DNA of 64,000 nt from Clostridia bacterium. Lineage in GTDB: Bacteria > Bacillota > Clostridia > Oscillospirales > CAG-272. Location: NCBI GenBank assembly GCA_017447775.1, contig JAFSMU010000009.1, positions 4,531 to 68,530 on the forward strand, in the 5' to 3' direction. A program made the position numbers and the translations under genes. Of the stretch, positions 1 through 64,000 are shown in pieces (position 1 is the first letter of the stretch; the number at the start of each line of letters is the position of its first letter). The notes beneath the pieces were generated by a model, which had not been told where the DNA came from, ran no database searches, and was given only the letters and a program-made list of their open reading frames with translations.

Positions 1-199
1 TCTTTCTGTCTATCATTTCGCGCGCGTCATCGCACAGCTCGGCACGCGGGCGCGTTATGCGCTCCGCCTCCGATATCTCATCGCCGTACCCTGTAAGCGC
101 GGCAAATGGCGCAAACTGCGCCGCGCGGTCGTGCGGCGTCATTTTTCTGCGGAATGACTCGGGGCGCGGCATATCGAGTATATCGTCATATTTTCCCAT
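1..199 (-). CDS. YolD-like protein, partial (C-terminus lies beyond the window start)
   Basis: Minus-strand ATG at 199, 2 nt after the polymerase stop. Translation MGKYDDILDMPRPESFRRKMTPHDRAAQFAPFAALTGYGDE fits the YolD-like pattern usually found downstream of Y-family polymerases. Absent from the ORF track because it runs off the window edge. Confidence 0.55.
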   Translation of the reverse strand, partial: MGKYDDILDMPRPESFRRKMTPHDRAAQFAPFAALTGYGDEISEAERITRPRAELCDDAREMIDRK

Positions 200-201
200 A
201 T

Positions 202-1719
202 TCACGCCCTATGACCGCCTATCTGCCCGTTGCGCTCGCGCGCAGTCGCGCCTTCAAGGTAGTTCATACCTTTCAGTATGCAGTTTTTGCCGAATTTTCG
301 CTTTATTCCTATCAGCGCCGTCTGAAGCTTTCTTTCTCGTGCGCGTGCGCGGCTTTCGGCGCGCTCTTTTGCTTCAAGCTCCGCCGCGTTTGTAAATATG
401 TCAAGCTGTTCGTACATCTGTGATCTCGGCGCGTCGCCTTCCCTTGCGATATGATTTGCAACGACATACATCCGCCTGACAGTGAGGTTTTTATCTACTA
501 TCCTGTCGTACAGTTCCATTGTTTTTTCGATTATCGTGCGCGTTGACGACGTGAGCGAACCGAGGTTCACCGTGCCGTGCGCTTCCTTCGGAACGGCGCG
601 GCCGTATCTGTCCGTCTTTATTACGCCGCCGTAAGAGGCGGATACGCACCCCGTATCGTAGCCGACGGTAAGCACTATCTGATCTGTGACGAGCCGCCGC
701 TCCACAAGATCGAGCGTCAGCGCGTCCGTCATTTCTCTGACAATAAGCCGCCCCTTTTCAAAGCTGTACGGGCAAGACAGCACCTGCCCCGAGCTTATGC
801 TGTTTGACGACGGCTTGTAAGCCTTTATGTCGGCGATGGTGCAGCTTTCATATCCCCACGCGTGATCTATCAGAAGCTCCGCGTTCACGCCAAACGTCTT
901 ATACAGTTTTTCCTCGTTGTGATATGCTCCTCGGCCGCCCGTCGAGCATCGCGCAACGTCGCCCATTGTGTACAGGCCGAGCTTTTCCAGCCGCTCCGCA
1001 TATCCCGCGCCGACGCGCCAGAAGTCCGTTATGGGACGGTGATCCCACAGCGTTTCTCGGTATGAATATTCGTCAAGCTCCGCTATCCTCACGCCGTCCT
1101 TGTCGGCGGGCATACGCTTTGCGACGATGTCCATGGCCACCTTGCACAGATACAGATTTGTCCCGATCCCCGCCGTCGCCGTAATGCCTGTCTTGCCGAG
1201 CACGTCCCGTATCATCCTCATCGCAAATTCGTGCGCGTCAACGCCGTCCGCGCGAAGATAACGCGCAGCGTCAATAAACACCTCATCGACGGAATAAACG
1301 TGCATATCCTCCGGGGAAACGTAGTTCATATATATCTTGAATATCTCCGTGCTTACCTGCATATACCGCGCCATCTGCGGACGCGCTATTATAAAGTCGA
1401 GTTCAAGCGACGGATCTTTTTCAAGCACTGCGGCGTCGCTCGATTTTCCGCTGAATCTGCGGTTCGGCGCTTTTGCGCGGCGATCTGAATTTACCTGCTT
1501 TACGCGCTGTATGACCTCAAAAAGCCTTGCCCGCCCCGGTATTCCGTACGCTTTCAGCGACGGCGACACCGCAAGGCATATCGTCTTATCTGTGCGCGAC
1601 GCGTCTGCGACGACGAGATTTGTCGACAGCGGATCAAGCCCGCGATCAACACATTCAACCGACGCGTAAAACGATTTCAAGTCTATCGCTATATATCTGT
1701 AATCACTTGACTGCATCAT
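202..1719 (-). CDS. Y-family (DinB/UmuC/ImpB-type) translesion DNA polymerase
   Basis: ORF 202..1809. Contains YIAIDLKSFYASVECV and SVDEVFID palm motifs. Start moved to the ATG-ATG at 1719, which has an AGGGTGA Shine-Dalgarno (SD) just upstream. Confidence 0.9.
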   Translation of the reverse strand: MMQSSDYRYIAIDLKSFYASVECVDRGLDPLSTNLVVADASRTDKTICLAVSPSLKAYGIPGRARLFEVIQRVKQVNSDRRAKAPNRRFSGKSSDAAVLEKDPSLELDFIIARPQMARYMQVSTEIFKIYMNYVSPEDMHVYSVDEVFIDAARYLRADGVDAHEFAMRMIRDVLGKTGITATAGIGTNLYLCKVAMDIVAKRMPADKDGVRIAELDEYSYRETLWDHRPITDFWRVGAGYAERLEKLGLYTMGDVARCSTGGRGAYHNEEKLYKTFGVNAELLIDHAWGYESCTIADIKAYKPSSNSISSGQVLSCPYSFEKGRLIVREMTDALTLDLVERRLVTDQIVLTVGYDTGCVSASYGGVIKTDRYGRAVPKEAHGTVNLGSLTSSTRTIIEKTMELYDRIVDKNLTVRRMYVVANHIAREGDAPRSQMYEQLDIFTNAAELEAKERAESRARARERKLQTALIGIKRKFGKNCILKGMNYLEGATARERNGQIGGHRA

Positions 1720-1753
1720 ATCACCCTTATGCGAACATTTGTTTTCCATATCT

Positions 1754-1782
1754 ATTATATCAAACTTGTGTTCGTATGTCAA
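1754..1782 (-). promoter_or_regulatory. Consensus sigma-A promoter TTGACA-17-TATAAT with a LexA (Cheo-type) box in the spacer
   Basis: Read on the minus strand: -35 TTGACA (1777-1782), 17-nt spacer, -10 TATAAT (1754-1759). The spacer contains CGAACACAAGTTTG (1761-1774), one mismatch from CGAAC-N4-GTTCG. A weaker box, CGAACATTTGTTTT, lies at 1732-1745. Confidence 0.6.
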
Positions 1783-1847
1783 GTGTATTTCGGGCGAAAA
1801 AACGAACAAATTTTTGCCATTTTCAAAAAAAGAGCCGCAAAAACAGC

Positions 1848-1878
1848 AACAAAAAAGGCAAGCTGTGCTTGCCCTTTG
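1848..1878 (-). terminator. Rho-independent terminator after plsX
   Basis: Stem GGCAAGC/GCTTGCC (1857-1863 / 1867-1873), followed on the minus strand by a T-rich run. Confidence 0.6.
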
Positions 1879-1881
1879 TTT

Positions 1882-2850
1882 TTATTTATCCATATATCCG
1901 CCGCGGATAATGTCCGCCGCGTGCGAAATGACGAGCGGAGTTGCCGTTTCGTCGGAGTTGCCGTGCGCTTTGACGACGAGCTTTTTCAGTCCCAGAAGCA
2001 CCGCGCCGCACATTGAAGCCGCCGAGATGAACTTCACAAAATCTCCCATCGCCGCTTTAAGGAACGAAAGATCGGTTCCCTCGGGCGCGCGTTTCATCAT
2101 CATTGACGCTATAAGGTGCGCCGCATAAGAGCAGGTGCCCTCGATGCCTTTTACAAGCACGTTGCCGGCAAAGCCGTCGGTGACGATGACGTCGCACTTT
2201 CCCGAAAATACGTCTTTGCCCTCGATGTTGCCGATGAAGTTCAGCCCGCTCTCGCGGAGCATCGGGAAAGCCGCCTTTGTCTGAGCGTTGCCCTTTTCAT
2301 CCTCGGCGCCGACAGACAAAAGTCCGACGCTGGGATTTTCAACACCGTAAAGGCTCTTTATGTATTTTGCGCCGTAGTGAGCAAATTCAACGAGGTTTTC
2401 GGGCTTTGCGTCGACGTTTGCGCCGCAGTCGACAAGGCACGAGCGCTTGCCGTTTTCGCACGGGATAAGCGTTGTAAGTCCCGGGCGCTCTATATCGTCA
2501 AACGTGCCGAGCATAAGTATTCCGCCGACAAGCACGGCACCCGTGCTTCCCGCGCTGACAAGCGCGTCGGCGCCGCCCTCGCGCAGAATACGGAGCGCGC
2601 GCATAAGCGACGAATCGCGTTTGTGGCGTATCGCGTCGACGGGCGCGTCGTTATTTGTTATGATCTCCGTTGCGTTGACGATCTCAAGGCGGGAGCGGTC
2701 AAATTCCTCGCTTTCAAGAGCGGAGCGTATCTTCTGCTCGTCGCCCACCGCAACAACGGTAACGTCTGTGTTCTGGCGGATCGCTTCTCCGATGCCGCGT
2801 ATCCATTTTTCCGGAAAATCGCATCCGAAGCAGTCAACAAGAATACGCAT
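1882..2850 (-). CDS. plsX: Phosphate acyltransferase PlsX
   Basis: 322 aa. Full-length PlsX-like sequence (SAGSTGA, VDCGAN, TDGFAGNV motifs), located next to acpP. Confidence 0.93.
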   Translation of the reverse strand: MRILVDCFGCDFPEKWIRGIGEAIRQNTDVTVVAVGDEQKIRSALESEEFDRSRLEIVNATEIITNNDAPVDAIRHKRDSSLMRALRILREGGADALVSAGSTGAVLVGGILMLGTFDDIERPGLTTLIPCENGKRSCLVDCGANVDAKPENLVEFAHYGAKYIKSLYGVENPSVGLLSVGAEDEKGNAQTKAAFPMLRESGLNFIGNIEGKDVFSGKCDVIVTDGFAGNVLVKGIEGTCSYAAHLIASMMMKRAPEGTDLSFLKAAMGDFVKFISAASMCGAVLLGLKKLVVKAHGNSDETATPLVISHAADIIRGGYMDK

Positions 2851-3077
2851 TATTTTTCCTCGCTTTCAAGGTAGTTTACAACGTCGCCGACCGTTACGAT
2901 CTTGGAAAGTACCTCATCCGGTATGACGATGCCGTAGTTTTCTTCAAGCGCCATAAGAATCTGAAGCGTGTCGAGCGAGTCTGCTCCGAGGTCGTCTTTG
3001 ATGCGCGATGAAAGAGTTACCTCGACGTCTTTCAGTTTGAGCTGCTTTATAAGAAGCTCCTTTACCTGTTCAAACAT
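2850..3077 (-). CDS. acpP: Acyl carrier protein
   Basis: Contains LGADSLDTLQILMALEE, the phosphopantetheine DSL motif. Start set at MFEQVKEL (3077), giving about 75 aa. Confidence 0.9.
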   Translation of the reverse strand: MFEQVKELLIKQLKLKDVEVTLSSRIKDDLGADSLDTLQILMALEENYGIVIPDEVLSKIVTVGDVVNYLESEEK

Positions 3078-4215
3078 TTTCGTCTTCCTTCCTTTCAATA
3101 ACTTTTACATACGAGCGACGGCGTTTGTGCTCGACCGATTCAAATCTCTTCCACATATTTCTGACGGCGTGGTTTGTTTCAAGGTTCAGGTTCGTTTCGG
3201 CGTATTCATAATCGCCGCGCACAAGCATCTCCGCAAGCTTTTCCACGACTATCGCCGCAACGCCGCGGTTGAGATATTCGGGAGCGACGGCGACAAGGCC
3301 GAGGTCTATCGTTTTCGGATGCTTTATCGCTTTGAGCAGGCGGATAAGCGCCGCCGGCGTGAGCTTTCCCTTTGATTTCTGAAGCGCCCGCGCTATCGAC
3401 GGAAAGCACAGACCAAAACATACAACGCGGCCGTTTTCGTCAAGCAGAACGGTGATGTTGTTGAGGTCTATTATAAGCATAAAGTTGTCGATGAGCATCT
3501 TCTTCATGCCGTCGGTAAACGGAACGGTGCCGTAAAGACCTTCGTATGCCGTATCGAGCAGATCAAAGAATCCGTCTTTGTATTTATCGAGGAACTCGCG
3601 CTTCGTTTTCGCGGTGCCGCAGGTCAGCTTATAGCGCTTCATAATGAAGTCGCTCATTTTTTTCAGCTCTTCGTCGACCTGCTTCGGCGGGTAAATCCTG
3701 CTTTCCACCCAGTCGACCTCTTTTGCGTACCCGCATTTTTCGATAAGCGCGCCGTAGTAGTCGGCGTTGTACTGCTCTTCAAACGTCGCAAGCTCGTCAA
3801 AGCCCTCGACCAAAAGTCCCTCGCGTTCAAGATCGGAAAAGCCTAGCGGGCCGCAGATAGTGTCCATGCCTTTGTCGAGCGCCCACTTTTCAAGCGCGCA
3901 GAACAGCGCCTTTGCGACGTCCTCGTCGTTTATCGCGTCAAATCTGGTGAAGCGGACGCGGCGCTCGCCGTGCTTTTCGTTGCTCGCTTTTTGCAAAATG
4001 CCCGAAATACGCCCGACCATTTTGCCGCTTTCGTCGTATGCGTTGAAGTAGACCGCCTCGCAGGTGTCGTAATATATGTAATCGGGGCGGAAGATCTTTT
4101 TCTCGTCGCCGTAAAGCGGCGGAACGAAATTATCGTTGTCTTTATACAGTTCAAGCGGAAAATCAAGAAATTGCTTCTGCTGTTTTTTTGTTTTAACTTC
4201 GACTACGTTTATCAC
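3070..4215 (-). CDS. GNAT-family N-acetyltransferase-like protein (381 aa), substrate unknown
   Basis: Clean 381-aa ORF. GNAT motif-A-like segment VAVAPEYLNRGVAAIVVEKLAE near the C-terminus. Confidence 0.6.
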   Translation of the reverse strand: MINVVEVKTKKQQKQFLDFPLELYKDNDNFVPPLYGDEKKIFRPDYIYYDTCEAVYFNAYDESGKMVGRISGILQKASNEKHGERRVRFTRFDAINDEDVAKALFCALEKWALDKGMDTICGPLGFSDLEREGLLVEGFDELATFEEQYNADYYGALIEKCGYAKEVDWVESRIYPPKQVDEELKKMSDFIMKRYKLTCGTAKTKREFLDKYKDGFFDLLDTAYEGLYGTVPFTDGMKKMLIDNFMLIIDLNNITVLLDENGRVVCFGLCFPSIARALQKSKGKLTPAALIRLLKAIKHPKTIDLGLVAVAPEYLNRGVAAIVVEKLAEMLVRGDYEYAETNLNLETNHAVRNMWKRFESVEHKRRRSYVKVIERKEDENV

Positions 4216-4225
4216 GATGCTCTCC

Positions 4226-5095
4226 TTATCTGTGTATTGAATGGAAGGAAATGCCCGTGGCGTTAGGTCCGCAGTGGCTGCCGATGGTGGGGTTGACCTC
4301 TACCATCTGAACGTCAAGATTTTCGCCGAAGCGCTCTTTGATGCGCGCAATTATCATATTCGATACGTCGGGCATATCGGCGTCCGCAACAAGTATGCGG
4401 TGAGAGCCGATATCGTCGCCGAGCTGCTCTACGTAATCGAGGATCTTCTCTATCGCTTTCGATCTGCCCTTTTCCTTGCCGATGTTGACCATCTTGCCCT
4501 CGGCGTTGACATGGATAATCGGGCGGATGCCGAGCAGCGTTCCCATCGTTCCCGCAAGACCGGAAACGCGGCCGCTGTGCTTGAAGAATTTAAGATCGTC
4601 GGCAAAGAAGTAAACCGCGAAGTGATCGACTTCCTCCTCAGCCCATTTCATTACTTCATCAACGCTCTTGCCGGCCTTAATCATATCGCCGACTTCAAGG
4701 ACGATGTTGAGCGCGAGGATCGATATTCCCTTCGTGTCTATTTCATAGAATTTACGCTCGGGGTATTTTTTGAGAAGCTCGTCAACGGCGGAGTGCATCG
4801 CGTCAAATGACGCGGACATTGCCGATGAAAAGTGAACGTAAAGGATATCGTCGCCATTGATGAAATACGGCTCGAAATATCCAACGTATGCGTCGGCGTT
4901 CAGCGCGCTTGTGTTCGGTATCTTTCCGGAGCGGAGCATATCGTAGAAGGCGTGCGAATCGAACTCGTCAAAATCGACGTAGGGCTTTATTTCCTTTCCG
5001 TCGACGCTGTACGGCATGCTGATAAGCTTATAGCCGTATTCTTCCGCCATTTTCGGCGTCATGTCGGTATCTGTGTCCGTGAACAAAATAAGCAT
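4226..5095 (-). CDS. DegV-family fatty-acid-binding protein
   Basis: Full-length DegV pattern (LFTDTDTDM, PNTSALN, GIRPIIHVN, IGSHCGPNATG). Start set at MLILF. Confidence 0.9.
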   Translation of the reverse strand: MLILFTDTDTDMTPKMAEEYGYKLISMPYSVDGKEIKPYVDFDEFDSHAFYDMLRSGKIPNTSALNADAYVGYFEPYFINGDDILYVHFSSAMSASFDAMHSAVDELLKKYPERKFYEIDTKGISILALNIVLEVGDMIKAGKSVDEVMKWAEEEVDHFAVYFFADDLKFFKHSGRVSGLAGTMGTLLGIRPIIHVNAEGKMVNIGKEKGRSKAIEKILDYVEQLGDDIGSHRILVADADMPDVSNMIIARIKERFGENLDVQMVEVNPTIGSHCGPNATGISFHSIHR

Positions 5096-5114
5096 AATCG
5101 TATCCTCCGTTTTA

Positions 5115-6761
5115 TTATTCAAGAATCATCATATAATCATAGATCGGCTGACCGCCGTCTATCATTATCACGTCAGCGAGCCTGTATTTCTGCGAAAGGC
5201 GGTTATATACGTCCGCGCTCTCGCTCTCGCTCGTATCTTTGCCGCAGATAACGAGGATGATGTCATAATTCCCCGCTCCCAGCTTTTCCGAAAGGTTTAC
5301 AAGCGCGTCGTTGCGCGTCTTTTCGTCGACGTATATCGTGTCGCCGGCAAAGCCGATGAAATCGTCCTTAATAACCGTGACGCCGTCCTTTTCGGTGTCG
5401 CGCGACGCGCGGCTGACGTGCGCCGTTACAACCGACGAGATGACCTCGCCAAGCTCCTCAACTATCTGATCGACGTCGCCAGACGACGTATCAAGCTGAG
5501 ATATCGCGGCGTATCCCTCGCCGATGCTCTTTGTGCCGATGACGCGAACATCAGCTTCGTCGTACATTTCAGCCGCCTGACGCGCCGTCATTATGATATT
5601 GCCGTTGTTCGGGAAAACGAGGATGGTGTCCGCGTTGATCTCGGAGAATGCCGAAAGGAACGCCTCTGCCGACGGGTTCATGCTCTGTCCGCCGTCAACA
5701 ACGGCGTCGCATCCGAGCGCGGAGAACGTATCTTTTATCCCGTCGCCCGCCGCGACGGTGACTATTCCGTAAGTCTTATGCGGCTTTGTCTTTTTGGGCG
5801 TGTATCTGTTTTCGATCGTCGTTTCGTTGTGCTGGACGGTCATATTTTCGATTTTGAGCGTTAAAAATTCGCCGTACTGCTGAACGTGGCTAAGCACGTC
5901 CCCGGGGTGCATCGTGTGAACGTGAACTTTTACGATGCTGCCGTCGCGGAAAGCGACGATCGAGTTGCCGACGCCGTCAAGGTACGAGATCAGCGCGTCC
6001 ATATCGAAAGACGAAATATCGGTTTTGGCGCTTTGCAGCTGAAGGATGAACTCCGTGCAGTAGCCGAGGTCGAAAACGCTGTTTTCGTCGAATTTTGAAA
6101 GGTCGGCTTTCTTGGCTTCCGACGACGAGTGGTGTTCGCCGCTGACCTCGATGCCGTCAAGTGCCATTTTCATACCCTCGAATATATAAAGCAGTCCCGC
6201 GCCGCCGCTGTCGACAACGCCTGATTCTTTCAGCACCGCCAAAAGCTCGGGAGTGCGGTCGAGGGACGCGCGCGTTTCGTCTATAAGGTCGCAAAAATAC
6301 GACTGGAACGTGCTGCCCGAAGAAACTTTTGAGTTTGCGTACTCGACAGCCTCGCGGTAAACGGTAAGTATCGTACCCTCGACAGGCACGGGAACGGCGC
6401 CGTAAGCCTCATCCTTTCCGGAAATAAGCGCCTGTCCGAACTTAGAAAGGTCGGCTGTGTCAACGCCGTCAAGTCCGCGGGAAATACCGGCGAAGATACG
6501 CGATAAAATAACGCCGGAGTTGCCGCGCGCGCCGAGAAGCATTCCCTTTGACGCAACGGCGGCGGTTTTGGAAAGCGTCGCCGCGTCGCCGACGGAATCG
6601 GCGCCTGAGCCTATCGTCATAAACATATTGTCGCCCGTGTCCCCGTCGGGAATCGGGAAAACGTTAAGGTCGTTAACTATCTCACGATTCTTTGAAAGGT
6701 TTTCGGCGCCTGCTTTGATCATTTTCGCATACATAGCGCCGTCAAGAATTATCGTTTCCAT
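5115..6761 (-). CDS. yloV: DAK2 (DhaL-like) domain fusion protein, YloV family
   Basis: Contains PIPDGDTGDNM and GARGNSG DhaL motifs plus the YloV C-terminal domain. Start set at METIILDG (6761). Confidence 0.88.
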   Translation of the reverse strand: METIILDGAMYAKMIKAGAENLSKNREIVNDLNVFPIPDGDTGDNMFMTIGSGADSVGDAATLSKTAAVASKGMLLGARGNSGVILSRIFAGISRGLDGVDTADLSKFGQALISGKDEAYGAVPVPVEGTILTVYREAVEYANSKVSSGSTFQSYFCDLIDETRASLDRTPELLAVLKESGVVDSGGAGLLYIFEGMKMALDGIEVSGEHHSSSEAKKADLSKFDENSVFDLGYCTEFILQLQSAKTDISSFDMDALISYLDGVGNSIVAFRDGSIVKVHVHTMHPGDVLSHVQQYGEFLTLKIENMTVQHNETTIENRYTPKKTKPHKTYGIVTVAAGDGIKDTFSALGCDAVVDGGQSMNPSAEAFLSAFSEINADTILVFPNNGNIIMTARQAAEMYDEADVRVIGTKSIGEGYAAISQLDTSSGDVDQIVEELGEVISSVVTAHVSRASRDTEKDGVTVIKDDFIGFAGDTIYVDEKTRNDALVNLSEKLGAGNYDIILVICGKDTSESESADVYNRLSQKYRLADVIMIDGGQPIYDYMMILE

Positions 6762-6954
6762 ATTTTTCCCCTGTGAAGTTATAATGAATTTAAACTGAAT
6801 TTGCATGGAATAAAAACACATCGATATTTTATCACACATTTCGACAAAATGCAAGGTAAAATACGAAATATTTATATTACTTATATATAACGCGCCGAAA
6901 AGGCAAAACGGGACGCCTTGGCGCGTCGGTTTTCTTTCGCTCGGACAAAGCGCG

Positions 6955-6990
6955 AAAAAGCCCCCTCTGCCGTAGCGGAGCGGGACTTTT
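6955..6990 (-). terminator. Probable terminator after the 564-aa gene
   Basis: Imperfect GC hairpin (CCCCCTCTGC/GCGGAGCGGG, 2 mismatches) followed on the minus strand by TTTTT. Confidence 0.4.
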
Positions 6991-6995
6991 CATGA

Positions 6996-8690
6996 TCATT
7001 CTATTGTTTTCAGTTTTTCTTCCGCCGCGTCGAAGAAGCGCCTGTCCGCCTGTCCGCGCTCGCAGAGTATTTCCCAAATTGCGTAGATCGCGGCGTTCCA
7101 GCCCTGATTCTGCTTTACGCCGTTGCCTTTGATGGTGTGCATATATTCGTGAGTCGTGCCGTCGAAATCGAGGTCGACGAAAAGGCGCCAGATCATATTG
7201 TCGAGCGCGCCGTCTGCTCCGTGAACGTATGCGGCGATATGGAACAGCATTTCGTAAATATGATACGAGCCGCCGTTTGCGTATCTGCCGAGGTCAAGAT
7301 GCGCCATTTCGGGATGAACTTTACCGTACGCGCCGAAAGCTTCCATGGGCAGATATTCGCCGTCGGGCGCTGCAACGATCTTTGTACCGTACGGAGTTTT
7401 TGCTTTGCTGTTCATAATGTGCGAGTACGTTGCTCTCACCTGCTCGTCGGGGATGAACGTTTCTCCGAAAAGCACGAAATGCAAAAGATCGCCTATCGAA
7501 TAGTCGAGCGCGAGGTACGGCTTTTTGACGCTGAGCGGCACAAATTCGCCGTTGAACATAGATTTATAGAAAGCTATGGCTTTTTCGTATCTGTCGCCGA
7601 TATCGTAGCCCATTTCGCGCGCGGCGCGCAGAGCGCACACACTGAGTCCCTGCGAATAAGCGTCCGCGTCGTCGTCCTCAAAGCAGCAGATGTCGAACCA
7701 GTTGCGGTATGCGTGATTTTCGTCGCTGTCTGGGCAGTAGCGCCCGTCACCGACTTTTGAAAAGCACTCAAACATCTTATTCACGGCGATATCGCACATT
7801 TCTTTGAATATTTCCCCGCCCTTTGAGAAAACGCGGTAAGACCAGATTATAAAGAACAGCGGGTTTTCCGCTCCGCACACACCCTTTGCCTCGTGCGCAA
7901 GGTATGACTGGCGCTCGTCTTCGGGGGAAAGTATCCACGTCTGCCAGAACGAGTCGCGCTGATACTGACAGTTTGCGTACTGGATCCCTGGGACTATCCA
8001 TTTTTTGCTTGTGCCCGTTTCGTTTGTGCGCAGGTGCATATAGTTTGCGCCGAAGCACATCGCCCGATAGATCGAGCCTTTCCCCTCGCCCCACGTTTTT
8101 TCGATAGCCAGGAACGAATCTCGACGGATGCTCTTCATCGTTTTCGCGTCGGAGCGCACCCAAATGAAGCGGAAAACGTGTTCCTTTTCTGTCGCGTCGT
8201 GATAGTACGGCTTGTTTTCCGGCTCGTAGGTGTCCTCGCGCCATTTTTTGTAGTTGGGTGAGCCGCCGGCGTCGCCGGATGAAAGGTAAAACTCGCGCCG
8301 CTCGGGGATCATGTGCTGAGTTGTGTAGTTTTTGCAGTGCGAAGGCTCGTCGGAAATGAAAATATCCGTGCCGTCATCGCTTATCGCCGCCGCCATCGGA
8401 ACGGGCGAGCCGTCGATGGAAAAAAGATACGCCTTTGGGTTATGCGGGCTTTGACGGAAAAGATGCTCCTCGGTGCAAAAATCGTTGAAGGAGCAAAACT
8501 CAGCCTCCCCTTTTCCGTGAAGAGAAACGTAGCACTCGCCGCCGAGGGCGCTTACTGTATAGAGCGTGATTTTGTCGGAAACGACACGCTTATCAACGCC
8601 GACGGCAATACTTCCCGCGGTAAATTTACCCGCGTCAAGCGGAAGCTCGTACGTTTTTTCTCTTGTATGAACGGTAACGGAATATTTCAT
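6996..8690 (-). CDS. Hypothetical protein, possibly an (alpha/alpha)6-barrel glycosidase-like enzyme
   Basis: 564-aa clean ORF with no signal peptide. Aromatic- and Asp/Glu-rich C-terminal half. The fold assignment is a guess. Confidence 0.35.
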   Translation of the reverse strand: MKYSVTVHTREKTYELPLDAGKFTAGSIAVGVDKRVVSDKITLYTVSALGGECYVSLHGKGEAEFCSFNDFCTEEHLFRQSPHNPKAYLFSIDGSPVPMAAAISDDGTDIFISDEPSHCKNYTTQHMIPERREFYLSSGDAGGSPNYKKWREDTYEPENKPYYHDATEKEHVFRFIWVRSDAKTMKSIRRDSFLAIEKTWGEGKGSIYRAMCFGANYMHLRTNETGTSKKWIVPGIQYANCQYQRDSFWQTWILSPEDERQSYLAHEAKGVCGAENPLFFIIWSYRVFSKGGEIFKEMCDIAVNKMFECFSKVGDGRYCPDSDENHAYRNWFDICCFEDDDADAYSQGLSVCALRAAREMGYDIGDRYEKAIAFYKSMFNGEFVPLSVKKPYLALDYSIGDLLHFVLFGETFIPDEQVRATYSHIMNSKAKTPYGTKIVAAPDGEYLPMEAFGAYGKVHPEMAHLDLGRYANGGSYHIYEMLFHIAAYVHGADGALDNMIWRLFVDLDFDGTTHEYMHTIKGNGVKQNQGWNAAIYAIWEILCERGQADRRFFDAAEEKLKTIE

Positions 8691-8850
8691 ATTTTACCTC
8701 GCTGATATGTTTTTCGGTGAAATTATACCACCGCACGACGCTTTTGTCAATCTTGCGAAGTAACATTTTGCCGCTTTGCCGAATAAAATACTCACAGCGG
8801 GATGCCGCAAATAACACAAAGGAACAGCCGAATGATCGGCAGCACACGAT

Positions 8851-9105
8851 ATGAACAGAAATATTTACAATTCGGGGCTGAAAAATTCAGCCGCTCAACG
8901 CGCCTATGGCGGAGCGGGACGCACCGCGCCGGCGATGACGCAAAACGTCCGCGGGCGGCAGGTAAACGACGGCGGGCAGGTGCTTGCAATGGCATACGTA
9001 CCGAGCCAGCGGTTTGAAAATTTATACTCCCCCGCCGACGCGCTTTGGACAGGAACGCTGTTCGGCGATCTCAACAAGCCTTATTGTACAGGAGGCAGAC
9101 GATGA
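8851..9105 (+). CDS. cotJA: Spore coat-associated protein CotJA
   Basis: Contains LAMAYVPSQRFENLYSPADALWTGTLFGDLNKPY, the CotJA signature. Its stop overlaps the next start (ATGA). Confidence 0.8.
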   Translation: MNRNIYNSGLKNSAAQRAYGGAGRTAPAMTQNVRGRQVNDGGQVLAMAYVPSQRFENLYSPADALWTGTLFGDLNKPYCTGGRR

Positions 9106-9371
9106 CAGGCTCACAGGCAAATCAAAGAGATAGTTTATTTATGGAGCTGCGTCAGGTGAGCTTTGCGCTTGACGAACTGCGCCTTTTCCTCGACACGCAC
9201 CCGACGGACGCGTCGGCGCTCGCGCTTTTCGGTGAGTATCAGGCAAGAAGAAACGAAATACTTGCCGAGTACTCGCCCGTATTCGGGCCGGTTGAGTCAT
9301 ACGACGTAAATACAGACGGCGGCTGGGGCTGGATAAACGCTCCCATGCCGTGGGAAACGGAGGCAAACTGA
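9102..9371 (+). CDS. cotJB: Spore coat protein CotJB
   Basis: Contains LRQVSFALDELRLFLDTHP and a CotJB-like helical pattern. Start at MTGSQ (9102), coupled to cotJA. Confidence 0.82.
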   Translation: MTGSQANQRDSLFMELRQVSFALDELRLFLDTHPTDASALALFGEYQARRNEILAEYSPVFGPVESYDVNTDGGWGWINAPMPWETEAN

Positions 9372-9372
9372 T

Positions 9373-9975
9373 ATGTGGGAATATGAAAAACGGCTGCAAT
9401 TTCCCGTAAAGATCAAAAATCCCGACGCGCGCGCCGCGAAAGTGATCATAAGCCAATACGGCGGCCCCGACGGAGAGCTTGGCGCGTCGCTGCGCTATCT
9501 TTCGCAAAGATTTTCGATGCCGTACCAGCAGGTGTCGGGGCTGCTTACCGACATCGGTACGGAGGAGCTTGCACACCTTGAAATGATCGGCGCAATACTG
9601 TATCAGCTCACAAAAGGGCTTGACATACCCGAGATAAAAGATTCGGGATTTGATACATACTTTGTCGACCACACCCTCGGCGTATATCCGCAGGCGGCGT
9701 CGGGAACGCCGTACACGGCGGCGTTTATGCAGTCAAAGGGCGATCCGATAACCGACCTTATGGAAGATATGGCGGCGGAACAGAAGGCGCGCACAACGTA
9801 TGACAATATACTCAAGCTCGTCGACGACCCCGACGTCATCGCGCCGATAAAATTTCTGCGCCAGCGCGAGATAGTACACTTCCAGCGCTTCGGCGAGGCG
9901 CTCGGAATAGTGCGGGATAATCTCGACAGCAAAAACTACTATTTCATCAACCCGTCATTCCCCGACGGGTGCTGA
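9373..9975 (+). CDS. cotJC: Spore coat protein CotJC (manganese catalase family)
   Basis: Contains GELGASLRYLSQRF and TEELAHLEMIG, the ferritin-like Mn-catalase motifs. Confidence 0.93.
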   Translation: MWEYEKRLQFPVKIKNPDARAAKVIISQYGGPDGELGASLRYLSQRFSMPYQQVSGLLTDIGTEELAHLEMIGAILYQLTKGLDIPEIKDSGFDTYFVDHTLGVYPQAASGTPYTAAFMQSKGDPITDLMEDMAAEQKARTTYDNILKLVDDPDVIAPIKFLRQREIVHFQRFGEALGIVRDNLDSKNYYFINPSFPDGC

Positions 9976-9992
9976 ACGATATCATATAATTC

Positions 9993-10020
9993 AAGCGGCG
10001 AAAAAACGCCGCTTTTTGTA
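9993..10020 (+). terminator. Rho-independent terminator after cotJC
   Basis: Stem AGCGGCG / loop AAAAAA / stem CGCCGCT, followed by TTTTT. Confidence 0.75.
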
Positions 10021-10057
10021 TTTCGCGTCTTTGATTTTGCAAGTCGGCAAAAAAATC

Positions 10058-10086
10058 TTGCAAAAATTTTGCATTTCTTTTATACT
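10058..10086 (+). promoter_or_regulatory. Sigma-A-like promoter TTGCAA-17-TATACT
   Basis: -35 at 10058-10063, exactly 17-nt spacer, -10 at 10081-10086. Lies 29 nt upstream of a GTG micro-ORF. Confidence 0.5.
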
Positions 10087-10114
10087 GTTATTGCGCGCAA
10101 AGAGAGGTGATTTT

Positions 10115-10198
10115 GTGAAAATATACATAACGCAAAAGCCCGACGGCGACGAACTCAAGGACTTCCTCGACGAGTTCTACGGCGCGTTGGGCGAATAA
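10115..10198 (+). CDS. 27-aa acidic micro-protein (hypothetical)
   Basis: GTG start 7 nt after AGAGAGG. Peptide MKIYITQKPDGDELKDFLDEFYGALGE. It has its own promoter and terminator. Confidence 0.4.
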   Translation: MKIYITQKPDGDELKDFLDEFYGALGE

Positions 10199-10210
10199 TG
10201 AAAAAGCACA

Positions 10211-10240
10211 ACGGCGGGGTCATGCCCCGCCGTTTTTTGT
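10211..10240. terminator. Bidirectional rho-independent terminator
   Basis: Stem CGGCGGGG / loop TCAT / stem CCCCGCCG, flanked by an A-run upstream and a T-run downstream. Sits between convergent genes. Confidence 0.8.
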
Positions 10241-10253
10241 TTCAGCGCCTTTT

Positions 10254-11777
10254 TTACCCTTTTTTCGAAAGCTCCGCTATCTTTTCAAGCCCGTCAACAT
10301 CTGCGATGCCGTAAATCCCGATCATTTTCAAAACAACGGGGAGCGCGTTTGACGTATCACAGAATATATCCGGTCTTATGCCCGCGACGTCGCTGTTTTC
10401 AATCGAATTGTTAAACAGATTCATCTCGCTCCCGATGCTGACCTCAACGCCTGATCGCGGCAGGACAAAATCATCTCTGACCGTCAGCATACATCCTCGG
10501 CTGACGCCCCCGATAACCACGACATTTTGCAGCGTCTTCAAGTATTCGACGGCATACTCGCCGGACGACGCCGTATTTCCGTCTATAAGGACAAATATCG
10601 GAATATCGTTTTCAATTATTTTCTCATCATATTCATAAACGTCGACGTCATAATAGCAATATTCACTGTCTGACAGCTCGGAGCCGGATCTATAAAAATC
10701 AATGCTGTTGTATCTATCATACTGAAATTGCCATACAGATGGCTTGATCCCCGTGAAATTAGTTATCCATTTTGAAGGGTAACTTGCAAGTCCTCCTCTA
10801 TTGCCTCTCAAATCTAAAATCAAGCATTTTGATTCGCGCGCTGTGACGGCGTCATTTATAAAAGTTTGTAAAACGTCGTCGTAATCACGTGAGAAAGACC
10901 GGATCGAAATATACGTTATCCCGTTTTCCTGTACAAAATTATAGTCCGCGTCGCTCAACGGCCAAAAATGATAGATTTTTTCCCATTTCAACGTTTGATA
11001 CTTTATCTTTCCGCCGTTTTCAAGCGTCAGAAAACTTTTCGGAGCATTTTCGCCGTCTTTTATCACAAGCACCGGACTGTATATTATCTCTCCCATATCG
11101 TTGAGAGAAAGTTCCATTGATATCCGATCGTCGCTGAATTCGGAAATATACCATTTTTCGCCGTTGATATATTTATAAAAACCGCCGTCGTCGCGAAGAA
11201 ATTGATGTTCCTGTGCGTACCAGCATCTTTGGTTTTCCGCAGTGCTCACGCCATCCGCGGCAAGATGCCCGTCCACAGCAAAAGAAATGCTTTCCAGAAT
11301 GGCTTTCGCGATCATGTCCCGGGTGATAGAGGCGCTATTTTCCAGTTTTTTGATCGCCTCGTATTTGGCGGGGAGAAAAGCGTCGTCTCCGCCAAAATAA
11401 TAATATGCCCCGTAATGAAGTTTCAGCAATCTGAAAAAAAGATCGATGTCGTAAACCGCATCATCGTACGTTATTATCGAATCCGGCGAAGTATCGGATT
11501 TTCCGCAAAGCGCATATATCTCTTCTTTTGTCAAAAGCGAGTACAGCGATTTGTCGCATTTTATAAATTCTTCTACGCCGTCATATCCGCGCGGCTCGTT
11601 TGCGATCGCTTCACGCTCTGCGTTGAGGTTGCTCATGATTTCGGATATTTCGACATATATGCCGTCTGTGCCGCCGACGGGGTTTTCCATTTTTGCATCA
11701 AAAAAGGAAAATGTGCATGACGGAGCCGACATTACAGCCGCTATTATTAAAATAAGGCATAAAACTCTTTTTATCAT
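10254..11777 (-). CDS. S41-family (C-terminal processing-type) peptidase, secreted or lipoprotein
   Basis: Contains LILDLRGNRGGL and VLIDGNTASSGEYAVEYLK, the S41 motifs. Start set at MIKRVLCLILIIAAVMSAPSC (signal peptide with a lipobox-like Cys). Confidence 0.75.
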   Translation of the reverse strand: MIKRVLCLILIIAAVMSAPSCTFSFFDAKMENPVGGTDGIYVEISEIMSNLNAEREAIANEPRGYDGVEEFIKCDKSLYSLLTKEEIYALCGKSDTSPDSIITYDDAVYDIDLFFRLLKLHYGAYYYFGGDDAFLPAKYEAIKKLENSASITRDMIAKAILESISFAVDGHLAADGVSTAENQRCWYAQEHQFLRDDGGFYKYINGEKWYISEFSDDRISMELSLNDMGEIIYSPVLVIKDGENAPKSFLTLENGGKIKYQTLKWEKIYHFWPLSDADYNFVQENGITYISIRSFSRDYDDVLQTFINDAVTARESKCLILDLRGNRGGLASYPSKWITNFTGIKPSVWQFQYDRYNSIDFYRSGSELSDSEYCYYDVDVYEYDEKIIENDIPIFVLIDGNTASSGEYAVEYLKTLQNVVVIGGVSRGCMLTVRDDFVLPRSGVEVSIGSEMNLFNNSIENSDVAGIRPDIFCDTSNALPVVLKMIGIYGIADVDGLEKIAELSKKG

Positions 11778-11913
11778 TTGTGCACCTCCAAGTAATATTA
11801 TATATAAAACGATGTTTTTTGTCAATCCCCGTTACATATACGCCGTTTATGTTGACAAAATCACATATTTATGTTATATTCAAAATGTAAAATTATATTT
11901 TTCGGAGGCATAT

Positions 11914-12960
11914 ATGGCAACAAACGGAATGGTAGACAGCGGACTCTTCACAATGGCAAAACCAAGGGAAAAAGTCGATGAATCGATCTACAAAACGGCG
12001 GCGTGCATCACGCGTTATCCCGAGCCGGTGCTATCGCACAAGGACGTGCCGTATCGCTCGGCGCTGACATTCAACGCGGGGGTGCTTAAAAAAGACGGCA
12101 GGTACATAATGATATTCCGCAACGACGTGGGCGACTTTGACCGTCAGATACTCGACGGAAAAACGAACCTCGGACTTGCTTTTTCCGACGACGGTATACA
12201 CTTCAATGTCGAGCCGGAGCCGTGCTTTGAGATGAAATCCAGCGAGATCAACCGCGTTTACGATCCGCGCCTGTCATATATTGACGGAGAGTATATAATG
12301 TGTTTTGCCGTCGACACGCGCCACGGCGTATGCGGCGGAATAGCGACGACAAAAGACCTGCACAATTTCGAGGTAAAGTCGATATCCGTTCCCGAAAACA
12401 GAAATATGGTCATGTTCCCCGAAAAAATTAACGGAAAGTATGTCCGTCTTGAACGCCCCATGCCCGTTTATTCGCGCGACGGAAATTATTTTGATATATG
12501 GCTCTCCGACTCGCCCGATCTCGTCTATTGGGGCAATTCAAAACTCGTCATGGGCACGGAGGACGTGCCGTTCTGTAACGACAAGATAGGTCCCGGCGCA
12601 CCGCCGATAAAGACGGACAAGGGGTGGCTGATGATATTCCACGCCGTCGACGTCGATCCGAGCCGCGGCAAGAACGGCTGGGAAAAATACTGGCGCAAGA
12701 GATACGTCATTGGCATAGCTCTGCTCGATAAGGACGATCCGTCAAAGGTGATCGGTATGTCAAAGCGGCCGCTGATCGTGCCGGAGGGTAAAATGGAAAC
12801 TGTCGACGGCTACCGCGCAAACGCGCTCTTCCCTTGCGGGATGCTGATGGAAGACGACAACAAGACAGTGCGCATATATTACAGCGCGGGCGACGCAGTC
12901 GTAAGACTTGCGACTGCAAACGTCGACGATCTGCTCGCGCTCTGCACGGAGGAAAGATAA
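11914..12960 (+). CDS. GH130-family glycoside phosphorylase/hydrolase (beta-mannoside type)
   Basis: ATG at 11914, 4 nt after GGAGG. Five-bladed-propeller GH130 pattern (FNAGV, RVYDPRLSYIDGEY, GPGAPPIKT, IGIALLD). Confidence 0.85.
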   Translation: MATNGMVDSGLFTMAKPREKVDESIYKTAACITRYPEPVLSHKDVPYRSALTFNAGVLKKDGRYIMIFRNDVGDFDRQILDGKTNLGLAFSDDGIHFNVEPEPCFEMKSSEINRVYDPRLSYIDGEYIMCFAVDTRHGVCGGIATTKDLHNFEVKSISVPENRNMVMFPEKINGKYVRLERPMPVYSRDGNYFDIWLSDSPDLVYWGNSKLVMGTEDVPFCNDKIGPGAPPIKTDKGWLMIFHAVDVDPSRGKNGWEKYWRKRYVIGIALLDKDDPSKVIGMSKRPLIVPEGKMETVDGYRANALFPCGMLMEDDNKTVRIYYSAGDAVVRLATANVDDLLALCTEER

Positions 12961-14355
12961 ATGAAGCCCGTTTCGTCTTGGAATTTTACGCCCTACGCGC
13001 CGCTTGACAGGCCGGAGAGGGTGAGAAATCCGTATATATGCCGCATTGTTCCGAGCGATGACGGATGCGAGATATATTTCATCGACAACGGCGGAAAAAG
13101 CGAGGCGCACACGTTGAACTATCGCTTGCGCGGCGAGGAAAAGTACATTTCCGTCGCGCTCGGCGCGTCGCAAAAAGCGGCGCTTGACGGGCTTATGCCC
13201 GAAACGGACTATGAATTTTATATCGAGCGCTCGGACGGCGCAAAAAGCGCCGTGCGCCTTTTCCGCACGGGCGGCGTTTACGGCAGTATCGTAAACTACC
13301 TGCATCCCGACGACGAATATTATTACTTTTCGGGCAGGTATCTCTGTTCGCCGTGCCTGTGTCGGCTTCCGAGCGGACGACTGCTTTCTTCGATGGATGT
13401 GTTTGAGGCGAACAACGCGCAAAATCTCACTTTAATATTTTGCTCCGACGACGGCGGCGAAAGCTGGCAGTATCTGACGGAACTGTTCCCGTGCTTTTGG
13501 GGGCAGATGTTCGTTGAAAACGGGCGGCTGTATATGCTCGGCGTGTCAAACGAATACGGCGATCTGCTTATCGGCGCATCGGACGACGAGGGCAAGACGT
13601 GGTCGCTCCCGACGGTACTTTTCCGCGGCGCGGCAAATCCGCGCCGACGCGGGCTTCATCGCGCGCCGATGAAGCTGCTTCGCTCCAACGGTAGGCTTTG
13701 GACCGACGTCGAATTCGGCGCGTGGGGCGAAAAAGAGATGAATAACGCGGTTCTGTCGGCGCCTCTCGGCTGTGCCGACTACACCGACGCATCCGTGTGG
13801 GTGATGAGCGATTTCTGGCGGCACGCGGAATTCAAAAAAACGGCAAAAGACGGCGAGACGGTCGACGGATGTATCGGCGGCATCGAGGGCAATCTTGTCG
13901 AAGCGCCCGACGGCACGATATATAACTTTCTCCGATATGCAAGACAAAAGTGCCTGATGCTTAAAATAGATGAAAACGATCCCGAAAAAATGCCGACTTA
14001 CGCGCGCCTTGTCGATATAGGCATCACGCCGTCAAAGTTCGATATTGTATTCGACGGCGTTTCAAAATATTACTACGCGATCTGCTCGCGCGCCATCGAC
14101 GAGCCGAGAACGGAGAGAAACGTGTTGTCGCTTTTCCGCTCGCCCGATCTTATAAATTGGGAGTGCGTGCGTGATCTTATCGACGAAAGAAACGCCGATC
14201 CGAAGATCGTCGGGTTTCAGTACGTGTCGGCGCTCATCGACGGCGACGATATGATCTTTCTCTGCCGCACCTCATACGGCGCACCGCATAACTTCCACGA
14301 CGCAAACTATCAGACGTTCCACAAAATAAAGAATTTCAGAAAGCTAAAAGGATAA
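12961..14355 (+). CDS. BNR/Asp-box repeat, sialidase-like glycoside hydrolase
   Basis: Two Asp-boxes, SDDGGESW and SDDEGKTW. Starts 1 nt after the GH130 stop. Confidence 0.65.
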   Translation: MKPVSSWNFTPYAPLDRPERVRNPYICRIVPSDDGCEIYFIDNGGKSEAHTLNYRLRGEEKYISVALGASQKAALDGLMPETDYEFYIERSDGAKSAVRLFRTGGVYGSIVNYLHPDDEYYYFSGRYLCSPCLCRLPSGRLLSSMDVFEANNAQNLTLIFCSDDGGESWQYLTELFPCFWGQMFVENGRLYMLGVSNEYGDLLIGASDDEGKTWSLPTVLFRGAANPRRRGLHRAPMKLLRSNGRLWTDVEFGAWGEKEMNNAVLSAPLGCADYTDASVWVMSDFWRHAEFKKTAKDGETVDGCIGGIEGNLVEAPDGTIYNFLRYARQKCLMLKIDENDPEKMPTYARLVDIGITPSKFDIVFDGVSKYYYAICSRAIDEPRTERNVLSLFRSPDLINWECVRDLIDERNADPKIVGFQYVSALIDGDDMIFLCRTSYGAPHNFHDANYQTFHKIKNFRKLKG

Positions 14356-14357
14356 AA

Positions 14358-15104
14358 ATGGAATACATAAGAGTAACAAAAGAAAATCTTGCAAAGGAGC
14401 ATATATGCTGCGCCATTTCAAATAACGACGACGTTCAGGTATCGTCGAAAAAAGCGTGGCTTGCCGACAGATTTGACGACGGTCTTGTTTTTCTGAAAAG
14501 TATCGAGCGCGGCAAATGCTTCATCGAGTACATTCCGGCGGAAAACGCGTGGAATCCGATCGACGCAGACGGGTATATGTATATCGACTGCCTTTGGGTG
14601 TCGGGATCGCTTAAGGGACACGGGTATTCGACCGATCTGCTTTGCGAATGTATCCGCGACAGCAAGGAAAAAGGCAAAATCGGTCTTTGCGTTCTGTCAT
14701 CGGCGAAGAAAAAGCCGTTTCTATCAGATCCCGCGTTTTTGAAGCACAAGGGTTTTTCAGTATGCGACGAGGCGGACAACGGGATCGAGCTTTGGTATCT
14801 GCCGTTTGACAGCAAAGCTCCCGCTCCGAAGTTCAAAGAATGTGCAAAGCATCCGCACATCGACGATGGCGGATACGTTCTTTACTACACAAATCAATGT
14901 CCTTTCAACGCGAAATACGTTCCGATAGTTGAAGCAACGGCAAAGGCGCAGTCTGTCGATTTTAAGGCGATACGCATAATGACAAAAGAACAGGCGCAAA
15001 GCGCGCCGACTCCGATAACGACATACGCGCTGTTTTATAACGGAAAATACATCACAAACGAGCAGATGAACGACAAGAGATTTCTGAAATTGCTTTCAAA
15101 ATAG
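14358..15104 (+). CDS. GNAT N-acetyltransferase with YoaP-like C-terminal domain
   Basis: GNAT core (DCLWVSGSLKGHGYSTDLL) followed by a C-terminal YYTNQCPF...ALFYNG YoaP-like segment. Confidence 0.65.
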   Translation: MEYIRVTKENLAKEHICCAISNNDDVQVSSKKAWLADRFDDGLVFLKSIERGKCFIEYIPAENAWNPIDADGYMYIDCLWVSGSLKGHGYSTDLLCECIRDSKEKGKIGLCVLSSAKKKPFLSDPAFLKHKGFSVCDEADNGIELWYLPFDSKAPAPKFKECAKHPHIDDGGYVLYYTNQCPFNAKYVPIVEATAKAQSVDFKAIRIMTKEQAQSAPTPITTYALFYNGKYITNEQMNDKRFLKLLSK

Positions 15105-15121
15105 CGAGAAAGGACAAGGCC

Positions 15122-15757
15122 ATGACAAAACTCGATGAGCTTATTTCGCGCTATCCCGCGCTTGGCGCGTGCCGCGCGGAAATTGACGCGGCAAAGGACG
15201 CGATGATAAAAACGTACCGCGCGGGCGGAAAAATACTGATCTGCGGAAACGGCGGTTCAGCCGCCGACGCGGAGCATATTTCGGGGGAGCTTCTCAAAGG
15301 CTTTCTTTCGCGCCGAAAAATGACGGCAGACGAGCGCGGCGCATTTGAAGCGGCGCTCGGCGAGCGCGCCGCAGAGTATGCCGACAAGCTCCAGCGCGGC
15401 ATTCCCGCCGTACCGCTTACTTCCCTCTCCGCCGCCCTTACCGCATACATAAACGACGTCGACGCAGAGTTTATGTATGCACAGCTTGTGTTCGCGCTCG
15501 GCAAAAAAGAAGACTTGCTGATAGCGATATCGACGTCCGGCAATTCAAAAAACTGCGTGCGTGCGGCGGAAACGGCAAAAGCGCTTGGGATAAAGACGAT
15601 AGCGCTGACAGGCGAGCGCGAAAGCCGCTTATCCGATATATGCGATATAACTATCCGCGTGCCCGAAACTGAAACGTACAAAATACAGGAATATCATCTG
15701 CCCGTGTATCATTATCTATGCGCGGCGACTGAACAGGAGGTTTTCGATGAAGCTTGA
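15122..15757 (+). CDS. SIS-domain sugar-phosphate isomerase (GmhA-like)
   Basis: Contains ILICGNGGSAADAEHISGEL and ISTSGNS, the SIS motifs. Confidence 0.8.
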   Translation: MTKLDELISRYPALGACRAEIDAAKDAMIKTYRAGGKILICGNGGSAADAEHISGELLKGFLSRRKMTADERGAFEAALGERAAEYADKLQRGIPAVPLTSLSAALTAYINDVDAEFMYAQLVFALGKKEDLLIAISTSGNSKNCVRAAETAKALGIKTIALTGERESRLSDICDITIRVPETETYKIQEYHLPVYHYLCAATEQEVFDEA

Positions 15758-16667
15758 ATTTAACGTCCGCGACCGCGTATGCTTCCTCGGCGACAGCATA
15801 ACGGCGCATGGCTTCTGGGAGGCGGAGGTCGTCGAGTATTTTCTGCAAAATTACCCGCAGTACAAGGTCGAGTTCTACAACTGCGGCATATCAGGCACAA
15901 AAGGCAAAAACGCCGAGGAAAAGAACCGTCTTTGGTGCGACTTTTTCAATTTCTTCCCGCGATATGCGGTCATTATGTTCGGCATGAACGACGTTGAAAC
16001 GTACCTTTACGACAAAAAGACGGAAACGCCGGAGCGCGTTTCCCGCCGCGAAAGCGTGCTTTTGGATTATCGCTCAACTATCGAGCATCTTGTCGACGTT
16101 TGCCGCTCGCGCGGCATTGTGCCGATACTTTGCACGCCGACGCCGTACGACGAGTACAATTCCCTGCCGAGCGATATTCGGGAAGGCGCTGACAGCGCGC
16201 TTGAATACTGCGCCGGCGTTGTTCGCGACGTGTGCCGCGAGGAAAACATCCTGCTTTGCGATATGCGTAAAGTCTTAATGGAGCATATCACGCAGCAGCC
16301 GATACAAAACGACAGATGCCACCCGAACCTTTACGGTCACCATCTTATGGCGGAGCAGTTCCTTGTCAGCATCGGCGCAAAGGAAAGCGTCGAGCCGGAC
16401 CGCCCCGTTGTGCTTTCGCAGAAGAACAAGCTTCGTTTTGAGATCGAGGACATTTTGCGCGATCTGCTGTTTGTCGAGCGGGACTATATGGGCTGGCAAA
16501 GGGAGGCGTCTTATGCCACGTCCTACAGAAAGCGCCTGCTCGGCGAGCGCATAAAAAGCGAAAAGCGCGATTTTTCGCAGGTGCTTAAAAACTACAACGA
16601 GTACGCCGACATCAAGGACGAGCTTTACGGCGAGCTTGTGCGCCGCACGGCAGAGATGTATGATTGA
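15747..16667 (+). CDS. SGNH/GDSL-family hydrolase (esterase)
   Basis: Block I FLGDSIT, block III FGMND, block V DRCHPN. Overlaps the upstream gene by 11 nt. Confidence 0.75.
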   Translation: MKLEFNVRDRVCFLGDSITAHGFWEAEVVEYFLQNYPQYKVEFYNCGISGTKGKNAEEKNRLWCDFFNFFPRYAVIMFGMNDVETYLYDKKTETPERVSRRESVLLDYRSTIEHLVDVCRSRGIVPILCTPTPYDEYNSLPSDIREGADSALEYCAGVVRDVCREENILLCDMRKVLMEHITQQPIQNDRCHPNLYGHHLMAEQFLVSIGAKESVEPDRPVVLSQKNKLRFEIEDILRDLLFVERDYMGWQREASYATSYRKRLLGERIKSEKRDFSQVLKNYNEYADIKDELYGELVRRTAEMYD

Positions 16668-16684
16668 TGTAAACCTCGGGTTTA

Positions 16685-16713
16685 TTGACAAATCGCGTAC
16701 TTTAATGTAAAAT
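16685..16713 (+). promoter_or_regulatory. Sigma-A-like promoter TTGACA-17-TAAAAT
   Basis: -35 at 16685-16690, 17-nt spacer, -10 at 16708-16713. Lies upstream of a leader region and the XRE gene. Confidence 0.55.
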
Positions 16714-16837
16714 CATTACATCGCGTAGGCGAAAAAAATCACGAAAGGAGGCGGTCTTGTGTTCATTCATTCGTTCGGACGTTCTGACCGCCGCAGTATC
16801 ATCGGCTGATACAGTGAACGTTGGCGTCCGTTAATCA

Positions 16838-16866
16838 GCGCGGCGGCGCATCTTTCGCGCCGCCGC
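16838..16866 (+). promoter_or_regulatory. GC-rich leader hairpin between a short leader ORF and the XRE gene
   Basis: GCGGCGGCGC ... GCGCCGCCGC, a 10-bp perfect stem. No T-run follows. It ends about 15 nt before the GGAGG of the regulator. Confidence 0.4.
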
Positions 16867-16890
16867 AGATTCTTACTTGGAGGATCGCAT

Positions 16891-17100
16891 TTGGACGTAA
16901 ATGAAACGGTTGCAAAAAACGTAGTTTATTTCAGGAATTTGCTCGGTTTATCTCAGAATAAACTCGCGGAAAAGCTCGGCGTTTCGCCGCAGGCGATCTC
17001 AAAATGGGAGCGCGGCATCTGCTGCCCCGACATTTCCCTTTTGCCGGCACTTTCGCGCGTATTTGAGGTAAGCATTGACGAACTGTTCAAAAAAAGATAA
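16891..17100 (+). CDS. XRE-family helix-turn-helix transcriptional regulator (69 aa)
   Basis: Contains LGLSQNKLAEKLGVSPQAISKWERG. TTG start 5 nt after GGAGG. Confidence 0.8.
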   Translation: MDVNETVAKNVVYFRNLLGLSQNKLAEKLGVSPQAISKWERGICCPDISLLPALSRVFEVSIDELFKKR

Positions 17101-17131
17101 AACATCGCGCCGCGGCGCGATGTTTTATTTT
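17098..17131. terminator. Bidirectional terminator
   Basis: Stem AACATCGCGCC / GGCGCGATGTT with flanking A and T runs, between convergent genes. Confidence 0.75.
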
Positions 17132-18386
17132 ATCCATATACTTCAAGATTCGTAATGTTGCACTCGCCCTCTCGCTCGAGTATTTCAAGCGTGAATTTCG
17201 GCGCTCGCATCGGCGGGATGCGGATGATGCGCTTTCTGCCGACCGTTTCGCCTATGAAAACGCATATTTTTTTGTCGGAAATGGGTTTTCTTGACGGGAT
17301 ATGCGCCCATAGTTTGAAGGCGCGCGACCCGACGCCCGCCGTTATGTCCTCGTTTATGATCACGGCGCGGCAAAGCGGGATATTATCCGTGTCGCCGATG
17401 AGGGTATTCAGCGTATAGTCCGAATACTCGACGGAATACGTATTTTCAGATTCCTTTTTGATCGGTTCAAACAGGAGCGGATGCGCGTATCTCAGGTCAA
17501 GCTCGGCGCGCATTTGACGGAGTCTGGCAATATCAGCGTCGGGAAGAAGTCCCCTGTCGTCGGGGCCGATATTGAGAAGAAGATTCGCGCCGCGCCCGAC
17601 TGAAAGCTCGTACATGGCGCAAAGCTCGTCAACGCTTTTGAGCGTGTTCATATCAAGGTCGTAAAACCAATGCCCGCGTATGCGGCAGTCGCACTCGTAC
17701 GGCGCAAATATCGTTTTCATTTCGCCGAGGACTTTCATCGTAACGACGCCCGTGTTGCATTCCGGCGCGTAGCCGTCCTCATTGCCGACCCACACGGTGT
17801 CGGGGTCCCACATTCCGAAGATCGTGATCTGCGGTTGAAGAGAGCGAATAACGCCGATAATGCGCTTTTCGTCGTATTTGTGATCGCCCGAGCCGCACCC
17901 GTCAAACCAGAGGTAGTCGATCTTGCCGTAGCCCGTCAAAAGCTCGGAGATCTGATTTATAAAGTAGTCGTCGTATTCCTCTTCTTTGTCAAACGTAACG
18001 GCGCTCGTGCCCCATTGAGCCGGCGAATAATACAGTCCGACGGCGACGCCTTCCGCGCGGCACGCGTCGACAAACTCAGCAACAACGTCGCCGCACCCGT
18101 TTTTCCACGGCGACGCGGCAACGGAATATGACGTATATTTCGACGGCCAGAGCGCAAAACCGTCGTGGTGCTTTGTCGTCAGTATCGCATACTTTGCGCC
18201 GACGGCCTTTACCTCGCGCACCCATTGCCGACAGTCAAGCGACGACGGGTTGAACGTTTCGGCGCTCATTTCCCTGCCGTCCCAGTCGCGGTGTCCGTGA
18301 TTAAACGTTCTTATGCCGAAATGGAAGAACGCACCGAACTCAAGGTTCAGAAAATTCAGTTGCTTTTCGGTAGGCGCTATTTTCAT
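17130..18386 (-). CDS. GH29 alpha-L-fucosidase
   Basis: Contains FGAFFHFG, TTKHHDGFALWPS and YYSP motifs. Start set at MKIAP (18386). Confidence 0.88.
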   Translation of the reverse strand: MKIAPTEKQLNFLNLEFGAFFHFGIRTFNHGHRDWDGREMSAETFNPSSLDCRQWVREVKAVGAKYAILTTKHHDGFALWPSKYTSYSVAASPWKNGCGDVVAEFVDACRAEGVAVGLYYSPAQWGTSAVTFDKEEEYDDYFINQISELLTGYGKIDYLWFDGCGSGDHKYDEKRIIGVIRSLQPQITIFGMWDPDTVWVGNEDGYAPECNTGVVTMKVLGEMKTIFAPYECDCRIRGHWFYDLDMNTLKSVDELCAMYELSVGRGANLLLNIGPDDRGLLPDADIARLRQMRAELDLRYAHPLLFEPIKKESENTYSVEYSDYTLNTLIGDTDNIPLCRAVIINEDITAGVGSRAFKLWAHIPSRKPISDKKICVFIGETVGRKRIIRIPPMRAPKFTLEILEREGECNITNLEVYG

Positions 18387-18396
18387 ATTTTCCTCC

Positions 18397-19443
18397 TTAC
18401 GAAACAATAATCGCGGATATTTTTACAGTCGTGCCGTGCGAGCGCTCGTCGCTCTGCCCCGTCGTTACAACTTCAAGCGTATGTTCGCCATGTTCAAGAT
18501 CGTTTGCAAAAACGACGTAGTTTATCCTGTCAAAGCGGAGAGCGTACTCGTCCCAAAGGCGCTTTGTCGTAAATTCGCCGCCGTCGATGCGCCATTTTAT
18601 ATCGCCGGAATCGTGCGCCGTCATATATATAATCCCGACAGCCGTTCCGGAAAATTTCACGCAGATATGATGATTTTCGCCGCTTGCCGTAAGATAGCCG
18701 AAACCGCGCCGTCCGTTTTCGCCGACGAACGGCTCGTCGACATAATTAAAATCGGTGTCGGCGATGTCTTTTGCGCGCAAAAGGCGCGTGTTTTCGTATT
18801 TTTCGCGTCGGATGGGGAGCGGAAGCATAAGCTCGCGCTCGAGAAAGCGTATCGCCGCTGCGGCGAGTATCTTATGGCCGAGGTCGTTTGGGTGTACGCT
18901 GTCTTTTGTATACGTCATATAGTCGCCCTCGCCCACGCGGACACGGGAGTTTATTTCTTCTCCGATGTCAAGAATCGGCAAGTCGTAATGCTCCGACAAA
19001 ACGCGGTATGAGCGGTAACTGTCGGGGCATTCGCCGCGGAGCATCTTTTCATATGTTTTTTGCGTACAAGTCAAAACAAGGACGACATCGGTTTTCGGCG
19101 ATATTCTCAGCACACGGCGGATGATCGCTTCCTCGTATTCCTCGCAGCCGTCAACAGCGGTGTCGTTTGTGCAGAATTCGATAAAAAGCAGGTCGGGGCT
19201 GTATTTCAGCACGTCCTCGTCAAGACGGAATATCGCAAGATCGGAGCCTGTGCCGCCGATGGTGGCGTTGATCTCCGTTATTTTTGAATCGGGGTATTTT
19301 TCGATAAGCCAGTTTGTTGTGTGCGAGCGCCAGCCCTTTGTTTTTTTATCGGTCGAGCCTGCGCCCTCGGTTATCGAGCCGCCGAAATATGCGACGGTGA
19401 TATCCTTTTTTGCGGCAAGCTTTGAGTATGTATTTTTAAGCAT
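18397..19443 (-). CDS. SGNH-family hydrolase with C-terminal beta-sandwich domain
   Basis: Contains YFGGSITEG, IEFCTND and DSVHPND blocks. Start set at MLKNTY (19443). Confidence 0.7.
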   Translation of the reverse strand: MLKNTYSKLAAKKDITVAYFGGSITEGAGSTDKKTKGWRSHTTNWLIEKYPDSKITEINATIGGTGSDLAIFRLDEDVLKYSPDLLFIEFCTNDTAVDGCEEYEEAIIRRVLRISPKTDVVLVLTCTQKTYEKMLRGECPDSYRSYRVLSEHYDLPILDIGEEINSRVRVGEGDYMTYTKDSVHPNDLGHKILAAAAIRFLERELMLPLPIRREKYENTRLLRAKDIADTDFNYVDEPFVGENGRRGFGYLTASGENHHICVKFSGTAVGIIYMTAHDSGDIKWRIDGGEFTTKRLWDEYALRFDRINYVVFANDLEHGEHTLEVVTTGQSDERSHGTTVKISAIIVS

Positions 19444-19575
19444 TGTCAGCCTCCGTTTTTGAGATTTCAAGTATATTTTAGCGCTCAAAAAAAACAATGT
19501 CAATAAAAATAAAACAATATCTTGTATTTTGATTTTCCGTGTGATAAAATGTAGAAAAAACCACGGAGGCAGCTT

Positions 19576-22500
19576 ATGTTTTACCCAAGCAGCAAAAGCG
19601 AAAAGCTCGACCTGTCCCTATTCAAAAATCCGCCGTCCGAATATCGCGCCGCACCGTTTTGGGCGTGGAACTGCGATTTGAAGCCCGAATTGCTCGAAAA
19701 AGAAATAGAATATATGAAAGAAATGGGCTTTGGCGGCTTTCATATGCACCCGCGCGTCGGACTTGCCACGCCGTACCTCTCCGACGATTTTATGTCGCTT
19801 GTGAAAACGTGCGTGAACAAAGCCAAAGCCGAGCAGATGCGCGCATATCTGTACGACGAGGACAAATGGCCCTCCGGTTTTGCAGGCGGACTTAACACAA
19901 AGGACAATATCGAATTCAGGCAAAAAAAGCTGAAAATAACGTCCGTTCCGTATGGCGACGGCACGCTTACTGTTGACGACGATATAAAAAATTCGACGGA
20001 TATACTGCCCGAGTCGAAGTATTATCTGCTTGCCTGCCACGACGTTATCCTCGATGGCGACGGGTATATTTCGTCGTACAAACGGATAGACGTTTCGCAA
20101 AAGGCGGAGGGGATAAAGCTGTTTTCATACGTCGAGTATATGCCGCCGTCAGAATGGTGCAACGGCGGAGCGTATGCCGATACGATGTCGAAGCCCGCTA
20201 TCGAAAACTTTGTGAAGATAACGCACGAGCGGTACAAGGAGTGTGTCGGCGAGGAGTTTGGCAAAGCTGTTCCGTCAATTTTCGGCGACGAGCCGCAAAT
20301 GGCGAAAAAGACTTACCTTTCTTCCCCGTTTGATGTATGCTCCGTCGATATGCCATATACCACAGACTTTGACGAAACGTTCAAAAAGGCTTACGGCTTC
20401 TCGATAATCGACTTCATACCGGAGCTTGTTTACGAACTTCCGGGCGGAAGGGCGTCAAGAGCGCGGTATTGCTTCCACGATCATTCCGCGGAGCGATTCG
20501 CGTCCGGGTTTGCCGACACAATAGGCGACTGGTGCCGCGAGCACGGCATCGATTTTACCTGCCACATGATGATGGAGCCCGCCCTGTGGACGCAGACGAT
20601 AGCAACGGGCGAAACGATGCGATCATACCGCTCCCTCGGCATACCGGGAATAGATATGCTCGCCGACCACCACGAACTGTCAACGGCAAAGCAATGTCAG
20701 AGCGCGGCGCGCCAGTACGGGCGCGAGGGTATGATGAGCGAGCTTTACGGCGTTACAAACTGGTACTTCGACTTCAAAGGACACAAGCAGCAAGGCGATT
20801 GGCAGGCGGCATTTGGCGTGACTTTCCGCGTTCCGCATCTTTTCTGGGTATCAATGCGCGGCGAGGCAAAACGCGACTATCCCGCGTCGATAGGTTATCA
20901 GTCCCCGTGGTACAAGGAATACCCGTATATAGAAGATCATTTTGCGCGAATAAATACTGTTATGACGCGCGGAACGCCGATAGTCAACATCGGCGTGATA
21001 CACCCGCTGGAGTCGTTCTGGCTGACGTTCGGGCCACTGTCGCAGACGTATCTTGAACGCGGCGAGCTTCAAAGAAAGTTCTATGAGATAATAAACTGGC
21101 TCGTATTCGGCTCGCAGGATTTCGATTTAATATCGGAATCGCTGCTGACGCATCAGTTCTCGGGGACCGACGGCGGTTTTGGAGTTGGCGTTCAAAAATA
21201 CAAGGCCATAATCGTTCCGAATATGAGGACTATCCGCTCGACAACGCTCGACGCGCTTGAAAAATTTGTCGACGACGGCGGCAAAGTGATATTCATGGGC
21301 GATGTGCCGACGCTTGTCGACGCTCTTCCGTCAGATCGCGCGAAAAAACTTATAGAAAGATGTAAATATATTGATTGGAATAAAAAAGACCTGTTCCGCC
21401 TGATCGAGCCGGAGCGAGAGGTGCTTTTGGCAAATGAAAACGGCGAATTTGCAGACAATCTCGTTTACAATATGCGAAAAGACGGGGATGTTCGCCACTT
21501 ATTCATCGCGCACGTGACGGAGCCGAAGGATTACGACGTTTCGCCGATCGAGCATTACCGCATAACGATAAAAGGCGAGTGGGCGCTGACGCTTTTTGAC
21601 ACGATGACAGGAGTTACGCGGCCGCTTGCCGCGTCTTATGACGGCAAAAACACGTCATTTGATTGGGTATGCGGAAGATGCGACTCCATTCTTCTTGAAA
21701 TGAAGGCGGGAAAACAAATCGAAGGATTTGAATTTATCGATAAGTCTTACCGCGGCGAACAGTTTCTTGCGCCGTATGCAAAGTACACATTGTCGGAGCC
21801 GAATGTGATTCTTCTCGATATGCCGCGCTACTCTGTCGGCGACAAGTTAAGCGAGCCGACGTACATCCTCACGGCAGGTGACGAAATACGTAAAAAGCTC
21901 GGCGTTAAAATAACAAAACGTCAGCCGTGGGCGGCAAAAATATGTGACGACGTTCGCGGCGTTGCCGAGTTTTATTTTGAGATAAACTCCGATATCGACG
22001 CAAAAGTAAGCCTTGCGCTTGAATCTATCGAATACAGCACGGTTTACCTTAACGGCAAGCGCGCAGATATGACGCGCCGAGGCTACTACGTCGACGAGGA
22101 GGCATTCGCCGTTATCGATCTGCCGTCAATCAGTAAAGGCAAAAACGAGCTTAAAATCGTGCTTGAGATAACCGACAAAACGCAGATCGAGGCGTATTAT
22201 CTGCTCGGCGATTTCGGCGTTTCGGTGACGGGACAAAACATCAAGCTGACGTCACTTCCAAACGTTTTGTATTTCGACGACGTAACAAAGCAGGGGCTTC
22301 CCTTTTACGGCGGGAATATAACGTATCATTTCGATATTTGCGGCGGCGGGAATAAGACGCTTGAAGTGCGCCGCTTTACAGGCACCGCGATATCGGCGGA
22401 GCTTGACGGCGCGCGCGTGCCGGGTATGCTTGCATTCCCGCCGAACAGACTGCCGCTCGGCGAGCTTTCAGACGGCGCCCACAAACTTGATCTCACGCTT

Positions 22501-22662
22501 TACGGCAACCGTATGAACACGTTTGGACAGCTTCACAACACGATCTTAAAGCCGTCCTATACCGATCCCGGAATGTGGCGACCGAAGGGCAGATTTTTCA
22601 CGCCCGAATATATGCTTCGCGCGCACGGGATTTTTACAACACCCGTCATTCTTGACGAATAA
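19576..22662 (+). CDS. Large (1028 aa) glycoside-hydrolase-like protein, family not assignable by eye
   Basis: N-terminus YRAAPFWAWN...MGFGGFHMHPRVGL...YLYDEDKWPSGFAGG is typical of a TIM-barrel glycosidase class common in gut Firmicutes and Bacteroidota. No signal peptide. Confidence 0.55.
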   Translation: MFYPSSKSEKLDLSLFKNPPSEYRAAPFWAWNCDLKPELLEKEIEYMKEMGFGGFHMHPRVGLATPYLSDDFMSLVKTCVNKAKAEQMRAYLYDEDKWPSGFAGGLNTKDNIEFRQKKLKITSVPYGDGTLTVDDDIKNSTDILPESKYYLLACHDVILDGDGYISSYKRIDVSQKAEGIKLFSYVEYMPPSEWCNGGAYADTMSKPAIENFVKITHERYKECVGEEFGKAVPSIFGDEPQMAKKTYLSSPFDVCSVDMPYTTDFDETFKKAYGFSIIDFIPELVYELPGGRASRARYCFHDHSAERFASGFADTIGDWCREHGIDFTCHMMMEPALWTQTIATGETMRSYRSLGIPGIDMLADHHELSTAKQCQSAARQYGREGMMSELYGVTNWYFDFKGHKQQGDWQAAFGVTFRVPHLFWVSMRGEAKRDYPASIGYQSPWYKEYPYIEDHFARINTVMTRGTPIVNIGVIHPLESFWLTFGPLSQTYLERGELQRKFYEIINWLVFGSQDFDLISESLLTHQFSGTDGGFGVGVQKYKAIIVPNMRTIRSTTLDALEKFVDDGGKVIFMGDVPTLVDALPSDRAKKLIERCKYIDWNKKDLFRLIEPEREVLLANENGEFADNLVYNMRKDGDVRHLFIAHVTEPKDYDVSPIEHYRITIKGEWALTLFDTMTGVTRPLAASYDGKNTSFDWVCGRCDSILLEMKAGKQIEGFEFIDKSYRGEQFLAPYAKYTLSEPNVILLDMPRYSVGDKLSEPTYILTAGDEIRKKLGVKITKRQPWAAKICDDVRGVAEFYFEINSDIDAKVSLALESIEYSTVYLNGKRADMTRRGYYVDEEAFAVIDLPSISKGKNELKIVLEITDKTQIEAYYLLGDFGVSVTGQNIKLTSLPNVLYFDDVTKQGLPFYGGNITYHFDICGGGNKTLEVRRFTGTAISAELDGARVPGMLAFPPNRLPLGELSDGAHKLDLTLYGNRMNTFGQLHNTILKPSYTDPGMWRPKGRFFTPEYMLRAHGIFTTPVILDE

Positions 22663-22688
22663 AAAAAGCCGCCAATGGCGGCTTTTTT
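22663..22688. terminator. Bidirectional terminator
   Basis: AAAAAAAGCCGCC-AATG-GCGGCTTTTTT. Confidence 0.85.
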
Positions 22689-23490
22689 ACATCATTTTGT
22701 TTTTTCTGTGGGCGCTTGGAGAGTATCCAGTTTCGGCTTTGAACTGACGGGAAAAATAGCACACGTCGTAATATCCGAGCGAGCGCGAGATCTCCTCGAT
22801 CGTCATCGAGGTCGACTTAAGCTGCTGTTTTGCAAGGTTGATTTTTGCATTTTTGATGTACTCCGATATCGGAAGTCCCACGACGGACGAGAATACCCTT
22901 CCGAGATAGTCGGCTGAATATCCGCACTCCTTTGCAAGTTCAAAAAGCGGCGGGACCGATGACGGCGATGCGTTTATCCTGTCGCAGATGCCGCGAACAA
23001 GATCATATTTGTCCTTGCCGTAAACGTTGTCGATATAAACGCTCTGCTGCTCGAAAAACTCGGCAAGCACCGAGGAAAAAACAGCCTCAGCGATGTCTTT
23101 TTTTCCCGCGTTGAAGTAACGCAGGACTCGCCCGAGCGCGTCGCGCATATATGAAATGTCCGAAATACGACGGTAAAGCGCCCCGCCGGAAAACGGATAG
23201 ATCGGGCGGCCTTCGCCGATAAAATCGAAGTGGACGTTTATTGTAAGCAGTTTGTCGTCAAGGTCGTGCTCGCCGATGCATCTGTTGCCAGGCGTCAAAA
23301 GCAAGCTGTCCCCGACAGATACGTCCCACCTTTTGCCTCCGCAGGTGAGCGCGCCGTGTCCGCGAAACACAGTCCACAGGTCATAGTCGCCAAATCCGTC
23401 CTCGCCCGTGTCCCAATGCCAGTTTTCATCGCAGTCTTTGATGCCGCACGACTGTATTTTGATGTTTTTGATGTCATATGAATATTTCAT
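22687..23490 (-). CDS. AraC-family transcriptional regulator (cupin sensor plus HTH)
   Basis: C-terminal IEEISRSLGYYDVCYFSRQFKAETGYSPSAHR. Start set at MKYSYD (23490). Divergent from the 23584-28433 operon. Confidence 0.85.
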   Translation of the reverse strand: MKYSYDIKNIKIQSCGIKDCDENWHWDTGEDGFGDYDLWTVFRGHGALTCGGKRWDVSVGDSLLLTPGNRCIGEHDLDDKLLTINVHFDFIGEGRPIYPFSGGALYRRISDISYMRDALGRVLRYFNAGKKDIAEAVFSSVLAEFFEQQSVYIDNVYGKDKYDLVRGICDRINASPSSVPPLFELAKECGYSADYLGRVFSSVVGLPISEYIKNAKINLAKQQLKSTSMTIEEISRSLGYYDVCYFSRQFKAETGYSPSAHRKNKMM

Positions 23491-23583
23491 GACGTAATAA
23501 TACAATATTTCAGCGTAAAAATCAATAGAAAAAATCAAAAAAATGTAGTATTTTTAATTCAGATAAACACAATGGAGTATGTA

Positions 23584-23958
23584 ATGACGGAAGAATGGCG
23601 CAAAAAGCTTGCCGCAAATATGAAAAACGCCGAAAACAACGTTGATTTTTGCGAAGCACTTTACCGCTATATAATCGAGCGGCTCGAACTGCCGAAAGAC
23701 ACGCACCAAAGAGAGCTATATTATTTGGTGCTTTTTTCCGTGCGCCTGAAAATGCCAAACGAGGACGTTTCAACGCTCGAAAGTCGGCTTGCCACCGTGG
23801 ATTGCCACCAGACAAGCTACATCGTGAGCAAAAAAACGCTTCTGATGATGGAGATCGAGCGCGAGCTTGGCGTAAGTCTTGACGCGATAAGCGCGACTGA
23901 TGTCGTAAGCGTTGACGACTACGCAGACAAGTTATGGGAGAAAATAAATGAAAAATAA
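23584..23958 (+). CDS. Hypothetical 124-aa protein, first gene of the desulfurase operon
   Basis: ATG at 23584, 7 nt after GGAG. No recognisable motif. Overlaps the next gene by 11 nt. Confidence 0.6.
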   Translation: MTEEWRKKLAANMKNAENNVDFCEALYRYIIERLELPKDTHQRELYYLVLFSVRLKMPNEDVSTLESRLATVDCHQTSYIVSKKTLLMMEIERELGVSLDAISATDVVSVDDYADKLWEKINEK

Positions 23959-25156
23959 CGATATAAAAGCCGATTTTCCGTTTTTTGAGCATAACAAATC
24001 GTCAGTTTATCTTGACAGCGCCTCAACGTCGCAAAAACCGAGGTGCGTTATGGATGCGCTGACTGATTTTTACAACAGATCAAACGCAAACATCTCTCGC
24101 GGGGAGTACGCATTTTCCGACGAGGCGACGAGAATGTTTGAAAACGCGCGGGCAAAAATCGCCGCGTACTTCGGGACCGACGCGTCATCTCTTGCATTTA
24201 CCCTGAACGCGACCGATTCGCTCAACATCGCCGCAGAAACGCTCGGACGCGCGGCGACGGTAGGCAAAAACGTCGTAATTTCCCCGCTTGAGCACAATTC
24301 CTCGCTTCTTCCGTGGATGAGGATACGCAAGGAGAGCGGCGCCGAGCTTCGATTTATTCCTCTTTCCGACGGCGTAGCCGACCTTGACGGAGCCGAGGCG
24401 CTGATTGACGATAACACCACTGCGGCGGTGTTCACTGCAGCGTCAAACGTCAGCGGCTACCGCGCGCCGCTCAAAACGGTCTGCCGTATCTTTTCAGAGC
24501 GCGGTGTGCCGCTTATAATCGACGCAACGCAAGCGGCGACGCATGAAAAAATCAACGCGTCCGAGCTTGAATTCGAGTATATGTGCGCGTCGGCGCATAA
24601 GATCTACGGCCCGATGGGCGTTGGCGTCATCATCGCCGGGAACGAGAGAGCGAAAAATCGTGTCCGCGCAAGACTCGGCGGCGGCACCGTCGAGAAAGCG
24701 GGCGTCTTCGGATACGATATAAAGGAAAATTTCAGCCGTGTCGAAGCCGGCACGCAAAATGTCGCCGGGATCATCGCATTCGGCGCCGCGATAGATTACC
24801 TCGACTCGCACAATATAAGCGAGCTATGGAAGAGGGAGCGGCGGCTTGCGGAAAAATTGCGCGCTTTCCTTTTTGATATTGGCGCAAAGCTTGCGCCGTG
24901 CGGCGACGATCCTATGCCGCTCGTGTCGTTTGATCCCGTGTTCATCCATCCGCTTGACGCAGCGCACCTGCTTTCATTAAACGGCATCTGCGTAAGATCG
25001 GGGCGGCACTGCGCGCACGCGGCGCACGATATGCTCGGCTTTGAATCGACTCTTCGCGTCTCGCTCGGCATTTACAACGACGATGACGACGTTGACGCGT
25101 TCATTTGCGCGATGAAAGAAATAAAAGGCAGGTACGGAAATGCAAGAAAACAGTGA
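23948..25156 (+). CDS. Class-V aminotransferase, SufS/CsdA-like cysteine desulfurase
   Basis: Contains YLDSASTSQKP, the PLP-lysine motif SAHKIYGPMGVG and the catalytic-Cys loop RSGRHCAHAAH. Confidence 0.82.
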   Translation: MKNNDIKADFPFFEHNKSSVYLDSASTSQKPRCVMDALTDFYNRSNANISRGEYAFSDEATRMFENARAKIAAYFGTDASSLAFTLNATDSLNIAAETLGRAATVGKNVVISPLEHNSSLLPWMRIRKESGAELRFIPLSDGVADLDGAEALIDDNTTAAVFTAASNVSGYRAPLKTVCRIFSERGVPLIIDATQAATHEKINASELEFEYMCASAHKIYGPMGVGVIIAGNERAKNRVRARLGGGTVEKAGVFGYDIKENFSRVEAGTQNVAGIIAFGAAIDYLDSHNISELWKRERRLAEKLRAFLFDIGAKLAPCGDDPMPLVSFDPVFIHPLDAAHLLSLNGICVRSGRHCAHAAHDMLGFESTLRVSLGIYNDDDDVDAFICAMKEIKGRYGNARKQ

Positions 25157-25550
25157 AATCGTGCAAAGACTGTTCGCCGCCGAAAACGAGCTTGACCGCT
25201 TTGATATTCTCGCAATGGCGGCGCTCGGCGCGCCGAAATACCCGCCCGAAATGAAAGACGACGCGCACAGGGTGAACTCTTGCGAAACGAAAACGTGGTT
25301 TTGCGCCGACACAAGCGACACTCTGAAATTTTACGCCGTCAGCGACTCGCTTTTTATCGGCGGGCTTTGTGAGGCGCTTATCGAAGCGTCGCAAAAGCTA
25401 AGTCCGCCGGTGGATCATATCGGCTTTGCCGACGAGTGCTTTGCTCGCGGTATCATAACGGCTCGCCGCCGCGACGGGCTATATGAAATCGAGAAAAAAA
25501 TAATAAAATATATAAACCAAAGGGAGAACAAAAATGAAAAAGGCAATTGA
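25140..25550 (+). CDS. SufE-like sulfur-acceptor protein
   Basis: 136 aa. HRVNSCETKTWF corresponds to the SufE active-site Cys loop. Overlaps both neighbours by 17 nt. Confidence 0.65.
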   Translation: MQENSEIVQRLFAAENELDRFDILAMAALGAPKYPPEMKDDAHRVNSCETKTWFCADTSDTLKFYAVSDSLFIGGLCEALIEASQKLSPPVDHIGFADECFARGIITARRRDGLYEIEKKIIKYINQRENKNEKGN

Positions 25551-26985
25551 CGTTAAGGTAAACGTAAAACCGATTTTTTCAAACGTTGTGCATACGGCGG
25601 TCTGGGAAGGCCCGTGCCGCGTAGGTACGCTTGAAGAGCTTTCGCCCGAGTATGAGATGCGCGTCGGACGCGAGCAGGTAAAGGTCTGGTACAAGCAGCT
25701 CAAAGAAAACATTTCTTCCGAATACGCAAACGTTATGGAGCCGGCATACATAGAATATCCCGAAAGCTTCTATATTTCGGACGAAACATTTGACGTGCTG
25801 AAGCCTGACCTCAACGAAGTCGATATATTCCTGTTCACGTACAGACTCCCCGGCATCGAGAGGCTGAACAAGCCGATGTCGATGATCAACAACGGCCCCG
25901 CGCCCGTTGACCTTGGCGCATTTTACTCCGATATCGGCCACGAGTTCTATTTCGGGCACGATTTTGAGGAGTACAACGAGATTTTGAAGCTTCTTCAAGT
26001 ACGCAAGGCGATCAGGAACACAAAGCTCCTTGTCCTTACCGCTTGCGAGCAGTTCCCCGTTTCCGTGAACTCGTCAAACCCCGATCTGTTCGGGCTTAAT
26101 CTGAAATACGGCATCCGCTCCGCGCGCCGCTCGATCAAAGACGTGTTCCCCATAATGAAAAAGCTCGATATGGAGGATAAAATATCCGCCAAAGCCGACG
26201 AGATACTTTCAGGGGCGGGTGAGGCGAACATAACGAAGGAATGGATATCTTCCGATCTACGCTACTATGAAGCGGTCAAAGTTATGATGGAGGAGCTTGG
26301 TTGCAACGCGTTCACAACCGCCTGCAAAGAGCTTTGCGCGTCGCGTCTGCCGATGGAAAACAAATGCACGCCGTGCCTTGCTCACTCGCTGTTCAAAGAC
26401 AGCGGCATCCCGACTGCTTGCGAGGAGGACCTTAACGTCTGGATGGCGGTAATGGTGCTGATGTATCTTTCAAAGAAGTCGATATTTATGGGCAACCCGT
26501 CGCTCGTTCACGCGCACAAGCGCCCGATAGAAGACCTCGGTATGACAAAGCTGCTCTCCGGCCCCGCCGAAGGGTTTGACGAGGACGTGCTTGAGATCCG
26601 CCACGCCGTTCCGGGAAGAAAGCTCGAAGGACTTGATCTGCCCGATATGCCTTACGATATCGGCCACTTTACGCTTGCGGGATGGGGCGCAAAGGTTCAG
26701 GTTGATATGTCAAAGGGCAGCACAAAAACGGTTACTATCGCACGTTTTTCGCGCGACGGATCGTCTATGATGGTAACGCGCGGCGAGATCCTCGGGTGCG
26801 CGTACCGCGATATCGAGTGCTCACCCGCCGTTTACTACAAGGTTGAAGGCGGCGCGAGAGAGTTCCGCCACGCGCTTGCCGAGGGCCACTACGGTCATCA
26901 CCTCGCCGTCGTTTACGGCGATTACGTTGACGAGCTGAAAGAGCTTGGAAAAATCGTCGGTTTCAAAGTGGAGCATCACAAATGA
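25534..26985 (+). CDS. Cys-rich protein resembling L-fucose/L-arabinose isomerase (COG2407-like), paralogue A
   Basis: 483 aa. Contains IPTACEEDLN and a GHHLAVVYGDY tail, as in fucose-isomerase-like proteins, plus a C-x3-C-x9-C-x2-C motif (TTACKELCASRLPMENKCTPC). Confidence 0.5.
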   Translation: MKKAIDVKVNVKPIFSNVVHTAVWEGPCRVGTLEELSPEYEMRVGREQVKVWYKQLKENISSEYANVMEPAYIEYPESFYISDETFDVLKPDLNEVDIFLFTYRLPGIERLNKPMSMINNGPAPVDLGAFYSDIGHEFYFGHDFEEYNEILKLLQVRKAIRNTKLLVLTACEQFPVSVNSSNPDLFGLNLKYGIRSARRSIKDVFPIMKKLDMEDKISAKADEILSGAGEANITKEWISSDLRYYEAVKVMMEELGCNAFTTACKELCASRLPMENKCTPCLAHSLFKDSGIPTACEEDLNVWMAVMVLMYLSKKSIFMGNPSLVHAHKRPIEDLGMTKLLSGPAEGFDEDVLEIRHAVPGRKLEGLDLPDMPYDIGHFTLAGWGAKVQVDMSKGSTKTVTIARFSRDGSSMMVTRGEILGCAYRDIECSPAVYYKVEGGAREFRHALAEGHYGHHLAVVYGDYVDELKELGKIVGFKVEHHK

Positions 26986-28433
26986 AAAAAGCGAATGACG
27001 TTAAGATCAACATAAAGCCGATATTCTCAAACAGGACGCACACAGCCGTTTGGGAGGGGCCGTGCCGCGTTGGCGATCCGAATTATCTTTCGCCCGAATA
27101 CGAAAAGCGCACAGGACGCGAGCAGTGCAAAATTTGGTATAATCAACTTAAAGAAAATATAGATCCCGAATACGCAAACGTTCTGGAGTCGGTTTATATC
27201 GAGTTTATCGAAAATTTCTACGTTTCCGACGAACAGCTTGATCAGCTTAAACCCGACCTTGAAGACACCGATATTTTCCTTATGACGTACCGCGTGCCGG
27301 GACTTGAACGGCTCGATAAGCCGATGTCGATGATAAACCGCGGCCCGACTCCGATAGACCTCGGCGCGTATTATGCCGATATCGGAAAGGAGTTCTATTT
27401 CGGCTACGATTTTGAGGAATACAACGAAATATTGAAGCTTTTGCGCGTCCGCAAGGCGATAAGAAATACAAAGCTGCTCGTGCTGACGACAGGCGAGCAA
27501 ACGCCTGTTTCGGTCGTATCGTCAAACCCCGATCTGTTCGGGCTGAATCTGAAATACGGCATCCGCTCGGCGCGCCGCTCGATGAAGGATGTGTTCGGCG
27601 TTATGGATAAGATTGGCGCCGACGAGGAGCTTTCAAAAAAAGCCGATGAGCTTATTTCAAACGCGGGCCACGTCAGCGTTTCAAAAGAATATATGATGCG
27701 CGACCTGCTCTACTACAAGGCTGTCAAAGCAATGATGGAGGAGCTTGGCTGCAACGCGTTTACAACGGCTTGCATGGAGCTTTGCGCGACGCAGCTCCCG
27801 ATGAAATACAAATGCACGCCATGTCTTACGCACTCGATTCTCAAAGACAGCGGGATACCGACGGCGTGCGAGGAGGACATCAACGCGTGGATGGCGGTGA
27901 TGGTGCTGATGTATCTGTCGAAAAAATCGGTGTTTATGGGCAATGCATCGCTTGTAAAGCCTCACAAGCGCCCGCTCGATGATCTGCACGTGTCAGAGCT
28001 TGTATCCGGCCCCGCCGAGGGATTTGACGAGTACGCGCTTGAGGTGCGCCACTCTGTTCCCGGACTTAAAATGAACGGCCTTTCATCCGACAATATGGAG
28101 TACGACGTCGGGCAGTTCACGTTTGAGGGATGGGGAACGAAGCTTCAGGTCAATATGGCAAATAACGACGAAAAGACGGTCACTATCGCGCGTTTTTCGC
28201 GCGACGGCTCGTCGATGATGGTGGCGCGCGGCAAGGTTCTCGGGTGTGCGTACCACAAATACGGCTGCTCTCCCGACGTTTATTACAGCGTTGAGGGCGG
28301 CGCGTGGGAGTTTGTTCACGCGCTTGCGGAAGGCGGTTACGGTCATCACCTCGTCGTTGTGTACGGCGACTATACGGATGAGCTGAAGCGGCTCGGGAAA
28401 ATAGTCGGATTTGACGTAAAGCAGCACAAATAA
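26982..28433 (+). CDS. Cys-rich protein resembling L-fucose/L-arabinose isomerase, paralogue B
   Basis: Also exactly 483 aa and collinear with paralogue A (roughly 70% identity by eye). The same Cys motif is conserved. ATGA overlap with paralogue A. Confidence 0.5.
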   Translation: MKKANDVKINIKPIFSNRTHTAVWEGPCRVGDPNYLSPEYEKRTGREQCKIWYNQLKENIDPEYANVLESVYIEFIENFYVSDEQLDQLKPDLEDTDIFLMTYRVPGLERLDKPMSMINRGPTPIDLGAYYADIGKEFYFGYDFEEYNEILKLLRVRKAIRNTKLLVLTTGEQTPVSVVSSNPDLFGLNLKYGIRSARRSMKDVFGVMDKIGADEELSKKADELISNAGHVSVSKEYMMRDLLYYKAVKAMMEELGCNAFTTACMELCATQLPMKYKCTPCLTHSILKDSGIPTACEEDINAWMAVMVLMYLSKKSVFMGNASLVKPHKRPLDDLHVSELVSGPAEGFDEYALEVRHSVPGLKMNGLSSDNMEYDVGQFTFEGWGTKLQVNMANNDEKTVTIARFSRDGSSMMVARGKVLGCAYHKYGCSPDVYYSVEGGAWEFVHALAEGGYGHHLVVVYGDYTDELKRLGKIVGFDVKQHK

Positions 28434-28447
28434 TATATTTTTGCAAC

Positions 28448-28475
28448 AAAAAAACCGCCATTGGCGGTTTTTTTA
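28448..28475. terminator. Bidirectional terminator
   Basis: AAAAAAACCGCC-ATTG-GCGGTTTTTTT, between convergent operons. Confidence 0.85.
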
Positions 28476-30761
28476 TTTTAGTTTCTTTTCGTTTGAAAGG
28501 AATCCTATGTAGTCCGTAAGAGCAAGCGGCTTTGAGTAGTAATACCCTTGCACGACCTGGCACCCGAGCTTTCGGAGAAGATCGACTTGTTCCTGAGTTT
28601 CAACGCCCTCCTGAGTTACCTTCATGTGAAGGTCGCGCGCAAGGGATATAATGCTTGAAAGTATCTTCATGTCGCGATCGTGCGAATAGCCGTCCTTGAT
28701 AAAGAATCGGTCAAGCTTGATCTCGTCCATCGGCAATTCCTTCAATATATTATATGACGAAAAACCGGAGCCGAAGTCGTCGATCGAGCATTTGAACCCG
28801 TTTTTGTGAAGCTCATTTACGATGCTGCGAAGCATATCGTAGTCTTCATACGCAAAGCTCTCCGTAAACTCTATCGTGATAAATCCGTCGGCTATGTTGT
28901 ACTGATGTTTCATATCCGTATAGAACTTTACAAAATCCTTTTCCGACGCCGTAATACGCGACGCATTGACAGAAATAGGATAAAGCGGAAGCCCGTTAAT
29001 AACGGCGTCCTGAATATACAGGCACGTCTGCTCGAAAACGTAATGGTCGAGCTTTATAATGAAGCGGTTCGCCTCAAATAGCGGAAGGAACACATCAGGC
29101 TGCATATACTCGTCGCGGCTCGGATTATACCAGCGCACAAGCGCCTCGCAACCGTCTGGACGGTCCTCCGCGATGTTGTATTTTGCTTGGTAGAATACCT
29201 TGAAATCGTGATTTTGAAGCGCGCTTTCCATGTGCGTTTCGATATAATCGTTTTGGATATTGCTTGCATAAAGCGTTTCGTTGTATATTCTGAACGATCC
29301 GAAGTCGCACGGGAATTTCGTTGCGTTTTCCGCGTTTATCGCAAGGTCGATCATCTTTGTTACCGTATCCGCAATTTTACGGTCGGTGGTGTAGATACCG
29401 CCTTGAAGCACGAGCGAAAAGCTGTCGGTAAACTGCGAGCTGTGCTGTGTTGCAAGCGCGACGACGGGAAGAAGTCTGTCCGCAAGGTCGCCGACCTGAC
29501 GGTAATGGAGAAGCAACGCAAATCTGCCGTTTTCAATATAACCGAGCGATTCGTCAAGACCGAGAATGCCGTTGTAAAGAACTTTTAAGTGGCGCACGAT
29601 GTTCAGCATCGTTTCCGTGCCGATCTGCTCTAAAATATAGTCGTAGTGGTTTATGTCGATAACAACGATGGCAAACGACGTCGCCTTGTTTCTCGAAATT
29701 ATTTCGATAGCCACGCGCTCGAATTTCGACCTTGAATAGCACCCGACGGCTTTGTTTACGTCGTTCATCGTCGAAAGAAGTTTTCTGTTGTTGCGTCTTT
29801 CAATGATTCCGTAAATGCCGAGCGCAAGCGCAAGAGCGAAGAATACGAAGAACTCACCGAGGATGACTCTCATCACGTCGTAGCCCGTTTTGTAGATCTC
29901 CTCAGCCATGTAGTAGCCGACAGCCGAGAATATCGCATTGCCGTTTTCTCTCACTCCGCAAACGGAGATAATGCACTTGTCGCCGGCAACGTCAACGGTG
30001 TATTTTTCCGACGTTCCCGCCTCAACGTTTACGCGGAAGCCGTCGAGGATGTTTTTGTCGTTAATCTCATTTCTGAGGATCTCATAGATGTTTCCGTGCT
30101 GCTGTACGTCAACGTTTTCGTCGCGGTAAAGAACCCTTACGATCTCTCCCTGCGCGGCGCAGAAAGCGACGAAGCGCGAGTTTTCGTAATTTTCCGTCGT
30201 GTATGACGCCGAATACGTAACGACACTTGTCACGGGATAACACACCACAAGCATATCGGCGTAGTCAAATCCGTCGATCGGCACGCAGAACGCAACGGTG
30301 CTCAAATTATACTGTCTGTCCGCAATAACGCCGGCGCACGAAAGAGTGCGAAGTTCAGCAGTTTTTTTGACGGCGGGCGCTTCCATTTCGGATTCAAAAA
30401 CCTGCCCCGACACGTCATATTCTTTGTCGTTGTTGAAAAATCTGACGAACATCACATCTCCGAACCGTTCATCCTTTGACAGTCGGTGAAGGCGCGTTGC
30501 AAAGTCGATATCGCTTTCATATTCCATACCGGCGACGGTGTCGGCAAGGCTTTTTGCCTTCATTTTGAACGCGTCGATACTGCTTTTAAGGTTATTTGCC
30601 GCGCCCTCGACAAAGCTAAGCGCAACCTCGCCCGATTCGCGTTCTATCGTTCCCGAATAGTTTGAAAGCATAGCAAAACTGCTGCCTATCATAAGTACGC
30701 AGACAAGACACATTATTATAAGAAAATACCCGCGGGACTTTCCCGAAGATTTCTTTTTCAT
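28473..30761 (-). CDS. Membrane sensor with degenerate GGDEF and intact EAL domain (c-di-GMP phosphodiesterase)
   Basis: Two TM segments flank a roughly 270-aa extracytoplasmic domain. The GGDEF position reads ENGRF. EAL motifs are intact: CEALVRW, IEFTES, SIDDFGSGFSS, KLDRFFI, EGVETQEQ, QGYYYSKP. Confidence 0.85.
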   Translation of the reverse strand: MKKKSSGKSRGYFLIIMCLVCVLMIGSSFAMLSNYSGTIERESGEVALSFVEGAANNLKSSIDAFKMKAKSLADTVAGMEYESDIDFATRLHRLSKDERFGDVMFVRFFNNDKEYDVSGQVFESEMEAPAVKKTAELRTLSCAGVIADRQYNLSTVAFCVPIDGFDYADMLVVCYPVTSVVTYSASYTTENYENSRFVAFCAAQGEIVRVLYRDENVDVQQHGNIYEILRNEINDKNILDGFRVNVEAGTSEKYTVDVAGDKCIISVCGVRENGNAIFSAVGYYMAEEIYKTGYDVMRVILGEFFVFFALALALGIYGIIERRNNRKLLSTMNDVNKAVGCYSRSKFERVAIEIISRNKATSFAIVVIDINHYDYILEQIGTETMLNIVRHLKVLYNGILGLDESLGYIENGRFALLLHYRQVGDLADRLLPVVALATQHSSQFTDSFSLVLQGGIYTTDRKIADTVTKMIDLAINAENATKFPCDFGSFRIYNETLYASNIQNDYIETHMESALQNHDFKVFYQAKYNIAEDRPDGCEALVRWYNPSRDEYMQPDVFLPLFEANRFIIKLDHYVFEQTCLYIQDAVINGLPLYPISVNASRITASEKDFVKFYTDMKHQYNIADGFITIEFTESFAYEDYDMLRSIVNELHKNGFKCSIDDFGSGFSSYNILKELPMDEIKLDRFFIKDGYSHDRDMKILSSIISLARDLHMKVTQEGVETQEQVDLLRKLGCQVVQGYYYSKPLALTDYIGFLSNEKKLK

Positions 30762-30786
30762 GCTTTGCCCCTTTTAAGCCGATATT

Positions 30787-31023
30787 TTATTTTTTGCCCT
30801 CAAGCTCCTCAAGCTGCTGAACAAGACGGTGAAGATTTGCTCTTTCTTCTTCTATCTGGGCGGTAAACTGGTTGAAGAAGTCAACGTCCCTGTCGTCAGG
30901 CTCGGTATGGCGAAGGATCGCCTCGACGAGAGCCGCCTGGGATCTTGTGCGCTTCTGTTCGATTTCAGCGATACGTTCTTTGCTCTGATTTATCGCTTTT
31001 TTAAGTTTCATTTTTTCAAACAT
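30787..31023 (-). CDS. 78-aa coiled-coil protein (hypothetical)
   Basis: Heptad-rich, charged sequence. Lies 17 nt after the upstream gene and 25 nt before the phosphodiesterase gene. Confidence 0.6.
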   Translation of the reverse strand: MFEKMKLKKAINQSKERIAEIEQKRTRSQAALVEAILRHTEPDDRDVDFFNQFTAQIEEERANLHRLVQQLEELEGKK

Positions 31024-31040
31024 GATCTTCCCGTCCTCAA

Positions 31041-31733
31041 TTATTGATTTTCATTTGGTTTATTCTGTTCATCGTGTTCGGCTTCGTCCGCGTTTTTCGC
31101 GGCGTTTTCGGCTTTAAGCCTTTCGACCTCTTCACGAATACGCTCGTCGATCTGTTCGCGGTGGCGCCGCTCGATCTCCTCTGTGCGCGCTTTGTTCGCT
31201 TTGATTATGTCAGGCACGTAAATAATCATTATTATAACGAAAATCACCGTAACGGTTATCAGTATTCCTATTCCGGAGAACAAAAATCTGCCGATCGCCG
31301 TCATTACCGGGAGGTTTTTTTCGTAAACGCCGACGACGTTTTCCGCTTTTGCGGTGTATTCGTCTTTTGCGATATTTGCGATGCCCTTTGTAACGAATTC
31401 CTCGTTGTCGCCGATTATTGCTTCAACTCTGTGAGTGTTGAACGCGCCGCCGATGCTCGGATCGTCCGATTTGAACATGATCACGTCACCGACTTTGATC
31501 TTTGAAACGTCAGCCTTTCTGACAAGTATATAGCTTTGCGCCGGTATCTGCGGCTCCATACTCGGAGTCATGACCCACGCCGTCGTTCTGTCAAAAATGA
31601 ATACCGTGTGGTTTGTCATTTTCGAGTACAAAACGACAAGCAACAGCGCGATTATCAGAAAAATCACAATGTAGCCGATCACCTCGGCAACCCTGCGGCG
31701 ACGTTTTTGTGTATTATTCGATTGTTTGCTCAT
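31041..31733 (-). CDS. ER-type (SipW/Sec11-like) signal peptidase I, copy 2, with charged cytoplasmic tail
   Basis: N-terminal TM, then MTPSMEP (catalytic Ser), NTHRV (His), TKGIANIAKDE, a C-terminal TM and a roughly 50-aa Glu/Arg-rich tail. Overlaps the upstream gene by 20 nt. Confidence 0.75.
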   Translation of the reverse strand: MSKQSNNTQKRRRRVAEVIGYIVIFLIIALLLVVLYSKMTNHTVFIFDRTTAWVMTPSMEPQIPAQSYILVRKADVSKIKVGDVIMFKSDDPSIGGAFNTHRVEAIIGDNEEFVTKGIANIAKDEYTAKAENVVGVYEKNLPVMTAIGRFLFSGIGILITVTVIFVIIMIIYVPDIIKANKARTEEIERRHREQIDERIREEVERLKAENAAKNADEAEHDEQNKPNENQ

Positions 31734-33024
31734 CTTCTGTCACATCTCCGCTTGCATTGTCGTTTTCGTCGTTTTCAGGCTCCGGCTCGGGTTCCGGTTC
31801 CGGAATATGTCCGCCGTCGTAGATGAATTCCTCGCCGTTGCCCCTTATCGTATCAGACGCATCGAGCGCGACGTCGATAGATTCGAGAAGGAGCATATCC
31901 TCGGGAGTCAGCGTTGCGTAGCGCGTCTGCGCCGGAGCTGCCGATACCCGCTCGGGCGGCGGATCTTTAAGATCGTATTCGCTTGCGGAAATATCTTTAA
32001 TCTCGTCTATGATCCTCGGTTTCAGCTCGCTCGAAGAAAGCTCGCTTGCAAGCGTGTTTTCCGCGTCAAATTCGTTGTGAATGTTATAGCGGAAAATCAT
32101 ATATTGAAGCGCAAGCGTCGAATACAACTCTTTTACGTAGTTGTCGTCGACGTTTTCAAGGTCTTCCTGCACAAGCATACTGTACCCTGCGCTGTCATAA
32201 CTTTCAATGAACTGCCAAAGCGTCAAGCACTGACGAAGGTTTTTGTTTTTCAGTATCGCGTTTGTACGCATTACGGGAGGTCTTATAAATGCGTGCCCCA
32301 TCTCGCGTACAAACTCGGAATTTGCGTAGTTTGTAACGATGTCGTTCAGTCGCTCGACTCTGTGCCACAGGTCCGTCGTGTACGAATAGTTGCGCTCCAC
32401 GCGGTCGTCGACGCCGCTTGACGGCTCGGCGATTTCAAGGCGGAAGTTCATTTTGACTTTGACTGAATTGTGGTCAAAATCGTCTTTGAACTCTATGCTC
32501 GTCGTCTTTTCGTCCTGCCCTGCGTTTTTTGCGATCTCGTATCTTCTGTTTACGAAAGCGTAAAGTCTGTTTATCAGCGTATTTACGAATTTGTTTTCAT
32601 ACGTAAGCAGCGTTTCGTCGCGGTAGACGTTGAGCAGCTTTGACGGAATTATCATATCGCCGTCGATGCGGGAGATGTAGTTGGTATGCTGGGAGAGATG
32701 TTGAAGCGTTCTTACCGTCACCTTACGGGAAAGCTCGACGGGAACGACCTCCTCTTTTTCCTCGATAAACTTCGACGGGTTGCGGATTATCACGTCGAGC
32801 GCCGGGAGCGTATCCTCGATGATGTTTACCCACGTTTCGTCTATTGCGCGAAGCAGAAAACGCTTGCGAAGCTCGATGGTGGCGTCGCCCTGGCGCATTT
32901 TGTCAAGGATCGTCGGGAATATGTTGTACTCTTGAATGATGCTGTCGATAAAATATATCGAGTCATCATAAACAGAGCGGAACATATTGTCATTTTTGCG
33001 TGGTGTGCCGTTTTGCTGATCCAT
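31714..33024 (-). CDS. McrC-N-terminal/DUF2357-like partner protein without a recognisable nuclease domain; acidic PE-repeat tail
   Basis: Start moved to ATG 33024 (GGAGG 8 nt upstream). LTYENKFVNTLINRLY and LRQCLTLWQFIE resemble the helical DUF2357/McrC core as I recall it. No PD-(D/E)xK pattern was seen. The tail reads PEPEPEPEPENDENDN. Confidence 0.45.
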   Translation of the reverse strand: MDQQNGTPRKNDNMFRSVYDDSIYFIDSIIQEYNIFPTILDKMRQGDATIELRKRFLLRAIDETWVNIIEDTLPALDVIIRNPSKFIEEKEEVVPVELSRKVTVRTLQHLSQHTNYISRIDGDMIIPSKLLNVYRDETLLTYENKFVNTLINRLYAFVNRRYEIAKNAGQDEKTTSIEFKDDFDHNSVKVKMNFRLEIAEPSSGVDDRVERNYSYTTDLWHRVERLNDIVTNYANSEFVREMGHAFIRPPVMRTNAILKNKNLRQCLTLWQFIESYDSAGYSMLVQEDLENVDDNYVKELYSTLALQYMIFRYNIHNEFDAENTLASELSSSELKPRIIDEIKDISASEYDLKDPPPERVSAAPAQTRYATLTPEDMLLLESIDVALDASDTIRGNGEEFIYDGGHIPEPEPEPEPENDENDNASGDVTEDEQTIE

Positions 33025-33037
33025 CTGCGGCACCTCC

Positions 33038-34624
33038 TTAATACGTCATCTTCTGCAAACGCTGCAAGTATTCGATGCACTCGCGCATTTCGCCCTTGCC
33101 GAACAGCTTATCCATATACATTATAAGTCCTCTTATCTCGTCGCGGATGAGCGAAAGGTTGAGTCCTTCAAACTTTCTGAACACCTTTGTCGCAAGGATA
33201 TAATCTATACCTTCGATAGCCGTACCGCCGCACGCGACGTAAACGGGAACGAATACTTTAAGCTGCTTCATAATACGGTTACCGAAAGCAACTCTGAACT
33301 TCTCGATAACGTAAAGGTCGAGCATACCGATCTTTCCGAGCAGGTCGTCGTCAACGGGATGTTCCTTTACTGCCTTTGCATAAAGCTCTTCGACGTATGA
33401 GTAGCTTATGTTCTTCGGCGCCGTGTCTGGCGCGTCAAACGGGACACCCTTTGAATCGAGGTTGATGACAAGCGCACGGTCGTAAACCTTGTCGGAAACG
33501 GCAAACGTCGAGTCGTCGTTGTTGGCGGTACCGATGTACCATACGTTCTGCGGTATCTGAAGCTTACCGTCGCGAAGGTGGATCGGGTCGCCCGGCCATG
33601 CAGACGGAACAAGCTCTATTTTCCACTCGCTCGGGTTCGGCATTTCAAGGATCGAAAGCATCTCCGCGAAGTAATACTCGACGCGGGCAATGTTCATCTC
33701 ATCGAGGATGATGATGTTGATGTCATCGTTGAATGACGCCTCGTAAATACGTTTCAGCACTTCCGTTTCGTTGAATTTCTTTGTAAATTCGTTGAAGAAG
33801 CCGAACAGCTCAGTGCGATCTCTCCACGACGGCTGAACCGACGCTATCGTCGAGTCTACCTGGAAGTACTTGCCGAGCATATACGGAAGCGACGTTTTAC
33901 CTGTACCTGATATACCTTGAAGCAGTATAAGCTTTGTTGAAGCGAGTCCGGCGATCATAAGGCGTATCGTCTTGATTTCATAATACAGTTTACTTCTCGA
34001 ACAAGCGAAGTTGCGTATATCGTCGCACATCTGTTCAAGCGTGAACGTGCGGTCATAGACAGGCGGCACGTAGTATGTGTATTTTTCGTCCACAGCGGAC
34101 AGACGGTAGAAACGCTTTGCGTTGGAATCCACCGTGATCTCTTTCTTTTCCCCGCTATCAGCCGACGCGGCAACGGCAGGCTGAGACGCAGCTGCGGGCA
34201 CGCCCTCTTTTTCGCCGAAGAACTGGCGAAGCTCCTCGTAAGTAACGCCCGAAGGATCGAACTTGTATGCCATGATCCTTTCCTTCTCAGCCGTAAGACG
34301 AATAACGTCGCGGTGAAGGTCAGCTATCTCTTCAAGCATATCCTCGTTTCCGACAAGCGTCTTTCTGAAACGGATGTACTTTCTGATGCCTATCACTATC
34401 AGGAAAATAATACTTGCAATTATAGCATAAGTAAGTATAACCGTCAGGATACACAATATCCACGCAAGGACGTTGAAGTCGCCCTTGTAGCGAGAGAGCT
34501 GGTCAAATAGGACCGGAAAGTTGAAAAACTGAAATATTGCGTTGAATATGCCTTTAAGCCCCTCCCAGAGTCCTGAAAGGATGGTAGTCATAAAGGCAAA
34601 AAACCAATTCATAAATGCATCCAT
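33038..34624 (-). CDS. Membrane-anchored McrB-like AAA+ (AAA_5) GTPase
   Basis: Hydrophobic N-terminus (aa ~5-22 and ~51-80) followed by a coiled coil. Walker A LLQGISGTGKTS (aa 234-245), Walker B IIILDEMN, McrB-type NIARVEYYFAEMLSILE, IGTANNDDS (NxxD) and YDRA. Confidence 0.78.
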   Translation of the reverse strand: MDAFMNWFFAFMTTILSGLWEGLKGIFNAIFQFFNFPVLFDQLSRYKGDFNVLAWILCILTVILTYAIIASIIFLIVIGIRKYIRFRKTLVGNEDMLEEIADLHRDVIRLTAEKERIMAYKFDPSGVTYEELRQFFGEKEGVPAAASQPAVAASADSGEKKEITVDSNAKRFYRLSAVDEKYTYYVPPVYDRTFTLEQMCDDIRNFACSRSKLYYEIKTIRLMIAGLASTKLILLQGISGTGKTSLPYMLGKYFQVDSTIASVQPSWRDRTELFGFFNEFTKKFNETEVLKRIYEASFNDDINIIILDEMNIARVEYYFAEMLSILEMPNPSEWKIELVPSAWPGDPIHLRDGKLQIPQNVWYIGTANNDDSTFAVSDKVYDRALVINLDSKGVPFDAPDTAPKNISYSYVEELYAKAVKEHPVDDDLLGKIGMLDLYVIEKFRVAFGNRIMKQLKVFVPVYVACGGTAIEGIDYILATKVFRKFEGLNLSLIRDEIRGLIMYMDKLFGKGEMRECIEYLQRLQKMTY

Positions 34625-34657
34625 TTTTTATTCCCTGCTATCAAAATGTTATAGTAT

Positions 34658-34686
34658 GCCGTTATGCGCCGACAGCGCATAACGGC
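34658..34686 (-). other. Perfect 12-bp intergenic stem-loop between sipW copy 1 and the McrB-like gene
   Basis: GCCGTTATGCGC / loop CGACA / GCGCATAACGGC. No U-tract on either strand. Possibly an RNA processing or stability element. Confidence 0.45.
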
Positions 34687-34701
34687 TGATTTCAAAAATG
34701 A

Positions 34702-35487
34702 TTATTCCTCGGTCGTTTTCGTTTGCTCTTCCCCGGTCGTTTCCGCGGGAGCTTCCGCTTCTTTTTCTGTTTTTGGCTCTTCGTTGTCTTCGCCGCTCTG
34801 AGCTTTTTGCGAGCGGATGTATTCCTCAATGGCTTTCTGTTTGATAAGCTCTTCGTCTTCCGCCGTTATCTGCTTCTTGCCCGCGTTCTTGACTTCCATG
34901 ATCTTACGCACGAACATAATGATCTCAAACAGGAAGAATATTATCAGCGGTATAACGATAACCACAAAGAATCCCGTAGGTGTAAGGAGGAATTTGATAA
35001 CGCTTCCGAGCACGGGGATGCGCGTGTCCTTTGCGGGATCGAAAATGCTTATAACGTCGGCGGCGCTTATCGTGTATGTGTCCGCAATGGCGTTGTTATC
35101 GCCTTTTGTTCTGTATGTAACAGAGCTGCCGGAGCCGATAACCTCGGAAATTCTGTGAGTGTTCACCTCAGGAGTTCCGTCACCGTCAAGGTCAACTTTG
35201 AACGTGATAATGTCGTCTACTTTAAGCGAGGTCTTTTCCTCATCGGCAAGCTTGCGGCTGAAAATAATGTCGCCTTCCTTTATGGTCGGGGACATTGAAT
35301 TGGAAAGCACCGGGCTCATTACCTTTCCGCCTATCGTCGGAACGCCGTCAGCGCTTGACTGCGCGGAAAAAGCAAAGATCGTAATCACTACCGCAAAAGC
35401 GATGAAGAGCCACATCAGAACGTTGCCGATGATCCCCCATACTTTCTTTGCTTTGCTTGTCGTTTTCACTGTTGACTGGTTATCCAT
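34702..35487 (-). CDS. sipW: ER-type signal peptidase I (SipW-like), copy 1, with charged cytoplasmic tail
   Basis: Contains SNSMSPTIKEGD (Ser), NTHRI (His), TKGDNNAIAD, a C-terminal TM and a roughly 70-aa Glu/Lys-rich tail. SD is GAGAGGA. Confidence 0.85.
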   Translation of the reverse strand: MDNQSTVKTTSKAKKVWGIIGNVLMWLFIAFAVVITIFAFSAQSSADGVPTIGGKVMSPVLSNSMSPTIKEGDIIFSRKLADEEKTSLKVDDIITFKVDLDGDGTPEVNTHRISEVIGSGSSVTYRTKGDNNAIADTYTISAADVISIFDPAKDTRIPVLGSVIKFLLTPTGFFVVIVIPLIIFFLFEIIMFVRKIMEVKNAGKKQITAEDEELIKQKAIEEYIRSQKAQSGEDNEEPKTEKEAEAPAETTGEEQTKTTEE

Positions 35488-35581
35488 TTATTTTTCCTCT
35501 CTTTCAAATGGCTGTGCGACCGTTTGGATTTTTTCCGAACCTGATAATTACACTTCCGGAGTATATATTTTGCTAAATAAT

Positions 35582-35610
35582 ATTATATAATATAAAAATA
35601 ATTTTGTAAA
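35582..35610 (-). promoter_or_regulatory. Sigma-A promoter TTTACA-17-TATAAT for the sipW / McrB-like unit
   Basis: On the minus strand: -35 at 35605-35610, exactly 17-nt spacer, -10 at 35582-35587. Lies downstream of the giant-gene terminator. Confidence 0.6.
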
Positions 35611-35629
35611 GAGCATTTTTTCAAAAAAA

Positions 35630-35684
35630 GCAAAAAAGAGCGCATAATATCACGTCTTTTTTGATATTATGCGCTGTTTTTTTG
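35630..35684 (-). terminator. Strong rho-independent terminator after the giant gene
   Basis: 13-bp stem AGCGCATAATATC/GATATTATGCGCT, followed on the minus strand by CTTTTTTGCTTTTTTT. Confidence 0.8.
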
Positions 35685-35707
35685 TGTTTGCCGCCCGTCA
35701 GGACTCA

Positions 35708-38700
35708 TTAAGGTTGCTTTTCGGGTATGAAATCCGGGATTATACGTGCGTTTGTGTAGATTATAAAGTTGCTGCTTTCCGACGGATGAAGCTCGTCATA
35801 TCCGCCGCCACCGTCGCTCTTTATAAGCTTGACGGACAATACGATCTTGTAATTCGAATACGTCAGATTCCTGCTTTCAAATTCGCTGCCCGTAAGGACG
35901 GTGAAGTTTATCGGGATCAGCAGTTTTTCGCCCGTTATGTCGTCAATATCATCCCTGTTCATGATGAACTCGTAAGTTGAGCCGCTTCTGCTCGACGAAA
36001 CGGCGGTGACGCCTTCAAGTGAGACGTCGGTCATATACGTTCCCACATTTAGCGGAGTCGTATATCCGTCAGACTTGCAGAAAAGCTGAATACTTGCCAT
36101 GACAAGATCGTAGTCTTCTGCCAAGTCGATTATCGTACTGATGTCTTGCTCGCCTATCGTGCGGATAAGTATCCTCGTAAGGTTATTCGAATCGAGAGGA
36201 TTTATACCGAGAGAGCCGTAATCGCCGAATTCGGAGTCGTTTCTGACGTTGAATTCAAGTTTTGCCGACTTTGTTTCGCGGTAGTAGTAAACATGGGCAT
36301 TATCATCAGACATCGATTCCGATGATTTGCTGAACGCCGTCGTCGATGCGTCATATCCCATATTTGAGCTGCCGGAAATAACAGTACCTATCGTTCTGTC
36401 CGTAACATCGGTCTTGGCCGGGAACTGATCGGTGATGTTCCCTTCTCCAGAATATTCGATCGATACGCTCGCCGTTATCGTAACGGCTCCACGCAGCATT
36501 CCGTTGTTGTCATACAGGTAGCTGTTCAGCGGAACGTTGTTAGAAAATTCGATATAGCTTTCTTTTTGGTCCACCGAAGGATAACTCGTGCTTGCGGAAC
36601 CCGCTATCGAATACGTGCCGGAGCATGCGGGCGAGCCGACGATGAGCTTTCTGCTTGCGCCGCTTGAATCGGTCATCGTGAGGTTTATCAAAAAGCTTTG
36701 ATAAATATGTATTCCCGACGAACTGTTGGGCGCGAGGTATCCGCTGACTTGCGGAGAAATCGTATTGTCAACACTTACGGATACGCTCATATCGGCGGTA
36801 AGCGTGCGGTTTGTCGTCGACATCTCTTCGACGCCGTTCGTCGCCCAAAGCGTAGCGTCATCTTGAATGAAGATGTTGCCCATTATCAGACGCGCGGTGC
36901 CGCTTCCCTGCTGCAGTTCATGAATATCGTTTACACGGGACGGGTATTTAGGATCCGCAAGATCGGTATCCGTCGAGATCGAGTAGTTGCTGACGGAAGT
37001 GCTGTCATTTGCCTCCGTGAAGAACGAGATATAGTAGCTTTCATTAGCGTCAACATATTTATAATGAGGATCCCCGCTGTCCGAAATATAGGTATTCTTG
37101 ACAGTAAGTTTATAATGCTGTTTGCTTGAATCGGTGGCTTCCGCGATCCTGAAGAACTTCGTCGTTCCGTTCTTCGATGCTTTTGCCGTGGCAACGCCTT
37201 CCGATTCCGCCTCGACAAATCTGCCGCCCGTTTCCGTTTCATATTCGATATCCAAAAGATCGGTCAGCGGTATCGGCGAAAACTTTGCCGAATTTGGATC
37301 GTCGAGATCTTCAGTAAACTTGGACAAGTCTATATATCCGTTCTTGTATGCGTCGCCAAAGCGGGCGTAATACGGCTTACCGCCTCTGTTTCTGTCGACA
37401 AGAACAAGGATCGTATCGTCGTCAAGAGGGCTTGCCGATCCCGTGTTTTCAAATTTGATCATCTTGTCGTAATTTCGGTAAAGTTCCCCGTTGTCGAGGG
37501 CGATCTGCCATTCTTCGACAGAGCGCATATAAAAGTACTCGAAATAAATGCTTACAGGTGCGCCGAGGTTTTCCATAAGCGGTTTGCCGAATCTGCTGTC
37601 ATCGGTCAGCGGGTCTCCGTCGGGATCGCTGTACCAGTTGTGATCGTAGTTCGTTCCCGCGCCTGTGGCGACCTTGAACTCGTACACCATGAGTTTTTTA
37701 ACGATCACTGGTATATACAGGTGATATGCGACTTTTCCCGAGTCGTTGGGATCAAAGAACTTGACGTCGATAAGCGTGAACATCGTTCCCGACGTATCGT
37801 AGTCGACACCCGTCATGTAGAATTCGCCGTTCGATGTGTCTCTTCCGAGGTTTGCCGCCTCGCTTGACTTCACAAAGCCCGAGTTTTCATCAAATTCCAT
37901 GCGGTATATTCCCACATCATAAACGTTTGAAACGTTTGACGTATAATCATATTTTGTATTTGCTATGATGTTAATATACGAATTGATCATTTCCGTGGTA
38001 TTTGCACGCGAAACGTCTTCAACAACGAGGACCGCAAAGTCATCTGTAAGAGAAGTTCCCTGCTCTGCTTTGAACGTTGAAAGCTTGGACAAATACTTGT
38101 TGAATTTTGTTATATATTCAGCGGAATATTTATACAGCTTTTGTCCGTTTTCGTTCTTTATATCGTAGAATACAAGACCTTCTATGGTGCTTGAAATACC
38201 TTCTTTGGTGCTTGAAATACCGTCGCCCGTGAGATGTAAATGATTGTCTCCTATCGGGAGATACGGATTTCCGACAACGTAAGGCGAGTGTTCGTCAACG
38301 TTTGTTTCGCCGTTTACGGAAATATAGGACGTGTTATTGTTGACGCCGAGAGATGTGCCGTCGTAGTCGGCAAGAACGACGTAGCCGTTCGTGCCGAAAT
38401 ATCCCTTGTTTGAATCGTTTGAATCATAATGCGCCACAGGTGTTACGGAATTTCCGGTTGCTGCTCCGCCCTGAACAGACACGCCGACAAGTTTGATGAC
38501 GGCAGATTTTGCGTTTGTTCCGACGATCAGACCGACACTTCTATTGCCGCTGGCGGTATATGTTACGTCGTTTATCAAAATGTTATGCCCGTAAAGAGTT
38601 CCGTTATCGGAAAGAGAGCCCGCCAAGCCGCCGATGCCATATAAATACTCGTCACTTGCACTTGAAACATTTGAAATTCTTTCTAGATAACAGTTCTGCA

Positions 38701-41700
38701 GAATCACATCTTCAAGATCAACATAGTTTCCACTGCCAAGAGCCAGTGTTCCGAATAAGCCGCCGGCACCCGCTTTTTCCGCGTTTTTGGAAGATAAGAT
38801 CTGATAATCGTTTATGAAAATTTCAGACAATTTAAGAGTAACGCCGGAGTTGAAGTTATATCCGATAATGCCGCCGGTCATATTTGTTCCGTCGATTTTT
38901 TTGTCCTGATTTCCGGTGTTGCCGTTAATGGTGACATTTTTCATCGATCCGGTAATGCCGTTTCGCGAGCATCCGATAATGCCGCCGACCGTGTTTCCGA
39001 AAATATCGACGCCCTCGACGGTACAGGTATCAAAATCAAGTTTTGATTTTTCAATTCTTCCGAACATACCGCCGAGCATGACCTTATATCTCATGTCGCT
39101 CGGTTTTCTGTTCCTTTTGGTTGCGTTGATAATTCCGCCGGTAACTTTGACGTATTTTACCGTCATTGTTTTTGAAGTACTATTTGTACTTGCATATCCG
39201 CAAATGCCTCCGCCACAGTGGAACATCTGGCTGAAATCCTTGAAATCTATCTTTGCGCAGCTCGGCTCGCCTTTCACTTCGACTTTAGTAAGCCCGATCA
39301 CAGCCGTGTTGTTTGAACTTCCGGTGATGGACAGAGTTGCGTTGTTAAAATATCCGATAAGACCGCCCGCACAGAATCCCGCGGTAACGCTGAGATTGCT
39401 TGCGCTCGGATCGGTTATCGTAAGTGTTTTGGCATTATCATATCCGATAAGACCGCCTACGTATTTTGCACCTTCAACAGAAAAATCGTTCGGCGATGCG
39501 CCCGTGCCGAGAGCTACATTTGTGATGTATGTAGTATTTGCAATAGTTCCCGCAAGACCACCTGCGTGAAGAAGCGTATTTGCCTCTATTCTGTCCTGAA
39601 CGTCTGGATAAAAGCCGGTCGTATTATTATAGTTGTGCCATTCGTAAGCATAGAGTATATTCGCACCGTTTGACGCCTTTCTGACGTCGTAGAATACGCT
39701 GCCGGTAAGAGTCAGATTTTCAATACAGTTGGTGCTTGAAGCACTCATGTGATACATGTTGTTGAACAAACCGAATCCCGAATTTTCAACAGCCTTGTAA
39801 TTTTCTATAGTCGCTATAGTCGTGTTGGATTTTGTGCTTTGATTCCCCGATTCATGGTTGTATTCCTGATAGAAAATATCCATGTTTATCGTTGCCCCGC
39901 CGGGTCCGCCGGTGAGCTTTTGGAAGCGGAGTTTGAAAGCATTGGAAGTGCTGAAATTGTTGCCGATGCCGCGATATCCCGCGCCGATATCGGCATCCGA
40001 AACGGTAATTGTCGATACGGCGGCATTGTCTCCGTTGCCGCAGATGCTTCTCGCGCGGTACATATTGTTGTCTTTTGTCGTGTACTGACGAACGATATAC
40101 GGTATCTTCGTGCTTCCGCTGAAAACGTTTTTAGACGCAACATTGTCAAAGTAGTCGTGGCCCGAGGCGTTGACGGCGTCTGTTCCGACCTCATCGAAGT
40201 TTCCGTTTCTCGCGCAGGTGTAGCTTCTGTAAGCACTGTACGGATTCTTTAACGTGTTGTCATACGCCTTTTCGGTGCTTGCATTGTACTGTGCACTTCC
40301 CGCGCCGCTGTTGACGATGGCTGCAAGAACGTAAAGCGCCTGACCGTCAGCTATCGTTATCTCGTGGCTCGACGCACTCGACGCCGTAACCGTAACATTG
40401 AGCTTCGTTCCGTTCGGGTCGAGATCGGGGATAGCATAGTTTTTCGTGCCGTTGTTCATTGTCACGGCACTTGAATTGCAGTTATAAGACGATGTCTCCG
40501 TAAACGCATATCCCGATACTACCCTGCCGATAATCGGGTTCACGTAAAGATATTTCGCCGTTCTCGTCGAATACTCGGAGAGTAGTGCGCTTGTGTTACT
40601 GTCCGTAACCGTTGCGTCATTTATCCTTGCGCATACAGAGGCGGTCAGACCGGTGTGGGTCGCCGATTCCATATTGCGGAAGATCACACCGCCGCTGACA
40701 ACAACGCCGACATATCCGCCAACGGGAGCAAGATTCACACAGGTGGAATTATTATCAAACGTGATGGACGCCGACTCGCCGAACGTAACGCCTACATTAT
40801 CGATTATATTATCGCCTCCCATAACACGCCCGATGACCGTGCCGTAAGCAGAGCAACCGCCTTCATACTGGAAAGTGGCGACCGTCGCTTGCGTTACCGT
40901 AACCGTCGCGTCAAGCTGTACGATCAAATTCTTTATGACGCAGCCGTTCGACGCATAGATGAGCGGAACGTTCGATTTGTTGACTATCGTCGGATATACG
41001 CCGGCATTGTTGCGTCCCACTATAACGCCGCGGAACGCGTACGGACTTTCGTAATTGTCGGTCGCAACGGCGCCGTTGGACGCGCCGAGCCCGTAAAATC
41101 CGCTCGCCGGTATTGTAACGGTACTTGCTATCTCGTAGTACGCGCCCGCAAGATATTTTCGCACGCTGAGTTTTTCTTCTGCCGTCAAATTGTTGTACGT
41201 ATATTCGACGTCGGTGGCGTTATCAGAGCACCACATGGTCGGCGACGCATAGTCTGTCGGAAGAGTTATTTTGAAGTTCGCGTCAACCGAATCTCCACGT
41301 ATTATCTGCGATATGGAGACGAGTTGTTTGCCCGACGTGATGACATACGGGTGGTTGTATTTTCCGCATCCTTCCGTAAGCGATGCGGAAGTGAGGTTTA
41401 CGGAAAGTTCGTGTTTGAACTCCGCATTGTTGTACGCGACGTAAACGTACGGCAAAAATCCCGTGCTGAACGAGAAATTATCTGTCGTCGTCAACGAAGT
41501 GGGGTTCGTGAAATAGTCGCTCGCGAGGTAGTTTTTCTGCTCGTTCGGGTGTTCCAAAGAAGACGTTACTTCTTTACCGTATGTAACTTTATGCAAAGCG
41601 GCTCCGCCGGCAGTCCAGTCTTCATCAAACGCATAGTTATATACGCCAGAGCAGTTCGTGTTATACATGAAGCTGTCGAGAAGCGTGGCGCGCGAGAAGA

Positions 41701-44700
41701 TCGTCGTCGAAGTGCCGTATTTCGACGTCAAACTTTCGTCTGCATCGGAATTTGACAATGCTGAAGTGCGCGCATCGAGAGCGATGTGCGAGAAGTTGAG
41801 GTTTATATCCTTTGCCGTGGTCGAGCCGACCAAGCCGATAAGGCTGGACGCGGCATAACCCGACAGTCCGGAATATCCGGCCGCCGACGTGCTGACGTTG
41901 TTCAGCGTCAGGTTTGTGTTCAGCGCCACTTTATTGACGAGAAGCGGAGCGTATTTCCATACGGCGTCGACCTGTGCCGATGCGCCGGAAACCTTTGCGC
42001 CGTCGAGCGAAATGCTGCCGCTGCACGTCAGCGTCGTTCTGTTGTCGGAGTCGCCGCCGAGCGTTCCGCAGATGATGAATCCCGAACCGAAATAGTTGAG
42101 CGAAACGTCTCCCTGAAGTGTGAGTTTGCCGGCAAGATTCAGCGAGCCGGTGTAATTCTTGAAAAGACCGGCGTGCATGAGATAATGCTGGGTATAATCG
42201 CCGCCGGACGAAGCACGAAGAGTCGTGCGGGCAAAACCGTCTCCGCCGCCGAGAGCTTCTCCTGCTTCTATCTTTGAGTTATAGAATTTGAGAGTCGAGG
42301 TATTTATTCTCATACCGGTCGCGTCAACGGGATAGTATGAGTATCCGTTCATATCATACGTTCCAGAAAGAGTCGATTCGAGAGGATTATTAAACAGCGT
42401 TTTGAGTTTAGAGTGAGCGTATCTGTTAAGACTCCACATCATAAGTTTTTGCGGATCCGACAGAGACCCTGACGCTGTTGTACGGAAAGTATCGAGATTA
42501 TAGTAATAACGCGTGTTTTTGTTCGATTTGGTCGCGTACGACGTTTGATTCTGATATGTATTGCATGCGCTGCCGTCCATTACAAGCGGAGCGCCGCCCG
42601 CCGTGCGAATGGATACAATGGCCTGACCGTTATCTTCGATATTGGTGCCGGGAACAACGGTATAGGCAACTATTTCATCGAAAACGGAATACGTGCCTGT
42701 CAAATTCGTTGCGGATATATCGTATCCGTCCGAAACGAGTTCGAGATAGAGTGCGGAATAGAGTGCGGAGTTGCCGTCCGACGAATAGCCGTCGTTAACA
42801 ATAAATCCGAAGGAATCAGCGGTGACACCCGTGCTGATTTTCGCCTGATTGACCAAAACGTGATTTACACGCCAGTAACCCGTTCCTTTATATACAAGCG
42901 CCGCCACGTTGACGTTTGACGATCCGGAAGCAACGCTGATCGAAGGCGGATTTGCGCCGCTGCCGCCTATCGTTACGCCGTCGGTGCTTCCGTCTGTGCC
43001 GATGACAACGTTCGTATCAAGCCATGCCCAGCCGAGGAACGCACCGGATCCGGCTTTCCTTGCGTCGGAGTTCGACGTTTTCGTCGTTATAGACGTGCCG
43101 TTCGGTATCGTTACGTTATTAAGCTGAACGGTGCGCGTATTTAAGCTCGCGTTTGTTCCTGCTTTGACGATATAGCAGATAAGACCGCCGTAGCGCGAGT
43201 CTGTATACTGCGTTGAAGATGAGTTTGAATACGAGCCGCCGACTGACGTATCGTCAACGTCAAAAGTAATACTTCCCGTGGTGGCGACATAACCGATCGC
43301 TCCGCCGAAATACGTGCTGGAGTTTATTTTATCGGCTGCCATTGTGTTTTTAACGGTCGTTGTAGTACCAAACACGCAGTCGTCGATTTTGATTGTGCCT
43401 ACGGAATCCAAATCTATGTATCCTACGGCGCCGCCGCAGTAAACGTAGTTGTCTTTGTTGGTAACATAAACTATATTTTCCTGGCTTGTCGTAACGTTAT
43501 TGAGAGTCAGCGCTTTGCCGGATGTGGTATTCGACGAAGCGATGAGTCCGCCTATGCGAAGAGACGAATCTTCGACGACGGAAAAATATCCGTCAATCGT
43601 CAGATCCTTTATCGTTGCGTTGCTCGTTTTCGAGAAAAGTCCCTGGAAATTATGTCCGCTTGACGAAGCCCTTATCGTGCCGAAACCGTTATTGCCTCTG
43701 TCGTTGACTGAATCTATTTTCGCAAAAGTATTCTTATATCCGTACGGCTCTCCGACGGCAAATGTTATTTTATGATTGCCGCCGTCGAACGTTCCGCTGT
43801 ATACGTATTCGACTGATACGTCCTTATCACGCATAAACCCGAGAATGCCCGTGCCCGAAAGGTCGATGTCGGCCGAAAGACTCAGATTCGACGAAAGAAG
43901 TTGTTTTCTGCGGGTAGACGTCGATGCGAATTTCAACGCGCCGCGATCCTGATCGTTGAGCTGAATATTGAGCGCCGTTTTGATGAAATCTTTGACCGTG
44001 CCAATAGACAAAACGGGATTTTCAACGGTAACGGTATGTTCTGTAGTGCCGAGCGTAAAGAAATCACTTTCCAAAAGTCCGTTTGCCGTGCTGAGACGAA
44101 GCACTTCGCCCCAGTCGTTTATGTCGTTGACGTTGCTGTTTGCGCGGATGAAAGTCCATCCCGATCCCTCGTCAGTTCCAGATCCGAGCGCGTAAACCAG
44201 CCCGTCGCCGCGCGTGCCGACAAGGTGAGCAGTTGAAAATTGAGCGCCGTGGAAATCGGTAGTTCCCTGTATACGCACAACGCCCGAGCCCTGGTTGCTG
44301 ACAAGCCCCGAATTGAATTTTGATCCGGTTGCGTGGATAGTGCCGCTTATATCAAGAAAGCTTCCCGCTGCATCGTTCATTCCGCCGACAAGCGCCGCAG
44401 ATAAATTCGAAGCGCTTCCGGAAGAATTCACCGAAACGCCGCTGATACTTGAATATACAGGATTACTGTAAAATTTCCCTATGATTCCTCCGCTTATTGT
44501 TCCGTTTGAAATGTTCATATGAACATTGGTATTTTGAACATTTAATTCTTTTTCAAGCGGAGCTGTCGCATTGTTTACATAAGTGCCGATCACACCGCCG
44601 CAGTTTTTGCAGTTTTCAAAAGACACTTTTTTGTTATACGTCGGATTTGTCGAAACGTGAGCGGGATTTCCGCTTGTCGTCAACGTGTCTCCGCCGTCAA

Positions 44701-45859
44701 CGGTAACGCTGACAGACGTTTCGAGCTTGCCGATTATTCCGCCGCAATCCGCCGACTGCGGCATCCCGCTCGAGCTGCTGCCCGCGGTGAAATCCGTTTT
44801 TATCTGCGAAAGATCAAAAGTGCGCACGTCGGCTGAAGCACCGGTGCCGTTCCCTTTCGTGCTTTCGTAATAACCGTATATGCCGCCCGCACCGAGATTG
44901 CCGACTACGTTTTTGGTGATATTTATCGTTTTGCCCGATCCGATCTCAAGCTCTGCATTTTCGGCGTGTCCCGCGATCCCGCCGCCGAAGCCGGAAGAAG
45001 AAACGACTTTGCACACAGAAGTAAAGTCATCGTCGTCATCGTCGATTATAAGTATAAGCTTTGCGCCGTCTTCCATTTTGCCGACGATACCGCCAGCATT
45101 TGCTCCGGACGAGGTAACGGTAAATTCGGAACTTGCGGTGATCTTTGCCGTGAGTTCGGCTCCGGATTTCATGGTTCCGCAAATCGTGCCGACGTCATTT
45201 GCGCTTACAACGTTTGATACGCCGCTTGAGTTATCTGATGAGAAGAAAGATGTATGGGTAAACTCGATATTCGCCTTTGCTCCTTCTTCCATAGTGCCGA
45301 TAACGCCGGCAAAACTGTAAGCGTGTTTGTTTGCATTGTCGCGCGCGTCGACGTCGAGAGTTATTTTCCATTCAACCGACGAGCCCGACTGCTCCACGTA
45401 GTCCGCAAATATCGGCTTGTCGACGCCATCAACCGTTCTGTGAAGTATGAGTTCTCTAGAGTGTTTGTTTTCGTCAACTATTTCAGCGCCTGTCGTTATT
45501 CCGCCGAAAAGCGACGTCTGAAGATAAAACTCATTTGTTGCGCTACTCGGTATGACTATCTTGCCGTTGAACGGACGCGCTTTCGTTCCTATCCCGACAA
45601 ACGTGCTGTCGAGCTCGAAACTCGAACCGCTTGCAAGCGAAAAGTTAAGCGTGTCGTTCGGGTTGCGGTTGCCGGCGGCATACGCGGCGGCGTATGTTAC
45701 AAGAGCTTCAGAATCGTTAATTGGTATTTGTTGCGGAGCTTCTTCTGCGTGAACGGTATTATTGCTCAGTGCGAGCATCGCCGTAAAAACGAACGCGAAC
45801 ACAAAGGCGCATGACAAGATCCGCCTTAAATTATTTTTGTTGTGTCTTACTGTTTTCAT
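35708..45859 (-). CDS. Giant (~3,383 aa) secreted GLUG-motif / parallel beta-helix surface protein
   Basis: Single uninterrupted ORF. ATG 45859 preferred (GGAAGGA SD). Sec signal peptide ends in VHA-EE. More than 20 GG(I/L)(I/V/A)G-type GLUG-like repeats from about aa 260 to 2420. The roughly 970-aa C-terminal region is non-repetitive. No LPXTG, TM, SLH or dockerin was seen. Confidence 0.85.
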   Translation of the reverse strand: MKTVRHNKNNLRRILSCAFVFAFVFTAMLALSNNTVHAEEAPQQIPINDSEALVTYAAAYAAGNRNPNDTLNFSLASGSSFELDSTFVGIGTKARPFNGKIVIPSSATNEFYLQTSLFGGITTGAEIVDENKHSRELILHRTVDGVDKPIFADYVEQSGSSVEWKITLDVDARDNANKHAYSFAGVIGTMEEGAKANIEFTHTSFFSSDNSSGVSNVVSANDVGTICGTMKSGAELTAKITASSEFTVTSSGANAGGIVGKMEDGAKLILIIDDDDDDFTSVCKVVSSSGFGGGIAGHAENAELEIGSGKTINITKNVVGNLGAGGIYGYYESTKGNGTGASADVRTFDLSQIKTDFTAGSSSSGMPQSADCGGIIGKLETSVSVTVDGGDTLTTSGNPAHVSTNPTYNKKVSFENCKNCGGVIGTYVNNATAPLEKELNVQNTNVHMNISNGTISGGIIGKFYSNPVYSSISGVSVNSSGSASNLSAALVGGMNDAAGSFLDISGTIHATGSKFNSGLVSNQGSGVVRIQGTTDFHGAQFSTAHLVGTRGDGLVYALGSGTDEGSGWTFIRANSNVNDINDWGEVLRLSTANGLLESDFFTLGTTEHTVTVENPVLSIGTVKDFIKTALNIQLNDQDRGALKFASTSTRRKQLLSSNLSLSADIDLSGTGILGFMRDKDVSVEYVYSGTFDGGNHKITFAVGEPYGYKNTFAKIDSVNDRGNNGFGTIRASSSGHNFQGLFSKTSNATIKDLTIDGYFSVVEDSSLRIGGLIASSNTTSGKALTLNNVTTSQENIVYVTNKDNYVYCGGAVGYIDLDSVGTIKIDDCVFGTTTTVKNTMAADKINSSTYFGGAIGYVATTGSITFDVDDTSVGGSYSNSSSTQYTDSRYGGLICYIVKAGTNASLNTRTVQLNNVTIPNGTSITTKTSNSDARKAGSGAFLGWAWLDTNVVIGTDGSTDGVTIGGSGANPPSISVASGSSNVNVAALVYKGTGYWRVNHVLVNQAKISTGVTADSFGFIVNDGYSSDGNSALYSALYLELVSDGYDISATNLTGTYSVFDEIVAYTVVPGTNIEDNGQAIVSIRTAGGAPLVMDGSACNTYQNQTSYATKSNKNTRYYYNLDTFRTTASGSLSDPQKLMMWSLNRYAHSKLKTLFNNPLESTLSGTYDMNGYSYYPVDATGMRINTSTLKFYNSKIEAGEALGGGDGFARTTLRASSGGDYTQHYLMHAGLFKNYTGSLNLAGKLTLQGDVSLNYFGSGFIICGTLGGDSDNRTTLTCSGSISLDGAKVSGASAQVDAVWKYAPLLVNKVALNTNLTLNNVSTSAAGYSGLSGYAASSLIGLVGSTTAKDINLNFSHIALDARTSALSNSDADESLTSKYGTSTTIFSRATLLDSFMYNTNCSGVYNYAFDEDWTAGGAALHKVTYGKEVTSSLEHPNEQKNYLASDYFTNPTSLTTTDNFSFSTGFLPYVYVAYNNAEFKHELSVNLTSASLTEGCGKYNHPYVITSGKQLVSISQIIRGDSVDANFKITLPTDYASPTMWCSDNATDVEYTYNNLTAEEKLSVRKYLAGAYYEIASTVTIPASGFYGLGASNGAVATDNYESPYAFRGVIVGRNNAGVYPTIVNKSNVPLIYASNGCVIKNLIVQLDATVTVTQATVATFQYEGGCSAYGTVIGRVMGGDNIIDNVGVTFGESASITFDNNSTCVNLAPVGGYVGVVVSGGVIFRNMESATHTGLTASVCARINDATVTDSNTSALLSEYSTRTAKYLYVNPIIGRVVSGYAFTETSSYNCNSSAVTMNNGTKNYAIPDLDPNGTKLNVTVTASSASSHEITIADGQALYVLAAIVNSGAGSAQYNASTEKAYDNTLKNPYSAYRSYTCARNGNFDEVGTDAVNASGHDYFDNVASKNVFSGSTKIPYIVRQYTTKDNNMYRARSICGNGDNAAVSTITVSDADIGAGYRGIGNNFSTSNAFKLRFQKLTGGPGGATINMDIFYQEYNHESGNQSTKSNTTIATIENYKAVENSGFGLFNNMYHMSASSTNCIENLTLTGSVFYDVRKASNGANILYAYEWHNYNNTTGFYPDVQDRIEANTLLHAGGLAGTIANTTYITNVALGTGASPNDFSVEGAKYVGGLIGYDNAKTLTITDPSASNLSVTAGFCAGGLIGYFNNATLSITGSSNNTAVIGLTKVEVKGEPSCAKIDFKDFSQMFHCGGGICGYASTNSTSKTMTVKYVKVTGGIINATKRNRKPSDMRYKVMLGGMFGRIEKSKLDFDTCTVEGVDIFGNTVGGIIGCSRNGITGSMKNVTINGNTGNQDKKIDGTNMTGGIIGYNFNSGVTLKLSEIFINDYQILSSKNAEKAGAGGLFGTLALGSGNYVDLEDVILQNCYLERISNVSSASDEYLYGIGGLAGSLSDNGTLYGHNILINDVTYTASGNRSVGLIVGTNAKSAVIKLVGVSVQGGAATGNSVTPVAHYDSNDSNKGYFGTNGYVVLADYDGTSLGVNNNTSYISVNGETNVDEHSPYVVGNPYLPIGDNHLHLTGDGISSTKEGISSTIEGLVFYDIKNENGQKLYKYSAEYITKFNKYLSKLSTFKAEQGTSLTDDFAVLVVEDVSRANTTEMINSYINIIANTKYDYTSNVSNVYDVGIYRMEFDENSGFVKSSEAANLGRDTSNGEFYMTGVDYDTSGTMFTLIDVKFFDPNDSGKVAYHLYIPVIVKKLMVYEFKVATGAGTNYDHNWYSDPDGDPLTDDSRFGKPLMENLGAPVSIYFEYFYMRSVEEWQIALDNGELYRNYDKMIKFENTGSASPLDDDTILVLVDRNRGGKPYYARFGDAYKNGYIDLSKFTEDLDDPNSAKFSPIPLTDLLDIEYETETGGRFVEAESEGVATAKASKNGTTKFFRIAEATDSSKQHYKLTVKNTYISDSGDPHYKYVDANESYYISFFTEANDSTSVSNYSISTDTDLADPKYPSRVNDIHELQQGSGTARLIMGNIFIQDDATLWATNGVEEMSTTNRTLTADMSVSVSVDNTISPQVSGYLAPNSSSGIHIYQSFLINLTMTDSSGASRKLIVGSPACSGTYSIAGSASTSYPSVDQKESYIEFSNNVPLNSYLYDNNGMLRGAVTITASVSIEYSGEGNITDQFPAKTDVTDRTIGTVISGSSNMGYDASTTAFSKSSESMSDDNAHVYYYRETKSAKLEFNVRNDSEFGDYGSLGINPLDSNNLTRILIRTIGEQDISTIIDLAEDYDLVMASIQLFCKSDGYTTPLNVGTYMTDVSLEGVTAVSSSRSGSTYEFIMNRDDIDDITGEKLLIPINFTVLTGSEFESRNLTYSNYKIVLSVKLIKSDGGGGYDELHPSESSNFIIYTNARIIPDFIPEKQP

Positions 45860-45903
45860 GGCTGTTCCTTCCGTATTCTTCAAAATGTCGGGAAATCAAT
45901 ATC

Positions 45904-53266: not shown

Positions 53267-54694
53267 TCATAACGGTTTTACCCCGTCGGATTTCATTTTT
53301 TGCTTGCATTCGTACATCGCTTTGTCAGCGCGTCTGAATACTTCGTGAACGTCGGCGTCGGAATCCTTTTCAAATTCAGATAAGCCTATCGCGGCTGAAA
53401 TACGGCGCCACGGCTCCGCGCTCTCGTCGTTGTATTTTTCCATGATCAACGCTTTGAATTTTTCGACAAGCGCGCCTGCGTTTGCATAGTCTTCGTTTTT
53501 CAGTATGATAGCAAATTCATCTCCTCCGATGCGGAATACAGACGAATGCTTGAACGTGCCGCAGATAAGCGAGCTGAGTTCCGTTATCGCGACGTTGCCG
53601 CTCTCGTGGCCGTATGTGTCGTTTATGTATTTCAGGAAGTTAAGGTCGATCATCGCTATGGCAAACTTCGCGTCGCCGTTTTTGATCTGCCTTTCAAGAT
53701 CGTTCACTTCTCTGTCATACGCCGTCTTGTTGCGTACTCCAGTCAGCGCGTCCTTGTTGGCAAGCTCTTCCATTTCGCTTGCGACGTGCTTTGATATAGT
53801 CAGCTCTGTATTGACCGACAAAAGTTTAGAAATATGATCGTTTATATCTCTCTCCATCTGCTTCATCGAGTCGGAAAGAGTTGCGATCTCGTCCTTGCTT
53901 TTGATCTTTATCCTCGAGAAAACGTCATGGAACGTATGCGAATCGTTTTTGCAATAGCCCGTTGCCGCGTCTGAAAGCGCTTTCAGCGGCTTTATAAGTA
54001 TTCTGTCGACAATTATAACGCTTATGATGCAGATGATGACCATGGCGAGCGTCAAAAAGACGAAAAGGCGAAGAATGTAATCGAGCTGGCTCCTGTGGAC
54101 TTTCTCCATTGAAATGTCAGTGATCGCGTATCCGACGACGTTGCCGTCGTTATCGTGTATCGGCACGCCGGCCGTCATAAGCCAACCGTATTCGTCCGTA
54201 TTCGTAATGTACGCCGGGAGGCCTATCTCCGGATCCTTCAGCACCGGCTTGTTGATATCGTATACCGGGTCGATGCATCCCGGAGGGCAGGCGTCCTCAT
54301 ACGCCGCGTCGACAATGTACAAAAAAGCTTCTGCTTCCGTGTCGATATACGCGATGTAGATACAGTCAACGTCGTTGACGTCCTGAATTTTTCTGAGATC
54401 TTCTCTGAGGGAAATAAAATCCTCGCTCTTTTCAACGCCGTCATAAAGCGCAACGTACTCGTTGAAAGCGTCGCTTCCCCACTCCTCGCTGCCCACCTTG
54501 TTCTCGGCGGATCTGTAAATGTCAACGACCGCGTCTTTTACACGGATGACTTTTTCGACGTCAACGACCTGCGCCACTGTTTTCACAAGGTTTGTCGCGC
54601 GCAGGCGGAACTGCGTATCCGTATTGTTTGATATCACCCTTCCGCACAAAATGATCGCGTTTGAAATAAGCACCATGGCAAAAACGATGATCAT
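53267..54694 (-). CDS. Diguanylate cyclase with Cache-like sensor and HAMP-like linker
   Basis: RIGGDEF is intact and there is no RxxD I-site. The sensor contains GWLMTAGVPIHDNDGNVVGYAITDIS. The true start may be the ATT at 54727 (see findings). Confidence 0.82.
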   Translation of the reverse strand: MIIVFAMVLISNAIILCGRVISNNTDTQFRLRATNLVKTVAQVVDVEKVIRVKDAVVDIYRSAENKVGSEEWGSDAFNEYVALYDGVEKSEDFISLREDLRKIQDVNDVDCIYIAYIDTEAEAFLYIVDAAYEDACPPGCIDPVYDINKPVLKDPEIGLPAYITNTDEYGWLMTAGVPIHDNDGNVVGYAITDISMEKVHRSQLDYILRLFVFLTLAMVIICIISVIIVDRILIKPLKALSDAATGYCKNDSHTFHDVFSRIKIKSKDEIATLSDSMKQMERDINDHISKLLSVNTELTISKHVASEMEELANKDALTGVRNKTAYDREVNDLERQIKNGDAKFAIAMIDLNFLKYINDTYGHESGNVAITELSSLICGTFKHSSVFRIGGDEFAIILKNEDYANAGALVEKFKALIMEKYNDESAEPWRRISAAIGLSEFEKDSDADVHEVFRRADKAMYECKQKMKSDGVKPL

Positions 54695-55103
54695 GATGAC
54701 CGTCTTTTTCTTGATCGATAGTTTAATTTAAGTCTTTCCTCTTTTTAATGAAAAAAATTCTGAAAATATCCGCAACAAGCGCAAAAAACGCCGTATATCA
54801 TTGCCAACGGGCATAATAATACAGCGTATAAAAAGATAAAATTCATCCGTTTATTTAAGTGCGGGATATCCGCCGTTGCCGACGATGCTTTTAAATAAAA
54901 AAAGCAGTATCGCACGGCAAAGCAATACTGGCACAAAAAATGACAGATAAAAGTGCAACTGGCTGTCTATGTAAGACCCTATAGCTTTGCGTCGCCGGAT
55001 TGCTCCGGGTTTGCTAAATATTTAATTTTCCTTATTATACACCATACAGCAGTTTTTGTCAATATGTTTTGCGAAAAAGTGTCATTTTTTCTGAAAAAAC
55101 GAC

Positions 55104-55130
55104 AAAAAACACGCAAAAGCGTGTTTTTTG
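55104..55130. terminator. Bidirectional terminator after the GH3 gene
   Basis: AAAAAACACGC / loop AAAA / GCGTGTTTTTT. Confidence 0.75.
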
Positions 55131-55145
55131 TCGCTGAATTTCGCT

Positions 55146-57458
55146 TTATTCGACCCAAAGGATCATTTCAAGAGTGCGGCGCACGCACGACGCCATTTCG
55201 TCGCGCGAAATAAGTCCGGCCTTGTACGGTTCGATAAGTCTGCCCTCCTGGTTGCCCGGCATACGCACGTCGTCGCCCGCCTTTACCTCTTTGTAGTGTT
55301 CGGCGGTGTTTTCCCAGTCGGATGACACCATTCCGTCAAAGCCCCATTCACCGCGCAGAATACCCGTCAGAAGCTCCGCGTTTTCGGACGAATGAACGCC
55401 GTTGATGCGGTTGTATGACGACATTACCGTCTTTGGCAAGCCTTCTTTTACGCATATCTCAAAGCCGCGCAGGTAAATCTCGCGCAGAGCGCGCTCCGAT
55501 ACTATCGAGTTCGATTCAAGGCGGTTCGTTTCCTTGTTGTTGGCGGCAAAATGCTTCGGCGTTGCCGCAACTTTTTGCGATTGCGCTCCGCGCACTGCCG
55601 CCGCCGCCATTTTGCCCGATATGAGCGGATCCTCGGAGTAATACTCGAAGTTTCTTCCGCACAGGGGGCTGCGGTGGATGTTCAGCGCCGGCCCGAGCCA
55701 CACCTGAATGTTGTTTTCCTTACATTCGAGCGCTATCGCCTCGCCGATTTTTTCGGATAGCTCCGTATTCCAAGAGCTTGCTATCGCCGTCGGGATCGGG
55801 AACGCCGTCGGGCGCACGCCGCGCTGCCAATGCAGACGAAGTCCCGAGGGGCCGTCAGCCGTGGCTATGGGCATAACGCGGTATTTGAAAAGTCCGCCGA
55901 TGCACCCCGCGCTGACGCACGTTTCCGGCTTGCCGCAAAGCAAAACCATCAGCTCCTCATCGGACATCTGCGAGATAAAATCGTCAAGCGTCGCGCGCCC
56001 CTCGTCGACGTCGTAAAGCTCAATGACATTGTCGCGCGGCTTGTATTCGTTGTGATAATCGGGGGCAAATGTTTTCATCTCCCCTTTGCGCGGCAATACG
56101 TCGCGGTACGAACCGTTTGGCAGAAGCCTTTTTTCAAGCTCCGTCGGCGCGCAGTACGAGTTCAGTTTTTCAAGGATCACGTCATTATCAAGCGTGTAAG
56201 TAAAGTCGGCGCATACGACGTTTCGCACCGAGGTGCCGACGTAGAATTTGTACTCGCCGCTCTCAAGGACGTATGCGTTCATACAGACGTCGCCCGCGTC
56301 GTCATAGCTTTTTACCGCGCGCACGTCGAACATAAGATTTACCATCGCGCTCTTGCCGGGCTGAATTTCAGGCGTTTTTTTGAAAGCGACAAGCGAGATG
56401 CTCTCCCTCGGTATTCTTCCCTGCGGCGCCGAGCAGTAGACTTGAACGACCTCTTTTCCCGCTCGCTTGCCCGTGTTTTTGACGTCGACGCTGACAAATA
56501 TCTTGTTGCCGCCGCGCGCGAAGGTGATGTCGGTAAATTCAAACGTCGTGTAAGTCAGTCCGTGCCCGAATGGATAGACGACGCGCTCCTTTTTGCCCGG
56601 GAGCGTTTCAAAATATCTGTATCCGACAAAGATGTCCTCGGTGTATTTTACGTAGTCGTCCGACTCGAAAAACCCCGCCACCGCGGGATAATCGTCAAGC
56701 TTTTCGGCAAACGTATCGACAAGCTTGCCCGACGGCGCGTCGTCGCCAACGATCATATCGGCGGCGGCAAGTCCGCCCTCGATGCCGCCTTGCCACAAAA
56801 CTATCGCCGACTTTATCTTGCCGCACGATTTTATCCACGACGTGTCTATCACAGCGCCGATATTGAGCAGTACGACGACGTTTTCAAAGTTTTCGAGAAC
56901 GTCGACTATCATCTCGCGCTCGCCGTCTTCAAGATCAAAGTAACGGCGCTCGCCGTCGTTATGTCGGTCAAATCCCTCGCCCGAATGGCGGCAGATAGTA
57001 ATTATCGCGGTATCGGTAAACTCCGCCGCGGCGCGCAAAAGCTCGCGCGGGATCTCAGGCTCAGAGAGCATCCCGCTCCGCTCGCCCGATTTCAGCGCAT
57101 TTACAACGAAGTCAGTATAGAACAGCGAAAGCGAGTCGAACACGTCGACCTTGCCCTGCTTCATTTTAAGCCCCTCGTATATGTTTCTGACGTATGCGGT
57201 ATGCACCCCTCCCGAGCCGCTGCCGCCCTTGATATAATCTATCTGCGCCTTGCCGAAAACGGCAACCTTTTTTCCTTTTTCAAGCGGCAGAAAACCGCCG
57301 TCGTTTTTAAGCAGTACCGCCCCCTCGCACGCGGCGCGGCGCGAAAGCTCCGTATGCCTGTCGCATCCCGTGATCGCCGAGCGGTTGTCGCCAAGCGGCA
57401 AAACGGGGATAAAGCGCGAGCGAAGCCATTTTTCTTCCGGATTGTGTATATAGCCCAT
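55146..57458 (-). CDS. GH3 beta-glucosidase/glycosidase with reversed (circularly permuted) domain order
   Basis: ATG 57458, 6 nt after GGAG. The alpha/beta-sandwich (LLKNDGGFLPL) and PFGHGLTYTTF/FnIII-like parts come first. The TIM barrel (KHFAANNKE, GFDGMVSSDW nucleophile motif) is C-terminal. Confidence 0.85.
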   Translation of the reverse strand: MGYIHNPEEKWLRSRFIPVLPLGDNRSAITGCDRHTELSRRAACEGAVLLKNDGGFLPLEKGKKVAVFGKAQIDYIKGGSGSGGVHTAYVRNIYEGLKMKQGKVDVFDSLSLFYTDFVVNALKSGERSGMLSEPEIPRELLRAAAEFTDTAIITICRHSGEGFDRHNDGERRYFDLEDGEREMIVDVLENFENVVVLLNIGAVIDTSWIKSCGKIKSAIVLWQGGIEGGLAAADMIVGDDAPSGKLVDTFAEKLDDYPAVAGFFESDDYVKYTEDIFVGYRYFETLPGKKERVVYPFGHGLTYTTFEFTDITFARGGNKIFVSVDVKNTGKRAGKEVVQVYCSAPQGRIPRESISLVAFKKTPEIQPGKSAMVNLMFDVRAVKSYDDAGDVCMNAYVLESGEYKFYVGTSVRNVVCADFTYTLDNDVILEKLNSYCAPTELEKRLLPNGSYRDVLPRKGEMKTFAPDYHNEYKPRDNVIELYDVDEGRATLDDFISQMSDEELMVLLCGKPETCVSAGCIGGLFKYRVMPIATADGPSGLRLHWQRGVRPTAFPIPTAIASSWNTELSEKIGEAIALECKENNIQVWLGPALNIHRSPLCGRNFEYYSEDPLISGKMAAAAVRGAQSQKVAATPKHFAANNKETNRLESNSIVSERALREIYLRGFEICVKEGLPKTVMSSYNRINGVHSSENAELLTGILRGEWGFDGMVSSDWENTAEHYKEVKAGDDVRMPGNQEGRLIEPYKAGLISRDEMASCVRRTLEMILWVE

Positions 57459-57532
57459 ATTTAGCTCCAAAGACGTTGATTTTATGCCAATTATAGCATA
57501 TTTGATTTATTTTTACAATAATTTTGCGTCAA

Positions 57533-57558
57533 AAAAAGCAGGCCGAGCCTGCTTTTTT
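57533..57558. terminator. Bidirectional terminator after cstA
   Basis: AAAAAAAGCAGGC / loop CGA / GCCTGCTTTTTT. Confidence 0.8.
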
Positions 57559-57560
57559 AT

Positions 57561-59003
57561 TTATATTTCCGTTTTTCTCGCTCTTTTGATCTGGAAATAT
57601 CCGTAAACGCCAAGCAGTATTGCGGCAACGACGGCGCCGATGATATAAGAAACGGTACGGTCAAGCCTCAATCCCTCGTCAGCCATAAGGATATAAGTTG
57701 TGCTGACCGCCGTCATAAACGTCGCCGGGAGCGCCGTCAAAAGCGCGCCGAAGCGGTATTTCCCTTTTTTGAGCAGATATGCCGTGGCTACCCAAAGCGC
57801 GATCATCGCAAGCGTCTGGTTGCTCCACGAGAAGTAACGCCAGACCGTCTGGAAGCCGTTGTCGTTTGAAATGGCAAACCACGTGAGCAGTCCGCCGACA
57901 ACAAGGAGAGGTATCGTTATGTATAGGCGGTTTACAAGCTTTTTCTGGTCGAGTTTGAACGTTTCGGCAAGGATAAGTCTTGCGCTGCGGAACGCCGTGT
58001 CGCCCGACGTGATCGGGCAAATTATAACTCCCGCGACGGCGAGTATGCCGCCGAAAGTGCCGAGGACTCCCGTCGATATTTCATACACCACGTTTGACGC
58101 GCCGTTTGCCAAAGCGTCGCTGAGGAGCTGAGTCGTGCCGTAGAACGCAACGCCCGCCGCCGCCCACACAAGAGCAATGACGGATTCGCTTATCATCGCG
58201 CCGTAGAAAACTTTTCTGCCCGCTTTTTCGGACTTTATGCATTTTGCTATCATTGGCGACTGCGTAGCGTGGAATCCCGAAACAGCGCCGCACGCAACGG
58301 TGATGAACATATACGGCCACACGGGCGTGCCTTTGGGGTGAAGGTTTTCAAGCGATATCTCGGGGATGGTGTATTTGCCGCCCGAGAACAGTATCCCGCC
58401 GATAACTGCGCCCGCCATAATGATAAGCAATACGCCGAAAACGGGATAGAGCTTCCCTATCAGCTTATCTATCGGCAAAAGCGTCGCAAGCAGATAATAT
58501 ACGAGGATGACTATCGCCCAGAACGTGCCGTTCATCCAGTCGGGAGTCAGCTTGTCGAGCAGTCCCGCGGGGCTTGTTACGAACACCGTTCCGCACAAAA
58601 CAAGCAGTACGACGGAAAATATCCGCATAATGACCTTCGCCACTTTGCCAAGGTACGTGCCGGAAAGCTCCGCTATCGAGGCGCCGTCGTGACGTAGGCT
58701 GATCATGCCGCACATATAGTCGTGAACAGCGCCGCCGAGGATCGAGCCAAGCACTATCCACAAAAAGACGACCGGCCCGAAAACCGCGCCCATAAGCGCG
58801 CCGAAGATCGGCCCTGTTCCGGCTATGTTCAGGAGTTGGATCAAAAATGCCTTCCACGTCTTCATCGGAACGAAGTCAACGCCGTCCTCTTTTGTAAGTG
58901 CGGGAGTTTGCCTGTCGTCCGGGGCGAATATTTTTTCCGTCACTTTGCCATAGACAAGGTATCCGACGATAAGCACCGCAAATGAAATAAACAATGAGAT
59001 CAT
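57561..59003 (-). CDS. cstA: Carbon starvation protein A family peptide/pyruvate transporter
   Basis: 480-aa polytopic membrane protein. The N-terminus (VYGKVTEKIF...QLLNIAGTGPIFGA) is typical of CstA. Confidence 0.88.
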   Translation of the reverse strand: MISLFISFAVLIVGYLVYGKVTEKIFAPDDRQTPALTKEDGVDFVPMKTWKAFLIQLLNIAGTGPIFGALMGAVFGPVVFLWIVLGSILGGAVHDYMCGMISLRHDGASIAELSGTYLGKVAKVIMRIFSVVLLVLCGTVFVTSPAGLLDKLTPDWMNGTFWAIVILVYYLLATLLPIDKLIGKLYPVFGVLLIIMAGAVIGGILFSGGKYTIPEISLENLHPKGTPVWPYMFITVACGAVSGFHATQSPMIAKCIKSEKAGRKVFYGAMISESVIALVWAAAGVAFYGTTQLLSDALANGASNVVYEISTGVLGTFGGILAVAGVIICPITSGDTAFRSARLILAETFKLDQKKLVNRLYITIPLLVVGGLLTWFAISNDNGFQTVWRYFSWSNQTLAMIALWVATAYLLKKGKYRFGALLTALPATFMTAVSTTYILMADEGLRLDRTVSYIIGAVVAAILLGVYGYFQIKRARKTEI

Positions 59004-59127
59004 AACTTTCCATTTGTCCTTCTTTATCTGAAATGTCTTTTTATATTATACCAACTTACCCCCGTATTTGTCAAGCCGACGACGCAAAAACAGCCGATTC
59101 TTTATTTTTTCTGTTCCGCATTTGCGG

Positions 59128-59161
59128 AATAAAAATAAGCGGACGCATAAAGCGTCCACTT
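59128..59161 (-). terminator. Terminator after tRNA-Ser
   Basis: Stem AAGTGGACGC/GCGTCCGCTT, followed on the minus strand by ATTTTTATT. Confidence 0.6.
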
Positions 59162-59165
59162 ATCG

Positions 59166-59254
59166 TGGCGCAGGTAGAGGGATTCGAACCCCCGTGGGAT
59201 TGCTCCCAAACGGTTTTCAAGACCGCCTCGTTATGACCACTTCGATATACCTGC
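59166..59254 (-). tRNA. tRNA-Ser (anticodon UGA), class II with long variable arm, CCA encoded
   Basis: Minus-strand read: GCAGGTA...TACCTGC-G-CCA acceptor, anticodon loop CT-TGA-AA, T-arm GGGGGTTCGAATCCCTC. Length 89 nt. Confidence 0.9.
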
Positions 59255-59274
59255 AAATTATCGTCGGCCTAAAT

Positions 59275-59303
59275 ATAATATCACAGACGAGCGATTTTGT
59301 CAA
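59275..59303 (-). promoter_or_regulatory. Consensus promoter TTGACA-17-(TGa)TATTAT driving tRNA-Ser
   Basis: On the minus strand: -35 at 59298-59303, 17-nt spacer ending in TGA (extended -10), -10 at 59275-59280. Lies 20 nt upstream of the tRNA 5' end. Confidence 0.65.
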
Positions 59304-59357
59304 CATTTTTGAAGAAAAATAATAATATATAAAAAGCAATATTTTGGCGGTGTCAAT

Positions 59358-59555
59358 GTGAAAAAAATCACAAATCAGGCAGTTTTGAAGTATGCGGGCA
59401 AATCCATTCTTTCAAATATCGTTACGGCTGAAATCCGCGGCGATAACAGCGGATGCCGCTTTGTTTGCGGCGAAGTTAAAGTCGCCATAAGAAAAGAAGA
59501 TGAAAAGCGTTATACGTATTCCGTCACATCCGAGTGCAAAGCGAGCGATAAGTAA
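59358..59555 (+). CDS. Hypothetical 65-aa protein
   Basis: GTG-start ORF followed directly by a strong terminator. No motif recognised. Confidence 0.3.
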   Translation: MKKITNQAVLKYAGKSILSNIVTAEIRGDNSGCRFVCGEVKVAIRKEDEKRYTYSVTSECKASDK

Positions 59556-59585
59556 AAAAAGGCTCCCAAGCGGGAGCCTTTTTTA
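59554..59585. terminator. Bidirectional terminator (ends the typA-asnA unit)
   Basis: AAAAAAAGGCTCCC / loop AAGC / GGGAGCCTTTTTT. Confidence 0.85.
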
Positions 59586-59586
59586 C

Positions 59587-60591
59587 TTACAAAAGTATCA
59601 CGCCGGCGTCATTGCAGATGCGCTTTGTTTCATCGTCCCAGACGGACGACTGAACCTCGCCGATGTGCGCTTTTTCAAGCAGCAGCATCGAAAGTCTCGA
59701 CTGACCGATGCCGCCGCCGATAGTGTACGGAAGCTCGCCGTCAAGCAGCATTTTATGGAATTTCATTTTGCGTCTTTCCTCAGCATTCGCTTCTTTGAGC
59801 TGGCGCTCAAGCGATTCGGGAGATACGCGTATACCCATTGATGACACCTCAAACGCGCAGTCAAGCACCTCGTTCCAGAACATGATGTCGCCGTTCAGCT
59901 CCCAGTCGTCGTAGTCGGGGGCGCGCCCGTCGTGCACTTTCCCCGAGCGGAGCTTTTTGCCGATCTGCATGATAAACGCCGTTTTATGCTCGCGCAAAAA
60001 CTCATTCTCGCGCTCTTTGGGCGTTTTGTCGGGGTACATATCTTCAAGCTCCTGCGACGTTATAAAAGTGACGTTGCGCGAATGCGTATATGAAAGCGGG
60101 AACTTTTCGTTCAGCACTTCTTCCGTGTCGCATATCGCGTTGACAATTTTCACAACGGTGTCTTTGAGATACGCCGTTGTTCTCTGCTCTTTTGAAATGA
60201 CCTTTTCCCAGTCCCACTGGTCGACGTAGATCGAGTGAAGGTTATCCATTTCTTCGTCGCGCCTGATGGCGTTCATATCGGTATAAATGCCCTCGCCGAC
60301 GGGAAAGCCGTAAACGTGAAGCGCCATCCTCTTCCACTTTGCAAGCGAATGAACAACGGCGGCTGTCTTGCCCGTTTCCTTTATATCAAACGTAACGGCG
60401 CGCTCAACTCCGTTCAAGTCGTCGTTGAGTCCCGTTTCAGGCTCGACGAAAAGCGGCGCCGAAACGCGGATAAGATCAAGCGCGTCGCCCAGCTTTTTCT
60501 CGAACACATCGTGAATGACGCATATCGCGGCCTGCGTCTGATACAGTCCGAGCGGACTTTTGTACCCTTGCGGAATGAATGTTTTGCTCAT
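59587..60591 (-). CDS. asnA: Aspartate--ammonia ligase (asparagine synthetase A)
   Basis: Full-length AsnA pattern (RVSAPLFV, TGLNDDLNG, class-II aaRS-like core). 334 aa. Confidence 0.92.
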   Translation of the reverse strand: MSKTFIPQGYKSPLGLYQTQAAICVIHDVFEKKLGDALDLIRVSAPLFVEPETGLNDDLNGVERAVTFDIKETGKTAAVVHSLAKWKRMALHVYGFPVGEGIYTDMNAIRRDEEMDNLHSIYVDQWDWEKVISKEQRTTAYLKDTVVKIVNAICDTEEVLNEKFPLSYTHSRNVTFITSQELEDMYPDKTPKERENEFLREHKTAFIMQIGKKLRSGKVHDGRAPDYDDWELNGDIMFWNEVLDCAFEVSSMGIRVSPESLERQLKEANAEERRKMKFHKMLLDGELPYTIGGGIGQSRLSMLLLEKAHIGEVQSSVWDDETKRICNDAGVILL

Positions 60592-60603
60592 ATTAATCTC
60601 CGA

Positions 60604-62469
60604 TCAAAGATTGCCGGCTTCTTTTTTGAGCTTGCCCGCCAGCTTATAGCGAAGCTCGTTTGAAAGGATGCGCTTGCGAAGTCTGATCGACTTCGGTGTA
60701 ACCTCGATAAGCTCGTCGTCGGCGATAAATTCTATCGCTTCTTCAAGGCTCATTATCTTCGGAGTGATAAGCGTCAGCGCTTCGTCAGCGCCCGTCGATC
60801 TTACGGCGGTAAGATGTTTTTCCTTGCAGACGTTGACGGCTATATCGCCGAGCTTCGGGTTTTCGCCGACGATCATGCCCTCGTAAACGCGGCACTGCTT
60901 ACCGATAAACATAACGCCGCGGTCCTGCGCGTTGAACACGCCGTATGAAGTCGACTCGCCCGCCTCGGACGCGACAAGCGATCCGGTGAAGCGGCGCACG
61001 ATCTCGCCCTTGTACGGCTGGTAAGAGTCGAATATCGAGTTGAGTATGCCCTCGCCGCGCGTGTCGGTGAGAAATTCACTGCGGTAGCCGAACAGGCAGC
61101 GCGTCGGGATGAGGTATTCTATCCTCATACGACTGCCGTGCGGGTTCATATTTATAAGGTCGCCGCGGCGCGCGCTGAGCTTTTCGACAACGGTGCCGGA
61201 GCTTTCCTGCGGAACGTCGATCTCAACTCTCTCGACAGGCTCGCACATAACGCCGTCGATCTCTTTATACAAAACGCGCGGAGTGCTAACGCAAAGCTCA
61301 AAACCCTCGCGGCGCATCGTTTCGATAAGAATGGAAAGGTGCATCTCGCCGCGGCCCGCAACTTTGAAGCTGTCAGTCGTTTCCCCGTCGGAAACACGGA
61401 GCGAAACGTCTTTGAGAAGCTCTTTATAAAGTCTGTCGCGGAGCTGGCGCGAGGTAACGTACTTGCCCTCCTGCCCCGCAAAAGGCCCGTCGTTGACGGA
61501 GAACGTCATTTCCATTGTCGGCTCGCTGACCTTGACGAATTCAAGCGGTTCAACGCAGTCGACCGCCGTTATCGTGTCGCCTATCGTGATATTTTCAGCG
61601 CCCGAGAAGCAAATAATGTCGCCCATTTTCGCCTCTGTAACAGGAACGCGGGAAAGGCCGTCGATCTGGCTGATGCTGACGATCTTCGTCTTTTTCGGCG
61701 CTTTGTCCTTGTCATGGAAGTTACAGATCATCGCATCCTGATTGACGCGCATAACGCCGCGCTCGATGCGCCCGATACCTATACGCCCGACGTAGTCGTT
61801 GTAGTCGATGGACGAAACAAGCATTTGAAGCGGGCCGTTTTCGTCGCCCTCGGGCGCGGGGATATATTCGAGAATAGTATCGAAAAGAGGTTTAAGATCG
61901 GTTCCCGGCGTGTGCGGATCGTATGACGCCGTGCCCGCCCTGCCGGAGCACCAAAGCATCGGCGAATCAAGCTGTTCGTCGGTCGCGTCAAGTTCAAGCA
62001 GTAGCTCAAGTATCTCGTCGCCGACCTCGTCAAGACGCGCGTCGGGGCGGTCTATCTTGTTTACAACGACGATAACGGGGTGGTTCAGTTCAAGCGCGCG
62101 TTGAAGCACAAAGCGCGTCTGCGGCATCGGACCTTCCGCCGCGTCGACAAGCAGGATAACGCCGTTTACCATTTTGAGTATGCGCTCTACCTCGCCGCCG
62201 AAGTCAGCGTGTCCCGGAGTATCGACAATATTTATTTTTACGCCTTTATAGTGTACGGCGGTGTTTTTTGCAAGTATCGTGATGCCGCGCTCGCGTTCAA
62301 GCGCGTTTGAGTCCATCACGCGCTCTTCCGTCGCCTGATTGTCTCTGTATATGCCGCCTTGCTTTAACATTTCGTCGACAAGCGTCGTTTTGCCGTGGTC
62401 AACGTGCGCGATTATCGCAACGTTTCTTAAATCTTCTCTTTTCAATGTACTTCCCTTTCTTTCGGTCAT
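60604..62469 (-). CDS. typA: Translational GTPase TypA/BipA
   Basis: Contains [29 protein letters not shown] and NKIDR, with a BipA-type C-terminus. Confidence 0.95.
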
Positions 62470-62655
62470 AATTATTTATCAACAAAAAGTTATTTTATCA
62501 CAAAAAATGGAAATTGAAAAGGGTTTTCGGCAAAAAAATAGTGCGATTTTATAATTTTTTTCAATTTTTTTGCATTTTTTTATCAAGGCGCGCCGTAAAA
62601 CGCGAAAAAGACGACAAATTTGCGGATCGTTTCACCTTTTCAGCGCCGTCGGATA

Positions 62656-62699
62656 ACAAAAAATCAGCCGATGCAAAACATTCGCTTTGCATCGGCTGA
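62656..62699 (-). terminator. Rho-independent terminator after guaB
   Basis: 14-bp stem TCAGCCGATGCAAA/TTTGCATCGGCTGA, followed on the minus strand by TTTTTTG. Confidence 0.8.
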
Positions 62700-62727
62700 A
62701 ATTCACATATTCACATATTTCTATTTG

Positions 62728-64000
62728 TCAGTCTGATTTCACGCTGTAATTGGGCGCTTCTTTTGTGATGTTAATGTCGTGCGGGTGGGATTCGCGCAGT
62801 CCCGCGCTTGAAATCTTTATGAACTGCCCGTTCTTTTGAAGATCGGGTATCGTCTTTGCTCCGCAGTAACCCATACCGGAGCGGATGCCGCCGACAAGCT
62901 GGAAAACAGTGTCTGCAAGCGGCCCTTTGTACGGAACGCGCCCCTCGACGCCCTCGGGGACGAGCTTTGTCGAGTTTGTCTGGAAGTATCTGTCTTTTGA
63001 GCCTTTCTCCATCGCCGCAAGCGAGCCCATGCCGCGATAGACTTTGAAGCGTCTGCCCTGGTATATTTCGCTCTCGCCGGGGCTTTCCTCGCATCCTGCG
63101 AAAAGCGAGCCGATCATTACGCTGTCAGCGCCCGCGGCAAGCGATTTTACGATGTCGCCGCTGTATTTTATGCCGCCGTCGGCGATGACGGGGATGTTGT
63201 ATTTTGCCGCAACGCACGCAACGTCATAGATCGCGGTGATCTGCGGCACGCCGATGCCGGCGATGATCCTCGTCGTGCATATCGAGCCGGGGCCGATGCC
63301 GACTTTTAACGCGTCAGCGCCCGCTTTTATAAGGTCTGTCGCCGCCTCTGCCGTTGCGATATTGCCGCCGATGAGCTGGCAGTCGGGGAACGCGGTCTTG
63401 ACTTTGCAGATAGCGTCGAGTATTCCCTTTGAGTGACCGTGTGCGGAGTCGAGAACAAGCACGTCGGCGCCCGCGTCAAGCAGCGCTTTCGCGCGGTCAA
63501 GAATGTCGCCCGTTACGCCGATCGCCGCGCCGCAAAGCAGTCTTCCGCGGCTGTCTTTTGCGGAGTTCGGGTATTTCATCACTTTTTCAATGTCTTTTGT
63601 GGTGATAAGGCCTTTGAGGTGCCCCTGCTCGTCGACAAGCGGCAGTTTTTCGATCTTGTATCTCGAAAGGATGCTAAGCGCTTCCTCGTGCGTCGTTCCG
63701 ACGTGCGAGGTTATAAGGTGGTCCTTTGTCATAACGTCGGCGATCTTTCCGCTCATATCGGTAAGGTAGCGCATATCGCGGTTTGTGATTATACCGACGA
63801 GTATGTTGTCGTCGTCAACTATCGGAACGCCGGAAATTTTATACTTGTGCATAAGCATTTCGGCTTCTTCCACGGTGTTGTCCGGCCCGAGAGAGAACGG
63901 ATTTGATATGACGCCGTTTTCGCTTCTCTTAACGCGCTCGACCTCGTCCGCCTGCATTGAAATAGGCATATTCTTGTGGATGATGCCGATGCCGCCCTCG
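62728..64000 (-). CDS. guaB: IMP dehydrogenase, partial (N-terminus beyond window end)
   Basis: CBS pair followed by [11 protein letters not shown] and [11 protein letters not shown]. The reading frame continues upstream to the window edge ([12 protein letters not shown]). Confidence 0.95.

Follow-up and report, generated by a model that had tools for sequence, protein, structure and literature searches.

The window (the whole stretch of 64,000 nt of DNA that was analysed) encodes a relative of McrBC in which the parts for binding and cutting DNA have been lost and a membrane anchor has been gained. The genes for its two components, the McrB-like AAA+ protein A and its McrC-like partner, protein B, share one operon and lie between two genes for SipW-type signal peptidases. 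We lean towards a CoCoPALM-type system, in which a McrBC-derived motor has been re-used in the biogenesis of cell-surface fibres. Our best reading is an NTP-driven membrane platform for SipW-dependent surface-fibre biogenesis under c-di-GMP control, a function that we infer from context only. The operon comprises the following genes and sequence elements.

35582..35610, reverse strand: promoter-like site TTTACA-17-TATAAT, upstream of the SipW-A-B-SipW block
34702..35487, reverse strand: SipW-type (archaeal/ER-type) signal peptidase I, 261 aa, upstream of the protein A gene
34658..34686, reverse strand: 13-bp hairpin in the 77-nt spacer from the first SipW gene to the protein A gene
33038..34624, reverse strand: protein A, 528 aa, predicted membrane-anchored NxD-type McrB-like AAA+ NTPase; open reading frame confirmed
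31714..33024, reverse strand: protein B, 436 aa when started at the ATG at 33024, DUF2357 protein of the McrC type with no nuclease detected; open reading frame likewise confirmed
31041..31733, reverse strand: another SipW-type signal peptidase I, 230 aa, with an ATG that overlaps the end of the protein B gene by 20 nt

Spacing within the operon is tight, with 13 nt between the genes for proteins A and B and the 20-nt overlap between protein B and the second SipW gene. The start of protein B was placed by an earlier note 4 nt downstream of protein A. The codon there, a GTG, falls inside the ribosome-binding site of the protein B gene, GGAGG following immediately after the protein A stop codon, and the real start is the ATG 13 nt past that stop. 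The promoter-like site matches the consensus at 11 of 12 positions and is recognised by that match alone. The hairpin has a predicted RNA fold of -26.5 kcal/mol (z -4.36) and is not followed by a T-run.

Judging from their sequences, both peptidases are catalytically plausible. The 261-aa protein scores 79.5 bits against TIGR02228 (cut-off 51.85); the SipW equivalog profile NF046067 (NCBIfam; E 4e-32) scores under its own cut-off. SMSP and THR motifs are present in its sequence, and a C-terminal membrane helix is followed by a charged cytoplasmic tail. The 230-aa protein reaches 80 bits against TIGR02228 (NCBIfam), exceeds the cut-off of Pfam Peptidase_S26, and has at its C-terminus a membrane helix with a charged, helical tail.

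Protein A is related to McrB and, by its sequence motifs, belongs to the NxD branch. The McrB-family AAA+ motifs reported earlier were recovered at residues 237 (GISGTGKTS), 304 (IIILDEMN), 311 (NIARVEYYFAEMLSILE), 365 (GTANNDDS) and 381 (YDRA), with Walker A K243, Walker B D308/E309, sensor N368, D370 and R383 all intact. E. coli McrB was the sole PDB sequence match (E 1.5e-3 with the single sequence, 3.9e-5 with the family profile), and the NCBIfam McrB model matched with an E of 4e-4. A Pfam search, suggested in the earlier note, identified DUF2357 in protein B but did not reach AAA_5 in the window's own protein A at a threshold of E<=1; AAA_5 was matched in 51 of 53 protein A relatives (best E 2.5e-7). 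The NxxD signature of the McrB branch, which had been read into protein A, is replaced by the variant NxD. Across 150 representatives the family reads GTAN-x-D-[D/E]-STF, with an invariant D at +2 and any of D, E, Q and G at +3; the copy in protein A is N368-N-D370-D371.

The AlphaFold2 model of protein A (mean pLDDT 82.6, around 90 in the AAA+ part) has an AAA+ domain joined through a stalk to a membrane helix, and its top Foldseek matches were MoxR, MCM, dynein and RavA (E down to 1.7e-7). In the order of the sequence, aromatic amphipathic helices (residues 2-49; mean Kyte-Doolittle 0.25-0.9) precede the membrane helix (52-80), the stalk (83-121), a disordered linker (122-167) and the AAA+ domain (171-528). 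Several membrane helices followed by a coiled coil had been proposed for the N-terminus. The membrane segment and the stalk stand, but residues 52-80 form the sole confident membrane helix (mean Kyte-Doolittle 2.84). The stalk shows a 3-4 spacing of hydrophobic residues (M96, I100, L103, V107, L110, I117), with a conservation of 82% versus 83% in the AAA+ domain. An N-terminal DNA-binding specificity domain is absent, residues 1-121 being taken up by the amphipathic helices, membrane helix and stalk. The model supports a membrane-anchored protein A in which a predicted stalk replaces the DNA reader. A profile of residues 1-121 is similar to that of ATP synthase subunit b, with an E of 0.011. 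Other members of the protein A family are soluble or have several membrane helices and occur in different contexts.

Our analyses support the assignment of protein B as a DUF2357/McrC-type protein without a detectable nuclease. Pfam DUF2357 (PF09823) matches residues 71-178, LTYENKFVNTLINRLY included, with 36.6 bits (curated cut-off 23.3), which bears out the McrC-like core proposed earlier. The protein further contains a long beta-hairpin (residues 172-201), a conserved helix (364-396) and the previously noted acidic PEPEPEPE tail, which is short (48 residues); its longest helix has about 27 residues and there is no long coiled coil. The AlphaFold2 model is moderately confident (mean pLDDT 65), and its best Foldseek match is E. 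coli McrC (6hz4_M, probability 0.92) with a weak TM-score (0.21-0.25). The model is weak at residues 280-355, which leaves room for a small cryptic domain and thereby for the reading that this is a standard McrBC-type restriction enzyme and that its nuclease or its DNA reader escaped detection. We consider this highly improbable. No nuclease family matched protein B in Pfam at E<=1, the PDB sequence search gave no match, the model beyond residue 290 is made up of helices and disorder, and no nuclease was among the Foldseek matches; the hidden nuclease fold for which structure prediction had been recommended was not found, and the absence of a PD-(D/E)xK pattern agrees with the earlier note. 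Longer relatives of protein B gain low-complexity acidic or EEAK-type tails only, in some cases long helical tails of the EEARAKAEEE type, and the N-terminus of protein A, a membrane helix and stalk, has no DNA-binding fold. With no nuclease detected in protein B or the conserved cluster and no DNA reader in protein A, the earlier rejection of a restriction function holds.

Compared with the type IV restriction system McrBC of E. coli (PDB 6hz4, 6ut6, 7vsr), the pair retains two adjacent genes and an alignable AAA+ core with Walker A and B, the sensor asparagine and the arginine, and protein B shares the N-terminal DUF2357 of McrC, its best fold match. It differs by NxD in place of NxxD, by the absence of the DNA-binding N-terminal domain and of the PD-(D/E)xK nuclease, by its membrane anchor, and by a context of secretion genes instead of restriction-modification genes.

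Since this architecture has already been named CoCoPALM (PMC11090510), the A-B system is less novel than the earlier note implied. The survey that named the class (Bell et al. 2024, eLife 13:RP94800) devotes one paragraph to it and defers its analysis, and no follow-up studies were found in our literature search. As outlined in that paragraph, the class combines an NxD-type McrB-like GTPase, bearing an N-terminal membrane helix and a coiled-coil helix, with a DUF2357 McrC homologue and an association with the signal peptidase family; NxD is usually followed by D or E. The A-B pair has this architecture, with a conserved heptad-like helix after the membrane helix of protein A, up to residue 121, with D371 following NxD, and with two SipW-type genes flanking the pair. 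In contrast, the McrC homologue described there usually has a long coiled coil where protein B has its acidic tail, and the reported FtsB homology of the N-terminus was not reproduced with Pfam: none of the 53 protein A members showed FtsB/DivIC homology among the 25 most frequently matched families listed. The wider cluster described below (anchored paralogue, TSTYAWF subunits, two SipW, EAL, GGDEF-EAL) is absent from the same paragraph.

The NxD branch is common to protein A and the CoCoNuT systems (CnuB/CnuC), for which the survey describes McrC homologues often without an active nuclease (PMC11090510). By its account, HEPN or another nuclease is always encoded near CoCoNuTs, which have no membrane anchor, whereas the A-B pair is anchored and its cluster is nuclease-free, the conserved neighbours being only SipW, subunits, EAL and GGDEF-EAL proteins. 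In the window, the remainder of the cluster and the genes between are as follows.

50711..51577, reverse strand: EAL-only protein, 288 aa, at the head of the cluster (Pfam EAL E 6.4e-20)
49944..50711, reverse strand: membrane-anchored subunit paralogue, 255 aa, related to the subunit by hhalign
49057..49878, reverse strand: putative major secreted fibre subunit, 273 aa, with a conserved signal peptide
48870..48897, reverse strand: strong terminator-like hairpin of the intrinsic type, 12-bp stem and T-run, right after the major subunit gene
47717..48700, reverse strand: secreted protein, 327 aa, candidate minor subunit with the subunit N-terminal motif GWFAANKQVTADDMSV
35708..45883, reverse strand: giant secreted protein, 3391 aa, with a Sec-type signal peptide; candidate accessory cargo or adhesin
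28473..30761, reverse strand: membrane protein with a complete EAL domain, 762 aa, candidate c-di-GMP phosphodiesterase

The signal peptide of the 273-aa protein follows the pattern MKK..LIPA..MLL.SA.L..TSTYA|WFSMN..VTATGM, in which A27 and W28 are invariant among 29 homologues. The subunits had no match in Pfam, NCBIfam or PDB (sequence and profile), the TasA/camelysin family included. As there is no detectable similarity to TasA or camelysin, the label of fibre subunit is based on signal peptide, gene order and multiplicity. In the 255-aa paralogue, the N-terminus is rich in Arg, the membrane helix is uncleaved, and the C-terminal domain has a W.EG.D..C motif in common with the subunit; the two families align in hhalign with a probability of 96.8% (E 2e-10, 119 columns). 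For the 327-aa protein the hhalign probability is 92% over residues 37-68. The 3391-aa protein had no Pfam match, and among the surveyed loci its homologues occur only in L002, L003 and L024. The 762-aa protein matches Pfam EAL with an E of 2.7e-56 and displays EALVRW and DDFGSG motifs.

We surveyed the locus in 55 genomes, each the representative of a species of uncultured Clostridia from rumen or gut. The gene order is fixed: EAL, anchored paralogue, secreted subunit(s) with the TSTYA|WFSMN signal peptide, SipW, A, B, SipW, GGDEF-EAL. Of the 49 loci that could be tested, 48 have a DUF2357 gene immediately downstream of that for the protein A homologue, so that the A-B pairing exceeds chance by far. 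A SipW gene is found at most 900 nt upstream of protein A in 50/53 loci and downstream of protein B in 40/41. The GGDEF-EAL gene, in the window that of the 762-aa protein, is present downstream in 30/35 loci, and upstream are the anchored paralogue (20/30) and the EAL-only gene (16/30). The flanking SipW genes, secreted subunits and c-di-GMP enzymes favour the exaptation for envelope or secretion work that had been suggested earlier.

Defence genes are usually patchy and fast-evolving. The A-B genes, however, keep a fixed order next to fibre genes in over 50 species, and no other protein of the cluster is as conserved as protein A (median identity 67% versus 37-49% for its neighbours). This is one reason why we regard anti-phage abortive infection as quite unlikely. 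Under that explanation, a membrane ring of protein A would sense infection together with protein B and then damage the membrane or block fibre production, without cutting DNA; the phages sensed would possibly use the fibre as receptor. It draws on the descent of the pair from a restriction system, on the multi-membrane-helix and soluble family forms found elsewhere, and on the prediction that the related NxD systems, the CoCoNuTs, serve in defence (as given in the survey, PMC11090510). Protein A also matches the PADLOC candidate-defence profile PDC-M26A (E 1.6e-34), but over the AAA+ core alone (residues 210-329), no PADLOC model matches protein B, and PDC-M26 requires both components. Moreover, no mobile-element genes, nuclease or toxin domain were seen in the conserved cluster (Pfam, NCBIfam and locus survey).

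The reading that we favour, a role in fibre biogenesis, finds its closest parallel in the tapA-sipW-tasA system of B. subtilis. There too, a dedicated SipW-type peptidase adjoins its secreted substrates, and a subunit-related accessory protein is encoded, TapA there and the anchored paralogue here. The TasA signal peptide ends in a motif of the type T-[W/Y]-A | x-F, which the subunits here have in common with it. The differences are that the subunits show no detectable sequence similarity to TasA, that the Bacillus operon has no NTPase, that two SipW genes are present here, and that SinR control is replaced by c-di-GMP enzymes. To our knowledge, the B. subtilis system needs no NTPase, so that an energy requirement is not obvious. 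Further points speak against the fibre reading: a cytoplasmic ring could act outside the cell solely through the membrane, the AAA+ core of protein A also matches the candidate-defence profile PDC-M26A, the subunits lack detectable similarity to TasA/camelysin, and confidence in the model of protein B is only moderate.

In the proposed mechanism, protein A would form a hexamer, and protein B would plug the pore of this ring and stimulate NTP hydrolysis, as McrC does for McrB. As the system contains no nuclease, its output would be mechanical. A conformational change may be relayed along the stalk and the membrane helices into a complex in the membrane that includes the SipW peptidases; the charged cytoplasmic tails of these peptidases are candidate points of contact. 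The peptidases would cleave the subunits at TSTYA|WFSMN, and the freed N-terminal strand could then polymerise onto the anchored paralogue, by analogy with the donor-strand exchange of TasA; c-di-GMP turnover would decide the timing of fibre assembly. TasA is cleaved by SipW, its maturation occurring at residue 28, and then polymerises through the new N-terminal strand, residues 28-38 (PMC9674648).

The long charged tails on both SipW proteins and the abundance of c-di-GMP enzymes in the cluster would also suit a regulatory or quality-control module, as opposed to an assembly motor, in which A-B gates SipW activity or signalling via these tails, or pulls signal peptides out of the membrane after cleavage, or precursors that have stalled there. 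In B. subtilis, the C-terminus of SipW has been assigned a second role, in regulation, that does not depend on peptidase activity (Terra et al. 2012, as cited in PMC9674648). We nevertheless consider such a module unlikely. McrC plugs McrB-type rings in the solved complexes (PDB 6hz4, 6ut6), and hence the threading of a substrate through the pore fits poorly.

As an analogy of working principle only, the fibre-biogenesis reading recalls type IV pilus and Tad machineries (PilB ATPase, PilC platform, PilD prepilin peptidase), which combine a hexameric NTPase in the cytoplasm with a dedicated peptidase and with major and minor subunits that have a common N-terminal motif. The ATPase families are unrelated, the peptidase here is of type I and not an aspartic prepilin peptidase, and the hydrophobic segment of the subunit, kept in pili, is here predicted to be removed. 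The same triad, SipW together with a membrane McrB-like protein and a McrC-like protein that has no nuclease (hhalign 93.8%), was found at about 35% identity in a distant human-gut 'Bacilli' clade, where genes with a GFAAW signal motif adjoin it.

Protein A, a membrane-anchored McrB-like AAA+ protein, and its McrC-like partner B, which the earlier note had described as a pair, were both recovered as two adjacent minus-strand genes. From our analyses, we conclude that A is an intact NTPase positioned under the membrane, that B is a nuclease-less partner of the McrC type, and that the two stand in operon linkage with two SipW-type signal peptidases I (SipW) and their likely substrates, with c-di-GMP enzymes around the cluster. 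This linkage supports the envelope or secretion branch of the interpretation offered in that note.

Main features in the window.
31041-31733, minus strand: second SipW gene
31714-33024, minus strand: gene B
33038-34624, minus strand: gene A, 528 aa, adjoining B on the same strand
34702-35487, minus strand: first SipW gene
35708-45883, minus strand: 3391-aa secreted protein, no Pfam match at E ≤ 1e-3
49057-49878, minus strand: major secreted putative fibre subunit
49944-50711, minus strand: 255-aa membrane protein
51793-53196, plus strand: second GGDEF gene
54951-55025, minus strand: c-di-GMP-I riboswitch (Rfam RF01051; score 50.1 bits, gathering threshold 35)

Protein A carries the motifs GISGTGKTS (Walker A, residue 237), IIILDEMN (Walker B, residue 304), GTANNDDS (residue 365) and YDRA (residue 381). 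Its only PDB sequence matches are the AAA+ domains of E. coli McrB (E 1.5e-3 in a single-sequence search and 3.9e-5 when a profile of 53 sequences was used), and the NCBIfam McrB model matches at E 4e-4; Pfam AAA_5 matches 51 of 53 relatives and gave no match at E ≤ 1 in the window's own protein. The AlphaFold2 model (mean pLDDT 82.6) consists of helices at residues 2-24, 26-33 and 36-49, a continuous helix at 52-121, a disordered linker at 122-167 and a confident AAA+ domain, for which Foldseek retrieved MoxR, RavA, MCM, dynein and NorQ, the AAA_5-type group. Since McrB is absent among the best 50 Foldseek matches, we base family membership on sequence, signature motif and partner gene. Among 150 family representatives the signature reads GTAN-x-D-[D/E]-STF, with N, K, T, H, S, Q or R after the N, an invariant D at +2 and D, E, Q or G at +3, and is thus an NxD variant rather than the NxxD previously claimed. 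The hydrophobic N-terminus, previously read as about 80 hydrophobic residues with predicted membrane helices, does contain a confident membrane helix, which is confined to residues 52-80 (mean Kyte-Doolittle 2.84). The basic segment RKYIRFRK after this helix places the NTPase in the cytoplasm according to the positive-inside rule. Beyond the membrane, helix 83-121 has hydrophobic residues at 3-4 spacing; median identity is 82% in this helix, 83% in the AAA+ domain and 27% in the linker.

The GTG located 4 nt downstream of A, formerly taken as the start of B, falls within the ribosome-binding site; GGAGG immediately follows the stop codon of A, and B starts instead at the ATG at 33024, giving 436 aa. 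Pfam DUF2357, the McrC N-terminal domain, matches B above its curated cut-off. The AlphaFold2 model is moderate (mean pLDDT 65; confident at residues 60-165, 220-280 and 360-400). Residues 172-201 form a long beta-hairpin, and after residue 290 the model contains nothing but helices and disorder. Among PDB folds it matches E. coli McrC best (6hz4_M, probability 0.92), although at a weak TM-score. The earlier claim that B has no nuclease withstood every check: none was detected by Pfam (E ≤ 1), by PDB single-sequence and profile searches, by PADLOC or NCBIfam, in neither of which B has any match, or among the fold matches of the model, and relatives of up to 702 aa differ solely in low-complexity acidic or EEARAKAEEE-type tails. 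The hidden nuclease that would have refuted the earlier reading was thus not found by any of these methods, and we regard it as extremely improbable that A and B are an overlooked restriction enzyme.

The locus is not a canonical McrBC system and, having no linked nuclease, it is not a CoCoNuT, the related NxD class described by Bell et al. 2024 (PMC11090510). In that paper, a large NxD clade is treated in one paragraph, named CoCoPALM, and its analysis deferred; the accessible part of the supplementary text holds no CoCoPALM content, and a literature search found no follow-up paper. The window locus shares with this class the NxD motif, the membrane-plus-stalk architecture and the association with signal peptidases, but its McrC-like protein is without a long coiled coil. 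The FtsB homology was not reproduced with Pfam: for the N-terminus of A, none of 53 members had FtsB/DivIC among the 25 most frequently matched families listed. We conclude that the system belongs to a class already named yet uncharacterised. Beyond the accessible text of Bell et al., our analyses contribute the conserved layout of eight genes, the membrane-anchored paralogue of the subunits, the invariant motif in their signal peptide, a ranking of the cluster proteins by conservation, and a structural check of B in which no nuclease was found.

When one genome was scanned per species, 61 loci were recovered. All belong to uncultured Bacillota of the rumen or gut, for the most part Clostridia, and have the fixed gene order EAL, 255-aa membrane protein, secreted subunit(s), SipW, A, B, SipW, GGDEF-EAL.

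Occurrence of features, counted among 55 full-length loci.
B directly downstream of A: 48/49 loci
SipW upstream, within 900 nt: 50/53 loci
SipW downstream: 40/41 loci
GGDEF-EAL: 30/35 loci
255-aa membrane protein: 20/30 loci
EAL-only protein: 16/30 loci

The best conserved cluster protein is A, with a median identity to the window of 67%, against 37-49% for the others. Each flanking SipW peptidase scores above the cut-off of the model for archaeal/ER-type signal peptidase I; each has the serine motif SM.P, the histidine motif THR and, beyond the C-terminal membrane helix, a long charged tail. B and the second SipW gene share an overlap of 20 nt, a promoter-like site lies upstream of the first SipW gene, and a strong terminator-like hairpin is found 3' of the major subunit gene. 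Within the 77 nt that separate the first SipW gene from A is a 13-bp perfect hairpin (GCCGUUAUGCGCU...GGCGCAUAACGGC; 34658-34686, minus strand; -26.5 kcal/mol, z -4.36) without a T-run, which may be a processing or stabilising element. Some relatives (loci L062-L068) have two McrB-like paralogues around one DUF2357 gene, with no SipW detectable nearby, and another locus (L051) has two A-B pairs about 10 kb apart.

The presumed cargo consists of proteins of 240-390 aa, whose genes have that of the 255-aa protein on one side and the first SipW gene on the other. Subunit N-termini are near-identical across species (MKKLIPAL.MLLVSA.LLGTSTYAWFSMN..VTATGM), with A27 and W28 invariant, and the motif is also present in a 327-aa neighbour. 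It resembles the SipW-cleaved end of TasA, T-W-A|A-F-N-D. Mature TasA begins at residue 28 and polymerises via its new N-terminal strand (PMC9674648). The subunits matched nothing in Pfam, NCBIfam or PDB; as TasA homology in particular gave no match in Pfam, NCBIfam, a single-sequence PDB search or a 29-sequence profile PDB search, we retain 'TasA-like' as an analogy only. The 255-aa membrane protein is a subunit paralogue (hhalign probability 96.8%, E 2e-10) with an uncleaved anchor in place of the signal motif, and is a candidate base or initiator. Its C-terminus (49944-49990, minus strand) is a SENSENSENSENSENQN tail; translated from the antisense strand, this stretch gives an IFGIFGIFG repeat within a spurious ORF (49866-50738). 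Having homologues in only three other related loci (L002, L003 and L024), the 3391-aa protein is considered accessory to the cluster. Two more proteins (46940-47695 and 45904-46911, minus strand) begin with a membrane or signal segment (TYSWFYV and VSYAEYT), and the subunit profile resembles them weakly or not at all; a VirArc_Nuclease match in the latter (335 aa; E 0.0048, under cut-off) was taken as chance.

The riboswitch lies upstream of a 475-aa GGDEF gene (53267-54694) and, together with the two GGDEF genes, makes the neighbourhood of the fibre cluster c-di-GMP-rich. Elsewhere in the window, tandem 483-aa paralogues (25534-26985 and 26982-28433, plus strand) have overlapping stop and start codons, and for one of them the C-terminal domain of L-fucose isomerase gave a sub-threshold match (E 2.8e-4).

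We propose, with moderate confidence, that A and B are dedicated to the biogenesis of a secreted fibre, the mechanical details being less certain. A would form a hexamer, whose ring would be plugged and activated by B, as McrB is by McrC. The membrane helices and the conserved stalk would then relay NTP-driven movement to a complex that includes the SipW proteins, and this complex would couple subunit cleavage to polymerisation on the anchored paralogue. That A and B instead gate SipW or the precursors, or perform quality control on them, seems unlikely to us. We further suggest, tentatively, that SipW-A-B-SipW and the anchored paralogue are the core of a third kind of Gram-positive machine for assembling surface fibres, one that differs from both sortase pili and type IV pili. 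In such a machine, an NTPase ring derived from McrBC and plugged by the nuclease-less McrC would transmit force across the membrane, coupling type I cleavage of signal peptides to the ordered polymerisation of subunits, with c-di-GMP in control. If this is true, a DNA-restriction motor has been turned into a secretion or assembly motor that is widespread in rumen and human-gut Bacillota. If the proposed role is right, McrBC-type motors would also drive or control the biogenesis of protein fibres at the membrane, beyond nucleic-acid defence. A so far unrecognised apparatus of gut Bacillota, for adhesion or biofilm, may rely on this family. The fixed eight-gene layout provides a concrete gene set for expression and mutation.

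The family is abundant in uncultured rumen and human-gut bacteria. The AAA+ core of A has 8172 representatives (E ≤ 1e-3, 50% clustering), many with one to six membrane helices; they have one or two membrane helices, four to six, or long soluble N-termini, and all match the PADLOC candidate profile PDC-M26A. Both this match and the ancestry of A and B would suit a role in abortive-infection defence, which we nevertheless find quite improbable given the fixed context and high conservation.

When metagenomes were scanned with a relative of 36% identity, several layouts came to light. One occurs in a human-gut 'Bacilli' clade: the McrB-like gene is overlapped by a SipW gene and followed by a gene for a divergent McrC-like protein (hhalign probability 93.8%), which has no nuclease and ends in a zinc ribbon, and the upstream genes carry a GFAAW signal motif. 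Because signal peptidase, membrane McrB-like protein and nuclease-less McrC-like protein form a triad in this clade too, we consider the triad old and recurrent. A protein search for a cultured host of the clade gave MAG proteins only. In one locus of this clade (L141), the subunit genes are immediately preceded by an oppositely oriented resolvase gene (6715-7320, minus strand), an arrangement that may point to phase variation, and the McrC-like gene is followed by an ABC ATPase and two large unannotated proteins (13058-17832, plus strand).
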